In this document: positions 1 to 64,000 of the stretch, in pieces
Numbering within the stretch: position 1 is the first letter of the stretch
Layout of the letters: every line of letters begins with the position of its first letter
Virus record (IMG/VR): IMGVR_UViG_3300032087_004567
DNA length: 64,000 bases
Direction: 5' to 3' (one strand)
Source of the DNA: a virus
Translations under genes and position numbers: made by a program
The notes under the pieces: model-generated
Seen by the model: only the letters and a program-made list of their open reading frames with translations
Told to the model about the DNA's origin: nothing
The model's database searches: none

Positions 1-693
1 GGTACGCAAACACATAAGCTTGTACTAGAAGGTTTATTTGGTAAAGTAGAAAAAATAACTACTACTGCAGAATTAATAGAACAAAAACATTTATCTAATT
101 TTAAAATAAAAGCAATTGCATTAAACTATAACGATGAAATAAAGAAGCAACTTAAAGGTATAGACTATCAATCAGAAGTTGATTATATTAATTCATATGA
201 ACCAAGAAATAAATTTATATCAAATCTCATATCAACCTTAGAAGGCAATACATTATTGTTATTTAAGATTATAGATCATGGTAAGAAACTATTTGATTTA
301 ATTAAGAAAACAATCGATAATAGAAAAGTATACTATGTAGATGGATCGGTTGATGGTATGTTACGAGAAGATATAAGAGAAGATATTGAAAAGCAAAAAG
401 ATGGTATTATAGTTGCATCACTAGGTACATTCTCAACAGGTGTAAATATACGTAACCTACATAATATAGTATTTGCAAGTCCTAGTAAGTCAAGAATAAA
501 AACCCTACAATCGATTGGAAGAGGTTTAAGACTAGGTAAAAATAAAACTGTTGCAACACTGTATGATTTAGTAGATGATATATCATGGAAGTCAAAAAAG
601 AACTATACTCTACTACATTTTATTGAAAGAGTAAAAATGTATGATGATGAAAAATTTGATTATAAAATCTATAACGTTAACCTAGGTAATTAA
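1..693 (+). CDS. uvsW: UvsW-like SF2 DNA helicase, C-terminal part (gene starts before the window)
   Basis: Frame 1 is open from base 1 (GTQTHKLVLEGLFG...). Helicase motifs ASLGTFSTGVNI and LQSIGRGLR; T4-like gene context. Confidence 0.93.
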   Translation, partial: GTQTHKLVLEGLFGKVEKITTTAELIEQKHLSNFKIKAIALNYNDEIKKQLKGIDYQSEVDYINSYEPRNKFISNLISTLEGNTLLLFKIIDHGKKLFDLIKKTIDNRKVYYVDGSVDGMLREDIREDIEKQKDGIIVASLGTFSTGVNIRNLHNIVFASPSKSRIKTLQSIGRGLRLGKNKTVATLYDLVDDISWKSKKNYTLLHFIERVKMYDDEKFDYKIYNVNLGN

Positions 694-694
694 A

Positions 695-1102
695 ATGTAT
701 ACAATAATAAAATTACATAATGGTTCTGAAATAATTGGAGTATTACTTGATGATAAAGATGATTATTTAATGCAAAATCCTTTTCAAATATTCTACCTTA
801 GAGATAAAACTATATCGCAAAGACCTCAAATATCAGTACAGAAGTTTATGCCTTTAAGTAAAGAAAAAACATTTGTATTTAGAAAAGAAGATGTACTAAC
901 TTTATCAACACCAATAGATGGTATACAAAAATATTATGACACAGCATTAAAATATTATGATGATGCAGAAAAAGAATTAAATACAGAACTATCTAAAGCA
1001 GCAAAAGAATTAGACGAAGAAGAAATATTATACAGTGAGCGAGATGCAGATCTTAAAGATGCATACATTGAATACGCAACAAAGAAACCAACTATAAATT
1101 AA
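695..1102 (+). CDS. conserved T4-like hypothetical protein (IIKLxNGxEIIG N-terminus, possibly Sm-like fold)
   Basis: ORF between uvsW and gp55, a position usually occupied by a conserved hypothetical gene in marine T4-like phages. Confidence 0.6.
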   Translation: MYTIIKLHNGSEIIGVLLDDKDDYLMQNPFQIFYLRDKTISQRPQISVQKFMPLSKEKTFVFRKEDVLTLSTPIDGIQKYYDTALKYYDDAEKELNTELSKAAKELDEEEILYSERDADLKDAYIEYATKKPTIN

Positions 1103-1110
1103 GGTAAATA

Positions 1111-1674
1111 ATGGCTGAATCACATTATGTAGATAATAAAAAACTATATCAAGCAATATTAGAATATAAAAAAGACGTTAAATTAAAATTAGATCAAGGC
1201 AAAGATAAACCACCAATACCAAGATATGTTGGTCATTGTATGTTAATGATTGCAAATAGACTATCCCTTAAACCTAACTTTGCAAATTATTCTTATAGAG
1301 AAGAAATGATATCTGATGGTGTAGAAAATTGTGTATGCTATTTTGATAACTATGATCCAGAAAGATATAATAATCCATTTGCATATTTTACCCAGATAAT
1401 TTATTTTGCATTCTTAAGAAGAATACAGAAAGAAAAGAAACAACTTTATATTAAACATAAGTCATTAGAGAATAGCTTAATATTAGAAGAATTACATAAT
1501 CAAGGTGAGCATGATGATGGTAAATATAAACCAGCTTACATTGATATTGATAATGAAAATATGCAAGAGTTTGTAAAGACTTTTGAAACTAATTTACTTA
1601 ATAAACGTAAGAAGAAGAAAAAAGGCGTTGAGAAATTTATAGAGGAAGATAATGAAAATAGCTCTACTGGGTGA
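1111..1674 (+). CDS. gp55: late-transcription sigma factor gp55
   Basis: HYVDNK, NFANYSYREEMISDG and NPFAYFTQIIYFAFLRRIQKEKKQ motifs. Confidence 0.95.
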   Translation: MAESHYVDNKKLYQAILEYKKDVKLKLDQGKDKPPIPRYVGHCMLMIANRLSLKPNFANYSYREEMISDGVENCVCYFDNYDPERYNNPFAYFTQIIYFAFLRRIQKEKKQLYIKHKSLENSLILEELHNQGEHDDGKYKPAYIDIDNENMQEFVKTFETNLLNKRKKKKKGVEKFIEEDNENSSTG

Positions 1675-2713
1675 TACCCACTTTGGTGCTAGAGGTGATA
1701 ATATACATTTTCATAGGTACTTTAAAAAGTTTTATGATAATGTCTTTTTTCCATATCTAGAAGAACATAATATAAATCGCATAATACAATTCGGTGATAT
1801 ATTTGATAGAAGAAAATATATAAACTTTCATTCATTACAATTATGTAAAGAATATTTCTTTGATAAACTAAAAGAAAAGAAAATACCAGCATGGATACTT
1901 ACCGGTAATCATGATACGTATTTTAAAAATACTAATAATGTTAATTCACCTAATCTACTACTACAAGAATATGATAACTTAGCATTAATAAACGAACCTG
2001 TAGATATAACTATGGATGGTTTAGATTTATTATTAGTACCTTGGATGTGTTTAGATAATCATCAAATGTGTATGGATGCAATGAAGAATACTAAATCGCA
2101 AATAGTAATAGGTCATTTTGAGATAAAAGGTTTTGAAATGCATATTGGTGCATTTTGTGATAAAGGTCTGAATGAAGATATTTTTAGTAAATTTGATACA
2201 GTACTATCGGGTCATTTTCATCATAAGTCTAATCGTAAAAATATAACTTATGTTGGTACACCATATGAAATGACTTGGTCTGATTTTGAAGATCCTAAAG
2301 GCTTTCATATTTTAGATACTGAAACTAGAGAAATAGAATATGTAAGAAATCCATATACTATGTTCCATAAAGTATGGTATGATGATAGTAATGCATCGAT
2401 GGATGAAATACTTGCACAAGATGTAGAGAAATATAACGGATGTATAGTTAAAGTAATAATTAAGAATAAACTTAATCCGGTATGGTTTGATATGTTTATT
2501 GAAAAGATAGAAAAGTCTGGTGTAGTAGATATGCAAATTGTAGAAGATCATCTAAACTTAAATTTAGAAGATGATGAAGATATTATTTCGGAAGCAGAAG
2601 ATACACCTACAATCCTTAGCAAATACATAGATTCCTTAGATATAAAGGCAGATAAAAAACAGCTTGAAAATTTATTGAGAAGTTTATATAATGAAGCTTT
2701 AACACTTGGATAG
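1652..2713 (+). CDS. gp47: recombination endonuclease subunit gp47 (Mre11/SbcD-like)
   Basis: Metallophosphoesterase motifs DTHFG, GDIFD, GNHD, GHFE, SGHFH. Confidence 0.95.
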   Translation: MKIALLGDTHFGARGDNIHFHRYFKKFYDNVFFPYLEEHNINRIIQFGDIFDRRKYINFHSLQLCKEYFFDKLKEKKIPAWILTGNHDTYFKNTNNVNSPNLLLQEYDNLALINEPVDITMDGLDLLLVPWMCLDNHQMCMDAMKNTKSQIVIGHFEIKGFEMHIGAFCDKGLNEDIFSKFDTVLSGHFHHKSNRKNITYVGTPYEMTWSDFEDPKGFHILDTETREIEYVRNPYTMFHKVWYDDSNASMDEILAQDVEKYNGCIVKVIIKNKLNPVWFDMFIEKIEKSGVVDMQIVEDHLNLNLEDDEDIISEAEDTPTILSKYIDSLDIKADKKQLENLLRSLYNEALTLG

Positions 2714-2715
2714 TT

Positions 2716-3249
2716 ATGAATATTTTTATATTAGATCTTGATATGGAAGAATGTGCAAAGGCTATGGTCGATCGACATATAGTTAAGATGCCTACTGAAT
2801 CATTACAGCTTTTAAGTACATCGCATAGAATGTTAGATGGTAATATGTACACCACTTGGAATAAACGTGGTGCTAAGATGACAAAATATTATCTTAATGA
2901 TGGTAGAGAAGATATTATAGCTAAAGACTGTCATCATAAACATCCGTGTCAGATATGGCTACAAAAATCACCTCGTAATTACGATTACTTATTCAGACTT
3001 ACTAAAGTAATGTGTAAAGAATATACATTTAGATATGGTAGGGTTCATGGTGTTGAAAAACGTTTAGATGATATAAAATCTCCACCACGTAATATTGGTA
3101 AGGATCCTTTTACATTACCACCTCAAGCTATGGATGAAGAATATAGACGTAACGACTTAGTAGAAGGTTATAAGAACTATTATAGAAAGGCTAAAAAACA
3201 TCTAGCAGCATGGAAAAATAGACCAGTACCTGCTTGGTATAATATATGA
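2716..3249 (+). CDS. pyrimidine-dimer DNA glycosylase / endonuclease V-like protein
   Basis: MNIFILD...DRHIVKMPTESLQLLST, HxxHPC, EYTFRYGRVH and PQAM motifs of this phage family. Confidence 0.75.
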   Translation: MNIFILDLDMEECAKAMVDRHIVKMPTESLQLLSTSHRMLDGNMYTTWNKRGAKMTKYYLNDGREDIIAKDCHHKHPCQIWLQKSPRNYDYLFRLTKVMCKEYTFRYGRVHGVEKRLDDIKSPPRNIGKDPFTLPPQAMDEEYRRNDLVEGYKNYYRKAKKHLAAWKNRPVPAWYNI

Positions 3250-4961
3250 TAATATTTGAATCGGTTAAATGGAAAAATCTATTAAGTACTGGTAACTCAT
3301 TTACTAAAATAGATATAACTAAAAATAAAAATACTCTAATGATTGGATCTAATGGTGCTGGTAAAAGTACTATATTAGATGCATTATGTTTTGGTTTATA
3401 TAATAAACCTTTTAGAAAGATACCTAAAGGTCATTTAGTAAATATGATCAATCAAAAGAACTTAGAGGTAGAAATAGAGTTTAGAGTGGGTAAAAGAAAT
3501 TATCGTATAGTTAGAGGTATAAAACCTAATAAGTTTGAAATATACTTAGATGATAATCTTATAGATCAAAATGCTGATGCAAAAGAGTATCAAGAATACT
3601 TAGAGAAGAATATACTAAAACTTAATCATAAATCGTTTTGTCAAATAGTTGTACTAGGTTCAGCTAACTTTCAACCTTTTATGCAATTATCTGTTACCAA
3701 TAGAAGACAAATAATAGAAGATTTATTAGACATACAAATATTTTCATTAATGAATAATATTTTAAAAACTAAGTTAAGTGATAATAAGTTAGAACTTAAT
3801 GAGGCTAGTTTTAATATTAGAAATAATGCAGATAAAATTACAATGCTTAAAGAGCATTTAGAAAAGCTTAAACAGAATAATGAAGATCTTATTAAACAAA
3901 AAGAAGATAAGATAGATGAGTATAGAAAGCAAATAGCTACTAATAATAAAACTATAAAAGATCTTACTGTTGATCTAAAAGCAAAACTAGATAGTATCTC
4001 TGATGGTGAAAAGCTTAAACTAAAAGATAAAGAAGTATGGAAATCTATACAAACACTTTCTGCTAAAAAGAGTCAGATAGAATCAGAAATAGAATTCTTT
4101 ACTGATCATAATGATTGTCCTACTTGTAAGCAGGGTATAGATCATGAACATAAACAAAGTATAGTTTCAAAAGATAACGAAAAGATAGAAGAGATAACTG
4201 AAATAGAAAAAAAGCTTGACGATACTCATGATAAGATAGCTGCTAGGTTTAAAGAAATAAATGCTATTAAAGTAAAGATAGATGAGCTTAATAAGACCAT
4301 ATCAAATTGCACAGTACAAATTGAGACTTATAACAATTTTATAACTGACCTGACTACTGAGATAACTAAGATAAAAAAGGATTCTAAAGATGGTGAGGAT
4401 AATTCTGAAGAGTTAAAGAAGTATAAAAACGATCTTAAAAAAGCTATAGAGAATAAAGAAACGTTAGCAAAGGATAAACAGTTATTAGATATTGCAGTTC
4501 ATATATTACGTGATAGTGGTATAAAGACAAAGATTATAAAGCAGTATGTACCAGTAATGAATAAATTAATAAATAAGTATCTCGCTGCATTAGACTTCTT
4601 TGTTAATTTTAACCTTAATGAAAATTTTGAAGAGACAATAAAGTCTAGACATAGAGATAATTTTGTATATGAAAATTTTTCTCAAGGTGAGAAACTTAGA
4701 ATTGATTTAGCGTTATTATTTACTTGGAGGGCAATAGCTAAGTTAAGAAATAGTGCTAATACTAATTTATTAATTATGGATGAAATATTAGATTCATCTT
4801 TAGATATGGATGGTACTGATGAGTTTCTAAAGTTGATACAACAGTTGACTGAAGAAACAAATGTCTTTATAATATCCCATAAAGGTGATCAATTATTTGA
4901 AAAATTTGATAATGTAATGAGATTTGAGAAATATAAAAACTTTTCGAGGATGATAGTATGA
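3246..4961 (+). CDS. gp46: recombination ATPase gp46 (Rad50/SbcC-like)
   Basis: Walker A GSNGAGKST, CPTC zinc hook in the coiled coil, FSQGE signature, LIMDE Walker B. Confidence 0.96.
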   Translation: MIIFESVKWKNLLSTGNSFTKIDITKNKNTLMIGSNGAGKSTILDALCFGLYNKPFRKIPKGHLVNMINQKNLEVEIEFRVGKRNYRIVRGIKPNKFEIYLDDNLIDQNADAKEYQEYLEKNILKLNHKSFCQIVVLGSANFQPFMQLSVTNRRQIIEDLLDIQIFSLMNNILKTKLSDNKLELNEASFNIRNNADKITMLKEHLEKLKQNNEDLIKQKEDKIDEYRKQIATNNKTIKDLTVDLKAKLDSISDGEKLKLKDKEVWKSIQTLSAKKSQIESEIEFFTDHNDCPTCKQGIDHEHKQSIVSKDNEKIEEITEIEKKLDDTHDKIAARFKEINAIKVKIDELNKTISNCTVQIETYNNFITDLTTEITKIKKDSKDGEDNSEELKKYKNDLKKAIENKETLAKDKQLLDIAVHILRDSGIKTKIIKQYVPVMNKLINKYLAALDFFVNFNLNENFEETIKSRHRDNFVYENFSQGEKLRIDLALLFTWRAIAKLRNSANTNLLIMDEILDSSLDMDGTDEFLKLIQQLTEETNVFIISHKGDQLFEKFDNVMRFEKYKNFSRMIV

Positions 4962-5479
4962 TATATGATTTAGTACCTGAAGATGATCCTATACTTCAAA
5001 GAAGACTAGATAACTTTAACGTAGCAGAACCTCCGATAGACCCAAGAGAGCTTGCAAATAATCTAATAGAGACTATGGTGGAGCATAATGGACTAGGTAT
5101 ATCAGCTAATCAATGTGGTTTACCTTATAGGGTGTTCGTAATGAGATCAATAGAACCATTAGTAGTAATTAATCCAAGAATAGTTGATACATCTACTAAA
5201 GAAGTACTAATGGAAGAAGGTTGTATATCTTTTCCTAATCTGGTTATAAAAATTAAAAGACCAGAAAAAATTAAAGTACGATATGTTACCTTAAAAGAAT
5301 TTGAACCGATGCAGTTAGATACAATAACTGAAACTTTTCATGGAATGTCTGCAAGGGTATTCCAACACGAACTCGATCATTTAAATGGAATTGACTATAG
5401 AACTAGAGCAAATAGTATTCATTTAGATAGAGGAATGAGAAAGCGAAAGAGACTAGAGAGACAATCTAGAAGTCTGTGA
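4958..5479 (+). CDS. def: peptide deformylase
   Basis: GLGISANQCG, EGCIS and QHELDHLNG motifs. Confidence 0.95.
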   Translation: MIYDLVPEDDPILQRRLDNFNVAEPPIDPRELANNLIETMVEHNGLGISANQCGLPYRVFVMRSIEPLVVINPRIVDTSTKEVLMEEGCISFPNLVIKIKRPEKIKVRYVTLKEFEPMQLDTITETFHGMSARVFQHELDHLNGIDYRTRANSIHLDRGMRKRKRLERQSRSL

Positions 5480-5504
5480 CCTTCCACAATAACTAGGAGA
5501 ATAA

Positions 5505-6353
5505 ATGCAAAAAATAAAAGTAGCTGAAATATTTTATAGTATTCAGGGTGAAGGCTTGTACGCTGGTGTACCTAGTATATTTTTAAGAACCTTTGGATGT
5601 AATTTTACATGTTCAGGTTTTGGTATGCCAAGAGGACAAGTTAGCGATGAAAGAAATAAAATACCTATTACTGAGACAAGTACATATGATAATTTACCAT
5701 TAGTAAAGACCGGTTGTGATTCATATGCATCTTGGGATCCAAGATTTAAAAATCTATCTAAGTTCTATACATTAGAAGAGATAGAAGATATTATTATAGA
5801 TTTATTACCGTATAAGGAATGGAGAGATGAGCATCTTATCATTACTGGTGGTGAACCATTACTTGGTTGGCAAAAGGCATATATTAATCTCTTACAGAGA
5901 GATAAGATGAAGAAATGTAAACATATTACTTTTGAAACTAATGGCACGCAAGAATTAAGAGATGAGTTTAGTGAGTTTTTAAATAACTGGTCTGTTGATA
6001 ATGAAACTAACTTTACATTTAGTGTAAGTACTAAACTAAGCCCTTCTGGTGAAAAATTTGAAGATGCAGTTAAACCAGAAGTTATATCTAGTTACAGTAT
6101 AGGTAATCAATTATTTTTTAAATTTGTAATTGATAGTGACGAAGATGTAGAAGAGATAGAAAAAGCACTTAAGGTCTATGATCTAAAAGAAGTAACCGGT
6201 CATGAACCTATAGTATATGTTATGCCTGTTGGTGGCACGTCAGATTTATACGATGTCAACAGAAGAAAGGTTGCAGAAATAGCTATGAAAAAAGGTTGGA
6301 GATTTAGTCCACGTCTGCAGGTTGATATTTGGAAAAACGCATGGGGTACTTAA
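5505..6353 (+). CDS. queE: 7-carboxy-7-deazaguanine synthase (radical SAM)
   Basis: EIFYSIQGEG, FLRTFGCNFTC...GCDS, ITGGEPLL, FETNG, SPRLQV; adjacent to queD and folE. Confidence 0.9.
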   Translation: MQKIKVAEIFYSIQGEGLYAGVPSIFLRTFGCNFTCSGFGMPRGQVSDERNKIPITETSTYDNLPLVKTGCDSYASWDPRFKNLSKFYTLEEIEDIIIDLLPYKEWRDEHLIITGGEPLLGWQKAYINLLQRDKMKKCKHITFETNGTQELRDEFSEFLNNWSVDNETNFTFSVSTKLSPSGEKFEDAVKPEVISSYSIGNQLFFKFVIDSDEDVEEIEKALKVYDLKEVTGHEPIVYVMPVGGTSDLYDVNRRKVAEIAMKKGWRFSPRLQVDIWKNAWGT

Positions 6354-6354
6354 T

Positions 6355-6849
6355 ATGAATTATTCGTATAGTATGATGGCTAGAGCAATACATGGTATTT
6401 GTAGTAATGTAGAAGCATCTAAAATAAAATTTGATTATATTGTAGGATTATCAAGAGGTGGGTTAGTACCTGCGGTAAGATTATCACATTGTTTAAATTT
6501 AGATCTTGTACCATTAAGATGGTCATTACGTGATCATAAGGCAAGAGATGTAAGAATACTTTCTAATATTCTAAGCGATCTAACTGAAGGTAAAAAAATA
6601 TTAATGGTAGATGATCTTATTGATTCAGGTGAATCAATTGATGTAATGTTACATCAGATGGCAAGAATAAGAGGTCAATTACAATTTAATTTATTTGATA
6701 AAACTTGGGAAAATAATTTAGATATTGCAGTATTATTATTTAATACTGATCAAAAGAAAGTAAGACGTCCTAGGTTTGCATATGAAAATTTTAGTAGAAA
6801 AGAACGTCCTGAATGGATTAATTTTTGGTGGGAGGCAAAAGCAGCATGA
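6355..6849 (+). CDS. type I phosphoribosyltransferase (Gpt/Hpt-like)
   Basis: VGLSRGGLVPA, PRPP-binding loop ILMVDDLIDSGES, C-terminal WINFWWE. ATG at 6355 follows the queE stop. Confidence 0.85.
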   Translation: MNYSYSMMARAIHGICSNVEASKIKFDYIVGLSRGGLVPAVRLSHCLNLDLVPLRWSLRDHKARDVRILSNILSDLTEGKKILMVDDLIDSGESIDVMLHQMARIRGQLQFNLFDKTWENNLDIAVLLFNTDQKKVRRPRFAYENFSRKERPEWINFWWEAKAA

Positions 6850-7343
6850 AATGGTATAGTACAAAAACGTATGGTAATGATCAAGGATTAAGTTGTTGTT
6901 TTAGACAATGGAAAGCTGATCATAGTCATTGTTCGTTAATACATGGTTATAGTTTAGGTTTTAAATTAGTATTTGAATGCGATAAATTAGATGCTAGAAA
7001 CTGGGTAATGGACTTTGGAGGATTAAAAGATCTTAAAGAATGGTTAAAGTATATGTTCGATCATACTTTGGTTATAGCTGAAAGTGATCCAAAGTATGAT
7101 GAGTTAGAAAGATTAGGTAAGATAGGTCTTGCTGATGTTAGAGTAGTAGATGCAGTTGGAGCTGAAAAGTTTGCAGAATTAGTCTTTCGTAAGATGACTG
7201 AAATATTAGATAAAGCAAGAGAGGATGGTAAGTTACTTAATCCTTCAGTTAAGGTGAAGAGTGTAGAATGTTTTGAGCATGGTGCTAATTCTGCAATCTT
7301 TGAAGAAGATAATGTAGAAAGTGAATTTGGGACTTTATTATGA
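6846..7343 (+). CDS. queD: 6-carboxy-5,6,7,8-tetrahydropterin synthase (QueD/PTPS family)
   Basis: SHCSLIHGY, WVMDFGGLK, FDHTL and EHGANSA motifs; ATGA overlap with the PRTase stop. Confidence 0.9.
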   Translation: MKWYSTKTYGNDQGLSCCFRQWKADHSHCSLIHGYSLGFKLVFECDKLDARNWVMDFGGLKDLKEWLKYMFDHTLVIAESDPKYDELERLGKIGLADVRVVDAVGAEKFAELVFRKMTEILDKAREDGKLLNPSVKVKSVECFEHGANSAIFEEDNVESEFGTLL

Positions 7344-8023
7344 GTTGCTGGGAAAAGATAACTGAAAAAATGATTAAAGATGGCCATAGATTCTATGCTG
7401 CCGATAATGTATCTAAGTATATTGAACCACATGAAAAAGAAATACTAATTGATGAATGTACTAGAGCGTTTGAGTTTGTTCTTGATAGTTTATTAGTAGA
7501 TAGAAAGAACGATCCTAATAGTCAAGGTACTGCAAGACGATTAGCTAAGATGTATTATAATGAAATATTTGCAGGTAGATATACTCCTACACCTAATGCT
7601 ACTGCATTTCCTAACACTGGTGATGACAAGTATGACGGTATGTTAGTGGTAAGGGCAGAGTTAAGATCTATTTGTTCGCATCATCATCAACCTGTAAAGG
7701 GTGTTGCTTATATTGCAATTATACCTAATGAAAAGTTAATTGGTTTATCTAAGTATGTTAGACTTGCACAACATCTTGCAAGACGTGGTACATTGCAAGA
7801 AGAGTTATGTAATAGAATAGTAAATAGTATTCGTGAGGCTACTGGTTCAGATGATGTAGCTGTTTATATTTCTGCAACACATGGTTGTATGGAAAATAGA
7901 GGTATTAATGCTACTTCATCTCTTACTCAAACTACTAGATTAAGCGGTCAATTCCATGATCCTGATGTTAAGAAAGAGTTCTTTGATAATATTGCACTAC
8001 AGCAATCGTATGGTGAGAAGTAG
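7340..8023 (+). CDS. folE: GTP cyclohydrolase I
   Basis: TARRLAKMY, SICSHH, IGLSK, LQEEL and HGCMENRG motifs. Confidence 0.95.
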   Translation: MSCWEKITEKMIKDGHRFYAADNVSKYIEPHEKEILIDECTRAFEFVLDSLLVDRKNDPNSQGTARRLAKMYYNEIFAGRYTPTPNATAFPNTGDDKYDGMLVVRAELRSICSHHHQPVKGVAYIAIIPNEKLIGLSKYVRLAQHLARRGTLQEELCNRIVNSIREATGSDDVAVYISATHGCMENRGINATSSLTQTTRLSGQFHDPDVKKEFFDNIALQQSYGEK

Positions 8024-8052
8024 TTGATTTAATTTAGGAAATATATTATAAT
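8024..8052 (+). promoter_or_regulatory. early sigma70-type promoter
   Basis: TTGATT-N17-TATAAT in a tagTTGATTtaattt context repeated across the window. Confidence 0.8.
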
Positions 8053-8074
8053 ATTATTTTATTATGGAGGTAAT

Positions 8075-8335
8075 ATGATTAGTCAACTAAGTTCAAAAGC
8101 TAGAGTTAAACAAGATGGCATTGGTGAAGATACAATGCATACATTATGGGATTATCATGCTAGTGCTCATACAGATGAATATAGAGTTATGTGTAAAGAT
8201 GCTATTAAGAAGTCATCTGGTAAAAATGAGACTAAATCTAACGCATGTGATGCATTAGATAAAATGACATCTAAAACTAAAATGATGCAGTTTGTAACTA
8301 ATTATTTTCTTAAAGGTGAAGGAAGAGGTGTCTAA
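8075..8335 (+). CDS. hypothetical protein
   Basis: ORF with GGAGG RBS directly after the promoter. Confidence 0.7.
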   Translation: MISQLSSKARVKQDGIGEDTMHTLWDYHASAHTDEYRVMCKDAIKKSSGKNETKSNACDALDKMTSKTKMMQFVTNYFLKGEGRGV

Positions 8336-8688
8336 TGCCTAAGATGTATTTTGCAGAGTTTACCAAAGACAATAAAGTATTTCAAAAGTTTGGTCATACA
8401 GGTCATAACGATGCAATGATAAGACTTAATAATATTACAAAAGAATATCCGCAGTTTAAGGCAAGAGTCTTAGCTGCGGCATATCATAATGATATTACAA
8501 AGTGTCAAGGGGCAGAAGAAGCTTTTAAATGTATGTACCCTAAGAATTTTTGGTTAGAAGAAAAAATATCTGGTATTACCGAATGTGTTGTATTAGATCA
8601 ATCGACTAGAAATTCTGTTATTCAAGCAGTGAGAAAATTGAATACTAAATTTAAGGAGGAGTGTTTTGGCAATCAAGATAGCGCATGA
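8335..8688 (+). CDS. hypothetical protein, possible T5orf172/GIY-YIG-like nuclease domain
   Basis: N-terminal MYFAEF...FQKFGHT...RL pattern and a late conserved E resemble GIY-YIG variants; weak. Confidence 0.4.
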   Translation: MPKMYFAEFTKDNKVFQKFGHTGHNDAMIRLNNITKEYPQFKARVLAAAYHNDITKCQGAEEAFKCMYPKNFWLEEKISGITECVVLDQSTRNSVIQAVRKLNTKFKEECFGNQDSA

Positions 8689-9508
8689 ATGTCCCTTAGG
8701 AGTTTTTTATAGAGTTCAAGAACTTACTGATTATGATTATGCATTAGTTCATTTATTTGAAGAGTCAGAAGAATACTATAATAAATTTCTTATGGCTAAA
8801 ATGGCAGGTAGAGAAATTATTTTAGATAATTCTATATTTGAATTAGGTGAGGCATTTGATGCAGAGAAGTATGCATATTGGATAGAAAAGCTTAAACCTG
8901 ATTGGTATATAGTACCTGATAGTTTAGAGAATAAAAATGAAACTATTTCTAACTATGAAAACTGGATTAAGAATTATAATGACTTACCTGGTAAAAAGAT
9001 TGGAGTTGTACAAGGTAAAAATTATGATGAGGCAGTTGATTGTTATAAATATTTTTCTGTAGCGCCATATTGTGAAAAGGTAGCAATATCATTTGACTAT
9101 TCTTTTTACGAGACTATGAATCATAACTTAGAGTTTCCAACTAAGTATCATGCATGGTGTTTAGGTAGACAAGTATTTTTAGATAGGTTAATTAGAGATG
9201 ATTGGATTAATTATAAGAGACCTCATCATTTACTTGGTTGTAGTTTACCTCAAGAGTTTTTATACTATAAAACGAACGATAAGTTTAGATTTATAGAATC
9301 TTTAGATACTTCTAATCCAGTAGTTGCAGGATTAAAGGGGATAGTTTATAATGATACTATGGGTTTAGATGATAAACCTTCAGAAAAATTATATACGATG
9401 ATTGAGAGTGATGTGAGTAAAAATACGCTCAGTCTTATTGAAAAAAATATAGATGCATTTAGGAGAATATGTAATGAACTGGGTAGCGCTTTTCAGTCAA
9501 ACGGGTAG
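8666..9508 (+). CDS. divergent TGT-fold deazaguanine transglycosylase-like protein (DpdA/DpdA3-like)
   Basis: Ordered TGT-like motifs IILDNSIFE, IVPD, IGVVQG, HHLLG, SLDTS; embedded in the que cluster; TTG start with AGGAGG RBS. Confidence 0.7.
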   Translation: MAIKIAHECPLGVFYRVQELTDYDYALVHLFEESEEYYNKFLMAKMAGREIILDNSIFELGEAFDAEKYAYWIEKLKPDWYIVPDSLENKNETISNYENWIKNYNDLPGKKIGVVQGKNYDEAVDCYKYFSVAPYCEKVAISFDYSFYETMNHNLEFPTKYHAWCLGRQVFLDRLIRDDWINYKRPHHLLGCSLPQEFLYYKTNDKFRFIESLDTSNPVVAGLKGIVYNDTMGLDDKPSEKLYTMIESDVSKNTLSLIEKNIDAFRRICNELGSAFQSNG

Positions 9509-9998
9509 TGAAATAGATACTCTAAGTAGAAATCTAAATCAAAAACCTGATCAAATACTTACTAACAATAAAGACTATGATGGACCTTTAGAAGTTACAA
9601 AAGGTACACATAAAGAATTAATGGATATGTTAGAGGAGTTAGATCCTTATACTTTAGTTACTTTACATGGTTATTTAAGAATAATACCTGAACGTATTAC
9701 CTCCCATTGTAAAAGAATGTATAACGGTCATCCTGCTCTTGCTAATGTATATCCTGAACTAAGAGGATTAGATCCACAAAAGAGAACATGGCAGAATATA
9801 GAAAGATATGCTGCGGTTGGATCTATTGTTCATCATGTAATACCCGAGGTAGATGCAGGGGACGTAGTTGCATATGAATCTATTGTAATACCACATAGTG
9901 ACTATACAGAAGAGGCGTTATATGGTGATTTAAGAACATGTTCAATAGTATCATGGAAGAAATTTTTAATGGAGTACTTTAATGAAAATCGGCATTAG
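9474..9998 (+). CDS. PurN-fold formyltransferase, candidate preQ1 N-formyltransferase (DpdN-like)
   Basis: ALFSQTGS, HGYLRII, YNGHPAL, GSIVHHV and EVDAGDV correspond to GART motifs; AGGAG RBS; lies between the DpdA-like gene and queF. Confidence 0.78.
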   Translation: MNWVALFSQTGSEIDTLSRNLNQKPDQILTNNKDYDGPLEVTKGTHKELMDMLEELDPYTLVTLHGYLRIIPERITSHCKRMYNGHPALANVYPELRGLDPQKRTWQNIERYAAVGSIVHHVIPEVDAGDVVAYESIVIPHSDYTEEALYGDLRTCSIVSWKKFLMEYFNENRH

Positions 9999-10503
9999 TG
10001 GTGTGCATGGTAGTGGTAAGACTACTTTACTTAATAATGAAATGTTTAGAAGTTGCACTAAATGCGATGAAGTAACTAGAACGGTTAAAAAAGAGTATAA
10101 CGTTGAGATAAACGAACAAGGTAATGATGTTACTCAGAAGTTAATTATGAGAGAACATATGGCAAATCTTATACTCAATAATAATATGGTAACTGATAGA
10201 ACTGTTATTGATTGTATGGCCTATACCCATTACCTTTATGATAATAAACAAGTAAGTAAAGATACGTTTAATTATATTTCTATGTGCTATAGTAAACTAG
10301 TTAAGAAATATGATCTTATATTTTATCTTGTACCAGTTGAAGATAAAATTGCCGATGATGGTGTTAGATCTACTAATGTAGAATTTAGAGATAAAATGAT
10401 AGAGTATTTTGAAAAGTATATTAATCATTTTAATGTAGTAAAGGTTAAAGGTGATTATAAAGAACGTATAAGGTTTTGTAGAGAAACTTTATGCTTATTT
10501 TAA
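9982..10503 (+). CDS. P-loop nucleotide kinase-like protein (AAA_28/NadR-type)
   Basis: GISGVHGSGKTT Walker A, DRTVID, YDLIFYL, DDGVR. Confidence 0.75.
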   Translation: MKIGISGVHGSGKTTLLNNEMFRSCTKCDEVTRTVKKEYNVEINEQGNDVTQKLIMREHMANLILNNNMVTDRTVIDCMAYTHYLYDNKQVSKDTFNYISMCYSKLVKKYDLIFYLVPVEDKIADDGVRSTNVEFRDKMIEYFEKYINHFNVVKVKGDYKERIRFCRETLCLF

Positions 10504-10512
10504 AGGAGAAGA

Positions 10513-11442
10513 ATGGATAATCAAAAGAAACTTAACGAACTAGTAAGTGTTCATTTAGGTAAAGCCGGGGATGGTTCAGTAGTTAAACCTTATGTAACCC
10601 CTGATGAAGTTGATCCTAGTTTACTTGTAGGTGTACCTAGACAATTAAATAGAACGCAATATGATTTAGATGATGGCAATCTACCTTTCGTCGGTTACGA
10701 CGTATGGAACGGCTATGAATTTTCAACTTTACTTACTAGTGGGTTTCCTGTATCGGGATGGGTTAAGTTTAGCTATAGTTCAAGTACACCTTTTATTGTA
10801 GAAAGTAAATCGGTTAAACTTTATCTTAACTCTTTTAATATGGCAAAGATAATTGAGACTGAAAAAGATATAGAAGTTATAGAGACTAAAATTAAGAATG
10901 ATATAGGTGAGGTAGTAAAAGGTGATGTTGACGTTAGAGTGTTTATTGATCCTAAGGAAACAAAAGAACCTTTTAAGAAACCTTTCTATAGTATAGAAAA
11001 ATTAGTTGATGTAGAAAATATAAAGTTTGATCGTTATAATGAATCTGAAGACATACTAAAAATCATACCCATGGGTGAATGTCCGTTGAAAGGATATTAT
11101 AGATCCTATTCGTTACGTTCTAATTGTAGGGTAACTAATCAACCTGATTGGGGTGATGTATACATTTATATCAAAGGTGCTATGACGGTAAGTTTAGAGT
11201 CATTATTACAATATATTGTTTCTATGAGAAGAGAGAATCATTTTCATGAGGAAATATGTGAATGTATCTATAAACGATTACATGATCTATTGTCACCTAT
11301 TGAGTTATTTGTTGGTTGTTTATATACTAGACGTGGTGGGATTGATATTAATCCTATTAGGGCAACATCTATGGAAACTGTTAAGGCAGTAAGTAATATT
11401 CATAATGTAAATAGACCATCAACTAAGACTGCAAGACAATGA
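10513..11442 (+). CDS. queF: NADPH-dependent 7-cyano-7-deazaguanine (preQ0) reductase, two-domain type
   Basis: QueF motif VESKSVKLYLNSF, catalytic RSNCRVTNQPDWG, FHEE, YTRRGGIDINP. Confidence 0.93.
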   Translation: MDNQKKLNELVSVHLGKAGDGSVVKPYVTPDEVDPSLLVGVPRQLNRTQYDLDDGNLPFVGYDVWNGYEFSTLLTSGFPVSGWVKFSYSSSTPFIVESKSVKLYLNSFNMAKIIETEKDIEVIETKIKNDIGEVVKGDVDVRVFIDPKETKEPFKKPFYSIEKLVDVENIKFDRYNESEDILKIIPMGECPLKGYYRSYSLRSNCRVTNQPDWGDVYIYIKGAMTVSLESLLQYIVSMRRENHFHEEICECIYKRLHDLLSPIELFVGCLYTRRGGIDINPIRATSMETVKAVSNIHNVNRPSTKTARQ

Positions 11443-11717
11443 TTGAATACAAATATAATGAACCTGAACATTTAGATAGTTTAAAGAAGTATATTGATAA
11501 TACCTATAATCAACATTATGCAAAAGGTAGTATACAGGCAACAGAATATATTATTGATTCGGGTTTAGGTAAAGGTTTTTGTATTGGGAATGTAATTAAG
11601 TATGCCTCCCGATATGGAAAGAAAGAGGGTAAGAATAAGAATGATTTATATAAAATCGTTCATTACATCATAATGGAACTAAATAGTTTAGATAAGGAAC
11701 AAAATGAATCTAAGTGA
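11439..11717 (+). CDS. DUF3310/SaV-like protein (T7 gp1.7 nucleotide-kinase-related family)
   Basis: QHY...IQATEYI...GFCIGNVIKYASRYGKKEG...DLYKIVHY. Confidence 0.8.
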   Translation: MIEYKYNEPEHLDSLKKYIDNTYNQHYAKGSIQATEYIIDSGLGKGFCIGNVIKYASRYGKKEGKNKNDLYKIVHYIIMELNSLDKEQNESK

Positions 11718-12459
11718 GGCTTTAAACGTATTACCGGACACCGATAACAAAGTTCTATCTGTACATTCCGGAGGTATGGATTCTTCTATAATGACTATGT
11801 TGTTGGTAGAAAAATATGGTAAAGACAAAGTGGAGACTGTTTCTTATCGGTACGGTCAGAAACAGGCTGAAGAACTAGTAAGAGCGCAGGAGTTCTGCAG
11901 AACGTTAGGTATCTTAAGACATGAACTAGATCTAACCATCTTAGGTTATATTGCAAGAGAAATCTCCGCTAACATTGTAGAGAGTCATATTAAGATGCCA
12001 ACCATTAAAGAGGTACTAGGAGATCCTCAGCCTAAGACCTACGTACCGTTTAGAAACTTAATTCTACTTTCTATGACTCTTGCCCAGGCCGAGGCAAGAA
12101 ACTGTAATTATATATTTACCGGATTACAAGTACATGATGAATATGGCTACTGGGATACATCACAGAAGTTTGTTGATAGTATAAATGCTGTTGCCGATCA
12201 AAATAGAACGCATAAGGTAAAAATTATTGCACCCTTTAGTCATTTATCTAAGTATGATGAAATAAAATTATGCCAGGAGATGGGTAAAGAAGAGTTATTA
12301 GAACATACTCTAACGTGTTATAATCCTGATTCAGAAGGAAGATCATGCGGTGTATGTCCTTCTTGTTCTGAACGTATTGCTAATTTTATTAAAGCAGGGG
12401 TAAGAGATCCAATAGTGTATGTAAAAGATTTGCCGTGGACACAATTATTAAATAAATAG
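11704..12459 (+). CDS. queC: 7-cyano-7-deazaguanine synthase
   Basis: SGGMDS PP-loop, YGQK, YVPFRN, TCY...CGVCPSCSER zinc site. Confidence 0.94.
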   Translation: MNLSEALNVLPDTDNKVLSVHSGGMDSSIMTMLLVEKYGKDKVETVSYRYGQKQAEELVRAQEFCRTLGILRHELDLTILGYIAREISANIVESHIKMPTIKEVLGDPQPKTYVPFRNLILLSMTLAQAEARNCNYIFTGLQVHDEYGYWDTSQKFVDSINAVADQNRTHKVKIIAPFSHLSKYDEIKLCQEMGKEELLEHTLTCYNPDSEGRSCGVCPSCSERIANFIKAGVRDPIVYVKDLPWTQLLNK

Positions 12460-12463
12460 TTAT

Positions 12464-12997
12464 ATGGCAAAATATAATCATAGAACTATACATACAGTAT
12501 ATCTTGATATGGATGGGGTTCTATGTGATTTCGATTCATATTACAGATCAATATACGGGGTAAATTGCAGAGATGACGATAATGAAGATAATTGGTACGA
12601 GTTTGTCAATAATCAAGGATTTCAAGAGCTCGATAGAATGCCAGGTTACGATGATCTGTTTTCAATGCTCAACGAGCTGTATGTGGATATCGAGATTCTT
12701 TCCTGTATTACTAGTAGGAAGAATAATAAAGAGGTTGCAAAACAAAAAGTAGAATGGTTATTTAGAAATAGTTTAGAAAATAATGTAATTAACTTTACTA
12801 TAACAAAACAAGGTAAAGGTAATTATGCTAATCCAAATGTATTGCTGATTGATGATTCTGATGAATGTATTTCAGCATTTAAACAAAGTGGGGGGTATGC
12901 TTTAAAGTATACCGGTATTGATAAGCTAAAATTTGAGATTGAATATTTATTAAGTGAAGATATATTATGTGTGCGATCGTTGGGTCATTTCAGTTAG
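12464..12997 (+). CDS. HAD-family 5'(3')-deoxyribonucleotidase
   Basis: YLDMDGVLCDF, KVEWL and LLIDD motifs. Confidence 0.8.
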   Translation: MAKYNHRTIHTVYLDMDGVLCDFDSYYRSIYGVNCRDDDNEDNWYEFVNNQGFQELDRMPGYDDLFSMLNELYVDIEILSCITSRKNNKEVAKQKVEWLFRNSLENNVINFTITKQGKGNYANPNVLLIDDSDECISAFKQSGGYALKYTGIDKLKFEIEYLLSEDILCVRSLGHFS

Positions 12998-13590
12998 ATA
13001 AACTTAAAGAACTAATCAAGTTAAATTCCTATAGAGGTTCTCATTCATACTCTATATCGTTTTATGATATAGAAAATGGTACGTTGAATAATGTTATAAA
13101 AGACTTTGGTGAATTAGATGTTGATACTATAAGAATACCTTATGGTGATTATTGTATAGCACATATACAAGCGCCTACAACAACTAAAAAAGATAAAGAT
13201 TCAATTCATCCGGCAACTGTCGATGATTGTTATCTATGGCATAATGGTATAATAAAAGAAATGACAATTGAGAAGTTTAGTAAAGAGTATAATACTAAAT
13301 GGGATACTAAGTTACTACTTGAAGGAATTAAAAAAGTAGGTTATAATATACTCAATGAAATGGATGGTACGTTTAGTTGTTTAATGTATAAAGATAAGAA
13401 TTTATTATTATTTCGTAATGAAATATCTCCGATGTTTATAGATGATGATTTTAATATTTCATCAACGAAGTTTGATAATAGTAGAGAAACAGATCCTAAT
13501 AAAGTTATACAAATGGATCTAAAGAATAAAAGTCTACAAACAGTAGATAGATTTAAAACGTATTTTAACCCTTATTACTTTGGAGATTAA
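12967..13590 (+). CDS. class II (Ntn) glutamine amidotransferase-like protein
   Basis: N-terminal MCAIVG nucleophile, RG, IHP, LWHNGII, WDT. Confidence 0.8.
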   Translation: MCAIVGSFQLDKLKELIKLNSYRGSHSYSISFYDIENGTLNNVIKDFGELDVDTIRIPYGDYCIAHIQAPTTTKKDKDSIHPATVDDCYLWHNGIIKEMTIEKFSKEYNTKWDTKLLLEGIKKVGYNILNEMDGTFSCLMYKDKNLLLFRNEISPMFIDDDFNISSTKFDNSRETDPNKVIQMDLKNKSLQTVDRFKTYFNPYYFGD

Positions 13591-13939
13591 TGTGAGTAAT
13601 TTTACAAGAATAAAAGAATGGTCTGATGAAAGACTTATTACCCAACAAGAACCTGATCGTAATGGTTTTATTTCTATGATAGTAGAAGAGTGTGGTGAGT
13701 TTTTAGCAGCTGAATCTACAGAAGGTAGAATAGATGCAATGGCCGATATGATTGTATTTTGTTATGGTGAAATAGCAAAGTATGGATATGATGGTGATAA
13801 AGTTATGGATGAGGTAATTAAAGAGATAAGTTCTCGTACTGGTTCATATAGTCCTGAAACTAAGAAGTGGCAAAAGGATAAATCTCCAGAAGCACAAGCA
13901 AAGTGGTATTCTGCTAATTTTAATAATTGTAAGTTATAA
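13580..13939 (+). CDS. MazG/all-alpha NTP pyrophosphatase-like protein
   Basis: VEECGEF...IDAMADMIV acidic EExxE...DxxxD pattern; start codon uncertain. Confidence 0.65.
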   Translation: MEINVSNFTRIKEWSDERLITQQEPDRNGFISMIVEECGEFLAAESTEGRIDAMADMIVFCYGEIAKYGYDGDKVMDEVIKEISSRTGSYSPETKKWQKDKSPEAQAKWYSANFNNCKL

Positions 13940-13948
13940 TGAAGAAAG

Positions 13949-14812
13949 GTGACTATGAAAATAGAAATTAATATTAATGAGCTGAGAAAGGCAAAGCTCT
14001 TTGTAGCTACTCCTATGTATGGTGGTCAATGTGCAGGGTTGTATACAAAGTCTATTGCCGATCTATCAGCATTATGTGCAAAGTATGGCTTGCAATTGCA
14101 ACTGTATTATTTGTTTAATGAGTCGTTGATTACTAGAGCTAGAAACTACTGCTGTGATGAGTTTCTAAGAAGTGGTGCAACACATTTACTATTCTTAGAT
14201 TCTGATATTGGTTTTAATCCGCATGATGTTATTGCTATGTTAACGTTAATGTTACAGAATCCTGGTAAGTTTGACATTATGGGTGCGCCTTATCCTAAGA
14301 AATGTATCTCATGGGAGAAGATTTTACAGGCGGTTAATAAAGGTGTTGCTGATGAGAATCCTAACGAGTTAGATAACTTTGTTGGTGATTTTGTATTTAA
14401 TCCTAAAGGTGGTGCACAAACTATACCATTAGGTGAACCTGCCGAGGTAATGGAGCTAGGTACTGGCTTTATGATGATACAGAGGGAAGTATTTAAGAAG
14501 TATGACGAGAAGTTTCCTGAGTTAAAATATAAACCTGATCATGTTCGTACTGAGCATTTTGATGGTACAAGAGAAATTATGGCATACTTTGATTGTATTA
14601 TCGATCCTAAGTCTAAGAGGTATCTATCTGAAGATTATATGTTCTGTTATAATGCTGAAAAGGCTGGTATTAGAACTTGGTTATGTCCTTGGATGAAAAC
14701 TACCCATGTTGGTTCTTATATGTTTGGTGGAAGCTTAAGCCATCTTGCAACTGTGGGGGCATCTGCTACTGCCGATCCTGGTAAACTTAAAAAGAAAGGT
14801 GCCATAAAATGA
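13949..14812 (+). CDS. GT-A fold glycosyltransferase-like protein
   Basis: ATPMYGG, NESLITRARN, FLDSD (DxD), GTGFMMI, LSEDYMFC. Confidence 0.7.
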   Translation: MTMKIEININELRKAKLFVATPMYGGQCAGLYTKSIADLSALCAKYGLQLQLYYLFNESLITRARNYCCDEFLRSGATHLLFLDSDIGFNPHDVIAMLTLMLQNPGKFDIMGAPYPKKCISWEKILQAVNKGVADENPNELDNFVGDFVFNPKGGAQTIPLGEPAEVMELGTGFMMIQREVFKKYDEKFPELKYKPDHVRTEHFDGTREIMAYFDCIIDPKSKRYLSEDYMFCYNAEKAGIRTWLCPWMKTTHVGSYMFGGSLSHLATVGASATADPGKLKKKGAIK

Positions 14813-15495
14813 TGAAACTAGAAGGACGTACGCTTCAGATACTTAAAAATTATGCTACTATAAATCCTTCTTTGCAGTTTAAAGAAGGGGATAGTAATGG
14901 TAGTGTTTTAGTTACTGTATCTCCTAATAAGACTGTAATGGCTAAAGCTAAAGTTACAGAGTCTATTCCATCACCTTTTGCAATTTATGATCTATCTAGA
15001 TTTTTAGGTGTATTATCTTTATTTGATAAACCTAATATAAAGTTAGAAGATAAGTTTTTGGTTGTTAACTCTGGTAATAACTCAGGTAGAACAGTAAAGT
15101 ATACTTATGCCGATCCTAAACTTATAGTTGCACCTGGTGATAAAGAAATTAAACTACCTGATCCAGAAATTAAATTTCAACTTAGTAGTGATGTGTTACT
15201 AAGTGTATTAAGGGCTATGTCTGTTATGGGACTACCCGAACTATCTATTACTGGTGAAGATGGTAATATGTTTATTGAGGCGATAGATTCTAAGAATCCA
15301 TCTTCTGATAATTATAGAGTACCTGTTGGTAGTACTAATGATGTATTTAAAATGATATTTTTAGCTGAGAATATAAAAATTCTTCCTGAAGATTATGATA
15401 TAGAAATCTCTTCTAAAGGTATCGCTCACTTTAAAGGAAAGGATATTGAATATTGGATAGCTACTGAAAGTAGTTCAACTTATACAAAAGGTTAA
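14809..15495 (+). CDS. gp45: DNA polymerase sliding clamp gp45
   Basis: ILKNYATINPS, FAIYDLSRFL, YWIATE; precedes gp44. Confidence 0.93.
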   Translation: MMKLEGRTLQILKNYATINPSLQFKEGDSNGSVLVTVSPNKTVMAKAKVTESIPSPFAIYDLSRFLGVLSLFDKPNIKLEDKFLVVNSGNNSGRTVKYTYADPKLIVAPGDKEIKLPDPEIKFQLSSDVLLSVLRAMSVMGLPELSITGEDGNMFIEAIDSKNPSSDNYRVPVGSTNDVFKMIFLAENIKILPEDYDIEISSKGIAHFKGKDIEYWIATESSSTYTKG

Positions 15496-15501
15496 TATAT
15501 T

Positions 15502-16443
15502 ATGCTAAATGATGAAATGCTCTGGGGGCAGAAATATCGCCCTAGAACAGTAAGTGATACGATTTTACCTAACGAATTGAAAGATACTTTTCAAGAGTTT
15601 GTAAATCAAAAGAATGTACCTAATTTACTTTTATCTGGTTCTCCAGGTACTGGTAAAACTACAGCTGCAAAAGCTATGTTAGAAGAAGTAGATTGTGATT
15701 ATATTGTTATTAACGGTAGTTTAAATGGTAATATTGATACGTTAAGAAATGATATAAAGTCATTTGCATCTGCTGTATCTTTATCTGGTGGTAGAAAATA
15801 TGTAATACTAGATGAAGCTGATTATCTAAATCCTAATTCAACTCAACCTGCTCTTCGTAACTTTATGGAAGAGTATTCTAAGAATTGTGGTTTTATTCTA
15901 ACGTGTAACTTTAAGAATAGAATTATAGAACCTCTACATTCAAGATGTGGTGTTGTTGAATTTAAAATACCTAAACAAGATAAACCTAAACTTGCTAAAA
16001 GTTTCTTTCAAAGAGTTAAAGAAATATTAGATCAAGAAAATATTGAGTATGATCAAAAGGTAGTTGCCTCTTTAGTACAGAAACATTTTCCAGACTTCAG
16101 AAGAACTATAAATGAACTGCAAAGATATTCTGCTACCGGTAAAATAGATTCAGGTATACTATCTAATCATAAAGAAGAATCGTTGAAGATGGTTATGGGT
16201 TTATTGAAAGAGAAAAACTTTACTGAGGTTAGAAAATGGGTAGGTGAAAATTCTGATGTTGATACTACTACATTTTTTAGAAGTTTATATGATACAGCAT
16301 CTGAATTTTTAAAGCCTGCATCTATACCTCAGTTAGTTTTACTATTAGCTGATTATCAATATAAGGCTGCATTTGTAGCTGATCCTGAAATTAATATTAT
16401 GGCCTGCTTAACTGAAATAATGGTTGAAGCAGAATTTAAATAG
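15502..16443 (+). CDS. gp44: clamp loader large subunit gp44
   Basis: KYRP, GSPGTGKTT, ILDEAD, PLHSRC, FPDFRR. Confidence 0.95.
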   Translation: MLNDEMLWGQKYRPRTVSDTILPNELKDTFQEFVNQKNVPNLLLSGSPGTGKTTAAKAMLEEVDCDYIVINGSLNGNIDTLRNDIKSFASAVSLSGGRKYVILDEADYLNPNSTQPALRNFMEEYSKNCGFILTCNFKNRIIEPLHSRCGVVEFKIPKQDKPKLAKSFFQRVKEILDQENIEYDQKVVASLVQKHFPDFRRTINELQRYSATGKIDSGILSNHKEESLKMVMGLLKEKNFTEVRKWVGENSDVDTTTFFRSLYDTASEFLKPASIPQLVLLLADYQYKAAFVADPEINIMACLTEIMVEAEFK

Positions 16444-17021
16444 TGGGTAAAGTAGGAGTATTAATTTCTGGTACTGGATCTAATCTTAAAGCTCTTGTGG
16501 ATGCTTTAGTCCCAATAGCTTGGGTTGGATCCAACAATCCAGATGCAAAAGGTTTGGATTTTGCTCATAAGAAGAACATCCATACCTTTGTGGAACCAAA
16601 GATTGCCGAACTTGAAAAGATCTTAGATCATTTTATGAAAGAGGTTGAGTTTTTGGTTCTTGCAGGTTTTATGAGAGTACTATCTCCTGAATTTGTGAAG
16701 AAGTATCCCAAAAGGATTATAAATATTCATCCAAGTTTGTTACCTGCATTCAAAGGTAAGGATGCTATTCGTAGAGCATATGATTATGGTTGTAAAGTTA
16801 TGGGTGTTACTATCCATTATGTTAATGAGAAAGTAGATGAAGGTGAGATCATTGCACAAGAACCTCTTTGGATTGTGAATACAATTTTAAATCATAATGC
16901 ACAACATACTAATCAAGTACGATATACTTACAAAGAAGTCGAACAACAAGTTCATAAGCTAGAACATAGTATGTATCACAAAGTCGTTCGAGATATGTTA
17001 GGTATTGGTGGTTGGGGATAA
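16443..17021 (+). CDS. purN: phosphoribosylglycinamide formyltransferase
   Basis: LISGTGSNL, VLAGFMRVL, INIHPSLLP, GVTIHYV, VDEGEII. Confidence 0.92.
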   Translation: MGKVGVLISGTGSNLKALVDALVPIAWVGSNNPDAKGLDFAHKKNIHTFVEPKIAELEKILDHFMKEVEFLVLAGFMRVLSPEFVKKYPKRIINIHPSLLPAFKGKDAIRRAYDYGCKVMGVTIHYVNEKVDEGEIIAQEPLWIVNTILNHNAQHTNQVRYTYKEVEQQVHKLEHSMYHKVVRDMLGIGGWG

Positions 17022-17024
17022 GAT

Positions 17025-17174
17025 ATGTTTAGAGTTTATTTTTTTGAAACGGATTGTTTTCATGATGTTACTTTTAAGACACTAGAAGATGCAAGAGAGT
17101 GTGCAAAGAAAACAGGATATCATGCAAACATTTTTGAAGGTGATAATTATATTGAAACAATTAAGGGAAAATGA
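17025..17174 (+). CDS. small hypothetical protein (49 aa, not in the ORF track)
   Basis: MFRVYFFETDCF...IKGK fills the gap between purN and the next ORF with an ATGA overlap. Confidence 0.5.
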   Translation: MFRVYFFETDCFHDVTFKTLEDARECAKKTGYHANIFEGDNYIETIKGK

Positions 17175-17368
17175 TTATGAAAATTATAAGTGAATATTTT
17201 TTTGAAGATAATGAAAACAAACAAGCAGTAATAGTTGAAGAAGAAAAAGGATACTTCGTCCATATAAAAGAAAATACTAAGACTATTAAAATTATAGATG
17301 TATCAGATCATTCATTACGATATGCTGAAGATACAGCTGAAAACTATTGCCTAGGTATTGCTAAATGA
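17171..17368 (+). CDS. hypothetical protein
   Basis: ORF with C-terminal HSLRYAEDTAENY; translationally coupled to its neighbours. Confidence 0.6.
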   Translation: MIMKIISEYFFEDNENKQAVIVEEEKGYFVHIKENTKTIKIIDVSDHSLRYAEDTAENYCLGIAK

Positions 17369-17748
17369 AACCTTTTGATTTTGTTAATAGTATCAATATC
17401 ACAAAGAAAAACTTAATGAAAGGTAGTTACAATGATGAACTATCAGAGAAGGCGTATATACCCTTTTTAACTAATAGATCTCTATCATATTTCACAGATA
17501 CTCTATTATATGCTAATGAAATGAATAGATATCCTACATTAGACAATAAGCTTCAATATGAGTATCTCCTAAATAGTATTAGAACTAAGAAAAGATTTAG
17601 TAAATGGTTTAAAAAAGGAGATGCTAAACAATTAGAATTAATTGCAAAGTATTTAAAAGTCAGTCTACGAGAAGCTAAAGAGTACCAGAAAGTACTTACC
17701 GATAATCAAAAAGAACAAATAGAAAAGCAATTCGAAGACTTAGAATAA
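17365..17748 (+). CDS. gp62: clamp loader small subunit gp62
   Basis: PFDFVNSI, YIPFLTNRSLS, ANEMN, KKRFSKW. Confidence 0.92.
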   Translation: MKPFDFVNSINITKKNLMKGSYNDELSEKAYIPFLTNRSLSYFTDTLLYANEMNRYPTLDNKLQYEYLLNSIRTKKRFSKWFKKGDAKQLELIAKYLKVSLREAKEYQKVLTDNQKEQIEKQFEDLE

Positions 17749-17766
17749 GAATAAGAGAAAGTAATT

Positions 17767-18165
17767 ATGGAACTGTTAGATAGTTTAGTTGAAGTGAAGC
17801 TCGTTAAGGAAGACGATTTTCTCAAAGTTAGAGAAACCCTTACACGTATAGGCGTCGCTTCAAGAAAAGATAAAATTTTATATCAGTCCTGTCACATACT
17901 TCATAAACAGGGAAGATATTACATTGTACATTTTAAAGAATTATTTGCGCTAGATGGCAAGCCAACTAACTTTACCGATGATGATAAAGGTAGAAGAAAT
18001 GCTATTGCTAACTTAATAGCTGAATGGGGTCTAGTACAACTCATTAATCCATCAAAGTCAAAAGATCCAATTGCACCTTTATCACAGATTAAAATTCTTC
18101 CGCATAAAGATAAAGATGGTTGGGAACTAGTTGCAAAGTATAATATAGGCAAAAAAAGTAGTTGA
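17767..18165 (+). CDS. regA: translational repressor RegA
   Basis: DDFLKVRETLTRIGVAS, LYQSCHILHKQGRYYIVHFKELFALDG. Confidence 0.97.
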   Translation: MELLDSLVEVKLVKEDDFLKVRETLTRIGVASRKDKILYQSCHILHKQGRYYIVHFKELFALDGKPTNFTDDDKGRRNAIANLIAEWGLVQLINPSKSKDPIAPLSQIKILPHKDKDGWELVAKYNIGKKSS

Positions 18166-18190
18166 TTTAATTTATTGTCTATATTATAAT
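18162..18190 (+). promoter_or_regulatory. early sigma70-type promoter
   Basis: TTGATT-N17-TATAAT. Confidence 0.8.
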
Positions 18191-18217
18191 TATAGTATAT
18201 AACTTGTGAGGTGTATT

Positions 18218-18622
18218 ATGGCAATGATTTATACTAATACTAGTAGTAGACGTACTAGACGTAAACAACATTTGAAGAATAAAGCAGCTTATGAAGAGCA
18301 GCAAAGAAGCTATGGTAATGATCCTAGAAAAAAATATAAACCTAGTGAAAAAATATCTGGCTTTAGTGTTGTAGGCAATATAAATAAGCGTGTAGGTTAT
18401 GACGATCATGATAAGATTCCTTCTCTGAATCCTAAACAAGTGTCGAGCATGTATAAGACTAAAGTAAAATATACAGGTGAGATGGCTGAAAGAGAGAAGA
18501 AAGCTCAGGAAGAAATAGCTTACAAAAAAACGTGCGTTGCTTCATTACATAAATCGAACTTTATTTATGTGACGCCAGGGATTAATCCTTCCGGTCTCGG
18601 ACGGAAGAATGAAACTCTTTAA
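18218..18622 (+). CDS. basic hypothetical protein
   Basis: ORF after the promoter with GAGG RBS; KYTG...LHKSN motif. Confidence 0.6.
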   Translation: MAMIYTNTSSRRTRRKQHLKNKAAYEEQQRSYGNDPRKKYKPSEKISGFSVVGNINKRVGYDDHDKIPSLNPKQVSSMYKTKVKYTGEMAEREKKAQEEIAYKKTCVASLHKSNFIYVTPGINPSGLGRKNETL

Positions 18623-18640
18623 TGAAGAAATTGTAAAACT

Positions 18641-18698
18641 GTAAATGCCCATTTTGGGGTTTACTTATTTTAAACTTGCTTAAAAGGAGAAAACTATG
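18641..18698 (+). promoter_or_regulatory. ROSE-like RNA thermometer in the hsp20 5' UTR
   Basis: Hairpin at 18641-18664, then CUUGCU-UAAA-AGGAG, in which the U(U/C)GCU motif pairs with the SD with a bulged G. Confidence 0.6.
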
Positions 18699-19205
18699 AC
18701 GTTCGACGACGTATTTCATTTTGGTTCTAAAGACTTAGATAAATTCTTTATAGGTTCTAATAACCCGTTTACAAGAGTAAACAAAATATATGATGAGGTG
18801 CAAAGATCATCTTATCCTCCATATAATATTAAGAGACTTGGCGATGACAAGTTCTCAATTGAATTAGCTGTTGCAGGGTTTACCCAATCAGATATTGATA
18901 TTGAGGTAGTACCTGAAGAAAACAAATTAGTAGTAAGTGGTAAGAGCGATGATAACAGTTCTGATTACTTACATAGAGGTATAGCTAATAGGGCGTTCAC
19001 AAGATCATTTGCATTAGATGAACATGTTGAAGTAAGATCTGCAGATCTATCTAACGGTATGTTGATAATTAACTTAGAGAGAATAGTTCCAGAGCATAAA
19101 AAACCTAGAAAGATTAAGGTCAACGATGCCATAGAGCACTCCTCCAAGCAGCTACTTACGGAGGATAAAAATGCAGAAATCAAAACTAAAGAGAAGGTTG
19201 CGTAA
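18696..19205 (+). CDS. hsp20: small heat-shock protein (Hsp20/IbpA family)
   Basis: SYPPYNI, IELAVAGF, YLHRGIANRAFTRSF, NGML. Confidence 0.95.
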   Translation: MTFDDVFHFGSKDLDKFFIGSNNPFTRVNKIYDEVQRSSYPPYNIKRLGDDKFSIELAVAGFTQSDIDIEVVPEENKLVVSGKSDDNSSDYLHRGIANRAFTRSFALDEHVEVRSADLSNGMLIINLERIVPEHKKPRKIKVNDAIEHSSKQLLTEDKNAEIKTKEKVA

Positions 19206-19395
19206 AGTAAACATCTTTCTAAGAAAGTTTATGAGAGCTTTATACAATTCAATTAAACACGCAAGACTTGCCCAGGCAAGAGTACATATGCATAGATTTG
19301 ATCAAGACTATGCACAATGGTACTTAAGTCAATCAAAAGATAATTTTGATTTTGAAAAGCGTGAAAGAGAATTAATGTACAAACGCCTTTTATAA
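19171..19395 (+). CDS. hypothetical protein
   Basis: ORF with GGAGG RBS; YLSQSKDNFDFEKRER motif. Confidence 0.55.
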   Translation: MQKSKLKRRLRKVNIFLRKFMRALYNSIKHARLAQARVHMHRFDQDYAQWYLSQSKDNFDFEKRERELMYKRLL

Positions 19396-19413
19396 CTTTC
19401 ATATCACCTAAAT

Positions 19414-19446
19414 AAAAGAGAGGTCCCTAAAAAGACCTCTTTTTTT
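19414..19446 (+). terminator. intrinsic terminator
   Basis: AGAGGTC/GACCTCT stem followed by a T tract. Confidence 0.8.
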
Positions 19447-19450
19447 CAAT

Positions 19451-19605
19451 TAACTCAGCATTAATGAAAACGTCTTAATTATCCAAGACACTATATTATT
19501 GTAATGCTTTATAGCGCTATTTCGCTTAGTTATAAGAGGGGATAATAAAAACAATATAGTATACTAAAGTCTGATAAGATTAGCGCATAAGAAAGGAGAG
19601 TCCTT
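19451..19605 (+). ncRNA. candidate multi-stem pseudoknotted RNA / structured leader
   Basis: Several perfect 5-8 bp complementarities, nested and crossing (see findings); no family recognised. Confidence 0.4.
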
Positions 19606-19779
19606 ATGAATACTCACGTTTATTCGCTAGATTATTATTTTACTAAGTTAAAGAAGTTAGAAAATATTGTACATGATTTACAGACCGAGATAGAGGTGAC
19701 GAGAAGCAAACTAAAATCTCAGACTGATAGTACAAAATTTGATAAACCGAGAGTACGAATAGGTCCAGATGATGTATAA
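19606..19779 (+). CDS. small coiled-coil hypothetical protein (57 aa, not in the ORF track)
   Basis: MNTHVYSLDYYF...GPDDV with AAGGAG RBS. Confidence 0.6.
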   Translation: MNTHVYSLDYYFTKLKKLENIVHDLQTEIEVTRSKLKSQTDSTKFDKPRVRIGPDDV

Positions 19780-19795
19780 CTTAATGGAGATATAG

Positions 19796-20137
19796 ATGGT
19801 GCAAAAGAAGTTGCAAAAAGGTTCAGAGTATGCAAAGTATGATTTGGATGGAGATGGTATTGTGAGTGATGAGGAATTAGATATGGATGAAAAGATGTTA
19901 AGACTTCAAGATTTAAAGTCTGATATCGAAAATGAAGATAAGAAACAAGATTCGCAGCGACAAATGGCATGGATGGCTTTAATAGGAATGTTATTCTATC
20001 CTCTTGTCACTATTGCTGCTGATTATTTTGGTTTAAAAGCTGACATATTAGCTTCAATGGCTGATTTGTATTTTATTGCTAGTGCTGGTATTGTTGCAGC
20101 ATTCTACGGAAAAGAAGCATATCTCGGTAGAAAATAA
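19796..20137 (+). CDS. membrane protein with an EF-hand-like loop
   Basis: DLDGDGIVSDEE followed by two hydrophobic helices. Confidence 0.65.
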   Translation: MVQKKLQKGSEYAKYDLDGDGIVSDEELDMDEKMLRLQDLKSDIENEDKKQDSQRQMAWMALIGMLFYPLVTIAADYFGLKADILASMADLYFIASAGIVAAFYGKEAYLGRK

Positions 20138-20143
20138 TACCTG

Positions 20144-20172
20144 TTGATTTTATTATGTTCGTATGATATAAT
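20144..20172 (+). promoter_or_regulatory. early sigma70-type promoter for gp43
   Basis: TTGATT-N17-TATAAT; ATG lies 6 nt after the -10 box, so the mRNA is essentially leaderless. Confidence 0.75.
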
Positions 20173-20178
20173 TGTGAT

Positions 20179-22728
20179 ATGAGTAAATTTTATACAAGTG
20201 TCTTTATGAATCGCGGTGATGTATTGCTACGTGGTTATGAGAACGGTAAGCGAGTACAACATGCAATACATTACAAACCATATCTTTTTGTTGGTTCAAG
20301 GATAAAAGATACTGATTATCGAACTATCAAAGGTAAGCCTGTTGATAAAATAGAGTTTGGTAGTGTATATGAAGCACGCGAGTTTTTAAGAAAGTATAAA
20401 GGTGTAGATGGAATGGACATCTACGGTCTGACTAATTTTATCTACACCTTTATTCATGATCATTATCCGGGCACAATCGACTACGACCCTAAACTAATCT
20501 CCGTTGTCTCGATCGATATTGAGACGTCCGCCGAAGGAGGTTTTCCAGATATTCAATCTGCTGATAAAGAAATAACTGCCATTACTATTAGTAAAAAAGG
20601 CAAAATGGTTGTGCTTGGATATAATGATTTCGAAATACCCCAAGGTGAAGAAGATAACATTACCTATTTGAAATGTGAATCTGAATCAGATCTACTTAAT
20701 AAGTTTATAAAGGTATGGAGATCCACACAATTTATTCCTGATGTTGTTACTGGTTGGAACTGTGAGTTCTTTGATATGCCCTACATTATAAATCGTATTA
20801 GTAGAATTATTGGACCTGAAAGTGCAAAAAGACTATCGCCTTGGGGTATAATATCGTATCGTGAAGTAGAGATAGCAGGTAGACAATATAGTATTCCTGA
20901 GATAGTAGGTATTACTATCTTAGATTATATGCAGTTGTATAAGAAGTTCTCTTTTACAATGCAAGAAAGTTACAAATTAGATTACATTGCCCAGGTCGTC
21001 CTTGGTGAGCGTAAACTTGATTATGATGCTCTTGGTTATGCTAACTTAGATGAGTTCTATAAAGGAAATTATCAAAAGTACATTGAATATAATATTCAGG
21101 ACGTGCGACTGGTAGATAGATTAGAAGATAAACTTAAATTCATAGAACAGGTGTTCGCCCTTGCCTATGATGGAAAGACTAATTATCTAGATACGTTTAC
21201 CTCAGTACGATCTTGGGACATGTATATCCATAATGAGTTACTATCTAAGAAGATAGTTATACCTCAGTTTGATCCATCAGAAAGAGCTAAAGATAATCCT
21301 ATTGAAGGTGCCTATGTTAAAGAACCTAAAGTAGGTATGCATAAATGGGTTGTATCTTTTGACTTAAATAGTCTATACCCTCATTTGATCATGCAATATA
21401 ATATCTCACCTGAAACCTTTGTAGATACTATATCTTCTCTGAGTGTGAAAGATGGAGTGGATAAGATACTTAATGGTGCATTGAATGATCCTGCAATAAG
21501 AAATGAAATGGAATCACAAAATGTAACTGTTGCTGCAACCGGTTGTATGTTTGATAAAGACTATCAAGGCTTTTTACCTCAGATGATGCAACGACTATAT
21601 GATGATAGGGTAAAGTTTAAGAATCAGATGATCGAGGCTAAGAAGAAGTATGAGAAAGAAAAAACATATGAACTAGAAAAGGAGATAGCACGTTGTCATA
21701 ATATGCAGCTTGCTAAAAAGATTCAGCTTAACTCGGTTTATGGTGCATTAGGTAACAAGTACTTTAGATGGTATGATCCTAGATATGCTGAATCGATTAC
21801 TAAGTCCGGTCAGTTATCTATTCGTTGGATGGAGAATAAAATAAATGGTTATCTGAATAAAGTACTTAAGACTGATAATGAAGATTATGTAATAGCTGTT
21901 GATACTGATTCGATGTATATAAACTTAGATGAGTTTGTACAAAAGACTTGTGAAGGTAAAACTACAGAGGATATAGTTAAGTACTTAGATAAAGTTTGTA
22001 ATGATGTCTTTGAACCTTTCATTGATAGATGCTATGAAGAGTTAGGTAAGTATGTTAATGCCTATGATCAGAAGATGAAGATGAAAAGAGAGGCAATAGC
22101 TGATAAAGGTATATGGACTGCTAAAAAGAGATATATTCTTAATGTAAGAAATAACGAGGGTGTTCAATATAAAGAACCTCAGTTAAAGATTATGGGTATT
22201 GAGGCAGTTAGATCTTCTACTCCTGCTATAATTAGACAAACGATTAAAGATGCATTGAAACTAATTATGACTAAGACTGAAGATGATGTAATTGATTTTA
22301 TTGCACAGCAACGAGAAGACTTTCGTGGTAGACCTTTTGAAGATGTAGCCTTTCCAAGAGGTTGTAAAGAGATAGAAAAATGGATGGATAATAGTACCAG
22401 TATAAAAGTATATAAGTCTGGTTGTCCTATTCATGTGAAAGGTGCTATACTATATAATCTTTTATTAGAACAAAAGAAGCTAACTAATAAATATGAGAAG
22501 ATAAACAGGGGTGAGAAAATAAAGTTTAGTTATCTTAAGATGCCTAACTTTATTGGAGAACATGTAATTAGTTCACCTGATAAATTACCTGAAGAGTTTG
22601 AATTGAATGAGTTTATAGATTATGATATGCAATTTCAAAAGTCCTTCCTTGACCCTTTAAAAACTATTCTTGATGTCATAGGTTGGGAAACAGAACGACG
22701 TAATACATTGGAGAATTTTTTCGCATGA
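20179..22728 (+). CDS. gp43: family B DNA polymerase gp43
   Basis: Exonuclease motifs DIET and TGWNCEFFD; polymerase motifs SFDLNSLYPH, KIQLNSVYG, DTDS, KKRY. Confidence 0.98.
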   Translation: MSKFYTSVFMNRGDVLLRGYENGKRVQHAIHYKPYLFVGSRIKDTDYRTIKGKPVDKIEFGSVYEAREFLRKYKGVDGMDIYGLTNFIYTFIHDHYPGTIDYDPKLISVVSIDIETSAEGGFPDIQSADKEITAITISKKGKMVVLGYNDFEIPQGEEDNITYLKCESESDLLNKFIKVWRSTQFIPDVVTGWNCEFFDMPYIINRISRIIGPESAKRLSPWGIISYREVEIAGRQYSIPEIVGITILDYMQLYKKFSFTMQESYKLDYIAQVVLGERKLDYDALGYANLDEFYKGNYQKYIEYNIQDVRLVDRLEDKLKFIEQVFALAYDGKTNYLDTFTSVRSWDMYIHNELLSKKIVIPQFDPSERAKDNPIEGAYVKEPKVGMHKWVVSFDLNSLYPHLIMQYNISPETFVDTISSLSVKDGVDKILNGALNDPAIRNEMESQNVTVAATGCMFDKDYQGFLPQMMQRLYDDRVKFKNQMIEAKKKYEKEKTYELEKEIARCHNMQLAKKIQLNSVYGALGNKYFRWYDPRYAESITKSGQLSIRWMENKINGYLNKVLKTDNEDYVIAVDTDSMYINLDEFVQKTCEGKTTEDIVKYLDKVCNDVFEPFIDRCYEELGKYVNAYDQKMKMKREAIADKGIWTAKKRYILNVRNNEGVQYKEPQLKIMGIEAVRSSTPAIIRQTIKDALKLIMTKTEDDVIDFIAQQREDFRGRPFEDVAFPRGCKEIEKWMDNSTSIKVYKSGCPIHVKGAILYNLLLEQKKLTNKYEKINRGEKIKFSYLKMPNFIGEHVISSPDKLPEEFELNEFIDYDMQFQKSFLDPLKTILDVIGWETERRNTLENFFA

Positions 22729-23018
22729 GTACAAAGTTTGAAGTAGACGATTTTGATAATGATTTTGGTTTTTCAGCTGTTAGTGAAGATGAGTTAAAGT
22801 CATTAGAAAGACAACAAGCAGATGAGTTGCAACAAAAGGATAAGAAGTTAGAAGAAATTGAAACTACTTATAAAGGTAAATTAGAACAATTATATAAAAC
22901 TATTATTCCTTTGTTAAAAAATCTTGCTAAAGATGACGATAAAGATTATATCTATTGGCCTAATAGAAAGGCTAGAATGGAAAAGTTTATTCATAAAATA
23001 GATAGAATAGTAGGTTAA
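22725..23018 (+). CDS. conserved hypothetical protein
   Basis: DFGFSAV...PLLKNL...YIYWPNR motif. Confidence 0.65.
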   Translation: MSTKFEVDDFDNDFGFSAVSEDELKSLERQQADELQQKDKKLEEIETTYKGKLEQLYKTIIPLLKNLAKDDDKDYIYWPNRKARMEKFIHKIDRIVG

Positions 23019-23965
23019 TGTTAAATTACATTCTACTACTTACTGCATTGCTATTGTCTGGTGTTGCAGCTTATTATTCTATAGTAGGATTAACTGCTAT
23101 ATTTGCTGCTGCCTTTTGGCCTATAGTCATTATGGGTAGTACGTTAGAGTTAGGTAAGGTTGTAGGTACTTCATGGGTGTATAGAAACTGGCATGAGGCT
23201 CCTGCATTAATAAAATATTATCTTGCATCTGCAATTGTTATACTTTCAATAATTACATCACTTGGTATATTTGGATTTCTATCTAAAGCACATTTAGATC
23301 AAGCATTACCTGTGGGTGATATAGATGATCAAGTACAGCTTTATGATCAACAAATACAAAATGAAAGAGATAATATAACACAGTTAAAAACCTTATTACA
23401 ACAGATGGATGATGTTGTAAAGAGTAAACTAAACCAAGAAGGTAGAACGTTAAAGAGAAAAGGTTTAGAAAATGAAGAGGGTGAAACTGAATACTATCTT
23501 GAGAAAGAAGATGTAACTGAACGTGCACTTAGAATTAGAAGAAGTCAGGCAAAAGATAGAGCTAAAATTATAGATGAGATAAAAGTAAGTCAAAATAAAA
23601 TTATAGAATTAACAAAAGAGAAAGCACCTATTGAAAAAGAATATAGAAACTTAGAGGCAGAAGTAGGACCTATTAAGTATGTTGCTGAGTTAATCTATGG
23701 TGATTCTGATAGAGAATTATTAGAACAAGCAGTAAGAGCTGTTATTATTCTAATTGTATTTGTATTTGATCCTTTAGCGCTAATGCTTATTATAGCTGCT
23801 AACTTTGGTATAAAATATTCTAAACCTGTAGAGGAAAAAAGAGGTAGAGGTAGACCAAAAGGTTCTACTAATAAACCTAAATGGGTTGAAAGAGTAGTAG
23901 TACACAAAGAAAAGAGAGATCCAAATAAAGTAGAGATAGATAAAGACTCAATTGTTAAAATGTAG
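23018..23965 (+). CDS. multi-pass membrane protein with coiled coil and a C-terminal AT-hook-like motif
   Basis: N-terminal TM helices, GIFGFLSKAH, EVGPIKY, FVFDPLA, KRGRGRPKGS. Confidence 0.7.
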   Translation: MLNYILLLTALLLSGVAAYYSIVGLTAIFAAAFWPIVIMGSTLELGKVVGTSWVYRNWHEAPALIKYYLASAIVILSIITSLGIFGFLSKAHLDQALPVGDIDDQVQLYDQQIQNERDNITQLKTLLQQMDDVVKSKLNQEGRTLKRKGLENEEGETEYYLEKEDVTERALRIRRSQAKDRAKIIDEIKVSQNKIIELTKEKAPIEKEYRNLEAEVGPIKYVAELIYGDSDRELLEQAVRAVIILIVFVFDPLALMLIIAANFGIKYSKPVEEKRGRGRPKGSTNKPKWVERVVVHKEKRDPNKVEIDKDSIVKM

Positions 23966-23970
23966 TCAAG

Positions 23971-23999
23971 TTGAACTAATAATGTTTATTGTATATAAT
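23971..23999 (+). promoter_or_regulatory. early sigma70-type promoter
   Basis: TTGAAC-N17-TATAAT upstream of uvsX. Confidence 0.65.
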
Positions 24000-24019
24000 T
24001 AAATTTTTATAGGTGAATT

Positions 24020-25084
24020 ATGAATTTTTTTAGAGATTTAGTAAAAGAGATAAAAGATGAAGATACTTCTATTGCCGCTGACGGTGCCGGTTCTGCTGAG
24101 TTTGGTAGTTTTATTGATACTGGTAGCTACATGCTCAATGCTGTGCTCTCGGGCAGCATATATGGTGGCGTTCCTGATAACAAAGTTACTGCATTTGCAG
24201 GAGAGTCCGCTACTGGAAAAACTTATTTCGTATTGGGTGTCGTTAGATCCTTCCTCGAAAAAAACCCCGAAGGAGGAGTAGTTTATTACGATACTGAAGC
24301 TGCTGTAACTAAAGGTATGATGGAGGAGAGAGGGATTGATACTACCAGGGTAATACTCTCTGAACCTGATACGATTCAGAAATTTAAAACTCATGCATTA
24401 AAGATGATTGATGCATATGATAAGCAACCAGAGGAGACTAGACCTCCAATGTTGTTTGTTCTAGATAGTTTAGGCCTTCTATCTACCACGAAAGAAATGG
24501 AAGATAGTTTGGAAGGTAAGGATACGAGAGATATGACTAAGGCGCAAGTTATTAAAGCTGCCTTTCGCGTACTCACGTTAAAGTTGGCAAAGGTAAATGT
24601 ACCTATGCTAGTTACTAACCATGTGTATGATCTTGTTGGATCATATGTACCAATGAAGGAGCTAGGTGGTGGATCAGGACTTAAATATGCTGCCAGTACT
24701 GTTGCGATGCTCACTAAGAAGAAAGAAAAAGACTCTTCAGGGGCAATCGTCGGTAATGTCATCAAAGTTAAGATGTATAAATCCCGACTATCAAAAGAAC
24801 ATAAACAAGTCGAAGTGCTACTTACTTACGACAAAGGTCTAGATAGGTATTATGGTCTTTTAGATTTAGCCGAGAAGTATAGTATCTTTAAAAAAGTATC
24901 TACGCGATATGAATTGCCAGATGGTAGTAAGGCGTTTGGTAAACAAATTAATAATAATCCAGAAAAATATTATACTGAAGATATTCTAAAGCAAATAGAA
25001 GAGGCTGCAGGTAAAGAATATAAGTATGGATCGGTTGAGGGAATAGATGATAGAGAAGACGATACTGAGCAGACTGCTGCATGA
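24020..25084 (+). CDS. uvsX: RecA-like recombinase UvsX
   Basis: [36 protein letters not shown]. Confidence 0.95.
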
Positions 25085-26435
25085 TGATGATTTCTTAAGA
25101 AAAACAATACCATTTCTTAAAGCAGAGTATTTTACAGATAGACATTTTCAATCTTTATATAACGTAATAAATGACTATGTTGAGAAGTATAACAATAGTC
25201 CTACCATACCTGCGTTAAAGATAGAAGTAGAAAATCTAACTGGTGTTAGTGATGATGATATAAAAGAAATCTATAACACTATAAATGAATTTAAAGAAGA
25301 TGATAGTAACCAGCAATGGCTACTTGATGAGACTGAAAAGTTTTGTCAGAATAAGGCAATCTATAATGCTATAATGAAATCTATTTCTATCATGGATGGT
25401 AGAGATAAAGAGAATGCAAAAGGTAATATACCTGATATACTTTCAAAGGCTTTAGCGGTATCTTTTGATACCCATATTGGTCATGACTTCTTAGATGATT
25501 ATAATGAAAGATATGATTTTTATCATAAAAAAGAAATACGTATACCTTTTGATTTAGATTACTTAAATAGAATAACTAAAGGTGGTCTACCTAAGAAGAC
25601 TTTAAATATAGCCCTTGCCGGTACCGGTGTTGGTAAGTCGTTATTCATGTGTCACTGTGCTGCAGCTAATCTTACTGCAGGTCAAAATGTACTTTACATC
25701 TCCCTAGAGATGTCCGAGGAAAAGATAGCAGAACGTATAGATGCCAACTTACTGAATGTACAAGTAGATGAACTAACCGTATTACCTAGAGATGCATATG
25801 AAAAGAAAGTAAATAGAGTACGAGAAAAGACAGCAGGTAAGTTAATTATAAAAGAGTATCCTACTGCTGCAGCTGGTGCAAATCACTTTAGACATCTACT
25901 TAACGAACTAAAACTTAAAAAATCCTTTATCCCTGATATCATATATGTTGATTACCTAAATATTTGTATATCCTCACGGTTAAGGTATGGATCTAATATT
26001 AACACATATAGTTACATTAAGTCTATATCAGAAGAGTTGAGAGGATTAGCTGTAGAGTATGATTTACCAATTGTTAGTGCTACCCAGACTACTCGTTCGG
26101 GTTACTCTAATACTGATTTAGGTTTAGAAGATACGTCTGAATCGTTTGGATTACCTGCTACTGCTGACTTAATGTTTGCTTTAATATCCTCTGAAGAATT
26201 GGAGAATTTAGGTCAAATGATGGTTAAGCAGTTGAAAAATAGATATAATGATCCAACGTTATATAAGAAGTTTGTTATTGGTGTCGATAGATCTAAAATG
26301 AAATTATATGATGTAGAACAAAGAGCTCAAGAAGATATAGTAGATGATAAGCCGTTATTTGATGACTCTAAAACAGGTAAGAGAGTTGGTTCTGAGCGTA
26401 AATCCAGACAGGATGTATTTAAGGAGTTAATATGA
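25047..26435 (+). CDS. gp41: replicative DNA helicase gp41
   Basis: [48 protein letters not shown]. Confidence 0.96.
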
Positions 26436-26579
26436 GAAAGCTTTTAATTTGGTCAATAATGTTTCCTATACAATGCTTTACCATTATTGGTGTTTATGCG
26501 TTAAATATTACGAGAAGTCTACTACAGGCACCATCTGATGCATGGGTTCATGCTGAAATTTTAAATGATACAATAGAAG

Positions 26580-27104
26580 ATGAAGTGGAGTGAATACGAT
26601 ACATATAATTATTGGTACCCTAAAAATCATATTATGCAAATTGAAGTCACCGGACACAGGTCTAAAAAGATAAAAGAAATTGTTTATAGAGCTGTAGAAT
26701 ATTATTGTACATTATTATTAGATAAAAGACGTGCAAAGTCTTTATGGATTGAAGTTGAATTAAAAAATAGACTTGATAACGATGCAGAAGGCTATTGCTT
26801 CTATGAAGGGTACGATAGAGGCAATAGAGACTTTACTATACAAATTGCCAAACATTTTAAACTAGAAAATATTCTTAAGAACATAGCCCATGAATGTGTT
26901 CATCTTAAACAATTTGCAAAAGGTGAACTTAAGGATAACTTTAATCGATCAAGTTTTTGGATGGGTAAGAAGTTTGATGATCAGGCACATGACTACTATG
27001 ATCTACCATGGGAGATAGAGGCATTTGGTAGAGAACAAGGATTGTATTATAAATTTTTAAGAGATAATCCAATAGAAAAAAGTCTATTGAATAAGTTTAT
27101 TTAA
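26580..27104 (+). CDS. putative zinc metallopeptidase (HExxH)
   Basis: IAHECVHLKQ and YYDLPWEIEA; true start may be the ATG at 26634. Confidence 0.7.
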   Translation: MKWSEYDTYNYWYPKNHIMQIEVTGHRSKKIKEIVYRAVEYYCTLLLDKRRAKSLWIEVELKNRLDNDAEGYCFYEGYDRGNRDFTIQIAKHFKLENILKNIAHECVHLKQFAKGELKDNFNRSSFWMGKKFDDQAHDYYDLPWEIEAFGREQGLYYKFLRDNPIEKSLLNKFI

Positions 27105-27274
27105 TCAGCATCTGCTATTGTTAATATTCCTTCATTAACCTGACGCATGATTTCGGCATAATGAGTGTTATCCAAATCTATTGGGACAGACCAAGTAACT
27201 CCGTCTATAGTACAACTTACTGATTGAAGTTCTCCATCAGTCCCTCTCGCATATTGTGCATTAGTAATTTCCAT
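27101..27274 (-). CDS. small tail-fibre assembly chaperone-like protein (57 aa, not in the ORF track)
   Basis: MEITNAQY...VPIDLDNTHYAEI...TIADAD directly downstream of a fibre gene; GGAG RBS. Confidence 0.6.
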   Translation of the reverse strand: MEITNAQYARGTDGELQSVSCTIDGVTWSVPIDLDNTHYAEIMRQVNEGILTIADAD

Positions 27275-27282
27275 ATTAACTC

Positions 27283-28452
27283 CTATAGTTCTGCGTCTGC
27301 TTCATAATGAAATAAAAGTCCCCCTCCAGTATTACCACCAACGGTAACAGTAAAATAAGGGAATCCAGTTCTTCCTCTATCGATAACAGAAACTGTTCCT
27401 AAATCTGTATCTGCTGCAGTTGTAGTACCATCAACACCTAAATATTTATGGGCATCACCAGCCACATTATCACTTGGCCTTCTTATAGTAACTGATGGAA
27501 ATGCTCTCATTGTAACAGGAAATGTAGTGCCTGATGCATAACGAGTGCCTGATATCCCATGAGCAAATGAAGCTCCAGGGTATGTACTTCCACTTATTTG
27601 CCTTGTATTATAATAATACCTAAAACATTTTTGTTCTATTTTATCAACTGGCTCGAACTCAAATCCTGTAGCTTGATCTCCTACTTCTAGTTGCCAACCT
27701 GTGGTTAAAAATTCGTTACTTGTAGAATCTGCTAGATTGACTTGGTTAGGTGATACCCTATTTGCATTAGTAGCAGTCGCCCAAGCCGAATCGTTAAAAG
27801 TTCCTGATGTAAAAGTAGTACCAGCACCTAACCAAATTTGTGTTTCGAACGCAAGTCCATTATTATTATTAACTCCCTCTGTAGTATCACCTGGTATGGT
27901 AACTGTTTTTTTCTCCCAAGTATTTGCGTTGTTTATTGTTATTTCTTTAGCTATTTGTCTTTGTGTAGAAGTTCCATACTTATAAAATTCTACAGTGTAT
28001 ACTCCAGTTTTATTTGATTTTACCCAGCAACTAAATGTTAATTGCTTAGCATTACTAGTTCCATGCGCAATATGTTGTATGTTTTGTCCTTCTATGTTTT
28101 GTAAGATCGAATTATAATCCCCAGCTGCTGGACTTGCATCGGCAGTCGTACAATCTATTTTTAAACTGTATCCAAAACCTTGTCCTGATGGAACATCAGT
28201 TGATTGTGCATGCGTCCAGGTTCCCATAGAATTTAATGAGTTACGTATTCTATCTACACTATGATAACCACCAGAAGTTTTACCTGTTGCACTAGTACTT
28301 CTTTGCCAAACATTCATGCCGCCATTGATTAGTAGATTTTTACTTGTTGTTGGATATACTGCATTAACTGTATGCGTTCCATCAGCATTAAATGTGATAT
28401 TATTTGATGTTGCTGAAGGATGTTGAAATGCTTTTGCTTTTATTGTACTCAT
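27283..28452 (-). CDS. tail fibre / receptor-binding protein with a carbohydrate-binding-like domain
   Basis: KNLLINGGMNVWQR, QNIEG, WEKKT, QLEVGDQATGFE, CFRYY, MRAFP, ADAEL pattern. Confidence 0.75.
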   Translation of the reverse strand: MSTIKAKAFQHPSATSNNITFNADGTHTVNAVYPTTSKNLLINGGMNVWQRSTSATGKTSGGYHSVDRIRNSLNSMGTWTHAQSTDVPSGQGFGYSLKIDCTTADASPAAGDYNSILQNIEGQNIQHIAHGTSNAKQLTFSCWVKSNKTGVYTVEFYKYGTSTQRQIAKEITINNANTWEKKTVTIPGDTTEGVNNNNGLAFETQIWLGAGTTFTSGTFNDSAWATATNANRVSPNQVNLADSTSNEFLTTGWQLEVGDQATGFEFEPVDKIEQKCFRYYYNTRQISGSTYPGASFAHGISGTRYASGTTFPVTMRAFPSVTIRRPSDNVAGDAHKYLGVDGTTTAADTDLGTVSVIDRGRTGFPYFTVTVGGNTGGGLLFHYEADAEL

Positions 28453-28748
28453 GAATTATCCTTTGGATACTTATCTTTTATTGCTTGAATTTTAGCGGCC
28501 ATATCATCAGGAAATGCTCCTGCTTTAAATAATGCATCTAACTGATCACCAATAGATGGATACTCTGGTTGTCTTTTTCTTTGATATTCTTTTGCATCAT
28601 ATTCAGCTTGTAATCTAGTAATCTCTGCTTGAATCTCATCTTCAGTAGGCTGGGAGATTCCAGGCGATAACCACTCAATAACTTCACCACGAATAATCCA
28701 TTCTGCTGTTGGTAACAAAGACTTAAGTGCTGTTCCTTTATCTATCAT
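28449..28748 (-). CDS. XkdW-like tail-fibre-associated protein
   Basis: QPTEDEIQAEI...YQRKRQPEYPSIGDQLD...IKDKYPK; start set at the ATG at 28748. Confidence 0.65.
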   Translation of the reverse strand: MIDKGTALKSLLPTAEWIIRGEVIEWLSPGISQPTEDEIQAEITRLQAEYDAKEYQRKRQPEYPSIGDQLDALFKAGAFPDDMAAKIQAIKDKYPKDNS

Positions 28749-29278
28749 ACCACTATCTCCATCAAAGTTATAACACAATTATACAAATAAAAATTATTTC
28801 CCCCACTAGGACTCATATCAGCACTAACTCTATATGTAACTTGACTTGTAGTTGCTGGAGAATCTAAATGTGTAAGAGCAGCGTGTGACCTAGAATTATT
28901 ATTATGTTGATAATTCATAGCATTTCCCCAATTTTGAACAATTTCAGTAGAATCTCTAAAAAGACTAATCCAACAATAATTCGCACCAGAACCACCTCCT
29001 CTTTCAGTAAAACAAGTACTTGTTACTAAAATTTTATTTGAAGATGACGTTGGAGTTATAGTTTGCGAGTGAAAAGTAACATCAGTACTTGTTGAAGTAC
29101 CTGTTTGTATTGTAGATGGATTTTTAGAAGAAACAACCTGAATAATCGTTCCATTACCAGCAGCAATAACACCAGCTCTATCAGGTAATGTTAGTGTTCT
29201 ATCAGTAGAACTATTAGGTGGTTGTATAGTAAAATCACCTGTGTTTGCTGAACTTCCTTTTATTTTAATTACACTCAT
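28745..29278 (-). CDS. short tail fibre / structural protein
   Basis: DRTLTLPD, IIQVVS, ITPTSSSNKILV, LDSPATTSQVTY, ITLMEI. Confidence 0.7.
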   Translation of the reverse strand: MSVIKIKGSSANTGDFTIQPPNSSTDRTLTLPDRAGVIAAGNGTIIQVVSSKNPSTIQTGTSTSTDVTFHSQTITPTSSSNKILVTSTCFTERGGGSGANYCWISLFRDSTEIVQNWGNAMNYQHNNNSRSHAALTHLDSPATTSQVTYRVSADMSPSGGNNFYLYNCVITLMEIVV

Positions 29279-29281
29279 ATT

Positions 29282-29458
29282 TTATTCCGTAATCGCATCT
29301 AATTGTGCTTGAGTTGGTTTTGCTAATGTTGGATGATTCCATACAGCAATGAAGTCACCATTACCATCACTATTATTTTGTAATGTAATAACTCCTGTTG
29401 AAAAATCAAAAGTTTCTAACTCTGGGTATATTGTTACTATTTTGTTATATAAACTCAT
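29282..29458 (-). CDS. small XkdW-like protein (58 aa, not in the ORF track)
   Basis: MSLYNKIVTIYPEL...LQNNSDGNGDFIAVWNHPTLAKPTQAQL. Confidence 0.6.
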   Translation of the reverse strand: MSLYNKIVTIYPELETFDFSTGVITLQNNSDGNGDFIAVWNHPTLAKPTQAQLDAITE

Positions 29459-29985
29459 TAATCTGTCCTCGATAACATTATTTCAATATAAGTAAATGCT
29501 CTGCCACTATTTGAAATATTTACAGTACCACCATTTTGCCAAACATAAATTTCAAAATAATCTGTTGAACCATTACAATGAACTAAACAATTTCCTGATA
29601 GTGCTAAATCAGTAACTGAGTTTTTAACACTTTCTGTTGACGTTCTTGCGTATTCAGCACCATTTCTCCAGACTGCTATGTAAGCAACTTGATTTTGGAG
29701 ACCTAAAAAATATGCTTGGGCCCTCACATAATAATAACCAGCTTGTTGTGGTGTATACCTACTTGACGCAAACCAACCATCTGTGTCAATTTCTTCAGCA
29801 TTAAAAGTTACTTTTGTCCAAGTGCTAGATGAAACTGATTGAGTAGCATCATCTTTATATGCAACAAGCAAAGGAACTTTAGGTGGGGTTGTTGATTCCG
29901 TAGATAGTATTGATCCATTTGTTGATCCTGGTACATCTAAATTGTTTAACTTTCCAGTGCTTGTCCCTGATACTGTTATAGTCAT
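29458..29985 (-). CDS. C1q/TNF-like jelly-roll fibre tip protein
   Basis: WTKVTFNAEEIDTDGWF..SRYTPQQAGYY, NGSTDYFEIYVWQ. Confidence 0.65.
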   Translation of the reverse strand: MTITVSGTSTGKLNNLDVPGSTNGSILSTESTTPPKVPLLVAYKDDATQSVSSSTWTKVTFNAEEIDTDGWFASSRYTPQQAGYYYVRAQAYFLGLQNQVAYIAVWRNGAEYARTSTESVKNSVTDLALSGNCLVHCNGSTDYFEIYVWQNGGTVNISNSGRAFTYIEIMLSRTD

Positions 29986-29994
29986 TTATTTTCC

Positions 29995-30471
29995 TTATAT
30001 AACTGTCCATACAGCATCATTAGATACTGTTACTGTAACATTATTTGATATCTCTATTGGACCTGCTGACATTGCATTCTTATCATTTGGAATGGTGTAG
30101 TTTGTGGTTACAACTTGATCATTGAGATGGAAGACCTGATCTGATCCTCCTCCTGTTGCACCTCCACCTACAGAAGCCCATGCAGATCCATTATAACCTT
30201 CAAAGCTACTATCTTCTGTATTAAATCTTAACTTACCTGTTACAGCTGATCCTCTTTGTCCAGTATTACCTGTGGGTACTGTAATAGAATCATTTCCAGG
30301 CAATACAATATTGTCTTCTAATTTACCAGATGTTATATTACTATCGGCTATTTTAACTGTAGTAATAGTACCATCGGCAATATCAGAAGCAACAACTGTA
30401 TTACTTGCTATTTTGTCTGCATTGATTGCATCATCGGCAATCGCATCTGTTCCAATTTTTGATAAAGCCAT
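29995..30471 (-). CDS. tail fibre-type structural protein
   Basis: IADDAINADKIA repeats, VPTGNTGQR, LRFNT..FEGYNG, GGGATGGG, NAMSAGP. Confidence 0.7.
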   Translation of the reverse strand: MALSKIGTDAIADDAINADKIASNTVVASDIADGTITTVKIADSNITSGKLEDNIVLPGNDSITVPTGNTGQRGSAVTGKLRFNTEDSSFEGYNGSAWASVGGGATGGGSDQVFHLNDQVVTTNYTIPNDKNAMSAGPIEISNNVTVTVSNDAVWTVI

Positions 30472-30476
30472 ATTCT

Positions 30477-30498
30477 TATTTATATGTCGTTATAAATA
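30477..30498. promoter_or_regulatory. back-to-back gp55-type late promoters
   Basis: TATAAATA on the minus strand (30477-30484) and on the plus strand (30491-30498), between divergent genes. Confidence 0.7.
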
Positions 30499-30569
30499 AC
30501 GATGTAAATGTTGGAACTATATTACGTCTGACCCCACCAGATTGATTAAATTATCCTTATTAATTTTTT

Positions 30570-31109
30570 TTGGAGAACAATTTGATCGATCCGATCACAG
30601 CCATTACTGCGGCTACAGCTGCATTTAATGGAGTCAAAAAATTAGTACAAGCAGGAAGAGAAATAGAGGATGTTACCGGGCAAATAGGTAAATGGTTCAC
30701 TGCGGTTTCTGATTTTAATCATGCAAGGAGTGAGGCAGAGAATCCTTCTAGTATGAAAAAGTTTATGTCTCCTAAGTCAGTTGAACAAGAGGCATTAGAT
30801 ATTGTAATTCATAAGAAGAAAATCCAGGAGATGGAAGCAGAACTTGCAACCATGATTAAATGGAGATATGGCGGTACTGTTTATGAAGAAATGATTGCAA
30901 TGAGAAGAAAGTTGAGAGCTCAAAGAGAGCAAGCCGTCTATGCAAAATTAAGAAGAAAAAAACAAATAAGAGATGCAATCATAGCATTTGCTATTGCAGG
31001 AATTGGATTATATCTAACATGGTTAATTGCCGATACAGCACTTAAGATGCATGAGAAGAAAAATCCACCAGAGGAAAAATATAAAGTAGAATTGCCCACA
31101 TCACCATGA
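30570..31109 (+). CDS. hypothetical membrane-anchored protein
   Basis: IDPITAITAATAAF N-terminus, coiled coil and C-terminal TM helix. Confidence 0.65.
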   Translation: MENNLIDPITAITAATAAFNGVKKLVQAGREIEDVTGQIGKWFTAVSDFNHARSEAENPSSMKKFMSPKSVEQEALDIVIHKKKIQEMEAELATMIKWRYGGTVYEEMIAMRRKLRAQREQAVYAKLRRKKQIRDAIIAFAIAGIGLYLTWLIADTALKMHEKKNPPEEKYKVELPTSP

Positions 31110-31303
31110 TATTAGAGAATAGAGATAGCGGTAACAAACAGTTTATAGTTTATAATTCATGTAATGAAGTTATACTAATAACGGCTAATTTAAAGATAGC
31201 ACAATATTATGATAAGTTTTTAGATGGTAAATGTAATCCTATAAATGTCTATACTGTTAAAGATGGTAAGACTATTGCTGATAATCAAGGACCTATCGTC
31301 TAA
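31106..31303 (+). CDS. hypothetical protein
   Basis: ATGA-coupled ORF. Confidence 0.5.
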   Translation: MILENRDSGNKQFIVYNSCNEVILITANLKIAQYYDKFLDGKCNPINVYTVKDGKTIADNQGPIV

Positions 31304-31808
31304 AAAAGTTTACATTCTCAGGTGATCTACCCCATAGCATTTGAGGAAGTAAAACATAACCTCTTTTTTCCTCACCTGTAATTGGATTGTGCATCCATCT
31401 TTTAGTTCCTATTGGATTACGACCCATACGTTTAAATGCTATTTTTGCCTTAGTTTCAGGTGTATGTCGTTTACCTGCAAAGTGTCTATACTTTCTTGCA
31501 GCAAGAGATAGTTTTCTTTTATGCTCATCAGTCTTTTTATACTTGCTTAGACTTTCAGATATTTTTACTCTAATCTTTTCTTGTATTTCAGGCGACCAAT
31601 ACTTCCAACCAAATTTCATCTTAACTGTATAATCTCTTATAACATCTTTTGGTTTGTATTGTTTTATAATTTTATCAAGAATAATATCTACATTTTCGGC
31701 ATCTTTAAGAATAGAAATCTGTTCATACATTTTATGATCAACTCTAAACTCTTTCTCAGTCTTATCTGTTATGTAAATTTTATCTTGTACCAGGTATAGT
31801 CTTAACAT
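31293..31808 (-). CDS. NUMOD3-repeat DNA-binding protein (homing-endonuclease related)
   Basis: KKTDEHKRKLS and GKRHTPETKAKI NUMOD3-like motifs; no clear nuclease catalytic motif. Confidence 0.6.
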   Translation of the reverse strand: MLRLYLVQDKIYITDKTEKEFRVDHKMYEQISILKDAENVDIILDKIIKQYKPKDVIRDYTVKMKFGWKYWSPEIQEKIRVKISESLSKYKKTDEHKRKLSLAARKYRHFAGKRHTPETKAKIAFKRMGRNPIGTKRWMHNPITGEEKRGYVLLPQMLWGRSPENVNFFRR

Positions 31809-31825
31809 AACTTTATATATACATG

Positions 31826-31854
31826 TTGATTAAATATTTAATTTCGTATATAAT
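31826..31854 (+). promoter_or_regulatory. early sigma70-type promoter
   Basis: TTGATT-N17-TATAAT. Confidence 0.75.
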
Positions 31855-31857
31855 AAA

Positions 31858-32400
31858 TTGATGTTTACAGAAGACAAAATATTAGTAATAGAAAACTTTT
31901 TTAATAATCCTTTATCTATTAGGGATAGTGCGTTAAAATGCGATTACTTTAAATGTAGTGAAGAATTACAAGAAAATAATATATTTTTTACACAGCAAAG
32001 ACATAACATTCTTGTTAGAAATAACTCTCTAGAAAAAAAGATTAAAGATTTATTTTTTGATCTTAATATACCAATTAAATCCTTTAATTGTAGTTTTAAT
32101 TTAGTTTTAGATAGTAAGCCATTAAATGATTTTATACATAGAGATTCATGTCACTATGCAGGTTTGGTATATCTAACTCCTAATCCATATAAAAAAACAG
32201 GTACTAGTTTCTACAAGCTTATAGATGAAGACATAGAAAAAGATGGGAGATCTTTCAGAATGTACAATAGAGTAGATAATGTTTTTAATCGCGCAATTTT
32301 TTATCATGGATCAAATTGGCATAATGTTATGGGAGGTTTTGGAGAAACAAAACATGACGGAAGGTTAACTCTTAACTTCTTTATAACTACTTGTTTTTAA
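31858..32400 (+). CDS. 2OG-Fe(II) oxygenase-like protein
   Basis: IHRD, AGLVYLTP, GTSFY, FNRAIFY...WH, GRLT. Confidence 0.75.
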   Translation: MMFTEDKILVIENFFNNPLSIRDSALKCDYFKCSEELQENNIFFTQQRHNILVRNNSLEKKIKDLFFDLNIPIKSFNCSFNLVLDSKPLNDFIHRDSCHYAGLVYLTPNPYKKTGTSFYKLIDEDIEKDGRSFRMYNRVDNVFNRAIFYHGSNWHNVMGGFGETKHDGRLTLNFFITTCF

Positions 32401-32424
32401 AGGGTTCTTTTTGTACCGAAATAG

Positions 32425-32453
32425 TTGATTTATTTTCGATAATTTCCTACAAT
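32425..32453 (+). promoter_or_regulatory. early sigma70-type promoter
   Basis: TTGATT-N17-TACAAT. Confidence 0.75.
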
Positions 32454-32486
32454 AGTATTATGTTAATTAATTTATTGGAGAAAAAT

Positions 32487-32729
32487 ATGACTGAGATGAC
32501 TATGAATCCTGAGACTACAACTGTTGATACTACACCTGTTGTTGTTAAGAAGAAAACTGCTAGACCTGGTAGCAACCTTGCAAAAGCTGTTGATATTGTA
32601 TCACAGACTGGTAAGGATGATAGAGAGAGCTGCCTTAAGGCTATCGTCGAAGGTTTAGGTGTTAAGAGAGGTAATGCTACTATTTACTACTCTAAGTCTT
32701 TAGCTTTACTTAACCAGGATGGTTGTTAG
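32487..32729 (+). CDS. early hypothetical protein
   Basis: GGAG RBS and ATG at 32487, downstream of the promoter. Confidence 0.65.
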   Translation: MTEMTMNPETTTVDTTPVVVKKKTARPGSNLAKAVDIVSQTGKDDRESCLKAIVEGLGVKRGNATIYYSKSLALLNQDGC

Positions 32730-32854
32730 AGGTAAAGCGCAACGGTGGGACTGGATCCCTGTAGAAGCGTAAAGTGCCGTTTAAAGAGTGTACAGCACCA
32801 AGATACTACAAAAATCTAGTCGTTGGCCAATTCGACTATAAAAAGGGCCGCCTT
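32729..32854 (+). ncRNA. candidate structured RNA ending in an H-type pseudoknot
   Basis: GC-richer intergenic segment with stems AACGGU/GCCGUU, GGGA/UCCC and UAGUCG/CGACUA, plus a loop GGCC pairing with GGCC after an A-rich linker. Confidence 0.45.
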
Positions 32855-32868
32855 ATTATTGGAACATT

Positions 32869-32949
32869 ATGAAAAATATTGATTACTTTTTTACAGGATT
32901 GTGTGTAGGTTTGATACCAGTTCTCTGGTTTATTCTAACTTTTATGTAA
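32869..32949 (+). CDS. 26-aa single-pass membrane peptide (not in the ORF track)
   Basis: MKNIDYFFTGLCVGLIPVLWFILTFM. Confidence 0.4.
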   Translation: MKNIDYFFTGLCVGLIPVLWFILTFM

Positions 32950-32963
32950 ACCTAAATACAGGT

Positions 32964-33128
32964 ATGGAATATGATACCTGGTTAAAAGAAAAAGACATTG
33001 AAAGAATTTGGAAAATAGTAGATTTTAAACTTCCAGATTACTTTTGTTCTAAAGAAGAACTACAAGAATTCAACAGAATCCTTGCACATATCATTCCAGA
33101 AAGCAGATTAAAGAAATTCCTTCACTAA
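32964..33128 (+). CDS. hypothetical protein
   Basis: MEYDTWLKEK...; preceded by a CTAAATA late-promoter-like site. Confidence 0.5.
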   Translation: MEYDTWLKEKDIERIWKIVDFKLPDYFCSKEELQEFNRILAHIIPESRLKKFLH

Positions 33129-33165
33129 CCTCTTCATTTTAAACGACTTTATTTTCGGAAAATAG

Positions 33166-33194
33166 TTGATTTAATTTCCGAAAGTTCATACAAT
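33166..33194 (+). promoter_or_regulatory. early sigma70-type promoter
   Basis: TTGATT-N17-TACAAT. Confidence 0.75.
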
Positions 33195-33227
33195 ATTAAT
33201 ATGAATAACGATAACAAAGGAGTTTAA

Positions 33228-33425
33228 ATGGGTGTATTTAGTGATTTAGATATTGAAATCAAACATGCTGAGTCTAAGGAAGACTTAGAGAATACTTTAA
33301 TTCGTAACTATAACTTTACCCCTCATGATTGGGTTTTTAGACAGTGTATGTTAGAGTATGATATTGTCAATAACGACAAGTATAGATTGCAAACCAAATT
33401 GAAGGAGTTAGAAAATGCGCAGTGA
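33228..33425 (+). CDS. early hypothetical protein
   Basis: AAGGAG RBS; N-terminus MGVFSDLDIE shared with the ORF at 41195. Confidence 0.7.
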   Translation: MGVFSDLDIEIKHAESKEDLENTLIRNYNFTPHDWVFRQCMLEYDIVNNDKYRLQTKLKELENAQ

Positions 33426-33654
33426 GATTGTTAAAAAATTATTAGATGATCAGTTAGACATCTATACAATGACCTTTTATCCACATGAGTACTATGACCA
33501 GTTTGATAAAAGCTGGTTAGATGACTTTTCTACAAAGTTAAAAGATATTTACAACAACATGGTTATCGATAAAGGATTTCATCCTGATGATGATTGTGAG
33601 ATTGTAATGCAAGAGGTACTCAATGTTTTAGATAGAGATCACAATTGCATATAG
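33415..33654 (+). CDS. early hypothetical protein
   Basis: AAGGAG RBS; coupled ORF. Confidence 0.65.
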   Translation: MRSEIVKKLLDDQLDIYTMTFYPHEYYDQFDKSWLDDFSTKLKDIYNNMVIDKGFHPDDDCEIVMQEVLNVLDRDHNCI

Positions 33655-33683
33655 TTGATTTAATTAAGGAGAGTGTATATAAT
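33655..33683 (+). promoter_or_regulatory. early sigma70-type promoter
   Basis: TTGATT-N17-TATAAT. Confidence 0.75.
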
Positions 33684-33711
33684 TAATTATAAATTAGGAA
33701 AGTGAGAAAAT

Positions 33712-34023
33712 ATGAGTTTATTTGATAACATAGATGTAATAGTAGATAAGATGCATAAAGATCTTACAGTTACTAAAGATAGTAGAACTCCTGCCGAGAA
33801 GTTGTGGGATAAGATGGACAGAAGTGTTCTTAATGATAACTATAAGTCAGATGATCTTTCCGGACTTAATATTCCGATTGATGCATGGTTGGTTTATAGA
33901 GACATGCCTGTTAGTAACTTAGATGTCTTTGGTACGTTGATTGGTAGAAATGCCCCGGCGGGCTACTTTGCAGTTTTTAAAATTGTAAACGATAAATTAA
34001 TTTGTTATTTGAGGAAGAAATAA
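33712..34023 (+). CDS. early hypothetical protein
   Basis: ORF after the promoter. Confidence 0.65.
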   Translation: MSLFDNIDVIVDKMHKDLTVTKDSRTPAEKLWDKMDRSVLNDNYKSDDLSGLNIPIDAWLVYRDMPVSNLDVFGTLIGRNAPAGYFAVFKIVNDKLICYLRKK

Positions 34024-34274
34024 TGATTAGAATGATATGTGGTGGTGTTATTGGTTGTATGATTATGTTATATTTTCAAACTACTAGTCCTTGGTTGCAA
34101 GCATTCACCGTTGGACTTATGGGTTATGATGAATGTACGATAGATAACTTACAGGAGTTAGATGTGAAACCTGCAGTAAAGGAAGATGGTTATGCATCTA
34201 CTCTAAAGAAGAAGTTTGAGATTAAAATTCCTGGTCAGGAACCTATAGTATTTGAAATTACGGATAATAAATAG
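34023..34274 (+). CDS. hypothetical protein with N-terminal TM/signal segment
   Basis: MIRMICGGVIGCMIMLYF; start moved to the ATG overlapping the upstream stop. Confidence 0.6.
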   Translation: MIRMICGGVIGCMIMLYFQTTSPWLQAFTVGLMGYDECTIDNLQELDVKPAVKEDGYASTLKKKFEIKIPGQEPIVFEITDNK

Positions 34275-34500
34275 ATGTATGCCAGTAAAAAATCTACGAT
34301 CACTCACATTAGAACAAAGTGCCCTTTCAAAGAAAGCCAATGAGTTTTCTAAAAAAGCGGCACGTTTAAGAAAAACACTTATCTTTTTTGAAACACCCCA
34401 TCGTGCACTAACCCCATACGATACATTAACTGAATTAAATACAAGAATTGATGAAATAAAAACACTTCTTGATCAAATAAAAAATGATTTAAATGATTAA
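34252..34500 (+). CDS. hypothetical coiled-coil protein
   Basis: ORF within an operon; start uncertain. Confidence 0.5.
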   Translation: MKLRIINRCMPVKNLRSLTLEQSALSKKANEFSKKAARLRKTLIFFETPHRALTPYDTLTELNTRIDEIKTLLDQIKNDLND

Positions 34501-34521
34501 ATAACTTTATTAAATTATATT

Positions 34522-34770
34522 ATGAAAAAATATGTTCACATTGATACCATTAAGATAAGATCCAACATAAAGAAGAAAAAGGCAGATCCAAAATTTGAGG
34601 TAGATCCGGTGGTTATTGTTCGAACCAAATCAAAAGTACTGGAAAAATGCCACGAGGTAGAAATTCAAGGACCTTGTAAGGTGGTATATGCCAAAGGTGG
34701 TGCAAAAATACTTAATTGCGGTGCCCGGGTTACCATTGAAACTGAATCACCCATTAGGGTTATACGATGA
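34522..34770 (+). CDS. conserved phage hypothetical protein
   Basis: HEVEIQGPCKVVY...LNCGARVTIET motif. Confidence 0.65.
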   Translation: MKKYVHIDTIKIRSNIKKKKADPKFEVDPVVIVRTKSKVLEKCHEVEIQGPCKVVYAKGGAKILNCGARVTIETESPIRVIR

Positions 34771-34997
34771 ACTTTATTGTAAGATATAAAAGAATTTATT
34801 TTAAGGACAACAGAGTAGAACATATCGAACAAACCCACTATGCCCACCATCCGGCCGATATATTCATGTCTATGGACACTGAATTTAGAAGAAAAGACTA
34901 TGTGGTAGAAAAAGTAGAGGTCATCAATGTCGATAGAGAATCATTTGGTAACCTTGAGAAACTAAAACAAATTGATATACCCAGAAGAGGACACTAA
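34767..34997 (+). CDS. hypothetical protein
   Basis: Coupled ORF. Confidence 0.55.
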   Translation: MNFIVRYKRIYFKDNRVEHIEQTHYAHHPADIFMSMDTEFRRKDYVVEKVEVINVDRESFGNLEKLKQIDIPRRGH

Positions 34998-35758
34998 TGC
35001 ATACCTATTATTATGAACCAATTTATAGGGGGAAGGTGCGTGATGTATATTCACTTACCAACAACTATCTTCTTATTGATACTACCGATAGAATATCAGT
35101 CTTCGATAAAGTATTAGATCTACCTTGTAATGGAAGAGGTAAGGTGTTAAATGATATAACAGCCTTTTGGTCTAAATATCTTTATGACATTATTCCTAAT
35201 CATTATGTGCGTCATACTGATAATCAAATGGTTGTTAGACGTACCACCCCCATAAAGATAGAATTTGTGGTACGTAAATGTATCTTTGGTTCTTTTTATG
35301 AACAGCATAAGGATAAGTTCTTTGAAGGTGAAATGTTAAAAAATCCTATACTTACACCTACATCTAAATCAGACGTAAAAGACGTTCCATTAACAGAAGA
35401 ACAATGCCGTTCTATATCGCGGCATTATGATTATTGTAAAGATATATCCATTAAGTTATTCAATAAAGCCTATGATTATCTATTTGATAGAGGCATGATA
35501 TTATGTGATACCAAGTTTGAATTTGGATTACAACGCAATGAAGTCCTCCTAATTGATGAATATTTGACACCAGATAGTTCCAGGTTAATCAAAAAATCAC
35601 AATATGAAAAAGGAAGATTTGTATTCAAGGATAAACAAATATTAAGAGATATAGTAAAGAATAAAGAACCATTAAATAAAGAAATAATGGATTATTTATT
35701 CTATATTTACGATAATACAAAGAATATTATTATTAATGGTAAAGTTAAAAAACTATGA
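34997..35758 (+). CDS. purC: SAICAR synthetase
   Basis: RGKVRDVY, TDRISVFD, IEFVVR, TPTSK, LCDTKFEFG, LIDEYLTPDSSR, DKQ. Confidence 0.92.
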   Translation: MHTYYYEPIYRGKVRDVYSLTNNYLLIDTTDRISVFDKVLDLPCNGRGKVLNDITAFWSKYLYDIIPNHYVRHTDNQMVVRRTTPIKIEFVVRKCIFGSFYEQHKDKFFEGEMLKNPILTPTSKSDVKDVPLTEEQCRSISRHYDYCKDISIKLFNKAYDYLFDRGMILCDTKFEFGLQRNEVLLIDEYLTPDSSRLIKKSQYEKGRFVFKDKQILRDIVKNKEPLNKEIMDYLFYIYDNTKNIIINGKVKKL

Positions 35759-36369
35759 AACAAATAATCGATTGTTATTCAATACCTATTCTAAAATTAA
35801 CACTCCCGGAAGATCTATTTAAACAGACATTAGAACGTGCCGAAATTTACATACGACACAACGATTGGTTCACCAAAGAACATTATGGTTGTTCAATCAA
35901 TTCATTCTATGATGATGGAAGACATTGTTATTGTGAGGAAAATGATAAGGAACTATTAGACTTTATTGATGAAAATATGTCCTCGTTTGTTGAAATAACC
36001 AATCATTCACTCAAAGGAACCAAACGAATATACAACAGTTGGTTAAATCTTAACATGCCAAACACCCAACACCCATTACATCAACACTTTAATTCATTTG
36101 TTTCCGGGGTAATTTGGTTACGTACACCGCCTAATTCTGGTGACTTTTCATTTCAAGATCCCATACCCGAACGTAGAATGAACCATGACAAGTATAGATG
36201 GGCCGTTAATGAACCCAATCATTATAATTCCGAAATGTATCGATGGAAGGTTAATGCCGGCAATATGATCTATTACCCCTCCTGGGTGCCCCATTGTGTG
36301 TATTCAAATGAAACTGAGGATGACTATAGACTATCCATTGCCTTTAATATGGAGATGGGAAAGGAATGA
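35755..36369 (+). CDS. 2OG-Fe(II) oxygenase (TIGR02466-like)
   Basis: SWLN, HPLHQH, SGVIWL, FQDP, YPSWVPHCV, RLSIAFN. Confidence 0.8.
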   Translation: MKQIIDCYSIPILKLTLPEDLFKQTLERAEIYIRHNDWFTKEHYGCSINSFYDDGRHCYCEENDKELLDFIDENMSSFVEITNHSLKGTKRIYNSWLNLNMPNTQHPLHQHFNSFVSGVIWLRTPPNSGDFSFQDPIPERRMNHDKYRWAVNEPNHYNSEMYRWKVNAGNMIYYPSWVPHCVYSNETEDDYRLSIAFNMEMGKE

Positions 36370-36504
36370 AAAAGGAATCCTTTGTTTCATTTATGAAACG
36401 TCAAGGCCCGAATCCAAAAAAAGGCTTCTTTTCTAGATGGACATGGTATATAATAAAAAGAAACGAATATCTTAATCGATGGAAGAAGAAGGATTAGAAT
36501 TAGG

Positions 36505-36768
36505 CTATTTCGAGTCTTTAGGACTCGAATAATCAAGAAAGGTTTCTCTAGTCATACATCCATAGGCGGCAATAGAAATAAAACGATCACATAGCCATTC
36601 ATCTAACGAACGATTAATGTATTGTACCATTTCTTTGGTATTAAGATAATAGGCACATTCATTATAACTTTCATATGGCTCCTTATGCTGTACATAATAA
36701 TAGTGTTTATTCAATCCATCATCATTGGAGAATAGAATAAGTACGGTGATGTAGAATGCCTTGCCCAT
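36505..36768 (-). CDS. hypothetical protein
   Basis: 87-aa ORF with a hydrophobic start, in a region with no competing + strand gene. Confidence 0.5.
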   Translation of the reverse strand: MGKAFYITVLILFSNDDGLNKHYYYVQHKEPYESYNECAYYLNTKEMVQYINRSLDEWLCDRFISIAAYGCMTRETFLDYSSPKDSK

Positions 36769-36914
36769 AGTAACTACTTAGCTGTCTTTGTATATTTGCC
36801 GTGTTTTCCCCGTGCATATGCTTAGTCTCCTTAGTCTAATACATTTTTTTATGTAGGGGAATGTGAGGGATTAAATGCACGTTACTAAACCCCCTTGTAC
36901 CCTGCATATACCGT

Positions 36915-36951
36915 GGGTCCTAAACGGTTCATAGTAAAGGACTCTTTTTTT
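36915..36951 (+). terminator. terminator-like hairpin or pseudoknot
   Basis: GGGTCCT/AGGACTC followed by T7; alternative stem ACCGT/ACGGT. Confidence 0.45.
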
Positions 36952-36961
36952 GTAAGATATC

Positions 36962-36990
36962 TTGATTTAATTTCCGTAATTTCATATAAT
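36962..36990 (+). promoter_or_regulatory. early sigma70-type promoter
   Basis: TTGATT-N17-TATAAT. Confidence 0.75.
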
Positions 36991-37215
36991 ATTCTAAATA
37001 ATTAGGAGATAGTATGATTAGATTAATCAATGAGGTGGCAATAGCAGTAGTAGTATTTGTATTGTTGTACTTACATAGTACTAAATCATTTAACGACTTA
37101 TTAGGAGGTATACTATAATGGTAGAGTTTTTATTCCAAAGTTGGTTTTTTGTTATTGCACTAGTATTTGTAGTAGGGTTATTTAAAAGTAATTAAACAGG
37201 AAATGGTGATTTTTT

Positions 37216-37404
37216 ATGTATAATATTGACGATGTATATCAGCAGGTAGAACGGCTCGAGGAACAGAATGATTCTCTGAAGAAGTCTCTCGACACTATAC
37301 TATCTAAACTAAATGAAATGGAACAGCAATTGAATTGGTTACGTTCGGAGGAGGAAGTTAAGCGTCATTGGCAGCAGGGGCCTAACTCTATGATTCATAG
37401 GTAG
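37216..37404 (+). CDS. small coiled-coil hypothetical protein
   Basis: Heptad-rich ORF. Confidence 0.55.
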   Translation: MYNIDDVYQQVERLEEQNDSLKKSLDTILSKLNEMEQQLNWLRSEEEVKRHWQQGPNSMIHR

Positions 37405-37520
37405 TCTCTGGCCCTTTCTCTAGACCCCTCTCTGCCCCGCTCTTGACCGGTATGGAACTTTATGGGCGCGCGTCAGGGCTCATTCTATCGGTGTGTTCAC
37501 GGAATATTTGCAGAATTTTG

Positions 37521-37714
37521 TAACTACTTGATATCATTGGGTTTTTCCTAAATCCTTGATATCATTGGACTTTTTAATGCTACCGGGTCCGGTTCGAAAC
37601 CTCTGGGGTCCGGTTCCAATGGAGGCCATTGACCCCCTACCACGTCTACATTATATTCTACATTCAATAATTAAAGCCACTAAAGAACCGGACCCCACCG
37701 CTAACTACTTGATT
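37521..37714. repeat. non-coding locus with three IHF-consensus sites and GGGTCCGGTTC direct/inverted repeats
   Basis: TAACTACTTGATA (37521), TAAATCCTTGATA (37549) and TAACTACTTGATT (37702) match YAANNNNTTGATW. GGGTCCGGTTC occurs at ~37585 and ~37606, with an inverted GAACCGGACCC at ~37685. Confidence 0.65.
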
Positions 37715-37751
37715 TTAAAGGAATGTTTATTGTAAATAATACAAAAAACAG

Positions 37752-37780
37752 TAGATTTAATTTCCGGAAGTTCCTATAAT
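37752..37780 (+). promoter_or_regulatory. early sigma70-type promoter
   Basis: TAGATT-N17-TATAAT in the same taatttccg context. Confidence 0.7.
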
Positions 37781-37813
37781 TAATTATAAGTTAAAGAAAT
37801 AAGGAGATTTAAA

Positions 37814-38089
37814 ATGACTAGAGAAGAATTTAAAAACTTAGATTACGTTAGTACTAACGAATTTGGTTATAATTTTTACTTAATTGAAGATTATGATGAA
37901 GATAGATTAGAATATTTCAAAGATAAGGTTTTATTTGCAAATATGAAAGGTGTAGAATTTCATTATGGAATGGGTGATGATATTTGTAATAGTGTTAGTG
38001 TTGAAAGATTAGAATTACTAGATGAGGTAGATGAGAATTTCGCCGATTGGTTAGTTAGTAATGGTGGTAAAAATGACTATGATGAATAG
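37814..38089 (+). CDS. acidic early hypothetical protein
   Basis: TAAGGAG RBS after the promoter. Confidence 0.7.
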   Translation: MTREEFKNLDYVSTNEFGYNFYLIEDYDEDRLEYFKDKVLFANMKGVEFHYGMGDDICNSVSVERLELLDEVDENFADWLVSNGGKNDYDE

Positions 38090-38118
38090 TTGATTTAATT
38101 TCGGAATTTTCATATAAT
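38090..38118 (+). promoter_or_regulatory. early sigma70-type promoter
   Basis: TTGATT-N17-TATAAT. Confidence 0.78.
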
Positions 38119-38150
38119 TAATTATAATTTAGAAATAAGGAGATAAACAA

Positions 38151-38492
38151 ATGTTAAAGACTTACCAATTATATCAGACATTCGACGGATCTAAGATTAG
38201 AAGAGATGCAATGTTTTATGGAAAAGATTCTAAGTTCTACAACTTAAAGCAGGCTGAAGAAGCATTTGCTGGTAGATATAGAAAAGACAACTATGAGTAC
38301 AAAGGTGAGATGTACTGTGAGAGCTTGGAAGAGGCTTTCGAGAAGTCAAACATGGGTGAAGGTCCTAAAGGTGCTTACTCAATGTCAGTAGGTGATATCT
38401 TAGTAAATAAGAAGACTGGTAGAACATACATAGTTGCAAGAGTAGGATTTGACGAGTTATACAAATGGGCTTATGGAAAGGAGGCTGCTTAA
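38151..38492 (+). CDS. early protein with a YodL-like domain
   Basis: LEEAFEKSN...YSMSVGDILV resembles the YodL signature; TAAGGAG RBS. Confidence 0.6.
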   Translation: MLKTYQLYQTFDGSKIRRDAMFYGKDSKFYNLKQAEEAFAGRYRKDNYEYKGEMYCESLEEAFEKSNMGEGPKGAYSMSVGDILVNKKTGRTYIVARVGFDELYKWAYGKEAA

Positions 38493-38743
38493 TGTTTAAT
38501 ATATGTTGTGAAGACCATAGAATAGAGGAGCTGTATAAAGCAGCTCGTGGGATTGATCCACTACCTGAGATGGTAGATGATTGGAACTCCATGATAGACC
38601 CAGAGAAGCAGACTATCTGGGAGATGTTACTGGAGGAGCTAGCCCCAGAGGAGTATCGTAGGTGGAAGGACTCTGCAATAACTACCCCCTGGTCGGAGAA
38701 GCTAGCTCCAGAAGATCTTCGAAGATGGTCTGCAATAACCTAG
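38492..38743 (+). CDS. hypothetical protein
   Basis: Coupled ORF with an internal repeat (LAPEEYRRW..SAIT / LAPEDLRRWSAIT). Confidence 0.55.
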   Translation: MFNICCEDHRIEELYKAARGIDPLPEMVDDWNSMIDPEKQTIWEMLLEELAPEEYRRWKDSAITTPWSEKLAPEDLRRWSAIT

Positions 38744-38767
38744 TTGTTTGTTAATCTCCCAACCTTG

Positions 38768-38790
38768 GCCGCCGTTAGGCGGCTTTTTTT
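38768..38790 (+). terminator. intrinsic terminator
   Basis: GCCGCC-GTTA-GGCGGC followed by T7. Confidence 0.88.
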
Positions 38791-38960
38791 ATGGGCGGAA
38801 TCCCGGTCGGTAATTTTTTTCGAGACGAGATCAGGTACCTGTATGATATAGCACGAGGTCTGGTTTACTATACTAAACGTTCCAAAACCCCGGTAGGAAA
38901 TCCCCCTTACAATTCCTAACAAAGGGATTCTAAAAAAATTTCGCGCGTGAAAATTACAGT

Positions 38961-39116
38961 TTAAAGTTTTTTGGAAGATAGTTTATCCACTATGGCCTTT
39001 TGACTATCAATTAATAGCTTTTGATTGATTAGCCTTTCACCTTGTTCCTCTATGTCCTTTTGTTGTTTCTTTATTTCCTTTATCTGTATACCGACAATGG
39101 TATTAGATGAATCCAT
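38961..39116 (-). CDS. small coiled-coil protein (51 aa, not in the ORF track)
   Basis: MDSSNTIVGIQIKEIKKQQK...; follows the 39121-39297 ORF. Confidence 0.45.
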   Translation of the reverse strand: MDSSNTIVGIQIKEIKKQQKDIEEQGERLINQKLLIDSQKAIVDKLSSKKL

Positions 39117-39120
39117 GGTA

Positions 39121-39297
39121 TTATTGTGGAAGTGGCGGTATCTTTGAACGTGTCTTATCTAAAGGATCTGATCTCAATTTCTTTCCACCATCACCATCGG
39201 CGTCTGCATCACCCTTGCGCAGCTTTCCACTACGTGTAAAATGATAACCCTTTGGTGCTGATTTAACTTCTTTGATAAACTCTTGAAATTTAAGCAT
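39121..39297 (-). CDS. small basic protein with a capsid-targeting-like N-terminus (58 aa, not in the ORF track)
   Basis: MLKFQEFIKE-VKSAPKGYHFTRSGKLRKG...; AAGGA RBS and CTAAATA late-promoter-like site upstream. Confidence 0.65.
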   Translation of the reverse strand: MLKFQEFIKEVKSAPKGYHFTRSGKLRKGDADADGDGGKKLRSDPLDKTRSKIPPLPQ

Positions 39298-39315
39298 AAT
39301 TTATTCCTTTTTTAG

Positions 39316-39344
39316 TGGATTTAATATTTAGGTTATTATATAAT
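39316..39344 (+). promoter_or_regulatory. early sigma70-type promoter
   Basis: TGGATT-N17-TATAAT. Confidence 0.65.
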
Positions 39345-39366
39345 TGTATTATATTAGTTAATTAAG

Positions 39367-39681
39367 GTGAATATTATGCAATTTATGGAAATGGAGAAAT
39401 TTATAGACATCTACCTTGCCAAGTACGGTAAAGATGTCGTGGAAGATGTAGAACGTGATATCTTTCCTATTCGTAACTGTGATCGTCAGGCCGTATATAA
39501 GGCAATTGATGAATTCAATAAACAATATCCTAATTATCGTATTGCACGTGAGGGTTTATTTGATATTGATTACGATTTGAAGTATATACGTGACATTATG
39601 GTTACCTTGGATAATGGTTATTATACCCACGAACCATTATCTGATGAAATGTTTGAAAAATTAGTGGGTTGGAAACGATAA
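39367..39681 (+). CDS. hypothetical protein
   Basis: ORF after the promoter. Confidence 0.6.
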   Translation: MNIMQFMEMEKFIDIYLAKYGKDVVEDVERDIFPIRNCDRQAVYKAIDEFNKQYPNYRIAREGLFDIDYDLKYIRDIMVTLDNGYYTHEPLSDEMFEKLVGWKR

Positions 39682-39746
39682 AAAATTTTGGGGTACCAGT
39701 TCCTTTCAGGAAAAATAGTACCCCGCCTTTCTTTATAGGAGAATAT

Positions 39747-39956
39747 ATGAAAAATAGTTATGATAATATGAATGATAGTTTTAATAAGTTGATTGGTAAA
39801 ATGGATGGTTTGATTGCCAAGTTGGAATTCTTTTCCTATGTGATCATTTTTTGCTGTATATTGTATTCGTTTTATTTGTTTAAAACCGGGTTGGTGTTGG
39901 AGGCCATGTACCACGTGTTGATATCTTTATTTTTATATAATGTGGCAAGAAAATAG
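39747..39956 (+). CDS. small membrane protein
   Basis: AGGAG RBS before MKNSYD; two hydrophobic segments. Confidence 0.55.
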   Translation: MKNSYDNMNDSFNKLIGKMDGLIAKLEFFSYVIIFCCILYSFYLFKTGLVLEAMYHVLISLFLYNVARK

Positions 39957-39985
39957 TTGATTTAATTTATTGATGGGACTATAAT
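39957..39985 (+). promoter_or_regulatory. early sigma70-type promoter
   Basis: TTGATT-N17-TATAAT. Confidence 0.78.
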
Positions 39986-39991
39986 ATTATT

Positions 39992-40174
39992 ATGAATAAG
40001 GAGATAGTAATTATGAATATAGCAAGAATGATAGAAGATAGAATGGAAACTATCTATGGTGATTGTGATAATGTAGAAGAGTTTGTTGCAATGATGACCA
40101 TCAAAGGTGTTGATATGGACTATGTTCGTAATTGGTATTATCAACGTAATAGTGAATTTAACGGAGGGTATTAA
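39992..40174 (+). CDS. hypothetical protein
   Basis: ORF after the promoter. Confidence 0.55.
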   Translation: MNKEIVIMNIARMIEDRMETIYGDCDNVEEFVAMMTIKGVDMDYVRNWYYQRNSEFNGGY

Positions 40175-40176
40175 TT

Positions 40177-41121
40177 ATGGCACATTTGGTTGAATCAATG
40201 GCATATGCCGGTGAGGTTCCATGGCATGGTTTAGGAACAAAGGTCGATTCAAATATATCGGTTAATGGTATGTTGGAAAAGGCCGGATTGAATTGGAATG
40301 TTAAAAAGGTTCCATTGTTTATGGATTGTCCCGATGGAACAAGACGTATGCATTCGAAGATGGCACTTGTACGGGAGAAAGATGGCTTCATGGATGAACT
40401 GTCTACGGTTTCACAAAATTGGAACCCGGTTCAAAACCAGGAGGCCTTTGAATTGTTTGAACCATTTGTTAGGGCCGGTTCTTTGGAAATGCATACGGCC
40501 GGATCCTTGAAAGGTGGAAGAATTGTCTGGGGCCTTGCAAAGATGAAAGATAGCTTTGTGTTACATGGTGATGATGTAACCGATAATTTTATTCTTTTGG
40601 TTAACCCGCACACCTTTGGTGCACGAGTGCACGCACGTTCAACACCAATACGGGTGGTATGTAATAATACATTATCGCTTTCTATCAACCAGGTTGCCAA
40701 GAATGAGGCCTACCAAACACATAAGAAACCATTTGACTTGGAGGAAATGGTTGAGGCAATGAATATGTGCACCGAGGAGTTTAAGTCCTATCGTGATGCG
40801 GCCAACTTTATTTCTAGTATTCAGTATACCGATAAAAAGGTTAAGGAATATTTTGATAAAGTGTTTCCAACCTTCTCTAAAACAGAAACTAAATCTTCAA
40901 AGCTTGCACAAAAGTGTTTTGAGGTACTAGAGACCCAACCAGGATCTGAATATGGTAAAAATACTTGGTGGCAGGCCTTTAATGCAGTTACCTTTATTTC
41001 CGATCATAAGGCCAATGTAGATGTTGATAGAAGAATTACCTCTACCTGGTTTGGTCAAAATAGTAAGCGTAAGCAAAAGGCATTAGACCTTGCCGTTAAG
41101 TATGCAGAGGTGGCCTTATGA
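40177..41121 (+). CDS. DUF932/DUF945 phage-plasmid protein (TIGR03299-like)
   Basis: MAYAGEVPWHGLG, PVQN, HTAGSLKGG, TPIRVVCNNTL, TWWQAFNAVT. Confidence 0.88.
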   Translation: MAHLVESMAYAGEVPWHGLGTKVDSNISVNGMLEKAGLNWNVKKVPLFMDCPDGTRRMHSKMALVREKDGFMDELSTVSQNWNPVQNQEAFELFEPFVRAGSLEMHTAGSLKGGRIVWGLAKMKDSFVLHGDDVTDNFILLVNPHTFGARVHARSTPIRVVCNNTLSLSINQVAKNEAYQTHKKPFDLEEMVEAMNMCTEEFKSYRDAANFISSIQYTDKKVKEYFDKVFPTFSKTETKSSKLAQKCFEVLETQPGSEYGKNTWWQAFNAVTFISDHKANVDVDRRITSTWFGQNSKRKQKALDLAVKYAEVAL

Positions 41122-41150
41122 TTATTCTTGATGCCATATATACTACGTTA

Positions 41151-41179
41151 TTGATTTTTATTATGGGTTATTTTATAAT
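41151..41179 (+). promoter_or_regulatory. early sigma70-type promoter
   Basis: TTGATT-N17-TATAAT. Confidence 0.75.
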
Positions 41180-41194
41180 TGAATTAGTACGGAG

Positions 41195-41413
41195 GTGATA
41201 ATGGGATTTTTTTCTGATATGGATATAGAGTTAAAGAAATGCGATGTGTCGGATAAGGCACATCGTGTTCTAGAGGAAAATGGTTTTAAACGTGGTAGTG
41301 AAGAATATTCTAAAGCGTTTAAACATTGGTTCGATTCAAAGTATCAATTTGAAGAGGCCGATTATTTTAAACATAGATTAGAAGATAGATTGAATAGAGG
41401 TGATAATGGGTAA
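41195..41413 (+). CDS. early hypothetical protein
   Basis: GGAGG RBS; MGFFSDMDIE N-terminus. Confidence 0.65.
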   Translation: MIMGFFSDMDIELKKCDVSDKAHRVLEENGFKRGSEEYSKAFKHWFDSKYQFEEADYFKHRLEDRLNRGDNG

Positions 41414-41493
41414 ATTTAATTTTTATAAGGCGGTTAATGTATATTGTTTTATTATGATATGGTCTGCAGCATTTTATTTAATAGGTAAGTACT

Positions 41494-42228
41494 TTGGATA
41501 ATTACGGTTATATTGATAATGTATTTAATGATAAGGATTATTCTAATTTTAAATTTTTAACTAATCTTCATCCTTACGAAACCGGATATCATAAAGATTA
41601 TCAAAAACGAATAAATGGTATACATCCTATCGGATGGGAATATTCAATGGATATTAACCAACCTGGAATTCCAGGTACATATTATGATAGTAAATGTACA
41701 CCACAGGTTGATATGAGACATACTATATCTAGTTTCTTCAGCCCTAAATCAGATATGTTTCCTATCCATAATTTTTTCTTACAGAAAATACTAAACGAAC
41801 ATTTTCCACAATTTAAAGATTGGATTGTTGGTAGAATAAAGCTTAACCTTCAACTAAAAGATACTACATTTCCAGATGACTCGTATGGTGTACCCCATAT
41901 CGATCACCATTTTGTTGCACCTGATGGTAGTTTAAGTAATGAAACACATTTATCAATAACATATTTCTTAAGTGATTCAGATGGTGACCATTGTGTGTTT
42001 GATGCATCTGATCTATTCTATGAGGATCAAACTAAGCCATTAGATATGTTGGAAAGAATAAAATATAAAAAGAATAGACTTGTTTGGAATACCGGTCTCT
42101 ATCATTCTAATGTGCACGTCAAGGAGCATGATTTTAGATGTGTAGTTAACTATGTTTTATTTCCAGGTGATAGATGGTTTAATAATCAAGAGAAAACTAT
42201 TATAGAAGGTAATAATCTTAAAAAATGA
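41494..42228 (+). CDS. 2OG-Fe(II) oxygenase-like protein
   Basis: RIKLNL, PHID, YFLSDSDGD, KKNRLV...YHS, RCVVN. Confidence 0.72.
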   Translation: MDNYGYIDNVFNDKDYSNFKFLTNLHPYETGYHKDYQKRINGIHPIGWEYSMDINQPGIPGTYYDSKCTPQVDMRHTISSFFSPKSDMFPIHNFFLQKILNEHFPQFKDWIVGRIKLNLQLKDTTFPDDSYGVPHIDHHFVAPDGSLSNETHLSITYFLSDSDGDHCVFDASDLFYEDQTKPLDMLERIKYKKNRLVWNTGLYHSNVHVKEHDFRCVVNYVLFPGDRWFNNQEKTIIEGNNLKK

Positions 42229-42363
42229 AACAATATAGATTAAATTTAGATGTTGATTATATTGGTATAATACTTTATAGTATTAAAACTAATCCAATAA
42301 AATATTTGTTATTATTAAATTTTACTTTATTATTATCTTTATTTTTATTATTAAGGAATTATT

Positions 42364-42951
42364 TTGAATAATGTATATCTATTAGGTCCACATTTTGAGT
42401 TCGATCTTAATTTAGACTTACAACAAATTTTAGCAGTAGTTGTAAAATGGGAACGTTTGTTATTACAATCTGGTATTAATTATGATGAAGGTAATAAACG
42501 TTTTGATAACGGTTCATTAACTACTGCCTATCATAATCACTTTAATCTTCTAACGTACACTGATCCTATTATTATAAAGTTATACAATAGATTAAGGGAA
42601 GAATCATTTAAAATATTATCTCATTCTGAATGTTATATGATTAAAAGCTGGATTAATATATATAAGCCAGGTGATTATATATCCTATCATGGTCATATGA
42701 CTCCAGACTATGATGCAATATACGGACATATAGGTATTAAGAATACTAATAATACATTCACAACATATAAAAATATGGAAACCAATGAAACTGCCGATTG
42801 GGTAAATATGGATGGTAAAGGTCAATTAAGTAGACCTAATCTTACTAGACATAGATCTTGGCCTCAAGATTCAGAAAGAGTTACTATCGGCTTTGATGTT
42901 ATTAACGTTAAACATATTAAGGAAAGAACAAACTATTGGGTGCCATTATGA
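42364..42951 (+). CDS. 2OG-Fe(II) oxygenase-like protein
   Basis: SWINIY, YHGH, RHRS, RVTIGFDV. Confidence 0.7.
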   Translation: MNNVYLLGPHFEFDLNLDLQQILAVVVKWERLLLQSGINYDEGNKRFDNGSLTTAYHNHFNLLTYTDPIIIKLYNRLREESFKILSHSECYMIKSWINIYKPGDYISYHGHMTPDYDAIYGHIGIKNTNNTFTTYKNMETNETADWVNMDGKGQLSRPNLTRHRSWPQDSERVTIGFDVINVKHIKERTNYWVPL

Positions 42952-42981
42952 CATATTTTTTTAAAATAGAGGAACACAATT

Positions 42982-43221
42982 ATGAGATTAGTAAAATTAT
43001 TATTAATTGTACTATGTTTTTCAGTTTTAGCGAAGGAGATCGATTGGAAAGAGATCGATTTACCACCTTTACCTTCTGATAGAATGTGGTGTTTGTGGAC
43101 AAGTTATGAAAACATAACTGATTATGTTTACATGTGCACATACACTTGTGAGAACGGAATGTTGTTAAACATTCCTGGGGATGGAAACTGTGCTAGAGCT
43201 GTTAAAGAGGATAGATGGTAA
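42982..43221 (+). CDS. small secreted Cys-rich protein
   Basis: Signal peptide plus a CTYTC motif. Confidence 0.55.
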   Translation: MRLVKLLLIVLCFSVLAKEIDWKEIDLPPLPSDRMWCLWTSYENITDYVYMCTYTCENGMLLNIPGDGNCARAVKEDRW

Positions 43222-43445
43222 TGAGAGATAAATTTAGAATTATTGTAGATAAACTTGAAAAGTGGCTAACACCTCTTACTAAAGATGGACAAGTTGATAA
43301 TCATTTTTTGATTTCTTTTTGTAAATCAGCAGTAAGAATAATTGCAGGGTTTTTACTTATGTGTGCTGGTAATGTATGGTTAGTATTCGCCGGCTTTTTA
43401 TTCATATTTGCTGAACTTTTAGGAATTGCCGAAGAGATAGCTTAA
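43215..43445 (+). CDS. small membrane protein
   Basis: HFLISFCKSAVRI...AELLGIAEE. Confidence 0.65.
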   Translation: MVMRDKFRIIVDKLEKWLTPLTKDGQVDNHFLISFCKSAVRIIAGFLLMCAGNVWLVFAGFLFIFAELLGIAEEIA

Positions 43446-43447
43446 CG

Positions 43448-43455
43448 TATAAATA
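43448..43455 (+). promoter_or_regulatory. gp55-type late promoter
   Basis: TATAAATA ahead of the His-rich cluster. Confidence 0.7.
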
Positions 43456-43482
43456 ATTATACTTTATAAAGGGTATAATAAA

Positions 43483-43737
43483 ATGAAAAAATTTAATCAA
43501 TACGTAAAAGAAGATTTAGATTTAATCTTAGAGTTTAATAAGGTTGCAATGAGTGCAGCTAAAGATGCAATTGCAAAGAAGATGAGCCATAAACAAGCAC
43601 AAGACCATGTTCATAATACAGTAATGAAGCATAGTAAGTCTAAGTCACCACAAGGTGCAGGTGGTGCTGTTTCAAGGATAAGAATCAATCAAGCATTAGA
43701 TAAGGCTGACGATCATTTAGCTAAGCATTATGGCTGA
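43483..43737 (+). CDS. basic putative internal head protein
   Basis: MKKFNQYVKE capsid-targeting-like N-terminus; K/H-rich. Confidence 0.55.
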   Translation: MKKFNQYVKEDLDLILEFNKVAMSAAKDAIAKKMSHKQAQDHVHNTVMKHSKSKSPQGAGGAVSRIRINQALDKADDHLAKHYG

Positions 43738-44518
43738 TTTTGATCTTGCTTATATTAATAAGATAACCAAGACAGTAGCCAATTTATTTCTTAAACAATC
43801 TGACGTTGGTAATAATTTAAGTGCAAAACATAAGCATAGTATTCAACATGCAGTCAATGATAGATTTTTTGGTGTAGATGACCATACACATATTGGTAAA
43901 AATAGTTCATCTAATATTACAAGTCAGGAAATTAATGCTGCTATAGATTTTTATAAGAAAGCAAATTCTGAATCATTTAAATACATTTATGATTATAGAT
44001 TTAATGTTCAAGGTATTGGAAGAGGTGAGTTTTTTATTTTTCTTTTATATGATAAAGCAAGACTAGGGGGATCAGGTGCCGCAGCTGCTGATATAAGTGT
44101 TGGTAGTAAGACATATGAAGTAAAAGAAGTACCAATTAATAGTAGAAAGCTAATTTCTAATCTAAAGACTGGTGGCGGTGGTGATAATTTTGAATACTCA
44201 AAATATATAAAGAGATTTTATGATATAGGTAAATCATTAGGTTTTGATAAAAGAGCACCTGGTGGTACAGAATTTACTTTAAGAGCAATATCTAGAAAAT
44301 CATTAGAGGAAATGAGAAAAGATAGTAACGTTGCATATATGAGAGCACTCAACGATTTTAAAAAAGATATTGTTAATAGTTATTTTAAAGGTCATCCTAT
44401 TATTTGGATGGATAAAAATAAAGAACGTTGTATTGATGTAGTTGAAATAACTGAGAAGCATATCCCAGATATTCAAGTAATTACACAAAGTATAATAAAA
44501 CCATTTATTCAGTTATAA
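43730..44518 (+). CDS. putative PD-(D/E)xK endonuclease
   Basis: GRGEFF...ADISVG.KTYEVKE catalytic-type pattern. Confidence 0.5.
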   Translation: MADFDLAYINKITKTVANLFLKQSDVGNNLSAKHKHSIQHAVNDRFFGVDDHTHIGKNSSSNITSQEINAAIDFYKKANSESFKYIYDYRFNVQGIGRGEFFIFLLYDKARLGGSGAAAADISVGSKTYEVKEVPINSRKLISNLKTGGGGDNFEYSKYIKRFYDIGKSLGFDKRAPGGTEFTLRAISRKSLEEMRKDSNVAYMRALNDFKKDIVNSYFKGHPIIWMDKNKERCIDVVEITEKHIPDIQVITQSIIKPFIQL

Positions 44519-44520
44519 GT

Positions 44521-45714
44521 ATGTTAAATTTTAAATTTTTTCTTACAGAGGCAGTATCAAATGAATCTAAATTAACACATTTAGAGCATGCTGAAGATCA
44601 TGTAATTAATTCTGGTGAGAAAGGATTCTCTCATGCATTTCATAATTTAAAAGATGTGCATGATAAGCTATCTGGTAAACATAACAATACAACTATTACA
44701 TCAAAATACGATGGTAGTCCTTCTATTGTATTTGGACATCATCCTAAAACAAAAAAGTTCTTTGTAGGAACTAAATCAGTATTTAATAAAGATCCAAAAA
44801 TTAATCATACAAATGATGACGTAGATAAAAATCATGGACATGCACCTGCACTTGCACATAAATTAAAACATGCATTAAAACATCTACCAAAAGTTACCCC
44901 TAAAGGTAAAATATATCAAGCTGATCTAATGCATCATGGTGTTAAATCAGATACTAACAAACATGGAGATGTGGAGCATAGACATGGTAAACTTCATTTT
45001 AAGCCTAATACCATTAGTTATAGTACTCATAGTCATAGTGATGAAGGAAAGAAAATAAGTAAGTCAAAGATTGGAATAGTACCTCATACAGAATATAAAG
45101 GTCATGATTTAACTTCGATGAAAGCACATTATAATGCTGATGTATCTAAGATGCATAGTCATGAACATGTTCATGTAATATCACCACACTTTGATCATAA
45201 GAAGGTAAAGTATACAGAAGAACATAAAAAAGCATTTCATAAACATTTGAATGCTGCAACAAAGAGTTTTAATAATGCACATAGAGATTTTCATAAGCAT
45301 GTTGAACCACATACAACACATTTAAAGACATATATTAATCATACTATACGTCATGATACTAAACCAAATATTAACGGATATAAGAATCATTTAAGTAGAC
45401 ATTATAATAAAAAAGCAGATGCTGTAAAAACAGATGCTGCAAAACAACGACATCTTAACGTATTAGGCCAACATCATGCACATGTAGATAAACATGTTAA
45501 TCATTTCAAATCTACATTAAGTATGCATCATCATTTACAACATGCAAAGAATACATTAGTAAACGCACTTAACTCTCATACTAAATACCATCATCATATT
45601 GCTGGTATTAAGACTAAACCAGAAGGATATGTTGTTTCTCGAAATAATAGACCTACTAAATTAGTACATAGACATGAGTTTTCTAGGGCAAATTTTTTAA
45701 GACAAAGTAGTTGA
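44521..45714 (+). CDS. His-rich ligase-like nucleotidyltransferase (DUF6267-like)
   Basis: HLEHAED, KYDGSP (motif I KxDG), YQADL, PEGYVV, KLV.R.EFSRANF; about 60 His in 397 aa. Confidence 0.65.
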   Translation: MLNFKFFLTEAVSNESKLTHLEHAEDHVINSGEKGFSHAFHNLKDVHDKLSGKHNNTTITSKYDGSPSIVFGHHPKTKKFFVGTKSVFNKDPKINHTNDDVDKNHGHAPALAHKLKHALKHLPKVTPKGKIYQADLMHHGVKSDTNKHGDVEHRHGKLHFKPNTISYSTHSHSDEGKKISKSKIGIVPHTEYKGHDLTSMKAHYNADVSKMHSHEHVHVISPHFDHKKVKYTEEHKKAFHKHLNAATKSFNNAHRDFHKHVEPHTTHLKTYINHTIRHDTKPNINGYKNHLSRHYNKKADAVKTDAAKQRHLNVLGQHHAHVDKHVNHFKSTLSMHHHLQHAKNTLVNALNSHTKYHHHIAGIKTKPEGYVVSRNNRPTKLVHRHEFSRANFLRQSS

Positions 45715-45739
45715 TTTAATTTAGGAATTATCATATAAT
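45711..45739 (+). promoter_or_regulatory. early sigma70-type promoter
   Basis: TTGATT-N17-TATAAT. Confidence 0.75.
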
Positions 45740-45745
45740 AATAAT

Positions 45746-46369
45746 ATGAAGACTTTAAAAGAATTTAGACAACAATTACAAGAAAAGGTAAAGTCACTTC
45801 ATGCATTTGACTTAGATGATACTGTATTTAAAAGTCCTCATCTTAAAGTACATGTTAAAAACGAACATGGTAAAAGAGTTAAATCATTAGATACACATCA
45901 ATTTAGTCATCATAGTCAAAAGCCTTTACCTAAAGGTCATAAGTATGACTTTAGTGATTTTGCATCATCAAAGAAATTTCATCAGCATGCAAAACCTATT
46001 CATAAAATGATTAGTAGAATGAGATTGCATACTGCAAATAAAAATAGTAAAGTTATTATTAGTACTGCAAGAGCTAATATGGATGATAAGCATAAGTTTT
46101 TACACACTCTTAAAAAACATGGTATTAATACTAAAAAAGTTCATGTAGTTAGACATGGAGATATGAAAGGTGGTTCTACTGGTGAAAAGAAAAGACTTAC
46201 CTTTAGTGGATATATTAAAAAGCATAAAGTAAAGGATGCACATTTTTACGATGATGATAAGAATAATTTAAAGCATGTTTTATCATTAAAGAAAAAACAT
46301 CCCAATACTAGAATTTATGGCCATCATGCACAATCAGATGGCTCAACAAAACCTTATAGTGGAGATTAG
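45746..46369 (+). CDS. His-rich HAD-family phosphatase
   Basis: AFDLDDTVF, ISTAR, K, FYDD motifs; MKTLKEF N-terminus; about 23 His in 207 aa. Confidence 0.7.
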   Translation: MKTLKEFRQQLQEKVKSLHAFDLDDTVFKSPHLKVHVKNEHGKRVKSLDTHQFSHHSQKPLPKGHKYDFSDFASSKKFHQHAKPIHKMISRMRLHTANKNSKVIISTARANMDDKHKFLHTLKKHGINTKKVHVVRHGDMKGGSTGEKKRLTFSGYIKKHKVKDAHFYDDDKNNLKHVLSLKKKHPNTRIYGHHAQSDGSTKPYSGD

Positions 46370-46372
46370 ATT

Positions 46373-46519
46373 ATGGCAAAAAAATTTGGTGTTACAGTAG
46401 TAATTGATCACGTAAAAAAGAAAACAAGTATTAGTGGTAATCATAGTATGTGTAAAACAGCTACTATGAATAAAAGTAAAAAACGTAGTTATAAAAGATA
46501 TAGAGGACAAGGTAGATAA
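46373..46519 (+). CDS. conserved small basic T4-like protein (48 aa, not in the ORF track)
   Basis: KKTS.G...NKSKKRSYKRYRGQGR, next to the PAAR gene. Confidence 0.7.
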   Translation: MAKKFGVTVVIDHVKKKTSISGNHSMCKTATMNKSKKRSYKRYRGQGR

Positions 46520-46836
46520 TGCCAGCAGCAGCAAGAGCAGATGGAGTTGATTCAGTAGATAGCCCAGATGGAACTGGTGATAAATGTTTATCACCTACAA
46601 CCCAGGCAACCGATACAGGATCAGGAGATGTGTTTATAAACGGACATGGTGCAATACGATTATTAACAGATAGTTGTACACCTCATTCAGGTCCAGGTTG
46701 TGTAACGCATGCACCAGTACTTACTTCAGCTAGTCCAAACGTTTATGTTAATGGTAAAGGTGCTGGTAGAAAAGATGATCAATATGCAGCACATGTTATT
46801 ACAACTGGATCAGGAGATGTGTTTATAAATGGCTAG
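46519..46836 (+). CDS. PAAR-repeat spike tip protein (gp5.4-like)
   Basis: MPAAAR, GSGDVFING twice, Cys/His metal ligands. Confidence 0.88.
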   Translation: MPAAARADGVDSVDSPDGTGDKCLSPTTQATDTGSGDVFINGHGAIRLLTDSCTPHSGPGCVTHAPVLTSASPNVYVNGKGAGRKDDQYAAHVITTGSGDVFING

Positions 46837-47554
46837 AAATTATCTTAATAATGAATTTATAAAGGTTGTAAGAGGATTTGTACAAGGTGCATATTCTGTA
46901 AATAAGTTTGGTTATAATCCTGCAATTCCAACTAATGCATTTGAAACAGTTTGGGATGGATCAAATTTATACACTTACATTTCAACAGCTAGTACAGCAA
47001 CTGTTACTTCGTCTAATACAGCTGCCGATAATGGTGGTACAGTTAAAGTTTCTGGTTTAGATGCTAACTATAATTTAGTAGATGAAGTATTAACTATTGG
47101 TGGTGCTGCTGGATCAATTAATTTTTATAGAGTTTTCAGAGTAGAACTGTTATCATCTACTACGGCTGATACAAATGTTGGTACACTTACTGTTACTGTT
47201 GATAGTATAGCGGCTGCTATTGTGAGTCCTGAAAGAGGCCAAACATTAATGGCATTATATACAATTCCTGCTGGTAAAAAAGGTTACATTGTACAATTAG
47301 ATATAGCTAGTAGTGCAAGTGGTGAAATTGATGTGACCTTACTTACGAGAAATGGTTCCAGTAATGTATGGGCAACAAAAGAATTTTTAACCATTAGAGG
47401 TGGTTTTAATGAAAAGAATTTTATATTACCCCTAGAAGTAAATGAAAAGACTGATATAGAAGTAAGAGCTAAATCAAGTGCAACTGCTGCTATAAGTTCA
47501 GGATTTGAAATGATAGTTATAGACGTTCCAGTTGTAGCGCCGAGTATATACTAA
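46829..47554 (+). CDS. putative virion structural protein
   Basis: VNKFGYN, ETVWDG, GQTLMALYTIPAGK, EKTDIEVRA. Confidence 0.6.
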   Translation: MARNYLNNEFIKVVRGFVQGAYSVNKFGYNPAIPTNAFETVWDGSNLYTYISTASTATVTSSNTAADNGGTVKVSGLDANYNLVDEVLTIGGAAGSINFYRVFRVELLSSTTADTNVGTLTVTVDSIAAAIVSPERGQTLMALYTIPAGKKGYIVQLDIASSASGEIDVTLLTRNGSSNVWATKEFLTIRGGFNEKNFILPLEVNEKTDIEVRAKSSATAAISSGFEMIVIDVPVVAPSIY

Positions 47555-47856
47555 TGAAACCAGGAACAGATTTTTTAAGAAATTTAGCAGTAGCATGTGT
47601 ACCTTTACTTCTTGCTGCACTAGGCTATCTTTTTACTAATGCATTAACATTACATGATAAAGTAAGAGTATTAGAACAAAAGATGTCAATACTAATTGAT
47701 ATGGATAATAAGATTATTCCATCACCTGGTAATGCTATTGCAAGATTAGAATTAAAAGAACAATTATTGATAGAAAAAAATGAGATTGATAAGAGAATTC
47801 ATATCTTAGAATATCATATCGATAAATTGTTAAAGGAGAAAGACTCTAAAGAGTAG
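47554..47856 (+). CDS. membrane-anchored coiled-coil protein
   Basis: N-terminal TM helix. Confidence 0.55.
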   Translation: MKPGTDFLRNLAVACVPLLLAALGYLFTNALTLHDKVRVLEQKMSILIDMDNKIIPSPGNAIARLELKEQLLIEKNEIDKRIHILEYHIDKLLKEKDSKE

Positions 47857-47859
47857 AAT

Positions 47860-47867
47860 TATAAATA
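47860..47867 (+). promoter_or_regulatory. gp55-type late promoter
   Basis: TATAAATA. Confidence 0.7.
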
Positions 47868-47912
47868 TAACATACCTAGATGTTAGGCCAAGGCAAACCC
47901 CTAGAGGAAAAT

Positions 47913-50543
47913 ATGGATAAAGAAGAAAAGAAAGTAGTCGATAAAAAGACTACTAAAAATAATAAAAAGAGCGAAATAGTGGTCGCACCAGAACTCAATA
48001 AAGTTGAGGAAGCAAAAGGAAAAGAATCTACAGGTGTTCTTTCATTTGGTAGATTTAACCCACCAACAACCGGTCACGAAAAACTATTAGACAAAGTACA
48101 TAGTGTTGCAAAAGAACATAATGCAATGGCACATGTCTATGCATCACACACAGAAGGAAACGCAAAGAATCCTTTACCACAAGAAAAGAAGATTGGTTAT
48201 CTTAAAAAGGTAGCACATAAAGATGTTAATGTGTATGGCTCATCAAAAGAAAAACCAACTATACTACATGCTGCAAAAGATTTACATGATCATGGTCACA
48301 AGCATTTAGTTGTTGTTGCCGGTCAGGATAGAGTAGATCATTTTCATTCCTTATTAAACAAATATAACGGCCATAAAGATCATTATAATTTTAGTTCTAT
48401 TAAAGTTGTATCATCAGGTGATAGAGATCCAGATACAGAAGGAACAAAAGGTATATCAGGAACTAAAATGAGAGCACATGCAAGAGCTGGCAATCATAAC
48501 GAATTTAAAAAAGGTTTACCTAAAGCATTACACCCACATGCAAAAGAAATAGCAAATCATATCAAGTCAATAAAAGAAGGATTGCATGAGGAGTTAATTG
48601 AGGCTGCATTAGATATTGTTCAAAGAAGAAAAAGAGCAATGGCATTAAGAAGACGTATGCCTAGAATGCAAAGAAGAAGAATGCTATTAGTTAAACGTTT
48701 TGCCGATCAAAAGAAACTACAAACTAGGGCGCGTAAAGTTGCAAGACAATTAGTTAGATCAAGAGTTGCAGGTAAAAGAGGTGCTGAGTATCATAAATTA
48801 ACTCCTGCTGCAAAACAAGAAGTAGATAAGAAACTAGAGAGTAAAAAGAAACTAATTAACCTAGTAGCTAAAAGAATATTTGCTAAAGTAAGAAGAAGAG
48901 AGGCTGAAAGAGTACAAAGAGCAAGAGGTGCAAAACCAGCACAAAAAACTAAACTTACTTTAAGTCAAGAGTATGATAATTTAAATAGCTTGTTTGAGAA
49001 AGTATCTACAAAAGTAAGACAAGACAAAGATATAGCAGATAGAAAAGGTACACAACCGGCAAAGTATCATAAAGGTTTAGCACCATCAACTAAAGCTGCT
49101 AGAGATGCCCAGTTTAAAAAACAAGCTAAAATGGATGACAAGAATCCAGCAGCATACAAACCAGCACCAGGTGATGCAACTGCAAAAACTAAACCATCAG
49201 TGTATACAAAAATGTATAAAGATATGTTTGGTGAAGTTTTAAACTATGATACGTTTAATTCTTTATTTGAAAAAGTTGCTGACGAAACATTAAAAGAATT
49301 AGGTCCAAGAAGAAGAGCTAGGAGAGTTGGTTATTATCCTAAACCTAAAAAACCTTTACCTAAAGTATCACAAGTTAAAAATATAAATCCAGAAGAAGAA
49401 ATAACTGAAAAGTCTATGGAAGCTTTAAAATCAAAAGCATCTAAATCAGGTTATTCTTATAAGACACTTAAGAAGGTTTATGATAGAGGTGTTGCTGCAT
49501 GGAAGACAGGTCATAGACCAGGTACTACACCACAGCAATGGGGTTATGGTAGAGTAAATGCATTTATTGCAAAACAAAAATCAGGTAAGAAGTTAGATCA
49601 TGATACTGATTTAGCTAATGAGTATATACCTGAACAAGCTCAACAAAATTATAATACACCAGCTGCAGATCATAAAGCTGATAAGATATATCCATATCAA
49701 GCTGCAATAAAAGATTTAGATTTAAATACTAAGAATAGAAATAAGACTATTAAAGAATATGATTATGGTCCAGCTAATCCAGAATCAGAAGAGCATACTA
49801 AAATGTATTGGGAAAAGAAAGCTGACTTATGGGGCTGTTCTATTGAGATGGTTAAGACAATGAGATGTATGAATTGTGCTGCTTTCGATCAGAAACCTCA
49901 AACATTAAGGTTAATGGCAGATGGTATTGGACCAGATGGAATGAAAATAGTTAAGAATGCCAATTTAGGCTTTTGTGAATTATTCGAATTTAAATGTGCA
50001 GGGAATAGAACTTGTGATGCATGGGTAGGAGGAGGACCTCTTAAAGAGTCTGAGTATATACCAGAAAGAGGAAGTGACTATTTACGATTAGCAAATGTCT
50101 CTATGAAAAAAGGAGATATGAAAAAAGCTATTATGTATAGAAGAGCTGCTGCAGCTGCTGAAAGAGGGGATCAAACAACTCTTCAAGCAGTACTACAACA
50201 GATTAGAAATCTAGCAGGTAGTGGTACGATACATCATGAAAGTAAACAATTAGAAGAATCATTTATTGTCGACCGTTCAAGTGGTTATAGTGTAACCTAT
50301 ACAGCAAAGGATTTAGGTATACAAACACAAGGTGGTTTTGCTTTACATCCATCAGTTATAGATGAAATGGAAGAAAATTTTATGGATGGTAAGAACCCAC
50401 AAGATAAAGGTGATATGGCAAGACACGGACTTAAAGGTAAATCTATAAGTCAGTTAAAGAAGATAAGATCATCTGATTCAGCATCACCAAGAAAGAAACA
50501 ATTAGCACATTGGTATATTAATATGCATAAGGGTAAGAAGTAA
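47913..50543 (+). CDS. multidomain protein with an N-terminal HIGH-superfamily cytidylyltransferase-like domain
   Basis: FGRFNPPTTGHEKL, VVAGQDRV, GISGTKMR, followed by Arg-rich, YDRGVAAW..HRPG and Cys-rich modules; GAGG RBS before the ATG at 47913. Confidence 0.75.
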   Translation: MDKEEKKVVDKKTTKNNKKSEIVVAPELNKVEEAKGKESTGVLSFGRFNPPTTGHEKLLDKVHSVAKEHNAMAHVYASHTEGNAKNPLPQEKKIGYLKKVAHKDVNVYGSSKEKPTILHAAKDLHDHGHKHLVVVAGQDRVDHFHSLLNKYNGHKDHYNFSSIKVVSSGDRDPDTEGTKGISGTKMRAHARAGNHNEFKKGLPKALHPHAKEIANHIKSIKEGLHEELIEAALDIVQRRKRAMALRRRMPRMQRRRMLLVKRFADQKKLQTRARKVARQLVRSRVAGKRGAEYHKLTPAAKQEVDKKLESKKKLINLVAKRIFAKVRRREAERVQRARGAKPAQKTKLTLSQEYDNLNSLFEKVSTKVRQDKDIADRKGTQPAKYHKGLAPSTKAARDAQFKKQAKMDDKNPAAYKPAPGDATAKTKPSVYTKMYKDMFGEVLNYDTFNSLFEKVADETLKELGPRRRARRVGYYPKPKKPLPKVSQVKNINPEEEITEKSMEALKSKASKSGYSYKTLKKVYDRGVAAWKTGHRPGTTPQQWGYGRVNAFIAKQKSGKKLDHDTDLANEYIPEQAQQNYNTPAADHKADKIYPYQAAIKDLDLNTKNRNKTIKEYDYGPANPESEEHTKMYWEKKADLWGCSIEMVKTMRCMNCAAFDQKPQTLRLMADGIGPDGMKIVKNANLGFCELFEFKCAGNRTCDAWVGGGPLKESEYIPERGSDYLRLANVSMKKGDMKKAIMYRRAAAAAERGDQTTLQAVLQQIRNLAGSGTIHHESKQLEESFIVDRSSGYSVTYTAKDLGIQTQGGFALHPSVIDEMEENFMDGKNPQDKGDMARHGLKGKSISQLKKIRSSDSASPRKKQLAHWYINMHKGKK

Positions 50544-50821
50544 TGTTATCATTTAAAGAATTTAGAAATATAGAAGAGGCAGAATATCAAGGTAGAAAAG
50601 TATCTTTAGGTAAGCCATTTAGAACACCAGGTGGTCCTAAAAAGTCTGCTGTATATGTTAGAAATGAAAAAGGTAATGTAGTAAAAGTTACTTTTGGAGA
50701 TCCTAATATGAAGATTAAGAAAAATATTCCTGCTAGAAGAAAATCATTCAGGGCAAGACATAATTGTGATAACCCTGGACCTAAAACAAAAGCAAGATAT
50801 TGGAGTTGCAAGGCATGGTAA
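50543..50821 (+). CDS. conserved small basic phage protein
   Basis: MLSFKEF...AEYQGRKV, FGDPNM, RRKSFRARHNC, ARYWSC. Confidence 0.75.
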   Translation: MLSFKEFRNIEEAEYQGRKVSLGKPFRTPGGPKKSAVYVRNEKGNVVKVTFGDPNMKIKKNIPARRKSFRARHNCDNPGPKTKARYWSCKAW

Positions 50822-52275
50822 ATTTAAAAAAATTAAAAGAAGTATTAAACATTAAAGAAATTAGTAAAGCTACTAAAGCATCATATGTACAAAAAGCTAC
50901 ATCAGATCTTTTTAAACAAGGTTCTGCCATGTCTACAGCTGTTAGTAAAGGTGATTCAGCTGCTGCAGATAAAGCAACAAAGAAAGCAACTAAAAGAGCA
51001 ATTAATATTCAAAATCTTGTTCATAAAGGATTGTACAATAATAAAGAAGGGAAACTTGATGAGTTATCTCCAGAAACTTTAAAAAAGTATAAAACAGCAG
51101 TAGATAAGAAACATACTGTTAAAGATTATGATCCAAGTAAAGGTGTAAACAGATATACATCGAAAGGCATACAAAGATTTAAAAGCCATGATCAAGAGCG
51201 TAAACGTGATACTGGTGTTGCTCGTGCGAACGATAGACTTAAAAAAGTAGAAGAAAATTTGATGCTTAAAAATCCTTACAAAGGTATGGATAAAGATAAG
51301 TTACAAGCTAAACATAAATCATTTAATAGACAAATTGCCGATCTAGAAAATAAAAAAATGAGAAGCAATATGGGTGCCGCCAAAGGACCTGGTGGTTATG
51401 ATAGAGAAATATCAAGATATAAAACTAAACTACAACATGTTAAAAATGCTATGAAAGAGGCTCATGAAATGTGTCCAGATGAGTGTTGTGGTAAGCCAGT
51501 ATCTGAATGCGATTGCGGACCTGAATGTAAACACTGTGATTGCTATTTTAAAAATATGCCTGAGGAAAAGCAAAACACTAAAGAAGAAAAACCTTGTTGG
51601 GATGGTTATAAACAAGTTGGTACTAAAATGAAAAATGGTAGAGAAGTACCTAACTGTGTTCCCGAAGAAACAGAAATACAAGAAGCAGGACATGCTGATG
51701 TTAAGTCAGCAAAGAATCAAGTTAAGATAGCAATGAGTGCGTTAGAGAAAATGAACACTGAATTATCTAAACTTAGTGATGAAGATTCTTTACCTACATG
51801 GTGGACTAATAAAGTAGCTATAGCTGTCGATAAGTTAGATGGAATGGCCGACTACTTAGATACACAGGTTGAAGGTAAAGTAAATGAAATTAGTACTGAT
51901 ACTAAAAAAATGTATATACAAAAAGCAACAAAAGACATAGCTAATAGAGGAATGGATAGAGGTATGGCTATGTCTAGAGATGGCGATCAAGCTGATCAGT
52001 TAGCTAAAGCTGCAGATAAAGTAATAAAGAAAAGACAAAAAGGTATTACTAAAGCAGTTAAGAGTATGACTAAAAATGAAGCATTAGAAATTGGTACTGA
52101 TAAAATAGTAGATGTTTATAAAAATATGACACCAGGTCAAACTGGTAATCAATATAGATCAGTTGCATCTGTTTATAGAGATATGACTAAGAAAAGAACA
52201 GAGATAGAAAGAGTTGCAAGATCAAAGAAAACAGATGTCGCAAGTTCAAGAGGCGATCAACAACAGAATTCATAA
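50815..52275 (+). CDS. modular putative internal head polyprotein
   Basis: Three (D/N/K)E(I/L)SxxTxxxY modules, a Cys cluster, the CWDGY...VPNCVP motif and LPTWWTNKV. Confidence 0.6.
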   Translation: MVNLKKLKEVLNIKEISKATKASYVQKATSDLFKQGSAMSTAVSKGDSAAADKATKKATKRAINIQNLVHKGLYNNKEGKLDELSPETLKKYKTAVDKKHTVKDYDPSKGVNRYTSKGIQRFKSHDQERKRDTGVARANDRLKKVEENLMLKNPYKGMDKDKLQAKHKSFNRQIADLENKKMRSNMGAAKGPGGYDREISRYKTKLQHVKNAMKEAHEMCPDECCGKPVSECDCGPECKHCDCYFKNMPEEKQNTKEEKPCWDGYKQVGTKMKNGREVPNCVPEETEIQEAGHADVKSAKNQVKIAMSALEKMNTELSKLSDEDSLPTWWTNKVAIAVDKLDGMADYLDTQVEGKVNEISTDTKKMYIQKATKDIANRGMDRGMAMSRDGDQADQLAKAADKVIKKRQKGITKAVKSMTKNEALEIGTDKIVDVYKNMTPGQTGNQYRSVASVYRDMTKKRTEIERVARSKKTDVASSRGDQQQNS

Positions 52276-52288
52276 AATAGGAGATAAT

Positions 52289-53350
52289 ATGTTAAGAAAC
52301 ACACCAAAGACCGTCATTGATGCAGTCAGCGGCATAATGAAAGATACAAGGACTAAAGCTGATAAGGAGCATTTTCAAGTTGAAGGAAGATTTAGATTAA
52401 ATATGATGGAAAAAATGCAAATGGAATATGTTGTACCAGAAGGTATTGAGAAAGAGGCAAGAGCACATTTTATGGGTGCTGCAGCTGCGGCTCATAAATC
52501 TGGTAAGAAAAAATTTAACTTCCAAGGTAAATCATATCCAGTACAAATTAAAAAGCACGTAGCTAAAAAAGTAAATGAAGATGATATGAAAATATCTGAT
52601 AAAGACATTACTAAAGCTGCAAAGAAAGTTGAGAAAACTGAAAATAAAGATACACCAGGTAATAGTTATTCTCATCAATGTGCAAATCATGTTAAGCATG
52701 AGAAGTTTGGTGAAGGTAAAACTTTATTCAGTCAGCATGCAGAACCTGATGCATTTGGAAACATAATGTGGTATGATGTTATGTTTGAGCACGGTATTGA
52801 AAAGAAAGTATCTATTGAAGAGCTTAAAGTTCTAACTTCTAGCAATCATGGTAATCATAAAAAGAAAACTAATGAAGAAGTAGAACAAATCGATGAAGCT
52901 ACACCAACTAGAAAGCAAGTTAAAATGGCAATAGGTATTGCACGTGATAAAAGATATGCTGGTGGTAATATGACTGGTGCAGTTAAAGCTATGGATAAGA
53001 TTAATAAAGGTCTTGCACAACATCCAAAAGTTGCTGATGAGTTAAGAAAGCAAAACGAAGATGTAGAAGAAGTTGATGAGGCAAGAGGTCGTCCTAAAAA
53101 AGGAGGCGGTAGTTCAGAAGATGAGCCTGATCAGAACATTGTTGTACATTTAAAAAAATCTATTGATACAAATGGTGCACATCATGTTAAATTTGGTGAT
53201 GGTTCTAAAAAGCAAGTTCCACATAAAGTAGCAAGTAAAGTTTTAGCTGGAATGAGTAAACTAAAGCCAGATCAAAGATTAGAGATTCAAAACCATATTG
53301 GTAAGAATCATAAGAATTTAATGCAAGTTCATGGAATGTTAGGAAAATAA
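52289..53350 (+). CDS. modular putative internal head protein
   Basis: AGGAG RBS; HQCANHVKH...WYDVMFEHG module; GRPKK; xxE-delimited blocks. Confidence 0.6.
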   Translation: MLRNTPKTVIDAVSGIMKDTRTKADKEHFQVEGRFRLNMMEKMQMEYVVPEGIEKEARAHFMGAAAAAHKSGKKKFNFQGKSYPVQIKKHVAKKVNEDDMKISDKDITKAAKKVEKTENKDTPGNSYSHQCANHVKHEKFGEGKTLFSQHAEPDAFGNIMWYDVMFEHGIEKKVSIEELKVLTSSNHGNHKKKTNEEVEQIDEATPTRKQVKMAIGIARDKRYAGGNMTGAVKAMDKINKGLAQHPKVADELRKQNEDVEEVDEARGRPKKGGGSSEDEPDQNIVVHLKKSIDTNGAHHVKFGDGSKKQVPHKVASKVLAGMSKLKPDQRLEIQNHIGKNHKNLMQVHGMLGK

Positions 53351-53617
53351 ATGGCTCTTAGGATTAAACCTGGTAAGTTAAAAATAGGTAAAGATCTTGT
53401 TAAAGAGTTAGATGAGTTGAGAGCTGAAGTTAACGAACTTAAAGAGAAGATTGAAAGTGGTACTGTAGTTAAACAACAAGTAGTTCAACAAGTTGTACAA
53501 CAGCAAGTACCTCAATCTACTTCTAGAAGAGTAGTTAATACTAATTTAGAAAGAACTAAAACATTAATAAAAAAAGAGGGTAAGCGGTCTTCGTATTTAC
53601 AAGACATGCTTAAATAA
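53351..53617 (+). CDS. hypothetical protein
   Basis: Coiled-coil ORF. Confidence 0.55.
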   Translation: MALRIKPGKLKIGKDLVKELDELRAEVNELKEKIESGTVVKQQVVQQVVQQQVPQSTSRRVVNTNLERTKTLIKKEGKRSSYLQDMLK

Positions 53618-53663
53618 GAGAACATAAATATTATAGTAACAATTAATAAAGGGAGAAGTAAAA

Positions 53664-54662
53664 ATGTCACTTTGGGGCAAATTTGATGCTAAGTCATCTA
53701 ATACTGGTACTATTCAAGTATTCGCGAATGGTCTAGTAACTGGTACCTCAACAATCTTCGATGACGAAGCTGCAGTTGGGGATTTCATTGTAACAAGTAA
53801 TGATGCAGACGGACAAACAAAATATTTAATTACATCAATTGAATCAAATACTGAATGTCATGTTGCATCTCAAGAATTAGGATTATCTGTTGCCGCAGTT
53901 GCTGCTGGTAATACATACACCTTTCAAGAAGCACCTAAGTACGTTGCTGTATCACACGCAGGTGGTGCTGGTGATGGTGCTAATGATGTATTCGGTCTAG
54001 CAAATGGTGAGGTTGGTGCACAAGATGGTCCAGTCTTATCAGCAGAAGTAACTTTTGCAGGATCAGCCTATGGTGCTAATGCAACTGTAGCTATTGATGG
54101 AACTGGTTCTTCAGCTACTGCTAATTCAGTTGCTAACACAACAGGTAAAATTTCAACAGTAAATATTACAGCTGGTGGTACTGATTATACAACAGGTTCT
54201 ACAACAGTAACAATTGATCCACCTGCCGCAATTTCTTTTAATGCATTAACTGCTGTATCAAATACAGATGAGACTATTACATTATCAGATGCATCATTTA
54301 TTGAAGTTGGAGATAAATTAACCTATGCTGTTGCATCAGGTAATACTGCAGTTGGTGGTTTAGATGATGGTACACAATACTTTGTATCTTTTGCTAACGA
54401 TACAGTAGTTGCATTATCTACAACAAACGGTGGTGCTAATATCGATTTAACAGCTGGTGTTACTGAAACAGGTCATACGTTAACTGGTGAAACTGCAACA
54501 GCTGCCGCTACAGTTGGTGGTGCAGGTATTGGTACTCATGCAGGTTGGGTTAAAAGAACAGTAGGTACTGGTGGAAGAGCTGGAAGAGTTCAATACGAAA
54601 CACTAGTTGCTGGTAGCTCAATTGTAGGCGACCAAGAGGATGATATTACACCAGATAGCTAA
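53664..54662 (+). CDS. virion structural protein (T/G/A-rich beta protein)
   Basis: MSLWGK...HAGWVKRT.GTGGRAGRVQYETLVA termini; CATAAATA upstream. Confidence 0.7.
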   Translation: MSLWGKFDAKSSNTGTIQVFANGLVTGTSTIFDDEAAVGDFIVTSNDADGQTKYLITSIESNTECHVASQELGLSVAAVAAGNTYTFQEAPKYVAVSHAGGAGDGANDVFGLANGEVGAQDGPVLSAEVTFAGSAYGANATVAIDGTGSSATANSVANTTGKISTVNITAGGTDYTTGSTTVTIDPPAAISFNALTAVSNTDETITLSDASFIEVGDKLTYAVASGNTAVGGLDDGTQYFVSFANDTVVALSTTNGGANIDLTAGVTETGHTLTGETATAAATVGGAGIGTHAGWVKRTVGTGGRAGRVQYETLVAGSSIVGDQEDDITPDS

Positions 54663-54677
54663 TAGTTAAGGAAACAA

Positions 54678-55697
54678 ATGGCTGAACGATCTAAAAAAAT
54701 AACTGAGTTAAATGCGTTAACAAATATGCCAGGAACTGATTTACTACTTACAGTAAATCAGCCTGGTACCTCTAACGTAGAAACTAAAAAAATAACATTA
54801 AGTAATTTATGTGCAAACATAAATCCAACAACAACCTTTACTGGTTCTGTTTCTACAAGAGGTGCATTGACAGTTAACAATAGTACTTCAACAGGTAATA
54901 TAGTTATAAGCTCTACTGCAAACCTTATTGTTAATGCAACAGCGACATTTACTAACACAGTTACTTTTTCTAATACTGTTACGTATAATCAGATTGAGGC
55001 CAATACTTTAACATTAACTGGTAACACACAAATAGTTGCCAATGGTGCTTTAATTACAAGTGTTGATGCAATTACAGTAGGAGGTAACACTCCTGCAACA
55101 TTACTTGCTGCATCAGATACTGCATATACAAACGCTGTAGCCAATGCAGTTAGTTTAGCTAATGACGCATATACTAATGCAGTAGCAAATGCAGTATACC
55201 TATCAGACACGGCCTATTCAAATGCGGTAACTGTATCAGGAACAAATTCAGATACAGCTTATACAAATGCCGTAGCTAATGCAGTCTATCTTTCAGATAC
55301 AGCATATTCAAATGCAGTTACTGTTTCAGGTACTAATTCAGATACAGCATATACAAATGCAATTGCTATAGCTGCAAATGCCGATAACATAACAAGCGGT
55401 ACTTTAACTACTTCTCTCTTGCCCGCAACCGCAAATGTTTCGACAGCAGTTAATGTAGGTGCTAATGTAAACCTAACAGTAAGTTCTATCAATGTAGGTA
55501 ATTCAACAGTTAACACTGTAGCAAATAGTACATCATTAAATACAACAAAAATATTTTTATCTACATCTGATGCACCAAGTTCAAATACAGATACTGGTAC
55601 ATTAGGTGAGATAAGAATTGATACTAATTACATTTATGTTTGTGTGGCGACAGATACATGGAAAAGAGTCGAACTAAGTAATTGGGGAGGGGTATAA
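54678..55697 (+). CDS. fibre-like structural protein
   Basis: KITELNAL start, AN/T-rich repeats, C-terminal GTLGEIRIDTNYIYVCVATDTWKR. Confidence 0.7.
   Translation: MAERSKKITELNALTNMPGTDLLLTVNQPGTSNVETKKITLSNLCANINPTTTFTGSVSTRGALTVNNSTSTGNIVISSTANLIVNATATFTNTVTFSNTVTYNQIEANTLTLTGNTQIVANGALITSVDAITVGGNTPATLLAASDTAYTNAVANAVSLANDAYTNAVANAVYLSDTAYSNAVTVSGTNSDTAYTNAVANAVYLSDTAYSNAVTVSGTNSDTAYTNAIAIAANADNITSGTLTTSLLPATANVSTAVNVGANVNLTVSSINVGNSTVNTVANSTSLNTTKIFLSTSDAPSSNTDTGTLGEIRIDTNYIYVCVATDTWKRVELSNWGGV
55112..55360 (+). repeat. coding tandem repeats of SDTAY(T/S)NA
   Basis: A 26-codon unit (AYTNAVANAVYLSDTAYSNAVTVSGTNSDT region) is duplicated with synonymous differences. Confidence 0.8.
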
Positions 55698-55714
55698 TTA
55701 CTTGGTAATACTTT

Positions 55715-56107
55715 ATGGAAATATTGAATGATTCAAATTTTTTATTATATGCAGCAAAACATTATGATAATCCCTCTTGTTATGATACAACTGAATTTTA
55801 TGAAGATTTAAATAAGTTTAAGTATTTAAAAAGATTATTCAGTCGTTATGATGAAACAAATGAGTTAAGAGAAAGATTGATTCTTAATCATATTATTGTA
55901 ATATATAATTTGTTTGGAGTTGAGGCATCTACTAAGATGCTATTTTTTAAGTTAAAAGGTTATCATCATTATTTAAAACCTTTTTTAGTATTCTTAAATT
56001 ACTGCCCAGAAATATTATATGGTGTAGAAGAAAATGTTTTACATGTAAATGATATATTAATGGATCCAGAAATTATAAAAGCTTTAAGGAAGATATGGCC
56101 AAGTTAA
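55715..56107 (+). CDS. conserved T4-like hypothetical protein
   Basis: NFLLYAAKHYDNP.C...EFYEDL..FKYLKRLF, RLILNHII. Confidence 0.75.
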   Translation: MEILNDSNFLLYAAKHYDNPSCYDTTEFYEDLNKFKYLKRLFSRYDETNELRERLILNHIIVIYNLFGVEASTKMLFFKLKGYHHYLKPFLVFLNYCPEILYGVEENVLHVNDILMDPEIIKALRKIWPS

Positions 56108-56571
56108 ACGAAAGTGTAGTAGATTTATTTCTAGTATATCAGTTTATAAAAAGACTAGTACTACCATTTAAAGAATGGCAAGCATATAAACTTGGTATCA
56201 TAGATGATAAAGGTAAAGTACTTAAAAAAAGAAGTACTCTTAAAACCTCACAAGAAAAAAATGCATGGGGTTATTTTGATATCCTTGCAACTAATCTAAA
56301 AAAATTATTAGCTAAAATTCCAGGTGGTGATACAAGACTGGCCTCTTATGCAGCCGCTGGTTTATTACTTCGTGAGGCTAAAGAACTTAGCGAAATGTCT
56401 GAAGAAGAAATAGAAGAAAAGGTAAAAGAATTACTTAAAGATTTAATTAAGGAAGATCCTGCAAATGTAGCAGGTGGTGGTCATGTTGCTGGTTTAGGAG
56501 TTGGACCTCAAGGTGAACCAGGTATTAAAAAATCATTATTATTGAGAAGAAAAAAACCAAAATATGTTTAG
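56095..56571 (+). CDS. conserved T4-like hypothetical protein
   Basis: YQFIKRLVLPF..W.AYKLGIIDDKG, NLKKLL, SYAAA. Confidence 0.72.
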   Translation: MAKLNESVVDLFLVYQFIKRLVLPFKEWQAYKLGIIDDKGKVLKKRSTLKTSQEKNAWGYFDILATNLKKLLAKIPGGDTRLASYAAAGLLLREAKELSEMSEEEIEEKVKELLKDLIKEDPANVAGGGHVAGLGVGPQGEPGIKKSLLLRRKKPKYV

Positions 56572-57055
56572 TGGATTATATTTGAAATTAGCACTTGCAG
56601 GTGTTCTAGCTGCTAGTGTGCTAGGAGTTTATGCATATGTAAATGGACTAAAAGCTGATCTAGCAACTAGTGAAGCTAATAATGTTAAACTAGAACAATC
56701 AATAGAACAACAACAGGAAGTAATTAAACAATTTCAAGCTGATATGAAGGCAAAAGAAATTGTTAATTCACAATTACGTAATAAAATTAAACAACAAGAG
56801 AAACAAAAAGATAACTTAGTTAAAAAGTTTGAAAAGACTAAGAAAGATGGCACTAAGAGAGATATAGGTAAGTCTAGTGTAAAGAAACCTGAAAGAGTTA
56901 AAAAGATAATAAATAAAGGTACACGAGATGCCTATCGTTGTATTGCTATTGCATCTGGTGCACCATTAACTGAAAGTGAGATAAATGCTACTAAGAAATC
57001 TGAAACAAACTCGCAATGTTCTGATATTGCTAATCCTAACTACGTTCCTAAGTAG
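56564..57055 (+). CDS. inner-membrane spanin (Rz-like)
   Basis: N-terminal TM helix, long coiled coil, C-terminal Cys; overlaps a lipoprotein gene. Confidence 0.7.
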   Translation: MFSGLYLKLALAGVLAASVLGVYAYVNGLKADLATSEANNVKLEQSIEQQQEVIKQFQADMKAKEIVNSQLRNKIKQQEKQKDNLVKKFEKTKKDGTKRDIGKSSVKKPERVKKIINKGTRDAYRCIAIASGAPLTESEINATKKSETNSQCSDIANPNYVPK

Positions 57056-57389
57056 TTGCGCTTTATTTAGAGATCCTGTAAAAGAAATAGAAGTCGTAAC
57101 TAAAACAATAGAACGTGTTCCGCTAAATATTCCAGATCAAGATCCTCTTTATCTTGTACCACCTGAGTGGTTTGTTGTAACTCCTAATAACATCGATGAA
57201 GTATGGAGACAATTAGAGGAAGATGGTTTTGATGTAGTATTATTTGCTGTTACTGATGAAGGCTATAAACAAATATCTTATGACTTTCTAAAGATAAGAC
57301 AGCATATAAATTATAATAAATTTATTATTAGAAAATATAAAGAATATTACGAACCTAAGAAAGATAAAGATGATAATGGAAAAGACTGA
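56985..57389 (+). CDS. outer-membrane spanin lipoprotein (Rz1-like)
   Basis: Lipobox FLSSC after a hydrophobic stretch; Pro-rich linker; overlaps the i-spanin. Confidence 0.7.
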   Translation: MLLRNLKQTRNVLILLILTTFLSSCALFRDPVKEIEVVTKTIERVPLNIPDQDPLYLVPPEWFVVTPNNIDEVWRQLEEDGFDVVLFAVTDEGYKQISYDFLKIRQHINYNKFIIRKYKEYYEPKKDKDDNGKD

Positions 57390-58122
57390 AGTACAAAATC
57401 TAGTTAGAATGTCAATGGTTGCATCAATAACATATCTTGATGGTAAACCAGCTAAACCTAAGTTTAAAGAACTAGGGTATAAGGTTGTTAACTTTTATGA
57501 TATAGATGGTGCGCAAGGCTACCTCTTAAAGAATGATAATCATGTTTGTTTTTCATTTAGAGGAACAGAACCAAGAGAGTTAAGTGATATTAAAGCAGAC
57601 ATATATGCAGCTAGAGATGAAAATTTACCATATACACCTGGTAAAGTACATAGAGGATTTAAACAAGAGTTAGATAAACTATGGCCTTTTTTAGTAAAGT
57701 ATTTAAAAGAAGAAAATCCGCAAAATGTAATTGTAACTGGTCATTCACTTGGTGCAGCAATAGCAACTTTATTTTGTTCTAGAATCTTAGAGTTTAATCC
57801 TGTACTATACACTTTTGGATCACCGAGAGTTGGTAATATGGTATTTACTAATTTTCTATTTAATAATAATTTAACACATTATAGAGTACAAAATAATAAT
57901 GATTTAGTTTGTACAGTACCACCAAAGTGGTTGCTATATAAACATCATGGTCAGAATGTTTATATGAACACCTGGGGTCATATTAGAAATCTTAACCCAT
58001 GGCAAAAATTTAAAGATAAGATAAGAGGTAGAATAGCTGCTTTAAAGAAAGGTCAGATATTTGATGGTTTAAGAGATCATAGTATGGTTAAATATGTTAA
58101 ATATCTTACACAGAATAGCTAA
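57370..58122 (+). CDS. class 3 lipase (alpha/beta hydrolase)
   Basis: FRGTE, VHRGF, TGHSLGAA, YTFGSPRVG, NNDLV..VP, DHSM. Confidence 0.9.
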   Translation: MIMEKTEVQNLVRMSMVASITYLDGKPAKPKFKELGYKVVNFYDIDGAQGYLLKNDNHVCFSFRGTEPRELSDIKADIYAARDENLPYTPGKVHRGFKQELDKLWPFLVKYLKEENPQNVIVTGHSLGAAIATLFCSRILEFNPVLYTFGSPRVGNMVFTNFLFNNNLTHYRVQNNNDLVCTVPPKWLLYKHHGQNVYMNTWGHIRNLNPWQKFKDKIRGRIAALKKGQIFDGLRDHSMVKYVKYLTQNS

Positions 58123-58451
58123 TGTACTTTTGGATACTTAAATCTATTGCGGGAGGACTTTTAGGTTCTGCATCATCTAAATGGTTTGGTAAAACTAGAT
58201 TAGGACAATGGTGCTTTTTAAAATTTGAAGCATTAATGGATTGGGCAAAAGATAGATATGGTATTAATCTTCTTGATAAAGAAGATATTGAATGGAAAAC
58301 TAAATTTCCTAGCGTAGCTGCATCATTCGATAAGCTACAAAAAAGAGTAAGAAGATTAGAAAAAAATAGTCACCCGGCTAGAGAGATAACAGAGTTTGAT
58401 AGCTGGAAAGAAATAGACGAAAGAATAAAAAAACTGGAGAATAGAAAATGA
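58122..58451 (+). CDS. hypothetical membrane-associated protein
   Basis: Amphipathic N-terminus, within the lysis region. Confidence 0.55.
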   Translation: MYFWILKSIAGGLLGSASSKWFGKTRLGQWCFLKFEALMDWAKDRYGINLLDKEDIEWKTKFPSVAASFDKLQKRVRRLEKNSHPAREITEFDSWKEIDERIKKLENRK

Positions 58452-59644
58452 AAATATTATGTATATTATACGACGACCCTAAAAATGGAATGCCTAAAAG
58501 TTATCCGCTTTCAGATATTCCAAAGTTAGAAAAATATCCTGATGGCATGGATCTTCCAACACCTAAAGGTAGAGATTTTAAGCCAGGTGAATTGTTAGGT
58601 TGTGTATCAGGTGAACTAGGATTAAGAAAGTTTTTAGAATCAGAAGGCCATGAACTTGTAGTAACTTCAAGTAAAGATGGTGAAGGATGTGAAGCAGATA
58701 AACATATCGTTGATGCTGATGTAGTAATTTCACAACCTTTCTTTCCTTATTATCTTACAAGACAAAAAATTGAAAAAGCAAAAAATCTTAAAATGGCTAT
58801 AACAGCAGGTATAGGTTCAGACCATGTAGACTTACAAGCTGCTTTAGACCATAAGATAGATGTTGTAGAAGTAACTTATTGTAATTCGAGATCAGTTGCA
58901 GAACATATTGTTATGATGATTATTTCTATGGTTAGAGATTATCATAACCAACATAAAATTGTTAATGAAGGTGGTTGGAATATTGCTGATGCAGTACAAA
59001 GAAGTTATGATGTAGAAGGTATGCATATTGGTACAGTAGCAGCAGGTAGAATTGGACTTGATGCTTTAAGAAAAATGAAACCATTTGATGTACATCTACA
59101 CTATTTTGATAGACATAGATTACCTGAATCTGTTGAGAAGGAATTAAATCTTACTTTCCATGAGTCAGTTGAATCAATGGTTAAAGTATGTGATGTTGTA
59201 ACAATCAATTGTCCATTACATCCAGAGACAGAAAATTTATTTGATGCAGAGATGGTAAGTAAAATGAAAAAAGGTGCTTACATTGTTAACACTGCAAGAG
59301 GTAAAATTTGTGATAAACAAGCCATAGCTGATGCATTAGAAAGTGGACAGTTATCTGGTTATGCAGGAGATGTTTGGTTTCCACAACCGGCACCAAATGA
59401 TCATGTATGGAGATCTATGCCAAATCATGGTATGACACCGCACACTTCAGGAACATCTTTATCAGCACAAACAAGATATGCTGATGGTGTAAGAGAAATA
59501 CTAGAATGTTTCTTTGATGGAAGACCAATTAGAGATCAGTACTTAATTGTTAAAAATGGTGAACTTGCAGGTATGGGTGCTCATAGTTATAGTAAAGGTA
59601 CTGCAACAGGTGGATCAGAAGAAGCAGAAAAATATAAAAAATAA
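58448..59644 (+). CDS. fdh: NAD-dependent formate dehydrogenase (metal-independent, D-2-hydroxyacid dehydrogenase family)
   Basis: ILCILYDDP, ELLGCVSGELGLRKFLE, AGIGSDHVDL, AAGRIG, YFDRHRL, NTARG, GDVWFPQPAP, MTPHTSG. Confidence 0.95.
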   Translation: MKILCILYDDPKNGMPKSYPLSDIPKLEKYPDGMDLPTPKGRDFKPGELLGCVSGELGLRKFLESEGHELVVTSSKDGEGCEADKHIVDADVVISQPFFPYYLTRQKIEKAKNLKMAITAGIGSDHVDLQAALDHKIDVVEVTYCNSRSVAEHIVMMIISMVRDYHNQHKIVNEGGWNIADAVQRSYDVEGMHIGTVAAGRIGLDALRKMKPFDVHLHYFDRHRLPESVEKELNLTFHESVESMVKVCDVVTINCPLHPETENLFDAEMVSKMKKGAYIVNTARGKICDKQAIADALESGQLSGYAGDVWFPQPAPNDHVWRSMPNHGMTPHTSGTSLSAQTRYADGVREILECFFDGRPIRDQYLIVKNGELAGMGAHSYSKGTATGGSEEAEKYKK

Positions 59645-59661
59645 TGAAGGAAAAATAGAAA

Positions 59662-60123
59662 ATGAATTTATCAAAAAATTTTACATTGCATGAGATGATT
59701 AAATCTGATACTGCATTAAGAAGAGGGTTAGACAATGACCCTGATGAACAACAAATTTCTAACCTTACTAGACTGTGCGAAGAAATTTTACAACCAGTCA
59801 GAGAAAAGTTTGGGCCTACTAAAATTAATTCAGGATTTAGACACCCTGACGTTAACTCAGCTGTTGGAGGATCCAAAACATCTGATCATTGTAAAGGAAT
59901 GGCAGCTGATATTGAGGTGCCAGGAGTTGCTAATGCTGATCTTGCCCAATGGATTGTAGATAATTGTGAGTTTCGTCAAGTTATATTAGAATTTTATACA
60001 CCAGGTATTCCTGATAGTGGTTGGGTGCATGTGTCATTTAATCCAGACGATAATAAGAAGCAAGTTTTAACTGCTATGAAAGAAAATGGTAGAACAGTGT
60101 ATAAGGTTGGACTTATAGCTTAG
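59662..60123 (+). CDS. peptidase M15A endolysin
   Basis: LSKNFTLHEM, INSGFR, SDHCKGMAADI, WVHVS. Confidence 0.88.
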   Translation: MNLSKNFTLHEMIKSDTALRRGLDNDPDEQQISNLTRLCEEILQPVREKFGPTKINSGFRHPDVNSAVGGSKTSDHCKGMAADIEVPGVANADLAQWIVDNCEFRQVILEFYTPGIPDSGWVHVSFNPDDNKKQVLTAMKENGRTVYKVGLIA

Positions 60124-60131
60124 TATAAATA
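60124..60131 (+). promoter_or_regulatory. gp55-type late promoter
   Basis: TATAAATA. Confidence 0.65.
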
Positions 60132-60165
60132 ATAATACGATAACAATAATAACAAAGGTTAAAAG

Positions 60166-60435
60166 ATGGTTGGTCATTCATATAAGATGGAGCTTGAGCA
60201 GTCACTTGATGTTAAGATAGCAGTAATGGAAAGCAAGTTAGAAGAAATCACCAAAGATATTAAAGAAATGCGTGACGAAAGCAAAGAACAGCATGAAGCT
60301 TTATTTGCACGTATCGATAGACTCGATAAAAGAATTAATTTAATAGAAAGATGGAGATGGATGCTTATTGGTGCTGCTGTGGTTATTGGTTATTTCTTAG
60401 CTGACTCGACTCTATTAAAATTATTCACAGGTTGA
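60166..60435 (+). CDS. coiled-coil protein with C-terminal TM helix (holin/hemolysin-like candidate)
   Basis: RINLIERWRWMLIGAAVVIG, adjacent to the endolysin. Confidence 0.55.
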   Translation: MVGHSYKMELEQSLDVKIAVMESKLEEITKDIKEMRDESKEQHEALFARIDRLDKRINLIERWRWMLIGAAVVIGYFLADSTLLKLFTG

Positions 60436-60460
60436 TTATAAACTAATTTTGGTATATAAT
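60432..60460 (+). promoter_or_regulatory. early sigma70-type promoter
   Basis: TTGATT-N17-TATAAT upstream of the primase. Confidence 0.75.
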
Positions 60461-60488
60461 TGTATTGTTATGCAATTGAAACCATATT

Positions 60489-61493
60489 ATGTTATACATT
60501 GACCATAAGTACGTAAATTTATTATCTAATAGATTACCTAGATTTAAAAAACTAAACGATAAAACTTATACGTTTAGATGTCCTATCTGTGGTGATTCAA
60601 AAAGAAATACCTATAAGACAAGAGGATATATCTTTAGTAAGAAAGATACTATGTTATACTTTTGTCATAACTGTGGTGCTTCTATGCAGTTTCGTACATT
60701 TCTTAAACAACAAGACGTTCAACTATATGATGAATATGTTAGAGAGAAATATACCGAGAGCAACAACTCTCACCAGGCTAACACAGTAGATATAACCAAG
60801 GTGGTGTGGCCTAAGTATCGCATTGATTCTCCATTAAAAACACTTAAAAAAATAAGCCAACTCAGTCATGAGCATCCGGCTAAAAACTATGTCATTAATA
60901 GAAAAATTCCTAATAATTATCATCATAAACTATTCTATGCTCCTAAATTTAAAAAATGGATAAATTCATATATACCCGGCAAGCTGAATATTGAAACCGG
61001 TGATGAACCAAGACTTATAATTCCTTTTATCGATAAGAAAGGTCAATGCTTTGGTGTTCAGGGTAGATCTTTTTTTAAGAAAGGAATACGATATGTTACT
61101 ATCATGTTTGAAGAAGATTATCCAAAAATCTTTGGATTGGATGAAGTTATATGTGATGAGACCTGCTATATTACTGAGGGACCTATTGACAGCATGTTTA
61201 TTGATAACAGCATTGCTATGGCTGGATCTGATCTAACGTTAAGTAAGTTAGATATAGAGTTAAAAGATGTATGTTATATTTTTGACAACGAACCACGTAA
61301 TAGTCAAATAATAAAACGTATGGATAAAGTTATTAAAAGAGATTATAATATTGTTATATGGCCAGAATCATTAAAATTTAAAGATATAAATGATATGATA
61401 CTGGGTGGTATTGATCCTATGAAGATTATCAAGGACAATACCTTTAAAGGATTAGAGGCATCGATGAAATTAGTACAATGGAGTAAAGCATGA
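60489..61493 (+). CDS. gp61: DNA primase gp61
   Basis: FRCPICGDS...CHNC zinc finger, QGR, TEGPIDSMF, FDNEPR, KDINDM. Confidence 0.96.
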   Translation: MLYIDHKYVNLLSNRLPRFKKLNDKTYTFRCPICGDSKRNTYKTRGYIFSKKDTMLYFCHNCGASMQFRTFLKQQDVQLYDEYVREKYTESNNSHQANTVDITKVVWPKYRIDSPLKTLKKISQLSHEHPAKNYVINRKIPNNYHHKLFYAPKFKKWINSYIPGKLNIETGDEPRLIIPFIDKKGQCFGVQGRSFFKKGIRYVTIMFEEDYPKIFGLDEVICDETCYITEGPIDSMFIDNSIAMAGSDLTLSKLDIELKDVCYIFDNEPRNSQIIKRMDKVIKRDYNIVIWPESLKFKDINDMILGGIDPMKIIKDNTFKGLEASMKLVQWSKA

Positions 61494-62155
61494 AAGTTAG
61501 AATGATTAGTTATTCTAAACCTTCTGATGATCTGTATGACGAAGGATTGCAATCTGAATCTGATTTGATTGCCTTTTGTGCAAGAGTATCTAATCCATCT
61601 AATCAAATGAATACTGAAACATCTGATAAATTGTTAAAGTATCTTGTAAAGAATAATCATTGGAGTCCATTTGAAATGGTAAGTGTATGTTTAGAAATAG
61701 AAACTACACGTGATATTGCAAGACAAATACTTAGACATAGATCGTTTTCATTTCAAGAGTTTTCACAGCGTTATGCTAACCCAGTTGAAGATCTACAATT
61801 TGAATCTAGAGAGGCAAGAATTCAAGATCCAAAGAATAGACAAAATTCACATAAAACAGAGAATTTTGCAACTAAACAACTATGGGATTTTGCAGTAGAT
61901 AAATTAACTAAACATGCAAAAGAACAGTATAATAAAGCAATAAAAGCAGGAATTGCTAAAGAACAGGCACGTGCATTATTACCAGAAGGATTGATTCAAT
62001 CGCGATTATATATGAATGGGACCTTGCGGTCTTGGATTCACTATATAAATCTACGATCAGCTAATGGTACGCAGTTGGAGCACATGGAAATAGCGCAGGA
62101 ATGTGGTCGTATCATTGCCAAAGTCTTTCCTTTCATTAGTAATCTTCTAGAATAA
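61490..62155 (+). CDS. thyX: flavin-dependent thymidylate synthase
   Basis: HWSPFE, RQILRHRSFSFQEFSQRY, ARALLP, TQLEH. Confidence 0.96.
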   Translation: MKVRMISYSKPSDDLYDEGLQSESDLIAFCARVSNPSNQMNTETSDKLLKYLVKNNHWSPFEMVSVCLEIETTRDIARQILRHRSFSFQEFSQRYANPVEDLQFESREARIQDPKNRQNSHKTENFATKQLWDFAVDKLTKHAKEQYNKAIKAGIAKEQARALLPEGLIQSRLYMNGTLRSWIHYINLRSANGTQLEHMEIAQECGRIIAKVFPFISNLLE

Positions 62156-62168
62156 AAATTATAATAGG

Positions 62169-63962
62169 ATGTATATGTCTAATATTAATATTGATTTAAC
62201 AAGGGATTCGTTATTTGACGAATTAGGTAAGAAACGTTTAAAAGAAAGTTACATGAGAGATGATGAAGAATCACCACAAGAACGACTTGCATTTGTATCT
62301 GAAGCATTTGGAACCAATCCAGCGCATGCACAGAGACTTTATGATTATTCTTCAAAGCATTGGCTTAGTTATAGTACTCCAATCCTGTCTTATGGGAGAA
62401 GTAGTAGAGGCTTGCCTATCAGTTGTTTTCTTCCTTACTTGGATGATTCGGCTGAAGGATTGGTGGATACCTTAAGTGAGGTAAACTGGCTATCAATGCT
62501 AGGTGGAGGAGTAGGTATTGGTGTTGGTATAAGATCGGCAGACGAAAAGTCTGTTGGTGTTATGCCGCATTTAAGAATATATGATGCAAGTTCACTTGCC
62601 TATAGACAAGGTAAGACTAGAAGAGGTAGTTATGCTGCATACTTAGATATATCACATCCAGATATTATTCAATTTTTAGAGTTAAGAAAACCAACCGGTG
62701 ATCAGAATATGAGATGTTTAAATTTACATCATGGTATTAATGTCACCGATGACTTTATGAAGATTATAGAAGAGTGTATGGTCAATCCTAAGTTTGATGA
62801 TTCCTGGCATTTACGTGATCCACATAATCCAGAGATAATTAAAGATACTATATCTGCAAGAGAGTTGTGGCAAAGAATATTAGAAATGAGAATGCATACA
62901 GGTGAACCTTATATACATTTTATTGATACAAGTAATAAGAAAATGCCTCAATGGCAAAAAGATAAACACCTTAAAATAAGACAATCGAATTTATGTTCTG
63001 AAATTATTCTACCAACTGATAAAGAGAGAACAGCAGTATGTTGTTTATCATCAGTTAATTTAGAATATTTTGATGAATGGAAAAATGATGAAATGTTCTT
63101 GAAAGATGTAGCAGAAATGTTAGATAACGTCTTACAACATTTTATTGATAATGCACCATCAGAGGTAAGTAGAGCAGTTTATTCTGCAAAGAACGAAAGG
63201 TCTATTGGAATAGGTGCATTAGGCTTTCATGCATATTTACAGAACAAACATCTGCCATGGGATTCAGCTATGGCAAAAGCTTTCAATAATAGTATGTTTA
63301 AACATATTAGAGAAAAGCTTAATACAGCAAATAGAGAACTTGGTAAAGAAAGAGGTGAGGCTCCAGATGCAAAAGGGACAGGTTTACGTTTCTCACATTT
63401 AATGGCTGTTGCACCTAATGCTAGTTCTTCTATTATAATGGGCAATACATCACCGTCAGTAGAACCATATAGAGCTAATGCCTATAGACAAGATACCTTA
63501 AGTGGTGCATTTTTAAATAAAAATAAATTTTTAGATAAGCTAATAAAGGAAAAATGTAATGAGGATAAATCGATTGACTACGACGAGGTGTGGTCAAGTA
63601 TTATTGCTAACGACGGAAGCGCCCAACACCTGGAGTGCCTCTCAAGCGGGGATAAAGATGTCTTTAAAACTGCAATGGAGATTGACCAGCGATGGGTGGT
63701 GGCGCACGCAGCTGACAGACAAAATTTCATTGACCAGGCGCAGTCCATCAATCTCTTCTTTAGGCCCGATTGTGACGTAAAGTATTTACATGCAGTACAT
63801 TTTCAGGCATGGAAGCAAGGATTAAAAACTCTATACTATTGTAGATCTGAAAAGATTGGAAAAGCAGATAGAGTTGCAAAGAAAATAGAAAGAAAAGTTA
63901 TTGAGGAGATTGATCTTCAACAGCTTGCAACTGAGGATGTATGTTTAGCCTGTGAGGGATAG
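62169..63962 (+). CDS. nrdA: class I ribonucleotide reductase alpha subunit (short, no ATP cone)
   Basis: PISCF, QSNLCSEI, VCCLSS, APNASSS, KTLYY, C-terminal CLACEG. Confidence 0.95.
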   Translation: MYMSNINIDLTRDSLFDELGKKRLKESYMRDDEESPQERLAFVSEAFGTNPAHAQRLYDYSSKHWLSYSTPILSYGRSSRGLPISCFLPYLDDSAEGLVDTLSEVNWLSMLGGGVGIGVGIRSADEKSVGVMPHLRIYDASSLAYRQGKTRRGSYAAYLDISHPDIIQFLELRKPTGDQNMRCLNLHHGINVTDDFMKIIEECMVNPKFDDSWHLRDPHNPEIIKDTISARELWQRILEMRMHTGEPYIHFIDTSNKKMPQWQKDKHLKIRQSNLCSEIILPTDKERTAVCCLSSVNLEYFDEWKNDEMFLKDVAEMLDNVLQHFIDNAPSEVSRAVYSAKNERSIGIGALGFHAYLQNKHLPWDSAMAKAFNNSMFKHIREKLNTANRELGKERGEAPDAKGTGLRFSHLMAVAPNASSSIIMGNTSPSVEPYRANAYRQDTLSGAFLNKNKFLDKLIKEKCNEDKSIDYDEVWSSIIANDGSAQHLECLSSGDKDVFKTAMEIDQRWVVAHAADRQNFIDQAQSINLFFRPDCDVKYLHAVHFQAWKQGLKTLYYCRSEKIGKADRVAKKIERKVIEEIDLQQLATEDVCLACEG

Positions 63963-64000
63963 AGAAACAGCAAGAATTATTATTCGTGTGATGAGGGTTT

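Follow-up and report, generated by a model that had tools for sequence, protein, structure and literature searches.

The nearest characterised relative of the system described here is that of the Flavobacterium phage immuto, whose DNA contains 100% fdPreQ1. Complete replacement of G is also known from phages CP220 (Campylobacter, dADG) and phiST (Cellulophaga, dDG). All three encode the TGT-fold protein DpdA3. The only paper on DpdA3 (Cui et al. 2023) states that the base is inserted post-replicatively; in the same study DpdA3 failed in an E. coli DNA-modification assay, and ADG nucleoside was detected in cells infected by CP220. A modified-dGTP route had been proposed for Campylobacter phages (Hutinet 2019). 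The 9g-type DpdA (DpdA1) and the bacterial DpdA/DpdB systems, which modify DNA partially and post-replicatively, share the TGT-fold transglycosylase and the preQ0 genes with these phages, but DpdA3 has about 100-130 fewer residues and no conserved cysteine cluster.

Composition of the island

The window analysed is a 64,000-nucleotide stretch of viral DNA (IMG/VR record IMGVR_UViG_3300032087_004567) from an uncultured phage. It has a T4-like backbone that includes gp45/gp44, a family B polymerase and Mre11/Rad50, and it also encodes a ribonucleotide reductase (RNR). The 7-deazaguanine island occupies positions 5505-13939 of the + strand. The ORF list contained every gene named there by the original prediction, including the que genes, the TGT-fold and PurN-fold genes, the accessory genes and the adjoining gp45/gp44. 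The genes of the island and its downstream neighbours are the following.

5505..6353, +, QueE, 7-carboxy-7-deazaguanine synthase, radical SAM (Pfam Radical_SAM/Fer4_12; NCBIfam QueE models, E 9e-18, under the model cut-offs)
6322..6849, +, type I purine phosphoribosyltransferase (PRTase), xanthine/guanine type (PF00156, 2.5e-11)
6825..7343, +, QueD, 6-carboxytetrahydropterin synthase (PF01242, 1.7e-14; NCBIfam QueD, 3.4e-09)
7340..8023, +, FolE, GTP cyclohydrolase I (PF01227, 4.3e-40)
8075..8335, +, conserved 86-aa protein without Pfam or PHROG match (cluster in 22 related loci)
8335..8688, +, conserved 117-aa protein without Pfam or PHROG match (in 18 loci)
8666..9508, +, DpdA3, predicted minimal TGT-fold guanine transglycosylase (identity to known DpdA3, fold)
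9453..9998, +, DpdN, divergent PurN-like formyltransferase, putative preQ1 N-formylase (PF00551, 5e-13)
9982..10503, +, KIN, predicted P-loop nucleoside/nucleotide kinase (PF13521 AAA_28; phrog_2107)
10513..11442, +, QueF, bimodular preQ0 reductase (PF14819 and PF14489; NCBIfam QueF, 1.9e-66)
11439..11717, +, DUF3310 protein, 92 aa, bare T7 gp1.7 nucleotide-kinase domain (PF11753, 1.1e-12)
11704..12459, +, QueC, preQ0 synthase (PF06508, 2.4e-49; over the NCBIfam equivalog cut-off)
12464..12997, +, HAD protein, 5'(3')-deoxyribonucleotidase-like (phrog_2643 deoxyribonucleotidase, 1.7e-26; NT5C, 1e-4, just under the Pfam cut-off)
12967..13590, +, Ntn-type amidohydrolase-like protein (phrog_12378, 5e-52; weak GATase_6/7 matches under the cut-offs)
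13580..13939, +, MazG/PRA-PH-like all-alpha putative (d)NTP pyrophosphohydrolase (PF01503, 1.1e-05, above the cut-off)
14809-16443, +, gp45 and gp44, just downstream of the island
16443..17021, +, second, canonical PurN, GAR transformylase (PF00551, 9e-38; over the NCBIfam PurN equivalog cut-off), outside the reported interval

Neighbouring genes overlap one another or lie end to end, and the + strand carries no terminator-like site. The two small conserved ORFs and the canonical PurN had not been named in the original prediction. The gene of the 117-aa protein overlaps the start of DpdA3 by 23 nt; an ESM Atlas match to T5orf172/MUG113 is a lead only.

DpdA3 of the window shares 54.6% identity with its immuto counterpart and 39% with CP220 gp056. 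In its AF2 model (pLDDT 95) the fold matches TGT, ArcTGT and the DNA preQ0 insertase DpdA by Foldseek and VIA-align (Z 17-18), the insertase (Z 17.4) being as near as the tRNA TGTs. DpdA3 invariably retains two aspartate motifs, LDNS and DTSNP. DpdN is syntenic with, and 37% identical to, its immuto counterpart; it keeps the N-H-D triad and the PurN-type SxTGS loop. In PurN this loop binds the GAR phosphate, which we take as a lead only. Among 83 loci, only the window carries two formyltransferases. Fusions of DpdA3 with DpdN (P0161 and P0180) also occur.

Besides DpdA3 and DpdN, the window and immuto have in common the kinase (33.5% identical), QueF, FolE, QueD, QueE (same cluster) and the PRTase, and the core order DpdA3-DpdN-kinase-QueF is identical. 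In contrast, the immuto island adjoins a family A polymerase and GroES/EL; the window has QueC inside the island and, as further extras, the DUF3310 protein, the HAD and Ntn proteins, a different MazG-like type and the second PurN. The expectation of an fdPreQ1-type module was borne out by a full preQ1 pathway and by DpdA3 and DpdN, which are syntenic orthologues of the immuto proteins. From its genes the island is best explained as an immuto-type system that has diverged and become larger, predicted to replace all G by 7-(formylamino)methyl-7-deazaguanine. CP220 and phiST have neither QueF nor DpdN, so their final bases differ from the one predicted for the window. Two submodules can be distinguished in the island, one for base making and guanine management and a conserved core of DpdA3-DpdN-kinase-QueF. 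What we observed directly are gene identities, folds and gene linkage, from which we infer the substrate roles beyond the textbook preQ1 pathway.

DpdA3 is accompanied by a nucleotide kinase

According to its AF2 model (pLDDT 92), KIN most resembles small-molecule kinases: the best Foldseek matches were NadR ribosylnicotinamide kinase, thymidylate kinases and deoxynucleoside kinases (deoxyadenosine, deoxycytidine and multisubstrate). The DUF3310 protein matched PHROG families annotated as nucleotide kinase. It shares the DUF3310 domain and the KGxCxGNxxKY motif with T7 gp1.7 (PF11753 at E 4.5e-23), the local motif agreeing between the two, but the roughly 120 N-terminal residues of gp1.7 have no counterpart in it; we regard it as a putative kinase.

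Nucleotide-type enzymes do accompany the module, as originally predicted, and for the kinase the association is very strong. Among IMG/VR DpdA3 loci with enough flanking sequence, a sample of 73 had KIN beside DpdA3 or DpdN in 47, DUF3310 in 24, both in 2 and neither in none; in a second, partly overlapping sample of 61 the numbers were 53, 7, 1 and 0, and the sampled loci are phylogenetically clustered. When at least 6 kb was available on each side (44 loci), 33 had KIN only, 10 DUF3310 only, one had both and none had neither. About five KIN/DUF3310 switches were seen on the DpdA3 tree of the 73 loci, and in about 20 loci DUF3310 occupies the exact slot of KIN (DpdA3-DpdN-X-QueF). That the two are almost mutually exclusive suggests the same step rather than successive steps. 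The window has KIN, DUF3310 and the NT5C-like HAD together. In a control set of 17 9g-type DpdA loci, KIN was found in none and DUF3310 in one.

The DpdA3-kinase link spans three base chemistries, those of CP220 (dADG), immuto (fdPreQ1) and phiST (dDG). In CP220 and phiST, as in the window, a small P-loop kinase is adjacent to DpdA3, although the phiST kinase that abuts DpdA3 is of a different P-loop family (AAA_18). A phosphohydrolase lies one to three genes from DpdA3 in both phages, MazG in phiST and an HD-domain protein in CP220. CP220 gp055 combines HD with a P-loop, an architecture that presumably also fits an end-healing HD-Pnk, so that its role is ambiguous. No recognisable kinase was found across 9.5 kb in the distant DpdA3 locus L113, and about 89 Streptomyces phages with distant KIN homologues gave no DpdA3 match. 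Since DpdA3 travels with a nucleotide kinase, the base swap may occur on free nucleotides before replication.

The other accessory genes

Six extra enzymes had been proposed to form one pool-level kit; apart from the kinase, co-occurrence across the DpdA3 loci did not uphold this proposal. The PRTase, whose best PDB match was the archaeal purine PRTase 1vdm (2e-10), followed by XGPRT and HPRT, and whose top NCBIfam model was xanthine PRTase, is present in 26 of the 44 full DpdA3 loci and absent from 18. It lies within one gene of FolE in all cases and never closer than 1.2 kb to DpdA3. In one non-DpdA3 locus (L103) it is fused to FolE. It was not found in CP220-type phages by tblastn. Being optional, FolE-adjacent and once fused to FolE, it points to guanine salvage, proposed to feed FolE, rather than to the predicted attachment of the deazapurine to ribose phosphate.

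The MazG-like protein has a weak PDB match to DR2231, and in most T4-like relatives its slot is taken by a dUTPase-family gene. The slots beside DpdA3 are occupied by unrelated dNTP-pyrophosphatase families, of which two types are MazG-like and one belongs to the dUTPase family; their nearest solved relatives are dUTPases. One MazG gene overlaps DpdA3, and in a NUDIX-DpdA3-AAA_28 trio the genes overlap by 4 nt. Pyrophosphatase and PRTase were absent within 5 kb in 11 of 31 compact DpdA3-DpdN-kinase-QueF cassettes, indicating that both track the FolE submodule and not DpdA3. The HAD is a rare, optional accessory (5/44 loci). Homologues of the Ntn protein adjoin QueC in KVP40-like Vibrio phages, two of which, phi-Grn1 and phi-ST2, contained no more than trace dPreQ1 when tested (Cui et al. 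2023, Table 1). Judged from this gene context the Ntn protein is a companion of QueC, and it probably supplies ammonia.

Where is the base exchanged?

DpdA3 was assigned no role in the original prediction. It is the sole universal gene of these loci, and a pool-level route of any kind must therefore pass through it. We tentatively prefer, with somewhat less than even confidence and from gene context, a scheme in which dGMP is the substrate for base exchange by DpdA3 and the resulting nucleotide is phosphorylated again by the kinase. QueE, QueD, FolE and QueC, helped by the Ntn protein, would convert GTP to the free base. A (d)NTP pyrophosphatase, here the MazG-like one, would hydrolyse dGTP to dGMP; DpdA3 would replace the guanine of the free deoxynucleotide by preQ1, and DpdN would formylate the aminomethyl group. 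KIN, the gp1.7-like DUF3310 protein or both would phosphorylate the modified dNMP, host NDP kinase would complete the triphosphate and the T4-type polymerase would incorporate it, while the XGPRT-like PRTase would turn the released guanine into GMP.

The hydroxymethylcytosine pathway of T4 employs gp56 dCTPase, gp42 dCMP hydroxymethylase and gp1 dNMP kinase. This logic of pyrophosphatase, modified-dNMP enzyme, phage dNMP kinase and complete replacement, shared with MazZ/DatZ/PurZ of S-2L, is matched here at the level of gene linkage. However, the middle step is here assigned to a TGT-fold base exchanger and not to a ThyA or PurA paralogue, and the pyrophosphatase is not universal in DpdA3 loci.

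The published model, a serious contender that we nevertheless find doubtful, holds that DpdA3 acts on DNA as a highly efficient transglycosylase and converts every G of replicated DNA to preQ1, DpdN formylating either after insertion or the free base beforehand. Kinase, PRTase, pyrophosphatase and HAD would then serve nucleotide economy, recycling the stoichiometrically released guanine through GMP and GDP to GTP for FolE, or otherwise housekeeping, for example as dUTPase. The TGT/DpdA barrel with both aspartate motifs agrees with this model, as do the XGPRT-like PRTase beside, and in L103 fused to, FolE and the dUTPase kinship of the pyrophosphatases; to our knowledge, all characterised TGT-fold enzymes act on polynucleotides. 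It was argued for by Cui et al. (2023), in whose E. coli DNA assay, however, DpdA3 failed. Nor does it explain why a kinase is kept beside DpdA3 in loci devoid of the PRTase and que-synthesis genes (compact cassettes, L034-type contigs), why two unrelated nucleotide kinases swap in one slot, or why 9g-type DpdA loci lack the kinase; moreover, hosts already supply guanylate kinase.

The exchange could instead take place on deoxynucleosides: pyrophosphatase and HAD would reduce dGTP to deoxyguanosine, DpdA3 would act like a nucleoside 2'-deoxyribosyltransferase, KIN would phosphorylate the deoxynucleoside, and the second phosphate would be added by DUF3310 or host Gmk. The NadR and deoxynucleoside kinases among the KIN matches and the joint presence of KIN, DUF3310 and HAD in the window fit such a scheme, but thymidylate kinases match KIN about equally well, the HAD is rare, and the near exclusivity of KIN and DUF3310 speaks for one shared step; we judge it unlikely. 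Still less probable is the originally predicted route, in which the PRTase joins preQ1 or formyl-preQ1 to PRPP, the kinase takes the product to the diphosphate for reduction by the phage RNR, and the analogue enters DNA as a dNTP, leaving DpdA3 only clean-up. It draws on a 6-oxopurine-type PRTase inside the island, on cultured-phage homologues concentrated in DpdA3 phages (phiST group, immuto), on the phiST PRTase, which adjoins a dNMP-kinase-like gene and is itself two genes away from RNR, RNR being encoded in the window too, and on the deazapurine PRTases ToyH and TubE of toyocamycin and tubercidin biosynthesis. Against it stand the many DpdA3 loci without PRTase, compact cassettes included, as opposed to the universal DpdA3, the constant proximity of the PRTase to FolE, and the consequence that a ribonucleotide path would load the analogue into the NTP pool too.

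If the dGMP exchange that we prefer is correct, DpdA3 phages would swap the base on free nucleotides before replication, and not on finished DNA as published.

Gene content and relationships of the island

The gene content named in the original prediction was confirmed. Window 5505-13939 carries 15 close-packed genes on the + strand, among which all five members of the complete GTP-to-preQ1 set (QueE, QueD, FolE, a bimodular QueF and QueC) were found with Pfam, PHROG and NCBIfam. The other genes considered here are listed below.

6322-6849, + strand: type I phosphoribosyltransferase (PRTase); closest solved or curated relatives are archaeal purine PRTases, XGPRT and HPRT
8666-9508, + strand: DpdA3, 280 aa; no Pfam match, assigned by identity to the immuto and CP220 proteins
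9453-9998, + strand: DpdN, weak PurN-like formyltransferase (Pfam/PHROG)
9982-10503, + strand: KIN, AAA_28 P-loop kinase (Pfam/PHROG)
11439-11717, + strand: DUF3310 protein (PF11753, E 1.1e-12)
12464-12997, + strand: NT5C-like HAD protein (Pfam/PHROG)
12967-13590, + strand: Ntn-type protein (Pfam/PHROG)
13580-13939, + strand: MazG/PRA-PH-like protein (Pfam/PHROG)

The island is followed by gp45 and gp44. Because the window also encodes a family B polymerase, UvsX, a gp41-like helicase, Mre11/Rad50, ThyX and RNR, its backbone was classified as T4-like. The same backbone carries auxiliary genes for peptide deformylase, HSP20, a class 3 lipase, a D-2-hydroxyacid dehydrogenase, ThyX and the RNR large subunit (together at 4958-5479, 18696-19205, 57370-58122, 58448-59644 and 61490-63962). 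A conserved 117-aa ORF (8335-8688) overlaps the start of DpdA3; its nearest named ESM Atlas clusters, T5orf172/MUG113 (GIY-YIG-like), are a lead only. A scan of the DNA found promoter-like sites to be fewer than in shuffled sequences and no terminator on the + strand.

At the DNA level the only cultured relatives were the immuto phages of Flavobacterium. Immuto virion DNA contains no dG; its fdPreQ1 content is 345,000 per million nucleotides (Cui, Hutinet et al. 2023). The core of the immuto island is ordered as in the window, DpdA3-DpdN-kinase-QueF, and the island also contains QueD, QueE, the PRTase, FolE and an NTP pyrophosphohydrolase. This relatedness, combined with the TGT-fold DpdA3 and the PurN triad of DpdN described below, identifies the island, as judged from sequences and models, as a probable diverged member of the known immuto-type fdPreQ1 system placed on a T4-like backbone.

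DpdA3 and DpdN

DpdA3 was 54.6% identical to immuto DpdA3 over 96% of its length (the immuto protein is annotated as DpdA) and 39% identical to gp056 of the Campylobacter phage CP220. Its model (pLDDT 95) was assigned by Foldseek to the TGT-type (beta/alpha)8 barrel with probability 1.0 and TM 0.62-0.64, and VIA-align superposed it on TGT, ArcTGT and the DNA preQ0 insertase DpdA (7ui4) with Z 17-18 and rmsd 3.1-3.9 over 234-244 residues. For the two catalytic aspartates of TGT, Asp102 and Asp280, the candidate counterparts are D54 (in LDNS) and D214 (in DTSNP), both invariant across 33 aligned sequences; the DTSNP region aligned weakly, at the sequence level, with SIDSTTP of 7ui4. TGT and DpdA are longer than DpdA3 by 100-130 residues, and a zinc-binding Cys/His subdomain was not found in DpdA3, the 33-sequence alignment containing no invariant cysteine. 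Homologues were numerous (>4000 in metagenomes, >580 IMG/VR loci); a single-sequence search returned no IMG/VR relatives, and these came from alignment-based searches. The acidic charge of DpdA3 (median pI 5.2, net -12) was considered as an argument against action on DNA and dropped, because the DNA-acting 9g DpdA is acidic too (pI 5.6, net -8).

DpdN was syntenic with and 37% identical to immuto gp67, and it has kept the Asn-His-Asp triad of PurN. It scored only 46 bits on the NCBIfam PurN equivalog, whereas a second, canonical PurN encoded directly after gp44 (16443-17021) passed the cut-off. The PurN loop S-G-x-G-S-N binds the ribose-5-phosphate of GAR. A conserved N-terminal loop of DpdN, S-Q-T-G-S-E, aligned with it (alignment A4), which hints by analogy that the DpdN substrate may carry a phosphate. 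Two metagenomic proteins of 447 aa (P0161 and P0180) are natural DpdA3-DpdN fusions in which the barrel precedes a formyltransferase domain with 36-37% identity to the DpdN of the window. Among 83 loci compared, the window alone had two formyltransferases. The second PurN and a PurC (34997-35758) suggest that the phage boosts its purine or formyl-folate supply.

A nucleotide kinase accompanies DpdA3

Clustering covered all ORFs from 80 loci together with those from the window, immuto and CP220, and an HMM was built for each recurrent family. In three samples every locus encoded KIN, DUF3310 or both.

Occurrence of KIN and DUF3310 at DpdA3 loci (the loci are phylogenetically clustered, and the 61-locus sample has some contigs in common with the first sample)
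Sample; KIN only; DUF3310 only; both; neither
44 loci, at least 6 kb on both sides; 33; 10; 1 (window); 0
73 loci, at least 2.5 kb downstream; 47; 24; 2; 0
61 loci from distant DpdA3 seeds; 53; 7; 1; 0

In about 20 loci DUF3310 lay exactly at the KIN position (DpdA3-DpdN-X-QueF). The two genes switched approximately five times on the DpdA3 tree, at least two or three of the switches being forced by supported branches. The model of KIN (pLDDT 92) was closest to NadR ribosylnicotinamide kinase, thymidylate kinases and deoxynucleoside kinases. PF11753 was detected in the nucleotide kinase gp1.7 of T7 (E 4.5e-23, residues 122-184), which has the core motif in common with the DUF3310 protein of the window. 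On this similarity DUF3310 is assigned as the conserved domain of gp1.7, with the difference that the window protein has 92 aa against 196 aa in gp1.7: the C-terminal domain alone aligns and the N-terminal region is missing. Interchange of two unrelated small-molecule nucleotide kinases in one slot would mark a nucleotide-kinase step as required. The control was a set of 17 loci with DpdA of the 9g type, a family that modifies DNA partially and post-replicatively; KIN was present in none of them and DUF3310 in one. Searches of the PDB with the sequences of KIN and of the Ntn protein gave nothing useful.

Complete replacement is proven in three phages, CP220, immuto and the Cellulophaga phage phiST, and the kinase link was seen in each. 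A kinase adjoins DpdA3 in CP220, and a different P-loop kinase (AAA_18) abuts it in phiST. In phiST relatives (L105:5082-5996 and L106-L108:3489-4457) the small protein CGPG_00067 (115 aa) and the P-loop kinase CGPG_00066 form one ORF of 304-322 aa that adjoins DpdA3 in the order FolE-PRT-dUTPase-like-fusion-DpdA3. Since the C7 group differs among the three phages (an amide, nothing or formylaminomethyl), the kinase substrate should be the common sugar-phosphate part and not the side chain. That the kinase is a DpdB-like ATPase or a DNA-base kinase was rejected on the grounds that its fold is that of small-molecule kinases, that DUF3310 substitutes for it and that it is kept across bases with different or no 7-substituents. 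The idea that CP220 gp055 is a fusion of a dGTPase-like HD enzyme with a KIN-type kinase was also dropped: its P-loop half is not KIN-like and is, ambiguously, AAA_33/polynucleotide-kinase-like.

One possible exception to the kinase rule was found at L113 (2714-5623), where FolE, Vut_1 (a YhhQ-type queuosine-precursor transporter) and QueD come after a distant DpdA3, and no kinase was recognisable in 9.5 kb. Distant KIN homologues (25-29% identical, annotated as thymidylate kinase) occur in replication modules of the Streptomyces phage Coruscant (L084, 66261-66866) and of about 89 Streptomyces phages, and a DpdA3 search of these phages gave no match.

A pyrophosphatase, a PRTase and que-synthesis genes were all missing within 5 kb of 11 of 31 compact cassettes. 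They consist of DpdA3-DpdN-KIN-QueF (L116, L126, L129, L132, L139, L143, L145 and others) or, without DpdN, of DpdA3-KIN-QueF (L154, L157, L160 and L177). As que-synthesis genes are absent, the preQ0 used by these phages presumably comes from the host. DpdA3 and a nucleotide kinase make up the minimal conserved unit, which DpdN and QueF join depending on the base made. Seven contigs of approximately 44 kb from one metagenome (L034, L039, L057, L059, L067, L073 and L075) carry DUF3310-x-DpdA3-x-DpdN only; in these small phages of apparently high G+C neither que genes nor a P-loop kinase lie within 10 kb.

Pyrophosphatases, PRTase and other neighbours

In the window the slot beside the module encodes a MazG-like protein. 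Most T4-like relatives have a dUTPase-family protein there and immuto-like phages a larger PRA-PH-like type; phiST has MazG, and its relatives have a dUTPase-like protein. In another locus a MazG gene overlapped DpdA3. This repeated displacement among pyrophosphatase families suggests a required dNTP-to-dNMP step, but the compact cassettes mentioned above do without such a gene nearby. The slot was initially read as a dGTPase; this was dropped, the closest solved relatives of the slot proteins being dUTPases. The contig of P0240 (Logan SRR26538807) encodes a trio of NUDIX (150 aa), DpdA3 and AAA_28 kinase with 4-nt start/stop overlaps, which places one more pyrophosphatase family next to DpdA3.

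The PRTase was present in 26 of 44 loci and absent from the compact cassettes. It was never more than one gene from FolE (directly adjacent in 23 of 35) and lay at least 1.2 kb from DpdA3 in every case. Its homologues in cultured phages are concentrated in the phiST group, where it adjoins a dNMP-kinase-like gene near RNR. An obligatory coupling to the output of the deazapurine pathway, as in the ToyH/TubE type, was not found: the link is to FolE, not to DpdA3. We read the PRTase as a guanine salvage enzyme that provides GTP for FolE; because guanine release is stoichiometric either way, such salvage is useful whichever substrate DpdA3 has. In the locus L103, where DpdA is of the 9g type, not DpdA3, and a DUF3310 gene lies nearby, one ORF (1583-2470) combines a PRTase domain (aa 29-120) with FolE (aa 124-292).

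Homologues of the Ntn protein lie directly beside QueC in KVP40-like Vibrio phages, of which the two that were assayed, phi-Grn1 and phi-ST2, contain trace dPreQ1 only (Cui et al. 2023). The Ntn protein therefore belongs to base synthesis. The HAD gene was found in 5 of 44 loci. Thus, of the pool-level toolkit originally proposed, the kinase step is linked to DpdA3, but the PRTase is tied to FolE, the HAD is rare and the Ntn protein falls to base synthesis. On this reading the island has two submodules, one for base synthesis and guanine handling and one formed by DpdA3, DpdN, the kinase and QueF.

Possible routes to complete replacement of guanine

Our best reading, drawn from gene context and held tentatively, is that DpdA3 may swap the base on dGMP and that the kinase would rephosphorylate the product. 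A pyrophosphatase would convert dGTP to dGMP, DpdA3 would replace the guanine of the free deoxynucleotide by preQ1, and DpdN would formylate the product. The kinase would then restore the diphosphate, host NDK and the phage polymerase would complete the route, and the PRTase would recycle the guanine set free. The logic would be that of gp56/gp42/gp1 in T4. Set against pre-replicative base replacement of the T4 hmC and S-2L Z types, the window offers KIN as a candidate kinase for the modified dNMP and the MazG-like protein as a candidate for destroying the canonical dNTP. It is also possible, and we propose it with slightly more reserve, that DpdA3 is not a DNA transglycosylase but the first TGT-fold enzyme that swaps a base on a free deoxynucleotide (dGMP/deoxyguanosine); DpdA3, a dNTP pyrophosphatase and a dedicated nucleotide kinase would then make up a pathway that acts before replication, and genomes completely in dADG, dDG or fdPreQ1 would be made from a modified dNTP.

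The only paper on DpdA3 (Cui et al. 2023) asserts post-replicative exchange on DNA, yet DpdA3 failed in the authors' E. coli assay. In favour of exchange on DNA, the known TGT-fold enzymes all act on polynucleotides, and the evidence presented here against it is gene context. We regard exchange on DNA as a serious if somewhat doubtful candidate. A variant of the proposed route at the level of the deoxynucleoside seems improbable. The least supported reading, and a very unlikely one, is the PRTase-centred ribonucleotide route of the original prediction: attachment of the base by the PRTase does not agree with an enzyme that is optional, linked to FolE and missing from compact cassettes. A modified-dGTP route was proposed for Campylobacter phages in 2019 (as noted by Hutinet 2019) and was set aside in 2023 on recognition of DpdA3 (Cui et al. 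2023). Our literature search found no paper treating DpdA3 at the nucleotide level and none on this point since 2023.

The context rules (a kinase always present, two unrelated kinases in one slot, the PRTase tied to FolE) make exchange on the free nucleotide testable with four or five purified proteins. If that route is wrong, the kinase will still have to be explained. If it is true, it would represent a new type of reaction for the TGT superfamily and an enzymatic source of 7-substituted 7-deaza-dGTPs.

Follow-up and report, generated by a model that had tools for sequence, protein, structure and literature searches.

fdPreQ1 is the modified base 7-formamidomethyl-7-deazaguanine. Full replacement of G has been reported for the phages immuto, phiST and CP220, and in the DNA of Flavobacterium phage immuto 2-6A every G is replaced by fdPreQ1 (Cui et al. 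2023). DpdA3 is the only DpdA subfamily tied to 100% replacement, whereas the share of G modified by DpdAs that act at the DNA level does not exceed 30% (Cui et al. 2023). The function of DpdN is a prediction in that study, and DpdA3 gave no DNA modification when it was tested in E. coli (Cui et al. 2023). A route through a modified dGTP had been proposed for Campylobacter phages (Hutinet et al. 2019). In bDpdA of Salmonella Montevideo (7UI4), Ins8 makes up about 30% of the protein, is pinned by a CxCx2Cx22H zinc site and is highlighted in a SAXS-based DNA-docking model. In E. coli, the DpdA1 of phage 9g (YP_009032326) modifies plasmid DNA with dPreQ0/dG+, and this modification is partial and takes place at the DNA level.

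We found a gene pair of this kind in the window, by which we mean the whole stretch of 64,000 nucleotides that was analysed. The DNA is that of a phage with a G+C content of about 31%, and T4-type replication genes (Mre11/Rad50-like, gp45 clamp, gp44 clamp loader and family-B polymerase) are found in it. The window DpdA3 is 55% identical to the immuto DpdA (4e-96) and 39% identical to CP220-type proteins (1e-37), and the window DpdN is 37% identical to the immuto DpdN, YP_010114479 (3e-28). The order PRTase, FolE, DpdA3, DpdN, AAA_28 kinase, QueF is shared with immuto 2-6A, as is the predicted product, fdPreQ1. Because of this homology and shared gene order, the window pair is a new, diverged and uncultured copy of an already described system, and it is near certain that the two proteins are the DpdA3 and DpdN of the fdPreQ1 pathway that replaces guanine in virion DNA. 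The two loci differ in several respects. Immuto 2-6A has a PolA, whereas the window phage is T4-like, with gp45, gp44 and PolB nearby. The MazG-like gene lies upstream of DpdA3 in immuto but downstream of it in the window, and a small ORF separates DpdA3 and DpdN in immuto, whereas the two genes overlap in the window. QueC, an amidotransferase and a nucleotidase are additional members of the window block. In Campylobacter phage CP220, which has a dADG genome, the DpdA3 (YP_009169190; 39% identity) is directly followed by an AAA_28 kinase as in the window, and an HD phosphohydrolase gene lies directly upstream of it. CP220, however, contains neither DpdN nor QueF, and it ends with ADG as its base instead of fdPreQ1. 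The first-pass annotation of this DNA had described the two genes without noticing that they correspond to the published DpdA3/DpdN pair.

The pair is part of a single, densely packed and co-directional gene block (5505-13939), in which we identified, in this order, QueE, a purine PRTase, QueD, FolE, two small ORFs, DpdA3, DpdN, an AAA_28 kinase, QueF, a DUF3310 protein, QueC, an NT5C-like nucleotidase, a class II amidotransferase and a MazG-like protein (Table 1). A complete FolE-QueD-QueE-QueC-QueF set is thereby present inside the window, as assigned with Pfam. The best PDB sequence matches of the PRTase-like protein are purine, xanthine-guanine and HGPRT enzymes. The second small ORF runs 23 nt into the start of DpdA3, and such small ORFs are present in a subset of the relatives. 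Across 4800-14200, no terminators were seen and a promoter scan showed no advantage over shuffled sequences.

Table 1. Genes of the 7-deazaguanine block and the separate PurN gene, with window coordinates.
Feature	Coordinates	Strand	Evidence
QueE-like radical SAM enzyme	5505..6353	+	PF13353, PF04055; syntenic with annotated QueE genes
6-oxopurine phosphoribosyltransferase-like protein	6322..6849	+	PF00156 2.5e-11
QueD	6825..7343	+	PF01242 1.7e-14
FolE (GTP cyclohydrolase I)	7340..8023	+	PF01227 4e-40
Two small ORFs, 86 and 117 aa	8075..8688	+	No Pfam or PHROG match
DpdA3-type 7-deazaguanine transglycosylase, 280 aa	8666..9508	+	Homology to immuto DpdA and predicted fold
DpdN-type PurN-like formyltransferase, 174 aa (181 aa from ATG 9453)	9474..9998	+	PF00551 5e-13
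AAA_28 P-loop kinase, nucleoside/nucleotide-kinase fold	9982..10503	+	PF13521 1.7e-11
Bimodular QueF (preQ0 to preQ1)	10513..11442	+	PF14819 5e-28, PF14489 1e-20
DUF3310 protein, 92 aa	11439..11717	+	PF11753 1e-12
QueC	11704..12459	+	PF06508 2.4e-49
NT5C/HAD-type 5'-deoxyribonucleotidase-like protein	12464..12997	+	phrog_2643 1.7e-26, PF06941 1e-4
Free-standing class II glutamine amidotransferase-like protein	12967..13590	+	PF13522 2e-5, phrog_12378 5e-52
MazG-like (PRA-PH type) NTP pyrophosphohydrolase	13580..13939	+	PF01503 1.1e-5
True PurN, separate gene	16443-17021		TIGR00639 score 153.7, passes cut-off 150.1

The DpdA3 ORF starts with TTG at 8666, and a Shine-Dalgarno sequence (AAGGAGG, 8653-8659) is located 6 nt before this codon. 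Homologues number 4080 at E<=1e-3 and fall into 1455 clusters at 50% identity. These sequence data point to a genuine gene, one of a large family. The C-terminal extension of one 419-aa homologue (P0188) turned out to be neither a DpdN nor a kinase. For the window protein, neither Pfam (PF01702, TGT, included) nor NCBIfam gave a match at E<=0.01, a phmmer search against the PDB was empty, and PHROG 19058, without an assigned function, is the sole family match. The label 'TGT-like' is thus based on fold, not on sequence. The AF2 model (pLDDT 95.6, pTM 0.92) is a plain eight-stranded barrel, for which the top Foldseek matches are all tRNA-guanine transglycosylases (E ~3e-8). Via exhaustive alignment, the model gave Z scores of 18.2 with the archaeosine TGT (1iq8), 18.0 with bDpdA (7ui4), 16.2 with a bacterial TGT (3unt) and 15.7 with QTRT2 (6fv5), while the best unrelated barrel reached 15.1. 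The TGT-like reading of the first-pass annotation is therefore borne out by the predicted fold, and so is its motif list: LDNS (53-56), VPD (83-85), VVQG (114-117), HLLG (188-191) and SLDTS (212-216) all occur in the TGT order that it gave. D54, P84, H188, L190, G191 and D214 are invariant among 63 aligned relatives, and H7, H29 and R168, like H188, are invariant as well.

A profile of the DpdA3 family gave 7ui4 as its sole match in the PDB, a weak one (E 0.28), in which HLLG...SxDTSnP is paired with HLLG...SIDSTTP, that is, with Leu236 and the nucleophile Asp256 of bDpdA. In addition, D54-N-S-I-F58 corresponds to the acid/base and gate motif D95...F99 of bDpdA and to D72SGAF of DpdA1. As the motifs and the catalytic Asp pair are aligned with those of bDpdA, TGT chemistry is likely to be kept in DpdA3, with D54 as the candidate general acid/base and D214 as the candidate nucleophile. 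DpdA3 shares with bDpdA and the TGTs the TIM barrel (Z 16-18), an Asp nucleophile and an Asp acid/base, HLLG and SxD(S/T)(S/T), but lacks about 175 residues of insertions, Ins8, the CxCx2Cx22H zinc site and a match to PF01702. In the model, beta8 and alpha8 are separated by 36 residues, and the chain continues for about 59 residues beyond the nucleophile Asp of the SxDTS motif. The absence of a C-terminal CxCxxC...H zinc motif, also pointed out in the first-pass annotation, extends to the family, as CxCxxC is absent from the window protein and from all 63 aligned members. The model thus describes the window DpdA3 as a minimal TGT-type TIM barrel without a zinc subdomain.

The DpdA1 of phage 9g resembles DpdA3 in being a short TGT-fold protein without a zinc motif and with a D-x-x-x-F motif, and it is similarly acidic (net charge -8, compared with a mean of -8.3 for the DpdA3 family), although it can barely be aligned to DpdA3 (hhalign probability 3%). 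Small size, acidity and the missing zinc site do not discriminate between substrates, because the DNA-active 9g DpdA1 has all three. We therefore rejected net charge as a discriminator, together with the argument that an enzyme lacking the zinc site is not a polymer enzyme. The first-pass annotation had relied on this argument in suggesting that the enzyme may act on a free nucleotide, and that part of its reasoning falls with the activity of 9g DpdA1 on plasmid DNA; the suggestion itself is made plausible by the kinase and pyrophosphatase context described below.

The longest ORF for DpdN begins at ATG 9453, with its first 56 nt lying within the DpdA3 gene. Starting from ATG 9474, which has AGGAG 8 nt upstream, the protein has an N-terminus (MNWVALFSQTGSE) resembling those of its relatives, and the overlap, which had been noted at first pass, is 35 nt. 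From these sequence features, ATG 9474 is the likely start. DpdN shares the Formyl_trans_N fold and the Asn-His-Asp catalytic triad with E. coli PurN (1C2T), as its N84-x-H86...D127 pairs with N106/H108/D144. Unlike PurN, it scores 46 bits, below the equivalog cut-off of 150.1 bits (TIGR00639), and has an N-terminal SQTGSE loop, in which the Glu is invariant; a true PurN is encoded apart from the block. For the genomic context we used 61 dereplicated IMG/VR loci having enough flank, all of which contain DpdA3 by construction. DpdN follows DpdA3 in 58 of them, and the two ORFs abut or overlap in 48 (median -8 nt). Two distinct clusters at 50% identity, P0161 and P0180, consist of in-frame DpdA3-DpdN fusions, and on the P0161 contig, which we checked, the order is QueC, a 214-aa protein, the fusion, AAA_28 and QueF. 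Because of this adjacency and these natural fusions, the coupling of DpdA3 to formylation, which had been suggested from the single locus, is well supported. Base exchange and formylation are consecutive steps of one line. In one lineage the slot between DpdA3 and the kinase is filled by a CxxCxxCC (YkgJ-like) protein, YkgJ being the E. coli homologue of DpdM (Cui et al.).

The AAA_28 protein gave an AF2 model with a pLDDT of 91, the structure matches of which include the NadR RNK (Z 17.8), dAK (15.3), TMPK (14.9) and dGK (14.6). The modelled fold is that of a small-molecule kinase, not of a DNA motor, and it is one by which nucleoside and NMP kinases are indistinguishable. This kinase comes after DpdA3 or DpdN in 39 of the 61 loci, and it is likewise placed in immuto, CP220, the fusion contig and metagenomic relatives (37-39% identity). 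In loci without DpdN, it directly follows DpdA3. It was not found within 2.6 kb downstream of DpdA3 in the remaining 22 loci. On the other side of DpdA3, a PRA-PH/MazG gene lies just upstream in 19-20 of 58 related loci, as well as in immuto, and the same slot is taken by MazG of the PF03819 type twice, by a NUDIX protein once and by the HD protein in CP220. The swapping of unrelated pyrophosphatase families in one fixed slot argues for function, not chance. DUF3310 is another recurrent neighbour of DpdA3. The nucleotide kinase gp1.7 of T7 shares this domain in its C-terminal part and matches PF11753 at 4.5e-23. A P-loop protein encoded upstream of a Bacillus-phage DpdA3-like gene is weakly kinase-like (hhalign 42%). 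A PRTase is present in about one quarter of the related loci and a nucleotidase in fewer. Unlike those of DpdA3, the que-cluster neighbours of 9g DpdA1 include no annotated kinase or pyrophosphatase.

These neighbours support a reading at the nucleotide level, because a kinase-fold protein comes after DpdA3 and unrelated NTP pyrophosphatases come before it. We propose that the base is exchanged at the level of the free nucleotide, before replication and via dGMP, a proposal that we consider evenly balanced between being right and being wrong. DpdA3 would then be the first TGT-fold enzyme to exchange a base on a free deoxynucleotide (dGMP + preQ1 to dPreQ1-MP + guanine), for which our confidence is equally divided. 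The MazG-like pyrophosphohydrolase would convert dGTP to dGMP. The substrate of DpdA3 would be a deoxyguanosine nucleotide in free form, with dGMP as the most likely one, and its guanine would be swapped for preQ1 by the double displacement of TGTs, with D214 as the nucleophile and D54 as the acid/base. DpdN would formylate the aminomethyl group just before or just after this exchange, the adjacent AAA_28 kinase would phosphorylate the modified deoxynucleotide, and the phage family-B polymerase would incorporate the phosphorylated product. The purine PRTase may return the freed guanine to GMP, and then to GTP for FolE. Exchange at the nucleotide level fits the 100% replacement in DpdA3 phages, and the failure of DpdA3 to modify DNA in E. 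coli and the earlier suggestion of a modified-dGTP route in Campylobacter phages also speak for it. Pre-replicative systems are known in phages, namely the T4 system of dCTPase, dCMP hydroxymethylase and dNMP kinase and the Z-genome system of MazZ, DatZ and PurZ, where the PurZ route leads from dGMP to dZMP. If our proposal is right, T4 hydroxymethylcytosine and the Z-genomes follow the same logic, in which a dNTP is destroyed and the dNMP is modified, re-phosphorylated and polymerised. Unlike in those systems, the modifying step here would be a TGT-fold base exchange, which is known for no nucleotide-level system. Several points speak against the proposal. To our knowledge, every characterised enzyme of the TGT superfamily has a polymer (tRNA or DNA) or a protein (Cap10) as its substrate, and we know of none that acts on a mononucleotide. 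The study that named DpdA3 favours exchange after replication, and 22 of the 61 loci showed no AAA_28 kinase in the 2.6 kb downstream of DpdA3. The kinase fold, too, leaves a nucleoside kinase and an NMP kinase equally likely. Moreover, large phages often carry genes for MazG, kinases and nucleotidases, which could adjoin DpdA3 for other reasons. In the literature that we searched, we found no later work on the substrates of DpdA3 or DpdN.

Alternatively, the same genes could give the same product after replication, with DpdA3 flipping each G out of the phage DNA, whether duplex or replicating, and replacing it. Such exchange has been proposed for all DpdA subfamilies (Cui et al. 2023), and it agrees with the action of bDpdA and of the phage DpdA1 and DpdA2 on DNA, DpdA1 being active there likewise without a zinc site. 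Against this, the DpdAs known to work on DNA stay at or below 30% of G, compared with 100% in the DpdA3 phages; DpdA3 is devoid of Ins8, the part highlighted in the bDpdA docking model, and it yielded no modified DNA in E. coli. We look on post-replicative exchange as rather doubtful. DpdN might in this case formylate preQ1 before its insertion, or dPreQ1 already in DNA, which we regard with similar doubt. The kinase, MazG and nucleotidase would have to be explained as a general nucleotide supply or as a source of GTP for FolE, again a tentative idea. The lack of a kinase beside DpdA3 in about one third of the loci is consistent with post-replicative exchange, but this reading leaves the small-molecule kinase and the NTP pyrophosphatase, which are tied to DpdA3 across divergent lineages, without a task, and the non-homologous replacements in the pyrophosphatase slot also count against it.

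Other routes through nucleotides or nucleosides can be conceived, and we consider them improbable. In one, the PRTase would join a 7-deazaguanine base to PRPP, and a kinase and ribonucleotide reductase would act afterwards; in the other, DpdA3 would work on free dG. ToyH and TubE join a base to PRPP in deazapurine antibiotic pathways, and a purine PRTase lies inside the cluster. This gene is, however, confined to about a quarter of the related loci, and the PRTase route leaves DpdA3 without a role. For the route by way of dG, which seems just as improbable, the NT5C-like nucleotidase would make dG and the AAA_28 protein would act as a deoxynucleoside kinase. The presence of this nucleotidase and the nucleoside kinases (NadR RNK, dAK and dGK) among the best structure matches of the AAA_28 protein point in this direction, as does the ADG nucleoside reported in CP220-infected cells (Cui et al. 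2023). Nevertheless, the nucleotidase is even less frequent than the PRTase, and the nucleoside route requires an extra NMP kinase that accepts the analogue.

The gene pair itself is ordinary, and it is the substrate level that is of interest, as the literature assumes DNA-level exchange for DpdA3. If exchange at the nucleotide level is true, it would be a new enzyme activity for the TGT superfamily and would account for why 100% replacement is found in DpdA3 phages only. It would also allow 7-substituted 7-deaza-dGTPs, reagents of use in sequencing and PCR, to be made with enzymes. With more than 4000 DpdA3 homologues, the answer would re-annotate many phage genomes.

In L094, a related locus, DpdA3 carries a 317-aa N-terminal extension that matches no known family, dUTPase and MazG genes lie immediately 5′ of it, and the DpdN slot is taken by a 236-aa CxxCxxCC protein (PF03692, YkgJ-like), followed by AAA_28 and then QueF. 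The contig of the DpdA3 homologue P0240, a relative with 37% identity, has three overlapping genes (1433-3203) encoding a NUDIX hydrolase, DpdA3 and an AAA_28 kinase. Both DpdA3 and DpdN are found in seven related contigs (L032, L036, L051, L059, L061, L063 and L071), most of which come from one sample; further que genes, the kinase and MazG were undetectable within 10 kb on each side. DUF3310 proteins are recurrent neighbours of DpdA3, accounting for 7 of 58 upstream neighbours, and one is encoded directly 3′ of DpdA3 in the related locus L091. In the window this Pfam domain is carried by the 92-aa protein; T7 gp1.7, a nucleotide kinase, has it at residues 122-184.

DpdA3-like proteins are also encoded by Bacillus and Weizmannia phages, where the gene is flanked on one side by that for a small P-loop protein and on the other by that for DNA polymerase A. 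The BSTP12 protein was recognized with an hhalign probability of 99.3%, and the Youna2 assignment is based on a tblastn match with 27% identity. Annotation of the protein is inconsistent among the deposited Bacillus-phage records, which call it NadR, integrase or polynucleotide kinase.

Features in the window and in related DpdA3 loci
Feature	Location	Strand	Details
L094 DpdA3 locus	L094:6001-8473		DpdA3 586 aa
Peptide deformylase	window 4958-5479	+	PF01327, 6e-34
Two small ORFs between FolE and DpdA3	window 8075-8688	+	86 and 117 aa
DUF3310 protein	window 11439-11717	+	92 aa; Pfam domain DUF3310
Free-standing class II glutamine amidotransferase	window 12967-13590	+	two genes past QueC
Canonical PurN, second formyltransferase	window 16443-17021	+	TIGR00639, 153.7 bits; PF00551, 9e-38
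DpdA3-like protein	L084:4896-5684; L003:5935-6705		Bacillus phages (BSTP12, BSP7 group) and Weizmannia phage Youna2

Within the cluster, the slot between FolE and DpdA3 holds a MazG-like gene in other lineages, whereas in the window it holds two small ORFs. No family match was found for either, and the second overlaps the start of DpdA3 by 23 nt. The glutamine amidotransferase, which is encoded here even though the window has QueF and is kept in many related loci, may supply ammonia for QueC. The peptide deformylase gene abuts queE, and its synteny with the cluster is kept across many related loci. In the 38%-identical relative L087, a deformylase gene (3055-3510) lies immediately 5′ of DpdA3.

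A second formyltransferase gene adjoins the gp44 clamp-loader gene. Its product exceeds the TIGR00639 cut-off (150.1 bits), so this phage encodes one true GAR transformylase besides one divergent DpdN.

What the first reader, a model, noticed from the sequence alone, without database searches (positions are those of the whole stretch)
43483..48580. Histidine-rich enzymes with capsid-targeting-like leaders
Seen: by hand count, 44521-45714 has about 60 His in 397 aa (~15%), 45746-46369 about 23 in 207 aa (~11%), and the cytidylyltransferase domain of 47913-50543 about 20 in ~185 aa. His is dispersed through otherwise recognisable folds; the first two proteins have no Trp or Cys. N-termini read MKKFNQYVKE, MLNFKFFLTE and MKTLKEF..LQE. 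Established: the T4 capsid-targeting sequence is of the form MKTYQEFIAE and is removed by the prohead protease after Glu; typical His content is about 2%. Inference: three unrelated folds have converged on His/Lys-rich surfaces, which suggests shared selection on virion-packaged, injected proteins, such as pH-switchable DNA binding, unfolding for ejection, packing against modified DNA, or metal carriage.
Basis: partly seen in the sequence, partly recalled or inferred. Interest (0 to 1): 0.82.

Follow-up and report, generated by a model that had tools for sequence, protein, structure and literature searches.

The report
Histidine-coated enzymes in phage capsid cargo
An uncultured T4-like marine phage encodes three unrelated enzymes that are 11-15% histidine, two of them with a short leader like the tag T4 uses to load proteins into its head; the leader is widespread and fairly well explained, but the histidine coat is confined to certain lineages and has no explanation yet.

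Summary
The three enzymes have 60 His in 397 aa (15.1%), 23 in 207 aa (11.1%) and 19 in 171 aa (11.1%), against 2.2% in the rest of the window. The first two have no Cys or Trp.

The proteins are:
- an RNA-ligase-like nucleotidyltransferase (Pfam DUF6267, with a KxDG motif);
- a HAD phosphatase closest to the AphA-type nucleotidases;
- an NMNAT/cytidylyltransferase-like domain inside a long multi-module ORF.

Packaging is likely but indirect.
- The leader (M-x-x-F-x-x-F-L-x-E) matches the T4 capsid-targeting sequence at the four positions T4 genetics found important.
- It occurs on at least 10 unrelated protein families in related phages.
- Close relatives encode the T4-type prohead protease.
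- NMNAT-like homologues were found by mass spectrometry in virions of several cyanophages.
- The mature enzymes contain no internal protease-type (L/I/V)-x-E site.

Histidine content is not a consequence of packaging. A virion-detected homologue (S-SCSM1) has 0.7% His, and cultured relatives with leaders have normal His.

Histidine is a graded trait that differs between lineages.
- It rises and falls together in the ligase-like and NMNAT-like enzymes across genomes (Spearman 0.71).
- It is confined to the enzyme domain.
- It has changed at least twice.
- It also occurs in a cultured soil phage of 56% GC.
- It is not linked to deazaguanine genes.

The cause is open. I favour a titratable positive coat. 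Metal binding is the main rival.

The parts
43483..43737 (+). 84-aa basic protein, 7.1% His, no Cys or Trp. Its leader is MKKFNQYVKE (43483-43512). No known family and no homologue in the fetched loci.
43730..44518 (+). 262-aa protein upstream of the ligase-like gene. His is normal (2.7%) and there is no leader. It is homologous to the gene in the same position in relative L005. Function unknown; listed as context.
44521..45714 (+). DUF6267 protein, 397 aa, 15.1% His. RNA-ligase-like covalent nucleotidyltransferase fold with K62-x-D64-G65. The candidate propeptide is residues 1-10, MLNFKFFLTE (44521-44550). The only (L/I/V)-x-E site in the protein is in this leader.
45746..46369 (+). HAD-superfamily phosphatase, 207 aa, 11.1% His, closest to the AphA-type nucleotidases. 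The candidate propeptide is residues 1-13, MKTLKEFRQQLQE (45746-45784). Both (L/I/V)-x-E sites lie in this leader.
47880..50543 (+). Long multi-module basic ORF (887 aa from 47880; the start is probably 47913). It has no T4-like leader at its N-terminus. The modules after the enzyme domain have normal His and include DUF5824 and a Cys-bearing module.
48036..48548 (+). NMNAT/cytidylyltransferase-like domain (residues 53-223 of the long ORF), 11.1% His, no Cys. Signatures GRFNPPTTGH and ISGTKMR are present. There is no internal (L/I/V)-x-E site. The domain is flanked by VEE (42-44) and by IKE, LHE and LIE (231-241).
50543..50821 (+). 92-aa basic protein with leader MLSFKEFRNIEE and normal His (1.1%). 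It is conserved in relatives as an 88-89-aa protein that continues ...E-AEYQG....
50815..52275 (+). 486-aa basic protein with a looser leader, MVNLKKLKEVLNIKE, and normal His (1.6%). It contains a Cys-cluster module.

Best explanation
Region 43.5-52 kb is the internal-protein (capsid cargo) cassette of an uncultured T4-like marine myovirus related to the Kyanoviridae.

Proposed mechanism:
- Two of the three enzymes are made with a 10-13-residue N-terminal propeptide equivalent to the T4 capsid-targeting sequence.
- The propeptide takes them to the acidic scaffolding core of the prohead.
- The gp21-type prohead protease cuts once after the leader's Glu.
- The mature enzymes stay in the head with the DNA and enter the cell with it.

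The cargo is:
- an RNA-ligase-like nucleotidyltransferase (DUF6267);
- a HAD nucleotidase-like phosphatase;
- an NMNAT-like nucleotidyltransferase.

Together they look like a ready-made kit for nucleotide or nucleic-acid-end chemistry. Such a kit could act before any phage gene is expressed, for example against host defences that cut tRNA or drain NAD+.

The histidine is a separate trait that differs between lineages and, in this phage's ligase-like gene, shows more gains than losses. In this phage the variable positions of the enzyme modules have been recoded. In the ligase-like enzyme, where I compared relatives, the replaced residues were acidic, polar and aromatic. All three enzyme modules here are low in Glu and have no Cys and no internal protease site.

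My preferred reading is that this makes the enzymes titratable polycations. They would be charged against the acidic scaffold and the DNA, and largely neutral once free in the cytoplasm.

Shown: the composition, the folds and motifs, the conservation of the leader, the co-variation, and the protease gene in relatives.

Inferred: packaging in this particular phage, the cleavage, injection, enzyme substrates, and the reason for the histidine.

Sub-claim odds:
- packaged cargo, about 0.75;
- the His enrichment is selected and shared by these enzymes, about 0.7;
- the titratable-charge mechanism, about 0.3.
For: Phage type:
- The window has T4-like replication genes.
- The nearest records are Kyanoviridae.

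Leader:
- All top 120 homologues and most 50%-identity representatives carry M-x-x-[FL]-x-x-[FY]-[LI]-x-E before the conserved domain.
- T4 genetics places targeting at residues 4 and 7 and processing at residues 8 and 10 of MKTYQEFIAE.
- Residues 1-13 of the model have pLDDT below 50.
- The motif occurs at 7.3% of ORF N-termini in 195 loci, against 0.45% at internal Met, and on at least 10 unrelated families.

Protease:
- Peptidase_S77 is present in relatives G001 and G003.
- Their scaffold-like proteins have 14-16% Glu and 13-17 [LI]xE sites. The mature His-rich enzymes have none.

Virion mass spectrometry on homologues:
- S-SZBM1_140, which has a leader.
- S-CREM2 ORF154.
- S-SCSM1 ORF91, and S-CBWM1 as cited there.
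- The leaderless, Cys-containing DUF6267 homologue of S-SZBM1 is not in that phage's virion list.

Folds:
- The best VIA-align matches are RNA ligases, Z 8.7-6.7 over 177-209 residues.
- K62, D64, G65, E368, G369 and K380 are nearly invariant.
- The HAD model matches AphA at Foldseek E 3e-4, and all HAD motifs are invariant.
- The NMNAT-like signatures are invariant.

Histidine as a shared, selected trait:
- His co-varies between the two enzymes across 26 lineages (Spearman 0.71), while background ORFs stay at 1-4%.
- It is confined to the enzyme domain within the long ORF, both here and in phage DLP6.
- This phage shows 12 changes to His and 3 away from it against its 28 closest relatives. 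Five are Lys to His, which needs two base changes. Gln fell rather than rose.
- It also occurs in a genome of 56% GC.

Charge:
- His content anticorrelates with Asp plus Glu (rho -0.37).
- Cassette proteins carry net charges of +6 to +68, against -11 to +2 for replication proteins.
Against: - No virion data exist for this phage or for any His-rich member of the DUF6267 or HAD families.
- The window does not contain the protease gene, and no whole genome is held.
- The leader motif is short. UvsX also matches it in 8 loci.
- The long ORF has no T4-like leader here, and many His-rich short NMNAT-like proteins have none.
- His is not needed for packaging: the virion-detected S-SCSM1 ORF91 has 0.7%.
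- In another His-rich clade the enzymes have only +3 to +10 net Lys/Arg charge. A general polycation rule is therefore not established.
- The expected number of internal [LI]xE sites is only about 1 given the low Glu content. Their absence alone is weak evidence.
- Ligase-fold Z scores near 8 are in the range where unrelated folds can appear.
- The correlations are only partly corrected for shared ancestry.
Confidence: 0.5

Rival explanations
1. The histidine coat binds metal. At 11-15% His the enzymes would chelate Zn, Ni, Cu or Co. This could stabilise them in the capsid, bridge them to DNA phosphates, keep redox-active metals away from the DNA, or carry scarce metal into the host.
For: - With this much surface His, many HxH and HxxxH pairs arise by chance, so some metal binding is physically almost unavoidable.
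- The same cassette holds Cys-cluster modules: 8 Cys within 50 residues in 50815-52275, and 6 Cys within 100 residues in the long ORF.
- A His-rich small metal-binding protein (3u8v) appears among the weak helical matches, at Z 5.5.
Against: - No His spacing (i+2, i+3, i+4) exceeds shuffled sequences.
- Acidic residues, which are also metal ligands, are lost as His is gained.
- The Cys modules also occur in relatives with normal His, so they do not track the trait.
- The 3u8v match is within the noise for helical bundles.
- The trait also occurs in a soil phage. That weakens an explanation based on ocean metal scarcity.
Confidence: 0.2
2. These enzymes are not packaged in this phage. They are ordinary cytoplasmic enzymes, and the conserved N-terminus has another role, such as an amphipathic helix for localisation, interaction or translation initiation. 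The histidine would then serve some catalytic or regulatory purpose.
For: - There is no direct virion evidence for this phage.
- UvsX, a cytoplasmic protein, matches the leader pattern.
- The DUF6267 homologue was not listed in the S-SZBM1 virion proteome.
- Leaderless His-rich NMNAT-like proteins exist.
Against: - The motif shares all four functionally mapped T4 positions and ends in Glu.
- It is shared by at least 10 unrelated families clustered in one cassette.
- Leader-bearing homologues were detected in virions.
- The one DUF6267 missing from a virion proteome is a leaderless form with 4 Cys.
- Only 4 of the 60 His are family-invariant, so the rest are not catalytic.
Confidence: 0.15
3. 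The histidine is a by-product, not a function. Selection removes Glu (protease sites), Cys and Trp from cargo enzymes, and the relaxed surface positions then drift to His under a local mutational or codon bias.
For: - Glu is strongly depleted (3.5% and 1.9%, against 7-8% in replication proteins), and internal protease motifs are absent.
- His content anticorrelates with the number of [LI]xE sites across the family (rho -0.58).
- Tyr, Asp and Asn are each one base change from His and are common sources.
Against: - Removing Glu does not require His.
- Gln did not rise, as a first-position bias towards C would predict.
- Five of 12 recent gains are Lys to His, which needs two base changes.
- Neighbouring genes, and other modules of the same ORF, are unaffected.
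- The same enrichment occurs in genomes of about 32% and 56% GC.
- It has changed at least twice on the domain tree.
Confidence: 0.1

Closest known systems
T4 internal proteins IPI, IPII, IPIII and Alt, with the capsid-targeting sequence MKTYQEFIAE
   Same: - A T4-like phage.
- A roughly 10-residue N-terminal leader with hydrophobic residues at positions 4, 7 and 8 and Glu at position 10.
- Basic cargo proteins.
- A prohead protease of the same family in relatives.
- A single predicted cut, with no further sites in the mature protein.
   Different: - The mature proteins are unrelated to the T4 internal proteins.
- They are full-sized enzymes.
- They are 11-15% His, which has not been described for T4 internal proteins.
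- Packaging and cleavage are inferred here, not shown.
Virion-associated NMNAT-like / cytidylyltransferase proteins of T4-like cyanophages (S-SCSM1 ORF91, S-SZBM1_140, S-CREM2 ORF154, S-CBWM1)
   Same: - A homologous domain: 40% identity to S-SZBM1 over 93% of the domain.
- The same position in the genome.
- The same leader in most of them.
- Presence in virions has been published for these phages.
   Different: - The papers I read (S-SZBM1, S-CREM2, S-SCSM1) say nothing about a leader or about His content where I read or searched them.
- Most cyanophage forms have about 1% His. Only S-SZBM1 (10.2%) resembles this phage.
- Here the domain sits inside an 887-aa multi-module ORF.
T4 RNA repair enzymes Rnl1/Rnl2 and Pnkp
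   Same: - A ligase-type fold with a KxDG lysine.
- A HAD phosphatase.
- In relative HTVC008M, a P-loop kinase of the AAA_33/zeta type that carries a leader.
- Together these are the parts of an end-healing and end-sealing set.
   Different: - No sequence-level match to the RNA-ligase families.
- The HAD domain is nearer to AphA-type nucleotidases than to Pnkp.
- This phage has no kinase in the cassette.
- The T4 enzymes are not packaged.
- The substrate here is unknown.
Histidine-rich metal-binding proteins (Hpn, SmbP, His-rich tails of SlyD and HypB; named from memory)
   Same: Very high His content.
   Different: Those proteins carry His in tracts or short repeats within small proteins or tails. 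Here His is spread evenly over the variable positions of three confidently folded enzymes whose active-site motifs are intact.

Membership tests
T4-type capsid-targeted internal proteins | N-terminal propeptide of about 10-19 residues, with targeting residues at positions 4 and 7 and processing residues at position 8 and Glu 10 | tested here: met
   - MLNFKFFLTE and MKKFNQYVKE fit all four positions.
- MKTLKEFRQQLQE and MLSFKEFRNIEE fit positions 4 and 7 and end in L/I-x-E slightly later.

T4-type capsid-targeted internal proteins | The phage encodes a gp21-type prohead protease (Peptidase_S77) | tested here: inconclusive
   - Present in relatives G001 (65% identical ligase-like protein) and G003, at E 1e-36.
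- Not in the window, and no whole genome is held.
T4-type capsid-targeted internal proteins | The protein is present in purified virions with its N-terminus cut after Glu | not testable with these tools
   - Only homologues of the NMNAT-like protein have mass-spectrometry support.
- No N-terminal mapping has been reported.
Covalent nucleotidyltransferases (ATP-dependent RNA/DNA ligases) | Motif I KxDG with the catalytic lysine | tested here: met
   K62, D64 and G65 are at least 90% conserved in 88 representatives.
Covalent nucleotidyltransferases (ATP-dependent RNA/DNA ligases) | Nucleotidyltransferase fold | tested here: inconclusive
   - VIA-align places RNA ligases on top: 5cot at Z 8.7, 1xdn at 7.8, Trl1 at 7.7, T4 Rnl1 at 7.4 and Rnl2 at 7.0, followed by a run of DNA ligases.
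- Foldseek is weak, E 0.09.
- The Atlas gives only a lead to PF09414, score 0.75.
- No Pfam ligase family matches.
HAD-superfamily phosphatases | Motifs DxDxT, Thr/Ser, Lys and DD, plus the Rossmann-like fold | tested here: met
   - D22, D24, T107, K149, D169 and D170 are invariant.
- Foldseek matches AphA at E 3e-4 with probability 1.00.
T4 polynucleotide kinase-phosphatase (Pnkp) | A P-loop kinase domain fused to the HAD phosphatase | tested here: not met
   - The protein is 207 aa with a HAD domain only.
- The PHROG 'polynucleotide kinase' match (E 7e-10) covers the phosphatase part.
- Pnkp is not among the top structural matches.
NMNAT / cytidylyltransferase-like nucleotidyltransferases | The (H/T)xGH and ISxTxxR signatures, and the Pfam CTP_transf_like model | tested here: met
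   - GRFNPPTTGH and ISGTKMR are invariant.
- PF01467 scores 28.3 bits against a cut-off of 21.
- The substrate is not testable here.
Histidine-rich metal-binding proteins | His in tracts or in regular chelating spacing | tested here: not met
   No spacing from i+1 to i+8 exceeds shuffled sequences.

The most novel reading that the evidence does not exclude
A dispersed histidine coat is a recurrent evolutionary solution for carrying folded enzymes inside a DNA-filled capsid. It has arisen or been lost several times in T4-like phages from sea, estuary and soil. It marks a virion-delivered kit of ligase-like, phosphatase and NMNAT-like enzymes that acts before any phage gene is expressed. Such a kit could pre-empt host defences that cut tRNA or deplete NAD+.
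Probability: 0.25. Interest if true: 0.8.

Novelty: new variant of a known kind. Interest (0 to 1): 0.62.

Why it matters
Phages are known to inject proteins with their DNA, but little is known about what makes an enzyme fit to travel in a capsid.

This case offers a clear sequence signature:
- a leader;
- no internal protease sites;
- no Cys;
- in some lineages, a coat of 10-15% histidine.

The signature can be read from metagenomes and could help identify injected cargo in uncultured phages.

The histidine trait itself is very unusual for globular enzymes. It co-varies between unrelated proteins in the same genome, which argues for a shared physical constraint that can be tested.

Two cultured phages carry a His-rich NMNAT-like domain: Stenotrophomonas phage DLP6 and cyanophage S-SZBM1. 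Experiments are therefore feasible.

If the cargo is a repair or NAD-restoring kit, it would be a new kind of immediate counter-defence.

Tried and rejected
Neighbourhoods came from IMG/VR scans instead.
- No whole genome is held for the window.
- Sequence searches of the PDB found nothing meaningful for any of the three enzymes.
- Foldseek gave only weak ligase matches for DUF6267.
- The megablast search found no closely related DNA (about 85% identity or more) in the phage collection.
- A simple leader-versus-His association across 88 representatives was not significant (P 0.22).
- His spacing and helical-face tests were negative.
- Deazaguanine link: QueC is in the window and in 3 of 5 His-rich relatives. 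It is absent from the complete His-rich G003, from DLP6 and from S-SZBM1. I rejected the link.
- I tested whether 43483 and 43730 are a split copy of the 336-364-aa His-rich upstream gene of relatives. No similarity was found.
- Pfam found nothing for the other His-rich neighbours in relatives.
- Literature: no paper mentions DUF6267. The pelagimyophage survey does not mention histidine, ligase or cytidylyltransferase.
Surface exposure is inferred from variability only.


Full report
**What the window is.** The window carries T4-type replication and recombination genes upstream of the finding. GC is about 32%. Megablast (roughly 85% identity or more) found no close DNA relative among deposited phages. 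At protein level the nearest records are Kyanoviridae: cyanophages, Pelagibacter phage HTVC008M and Methylophilales phage Melnitz. The identical ligase-like protein occurs on metagenomic contigs of up to 141,881 bp. No whole genome is held.

**The observation.** It is confirmed.
- The three enzymes have 60 His in 397 aa, 23 in 207 aa and 19 in 171 aa.
- The rest of the window averages 2.2% His. Binomial tails are 1.6e-31, 2.8e-10 and 9.5e-9.
- The first two proteins have no Cys or Trp.
- The His are dispersed, with no preferred spacing.
- These are real, folded proteins. Pfam DUF6267 matches at E 3e-99. The models have pLDDT 94.6 and 88.8.

**What the proteins are.**
- *44521-45714* is DUF6267.
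  - K62-x-D64-G65, E368-G369 and K380 are nearly invariant across 88 representatives.
  - A search that does not rely on Foldseek ranks RNA ligases first: Naegleria RNA ligase at Z 8.7, TbREL1 at 7.8, Trl1 at 7.7, T4 Rnl1 at 7.4 and Rnl2 at 7.0. A run of DNA ligases follows.
  - I read it as a divergent ligase-like nucleotidyltransferase with a helical insert at about residues 233-350.
  - The Z values are modest and sequence searches of the PDB are empty, so membership is likely but not proven.
- *45746-46369* is a HAD phosphatase.
  - All four motifs are invariant.
  - The best structural matches are AphA class B acid phosphatases and nucleotidases.
- *Residues 53-223 of the long ORF* form an NMNAT/cytidylyltransferase-like domain with both signature motifs.
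- In HTVC008M the same cassette holds a leader-bearing P-loop kinase of the AAA_33/zeta type.
- Across phages the set is therefore ligase-like, kinase or phosphatase, and nucleotidyltransferase.

**The leader.**
- Every one of the top 120 homologues, and most distant representatives, begin with M-x-x-[FL]-x-x-[FY]-[LI]-x-E. The conserved domain follows.
- The T4 targeting sequence is MKTYQEFIAE. Amber-suppressor work placed targeting at residues 4 and 7 and processing at residues 8 and 10. These are the four conserved positions here.
- The leader is disordered in the model.
- It is absent from cyanophage and HTVC008M forms, which start directly at the domain.
- Across 195 loci the pattern is at 7.3% of ORF N-termini, against 0.45% at internal Met. 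It sits on at least 10 unrelated families, mostly in this cassette.
- It is not fully specific: UvsX also matches.
- Two relatives encode the T4-type prohead protease. Their scaffold-like proteins have 14-16% Glu and 13-17 [LI]xE sites.
- The mature His-rich enzymes have no (L/I/V)-x-E site at all. The only sites lie in the leaders.
- The NMNAT-like domain is bracketed by such sites at residues 42-44 and 231-241.
- This fits the published statement that T4 internal proteins are cut only once. Because Glu is scarce, the absence of sites alone is weak evidence.

**Experimental support from the literature.**
- Mass spectrometry of purified virions found the NMNAT-like or cytidylyltransferase protein in S-SZBM1, S-CREM2 and S-SCSM1. 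S-CBWM1 is cited to the same effect.
- One paper already concludes that such proteins are probably carried in virions.
- S-SZBM1 gives a natural contrast. Its NMNAT-like protein has a leader, no Cys and 10.2% His in the domain, and it is in the virion list. The adjacent DUF6267 homologue has no leader, 4 Cys and 1.0% His, and it is not in the list. Absence from a proteome is not proof of absence from the virion.

**Histidine is a separate trait.**
- In DUF6267, His ranges continuously from 1.2% to 15.7% across representatives. This phage is the extreme.
- On a tree built with His masked, a starred branch separates two groups. One is mostly low (1-3%). The other is elevated (5-16%). Both contain exceptions. 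At least 4 changes are forced.
- Only 4 of the 60 His are family-invariant. Elsewhere His replaces Asp, Glu, Asn, Ser, Thr and Lys, and also Tyr, Trp and Phe.
- Against its 28 closest relatives, this phage shows 12 changes to His and 3 away from it. Glu is down 2.3 points, Asp down 1.1 and Gln down 0.9. Five of the gains are Lys to His. That pattern is directional and is not a simple base bias.
- Across 26 dereplicated lineages, His in the ligase-like domain tracks His in the NMNAT-like domain (Spearman 0.71). Background ORFs stay at about 1-4%.
- The HAD family shows the same range, 1.5-12.4%.
- Within the long ORF, His is confined to the enzyme domain.

**Limits of the packaging explanation.**
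- The virion-detected, leader-bearing S-SCSM1 ORF91 has 0.7% His.
- Melnitz, C48C1 and HTVC008M carry leaders on several cassette proteins with normal His.
- Many His-rich short NMNAT-like proteins have no leader.
- Homologues in jumbo phages, outside structural modules, have 1-3% His and contain Cys.
- On a His-masked tree of the domain, S-SZBM1 sits inside a starred clade of low-His forms.
- DLP6, a cultured soil phage of 56% GC, has 12.1% His, again only in the enzyme domain.
- The trait has therefore changed at least twice and does not depend on AT-rich codon usage.
- The deazaguanine idea fails. The window has a full preQ pathway, but His-rich forms occur in three complete genomes without QueC.

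**Mechanism.** I commit to packaged cargo at about 0.75.

For the histidine I favour a titratable positive coat, at about 0.3.
- Cassette proteins are strongly basic, from +6 to +68.
- Acidic residues fall as His rises.
- The scaffold they must join is very acidic.
- T4 internal proteins are described as highly basic.
- His would add charge next to polyanions and lose it in free solution.

Against this, one His-rich clade has little Lys/Arg excess.

The other readings:
- Metal binding is the main rival, at about 0.2. It is favoured by simple chemistry and by the Cys modules nearby. It is weakened by the lack of chelating spacing and by the loss of acidic ligands.
- A by-product of purging Glu, Cys and Trp is possible but does not explain why His in particular.

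**Novelty.** Virion carriage of NMNAT-like proteins and the T4 targeting sequence are both known. I found four things unreported in the searchable literature:
- the widespread T4-like leader on this cassette;
- the ligase-like fold of DUF6267;
- the extreme histidine enrichment, which is confined to the enzyme domain;
- its co-variation between unrelated enzymes in the same genome.

Earlier first-stage notes of this scan raised the same repair-kit, Glu-depletion and polyprotein ideas on this genome. I tested parts of them, as listed under earlier findings.

Noticed in passing
window 39121-39297 (- strand): A 58-aa ORF on the minus strand begins MLKFQEFIKE, a perfect match to the leader. It lies in a 620-bp gap between + strand genes. 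It may be a real small cargo gene on the opposite strand, or chance.
   Followed up: no
window 4958-13590: The region holds peptide deformylase and a complete preQ0/preQ1 pathway: QueE-like radical SAM, a phosphoribosyltransferase, QueD (PTPS), FolE, QueF and QueC. There are also a formyltransferase and an amidotransferase. No DpdA-type transglycosylase was identified; the 280-aa ORF at 8666-9508 has no Pfam match.
   Followed up: partly
window 50376-50540 (C-terminus of the long ORF) and protein P0130: A conserved C-terminal tail, roughly DG-K/R-NPQDKGD...RHG...QLAHW..NM, ends both the 887-aa ORF and a leaderless HAD homologue from another contig. It may be a shuffled module or a second, C-terminal packaging signal.
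   Followed up: no
window 48972-49004 and 49245-49277: A near-identical linker, YD..NSLFEKV, occurs twice inside the long ORF. Each copy contains an L-F-E protease-type site. This fits a cargo polyprotein cut into modules.
   Followed up: partly
window about 49830-50130 and about 51415-51715: There are Cys-bearing modules inside otherwise Cys-free basic cargo ORFs: 6 Cys within 100 residues, and 8 Cys within 50 residues followed by 2 more. Similar modules occur in relatives with normal His.
   Followed up: partly
window 46519-47554: A PAAR-motif protein (PF05488) and a phrog_8198 protein sit between the cargo genes. Both are low in Lys and His, so they are probably tail-tip or structural proteins rather than cargo.
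   Followed up: no
L197 (Stenotrophomonas phage DLP6) 9001-10302: The gene after the NMNAT-like ORF is annotated as exodeoxyribonuclease VII large subunit. It is 7.4% His, so the trait may extend to further cargo in this cultured phage.
   Followed up: no
protein P0126; loci L009 8465-10001 and L011 8910-10004: Other His-rich proteins occur next to the ligase-like gene, most of them leader-bearing:
- a fusion of an HExxH metallopeptidase-like domain with the HAD domain (12.4% His);
- a 336-364-aa protein starting MKQFKELRE (8.6-9.9% His);
- a 137-aa protein (13.9% His), which has no such leader.
None has a Pfam family.
   Followed up: partly
L014 1447-2106 and L013 1438-2088: The prohead protease of relatives starts MKLISELVE or MRLITEVAQ. 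An L-V-E site at residues 7-9 resembles the LIE-9 site noted for T4 gp21.
   Followed up: no
window 24020-25084: The UvsX homologue starts [10 protein letters not shown], which fits the leader pattern. It does so in 8 loci. This is probably a coincidence of an amphipathic N-terminus, and it limits the motif's specificity.
   Followed up: partly

Follow-up and report, generated by a model that had tools for sequence, protein, structure and literature searches.

Identity of the formate dehydrogenase

What is a gene for formate dehydrogenase (FDH) doing immediately upstream of an endolysin gene in a viral genome, where did it come from, and what could it do for a phage? These questions arise from a 64,000-nucleotide stretch of viral DNA (IMG/VR record IMGVR_UViG_3300032087_004567), hereafter called the window, in which an uninterrupted 398-codon open reading frame (ORF) at 58448-59644 on the plus strand encodes a 398-aa metal-free NAD-dependent FDH (P0001). 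Enzymes of this class oxidize formate to CO2 with the reduction of NAD+ and require no metal or prosthetic group. The window FDH scored 666.3 bits against the NCBIfam model NF005750 (NAD-dependent formate dehydrogenase equivalog, EC 1.17.1.9; cutoff 329), with the match spanning profile positions 3-385 of 386, and showed the two-domain build of D-2-hydroxyacid dehydrogenases, with both 2-Hacid_dh (PF00389) and 2-Hacid_dh_C (PF02826) over the cutoff. Further alignment of residues 2-398 to PDB entries 2gsd (Moraxella sp. C-1) and 2nac (Pseudomonas sp. 101) (E~1e-199) revealed that its residue numbers are the same as those of the Pseudomonas FDH (PseFDH).

An earlier note, made from the sequence of the window alone, had described a full-length 398-aa FDH with NTARG, PQP and TPH motifs, and the profile match, the structure alignment and the residue check all bear this out. 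The motifs lie at residues 281-285 (R284), 312-314 (Q313) and 330-332 (H332), respectively. The window FDH has each of the ten residues P97, F98, I122, N146, D221, R284, D308, Q313, H332 and S334, none of which varies among 62 viral and 129 host copies; by analogy with PseFDH, P97, F98, I122, N146, R284, Q313 and H332 presumably function in formate binding and catalysis. The Rossmann fingerprint A198-x-G200-x-x-G203 is also invariant across the FDH copies compared, as is D221, which lies in the NAD-selecting stretch HYFDRHR (218-224) and is the Asp from which the NAD-type assignment had originally been read. Asp221 in FDHs of this class disfavours NADP+. The neighbouring residue 222 is R in the window FDH and K in 38 viral copies. 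These data indicate that, as far as its residues tell, the window FDH is an ordinary, canonical NAD-type enzyme with an intact active site, which is likely to be catalytically active.

Linkage of the FDH gene to a T4-like phage genome

PHROG and Pfam searches identified a T4-like replication/recombination core in the window at 1652-26435 on the plus strand (gp47/gp46, sliding clamp, clamp loader, gp43 polymerase, UvsX and gp41 helicase), which is collinear with the 79 to 104 kb region of Pelagibacter phage HTVC008M (NC_020484). Over 79-121 kb of the HTVC008M genome, homologues of 28 of the 106 window ORFs were found in the same order. A comparison with INPHARED found nothing close to the window at the DNA level and no true FDH among the cultured or deposited phages, the only matches of at least 46% being unannotated 'Staphylococcus phage' contigs, which were discounted.

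The exact window FDH protein was found in 50 blocks of a public assembly collection, and the gene order of the window was reproduced in eight independent assemblies from different samples (ENA, JGI and Logan) at 99.4-99.9% nucleotide identity. In seven of these, one unbroken alignment ran across both FDH junctions; in the eighth, L225, the alignment consisted of two overlapping pieces, with an insertion of ~60 bp in the endolysin gene. A more distant relative, the IMG/VR locus L001, is collinear with the window and has the same gene order. Because the eight independent assemblies and L001 share both junctions, an assembly chimera is excluded and the FDH gene is truly phage-borne. The previous reading of the gene as phage-borne rather than contaminating thus stands, and chimeric assembly, the route by which it could have fallen, is closed.

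The genes described next all lie on the plus strand. Upstream are an Rz-like spanin candidate (56564-57055; phrog_739, E 1e-9; HTVC008M homologue at 117243-117479), a small conserved gene (56985-57389; HTVC008M homologue at 117543-117761), a class 3 lipase/esterase gene (57370-58122; PF01764, E 7e-20; phrog_21992) and a hypothetical 109-aa gene, hyp109 (58122-58451), without a Pfam or PHROG match. The start of the FDH ORF overlaps the stop of hyp109 by 4 nt (ATGA), which agrees with the overlap noticed earlier, and a Shine-Dalgarno-like GGAG read from the sequence lies at 58436-58439, 9 nt upstream of the FDH start; hyp109 and FDH are possibly translationally coupled. Downstream, an M15 peptidase endolysin gene (59662-60123; PF08291, E 1e-18; phrog_894, Peptidase_M15_3, E 8e-44) starts 17 nt past the FDH stop, as the earlier note had seen, and is followed by a DUF7201 gene (60166-60435; PF23831; HTVC008M homologue at 117988-118182, inside gp147) and a replication/nucleotide module comprising primase, ThyX and the ribonucleotide reductase (RNR) large subunit (60489-63962; phrog_47, PF02511 and PF02867). 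Homologues of hyp109 occur on other phage contigs, at 86% identity in L001 and 38-42% in L015 and L024.

In HTVC008M, the homologues of the genes at 56985-57389 and 60166-60435 are adjacent to each other, and the lipase-hyp109-FDH-endolysin block (57370-60123) is therefore an insertion of ~2.75 kb relative to that phage. The site thus looks like a hot spot for accessory genes. The description of the surroundings as a lysis cassette holds only loosely: the endolysin is clear and there is a weak spanin match 1.4 kb upstream of FDH, but no holin was identified, the lipase, hyp109 and FDH genes are interposed, and the whole block is inserted.

SAR11 origin of the gene and the likely host

The best 80 matches to the window FDH among species-representative genomes were all from Pelagibacteraceae/Pelagibacterales SAGs and MAGs, at 89-91% amino acid identity, so that the search for the nearest cellular donor proposed at the outset leads, together with the phylogeny below, to the Pelagibacteraceae. 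Of 301 Pelagibacterales genomes sampled, 169 carried FDH; among 150 further genomes of the class (non-SAR11 alphaproteobacteria), three did, with copies that are 67-70% identical. Host FDHs are mostly 399 aa long versus 398 aa for the phage copy and have identical active-site residues. Nucleotide identity between the window FDH gene and its nearest host copy is no more than 82%, so the phages acquired the gene long ago and have retained it. The AT-rich codons that had been taken as phage-like are real (GC3 0.136), but they are no argument against a host origin: GC3 of host SAR11 FDH genes is 0.15-0.26, and because both are AT-rich, base composition cannot tell phage from host FDH.

The gene neighbourhoods of phage and host FDHs are distinct. 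In the closest host clade, FDH is found in the order NifU-like, HPP, FDH, MsrA and ADH; in more distant clades it lies between FGGY kinase and class II aldolase genes on one side and a fatty-acid hydroxylase gene on the other. Every host locus tested matched at least three host flank probes, and these chromosomal flanks were absent from all 76 FDH loci in IMG/VR, while the window phage genes were absent from all host FDH loci.

The core replication proteins of the window are not closer to those of HTVC008M than to those of cyanomyophages. The polymerase is 45% identical to that of HTVC008M versus 52% to that of Synechococcus phage S-T4, and the helicase 59% identical to that of HTVC008M versus 64% to those of cyanomyophages. 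Since these proteins are slightly nearer to cyanomyophages, the window phage is no close relative of HTVC008M, and we infer its host from other features. Pelagibacter podophages, at 52-56%, are prominent among the best cultured-phage matches of the endolysin; this similarity, the donor of the FDH gene and the GC content of the window (32%) suggest that the host is very probably SAR11. A C1-oxidizing aquatic host had been proposed before, and both the donor and the likely host fit it, SAR11 being a known C1 oxidizer (PMC3160333).

Distribution and phylogeny of viral FDHs

Scanning of IMG/VR detected FDH on 76 viral contigs, which answers the earlier suggestion to look for other phage FDHs. At least five gene contexts can be told apart among the viral FDH loci. 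In context A (the window and L001), the order is lipase, hyp109, FDH and endolysin; in context B (the L002 group), UvdE, FDH and a clamp-loader-like AAA+ gene are followed by endolysin and spanin genes; in context C (the L016 group), spanin and FDH precede the CHASE2-cyclase, CsgG and curlin genes of an HTVC008M-type accessory block; in context D (the L057 group), FDH follows the RNR large subunit and lipase genes and precedes the RNR small subunit gene; and in context E (the L055 group), FDH follows the gp41 helicase gene. In L012, an IMPDH/GMP-reductase gene comes directly after FDH. CheckV completeness implies genomes of ~145 kb for L016 and L062 and of ~360-400 kb for L002, L005, L014, L020, L027, L046 and L066, and the polymerases found on larger contigs (L002, L005, L014 and L046) are only ~30% identical to that of the window.

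A maximum-likelihood FDH tree was built from 39 viral, 30 host and three outgroup rows. The outgroup consisted of non-SAR11 alphaproteobacterial FDHs; the most divergent Pelagibacterales matches were also tried as outgroups and dropped, being truncated or pseudogenized copies. The viral group for the tree test was set by data source, prior to the tree. The viral FDHs separated into three clades, and the sister group of each was a distinct clade of SAR11 hosts: V1, which comprises the window and L001 together with the L002 group, joined 17 host rows with support of 98/99, V2 (29 rows, 100/99) was placed beside seven host rows, and V3 (L056 and L057) beside the hosts L202 and L203. V3 nevertheless shares substitutions with V2b. 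The viral rows were not united as one clade in any of 200 bootstrap trees, and a single viral FDH clade was rejected by the AU test (delta lnL 87, p = 0.0004). When rooted on the non-SAR11 FDHs, V1 is nested among host lineages, and for this clade the tree points to a host-to-phage transfer as the likelier direction; for V2 and V3, the presumed direction of transfer rests on parsimony. The tree can safely be read as recording at least three events of FDH exchange between hosts and phages. Instead of three captures, there may have been one old capture, after which host alleles took the place of the phage allele via homologous recombination.

Both V1 and V2 hold a subclade from T4-like phages (of the window type in V1 and from ~145 kb HTVC008M-like phages in V2) as well as a subclade from ~360-400 kb phages, suggesting that FDH has passed from one phage lineage to another or that similar hosts gave rise to parallel captures. 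A 43% identical homologue of the window lipase is located directly upstream of the clade V3 FDHs as well (L056-L059 and L073). Between the window and L001, nucleotide identity is 96-100% within FDH (150-nt windows; 98% for the gene) and 71-86% (about 80%) in the lipase, hyp109 and endolysin genes on either side, and the switch in identity falls at the boundaries of the FDH gene, a pattern that indicates a recent gene-sized FDH exchange between related phages.

Proposed role of the phage FDH

SAR11 oxidizes methyl groups by a tetrahydrofolate (THF)-linked pathway, which generates ATP as well as reduced nucleotides and has the conversion of formate to CO2 as its last step (Sun et al. 2011, PMC3160333). 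For the formate step in SAR11, that study discusses only the molybdenum FdhF/FdsB enzyme (PMC3160333). The metal-free FDH can be tied to the same pathway because it directly adjoins the formate-tetrahydrofolate ligase gene (fhs) in some SAR11 genomes (L188 and L189). In the other phage contexts, no C1-pathway genes (fhs, folD) were found beside FDH among the 20 neighbouring proteins scanned.

We propose, with a probability of roughly 78%, that the FDH gene is a functional auxiliary metabolic gene (AMG), namely a homologue of SAR11 FDH that sustains host C1 oxidation and is carried by a T4-like myophage likely infecting SAR11. In the infected cell, the phage enzyme would convert formate and NAD+ to CO2 and NADH, which is the terminal step of the THF-linked one-carbon oxidation of the host. 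The flow of NADH, and through respiration that of ATP, could thereby be kept up while host gene expression falls, and the removal of formate would pull the conversion of formyl-THF to formate, ATP and THF. As a single-gene, cofactor-free enzyme, FDH would be usable by the phage without maturation genes. Expression of the gene, its timing and its physiological benefit are presumed in this proposal. The earlier note had placed its action in late infection, and this timing finds no support: neither a T4-type late promoter motif nor another clear promoter was found upstream of FDH. The late promoter motif TATAAATA occurs eight times in the window versus ~20 times expected by chance, and its nearest copy, at 60124, lies past the endolysin gene and is silent on FDH timing.

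Alternative explanations

FDH might instead mainly scavenge formate from phage-driven reactions, such as GTP cyclohydrolase I and the peptide deformylation that accompanies mass protein synthesis, rather than serve host C1 energy metabolism, in which case it would recover NADH and make THF available to ThyX and for the synthesis of purines. For each GTP that it converts, GTP cyclohydrolase I gives off one formate. The window indeed encodes FolE (7340-8023), PTPS/QueD-like (6825-7343), QueE-like radical SAM (5505-6353) and QueC (11704-12459) proteins, the three Que types making up a 7-deazaguanine set, in addition to a formyltransferase-like protein (9453-9998), PurC (34997-35758) and ThyX, and HTVC008M has neither FDH nor homologues of any of these. 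FolE is also present on two of five large FDH-carrying contigs. However, this co-occurrence is weak, since all five contigs are fragments and HTVC008M is the one FDH-free control genome. Scavenging is moreover compatible with the C1-energy explanation rather than exclusive of it. As the main function of the phage FDH, we consider it unlikely.

It is far less probable that FDH is a mere passenger, either a recent host capture without a selected function in the phage or an artefact of assembly or binning. The 91% identity to host proteins and a composition indistinguishable from that of the host would agree with this, but a mis-join shared across ENA, JGI and Logan samples is implausible when both junctions recur in eight independent assemblies, and the nearest host gene, at 82% nucleotide identity, is separated from the window FDH by saturated synonymous divergence (dS 1.3-1.7), which argues for an old capture. 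Pairwise Nei-Gojobori dN/dS was 0.03-0.11 within viral clades and 0.02-0.05 among hosts, ratios that are approximate because most pairs have dS >1 and are saturated; the unsaturated pair of the window and L001 (dS 0.089) gave an omega of 0.036. These low ratios and the retention of active-site residues in the viral copies, set against some host genomes in which FDH is frameshifted or riddled with stops, speak against a passenger, and the substitution pattern shows the phage FDH to be under long-term purifying selection.

Least credible is a function in lysis or its timing, for which one could cite the position of FDH next to the M15 endolysin and near the lipase and the spanin candidate, along with the endolysin or spanin genes near FDH in contexts B and C, but elsewhere FDH lies beside the clamp-loader-like AAA+, RNR small subunit, GMP reductase, UvdE or gp41 helicase genes, the protein is a plain cytoplasmic dehydrogenase to which no domain has been added, and insertion of the block relative to HTVC008M points to an accessory-gene hot spot.

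Support of host C1 oxidation thus remains our preferred reading of the phage FDH, which is probably a real and under-described metabolic helper gene.

Comparison with known systems and significance

In its catalytic and NAD-selecting residues, numbering and two-domain architecture, the window FDH is like the Pseudomonas and Moraxella enzymes (2nac/2nad and 2gsd), from which it differs in being phage-encoded; it is also far nearer to SAR11 proteins (~91%) than to the non-SAR11 alphaproteobacterial FDHs of the outgroup (67-70%). Compared with the chromosomal NAD-FDH of Pelagibacteraceae, the phage copies are accompanied by none of its conserved chromosomal neighbour genes. HTVC008M lacks FDH and, at the corresponding site, the lipase-hyp109-FDH-M15 endolysin block, and the core proteins of the window are only 40-60% identical to its own. 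In contrast to the multi-subunit molybdenum FDH of cultured SAR11 (PMC3160333), the phage FDH has no metal or molybdopterin cofactor.

A phage FDH has been mentioned in print once: 'a formate dehydrogenase' is named for the pelagimyophage PMP-MAVG-4, of the deep ecotype, as one of the genes found in that genome only (Zaragoza-Solas et al. 2020, PMC7029224). It is listed there alongside GMP reductase and heme genes, with a proton-gradient role suggested, and receives one sentence, which cites the structure of the molybdenum FDH-H (PMC7029224). The matching pair of FDH and GMP-reductase genes suggests that L012 is probably the PMP-MAVG-4 FDH. Like the window phage, PMP-MAVG-4 is an uncultured SAR11 myophage with FDH, but its gene probably belongs to clade V2 rather than V1 and has a different gene context. 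Our full-text literature search retrieved no further description of a phage NAD-FDH in marine systems beyond PMC7029224. The earlier note did not recognize FDH as a commonly reported phage AMG, but the gene had already appeared in print for PMP-MAVG-4. The breadth, multiple origins, cross-lineage spread and strong conservation of phage FDH appear to be undescribed.

No marine heterotroph is more abundant than SAR11, whose C1 oxidation converts methylated compounds to CO2 with no biomass built. If many SAR11 phages carry FDH and use it, infection would sustain or raise the formate-to-CO2 flux and the supply of NADH in a large share of ocean bacteria. FDH would then serve phages of a heterotroph as an energy-type AMG, much as genes for photosynthesis serve cyanophages.

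The closest parallel is with psbA and other host-derived energy AMGs of T4-like cyanomyophages, which are under purifying selection and have been repeatedly exchanged between host and phage. It is quite conceivable, if just short of probable, that metal-free NAD-FDH has a comparable status in SAR11 phages, as an AMG that is widespread, has been exchanged many times and moves across unrelated phage lineages; the oxidation of formate and C1 units would then be one of the main means by which viral infection draws energy from SAR11. Phage FDH resembles cyanomyophage psbA in being a host energy gene that is carried by T4-like marine myophages, is under purifying selection and has been exchanged repeatedly; it differs in serving C1 oxidation and NADH formation rather than photosynthesis, and in a different host.

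Substitutions and gene neighbourhoods of the viral FDHs

Separate viral FDH clades have substitutions in common at alignment positions 99, 167, 222, 234, 237, 382 and 395, and these viral substitutions are rare or absent at the same positions in the 129 host FDH copies compared. For example, F237Y was found in clades V2a, V2b and V3, while both V2b and V3 have R222K, at the residue adjoining the NAD-selecting Asp. Such common substitutions could reflect convergence, host donors that were not sampled, or a mosaic origin of V3.

A class 3 lipase gene (57370-58122) adjoins the lysis genes of the window, and a class 3 lipase also lies immediately 5' of FDH in an unrelated V3 context (viral contigs L056-L059 and L073), in which the FDH alleles have an origin separate from that of the window FDH. 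This recurrence could mark a hot spot for insertions; alternatively, lipase and FDH may form a module in which the FDH allele has been swapped. L225, an independent assembly otherwise 99.9% identical to the window, has an insertion or duplication of ~60 bp near the 3' end of the endolysin gene (L225 5215-5736 versus window 59662-60123), giving an endolysin of 173 aa versus 153 aa in the window.

FDH in other phage records and in hosts

Among the FDH-bearing IMG/VR contigs, L002, L005, L014, L020, L027, L046 and L066 have CheckV completeness values implying genomes of ~360-400 kb and are possibly SAR11 jumbo phages. The family-B polymerase, where found (L002, L005, L014 and L046), shares only ~30% identity with that of the window. 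Two unannotated INPHARED contigs labelled 'Staphylococcus phage' (OR845000.1 and OR849882.1) encode an FDH 46% identical to that of the window; their deposits include sibling records of up to 209 kb, and both may be host-contaminated assemblies.

Some Pelagibacterales genomes carry FDH pseudogenes (G269:C2:43527-44729 and G168:C6:69773-70967), one with seven stops and the other a split gene, indicating that some lineages can dispense with host FDH. In two host loci of one SAR11 clade (L188 and L189), the metal-free FDH and formate-tetrahydrofolate ligase (fhs) genes are convergent, with 1 nt between them.

Nucleotide-metabolism genes

Two additional predicted nucleotide-metabolism AMGs lie at 34997-36369 in the window: first purC, for SAICAR synthetase, and then a 2OG-Fe(II) oxygenase gene. 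A 7-deazaguanine/queuosine-precursor-type gene set (5505-13590) comprises QueE-like radical SAM, PRTase, PTPS/QueD-like, FolE, formyltransferase-like, AAA_28, second GTP cyclohydrolase-type (phrog_5949), QueC and GATase genes. Homologues of the FolE, QueC and QueE-like genes were not found in Pelagibacter phage HTVC008M. The gene set suggests that the phage DNA is modified.
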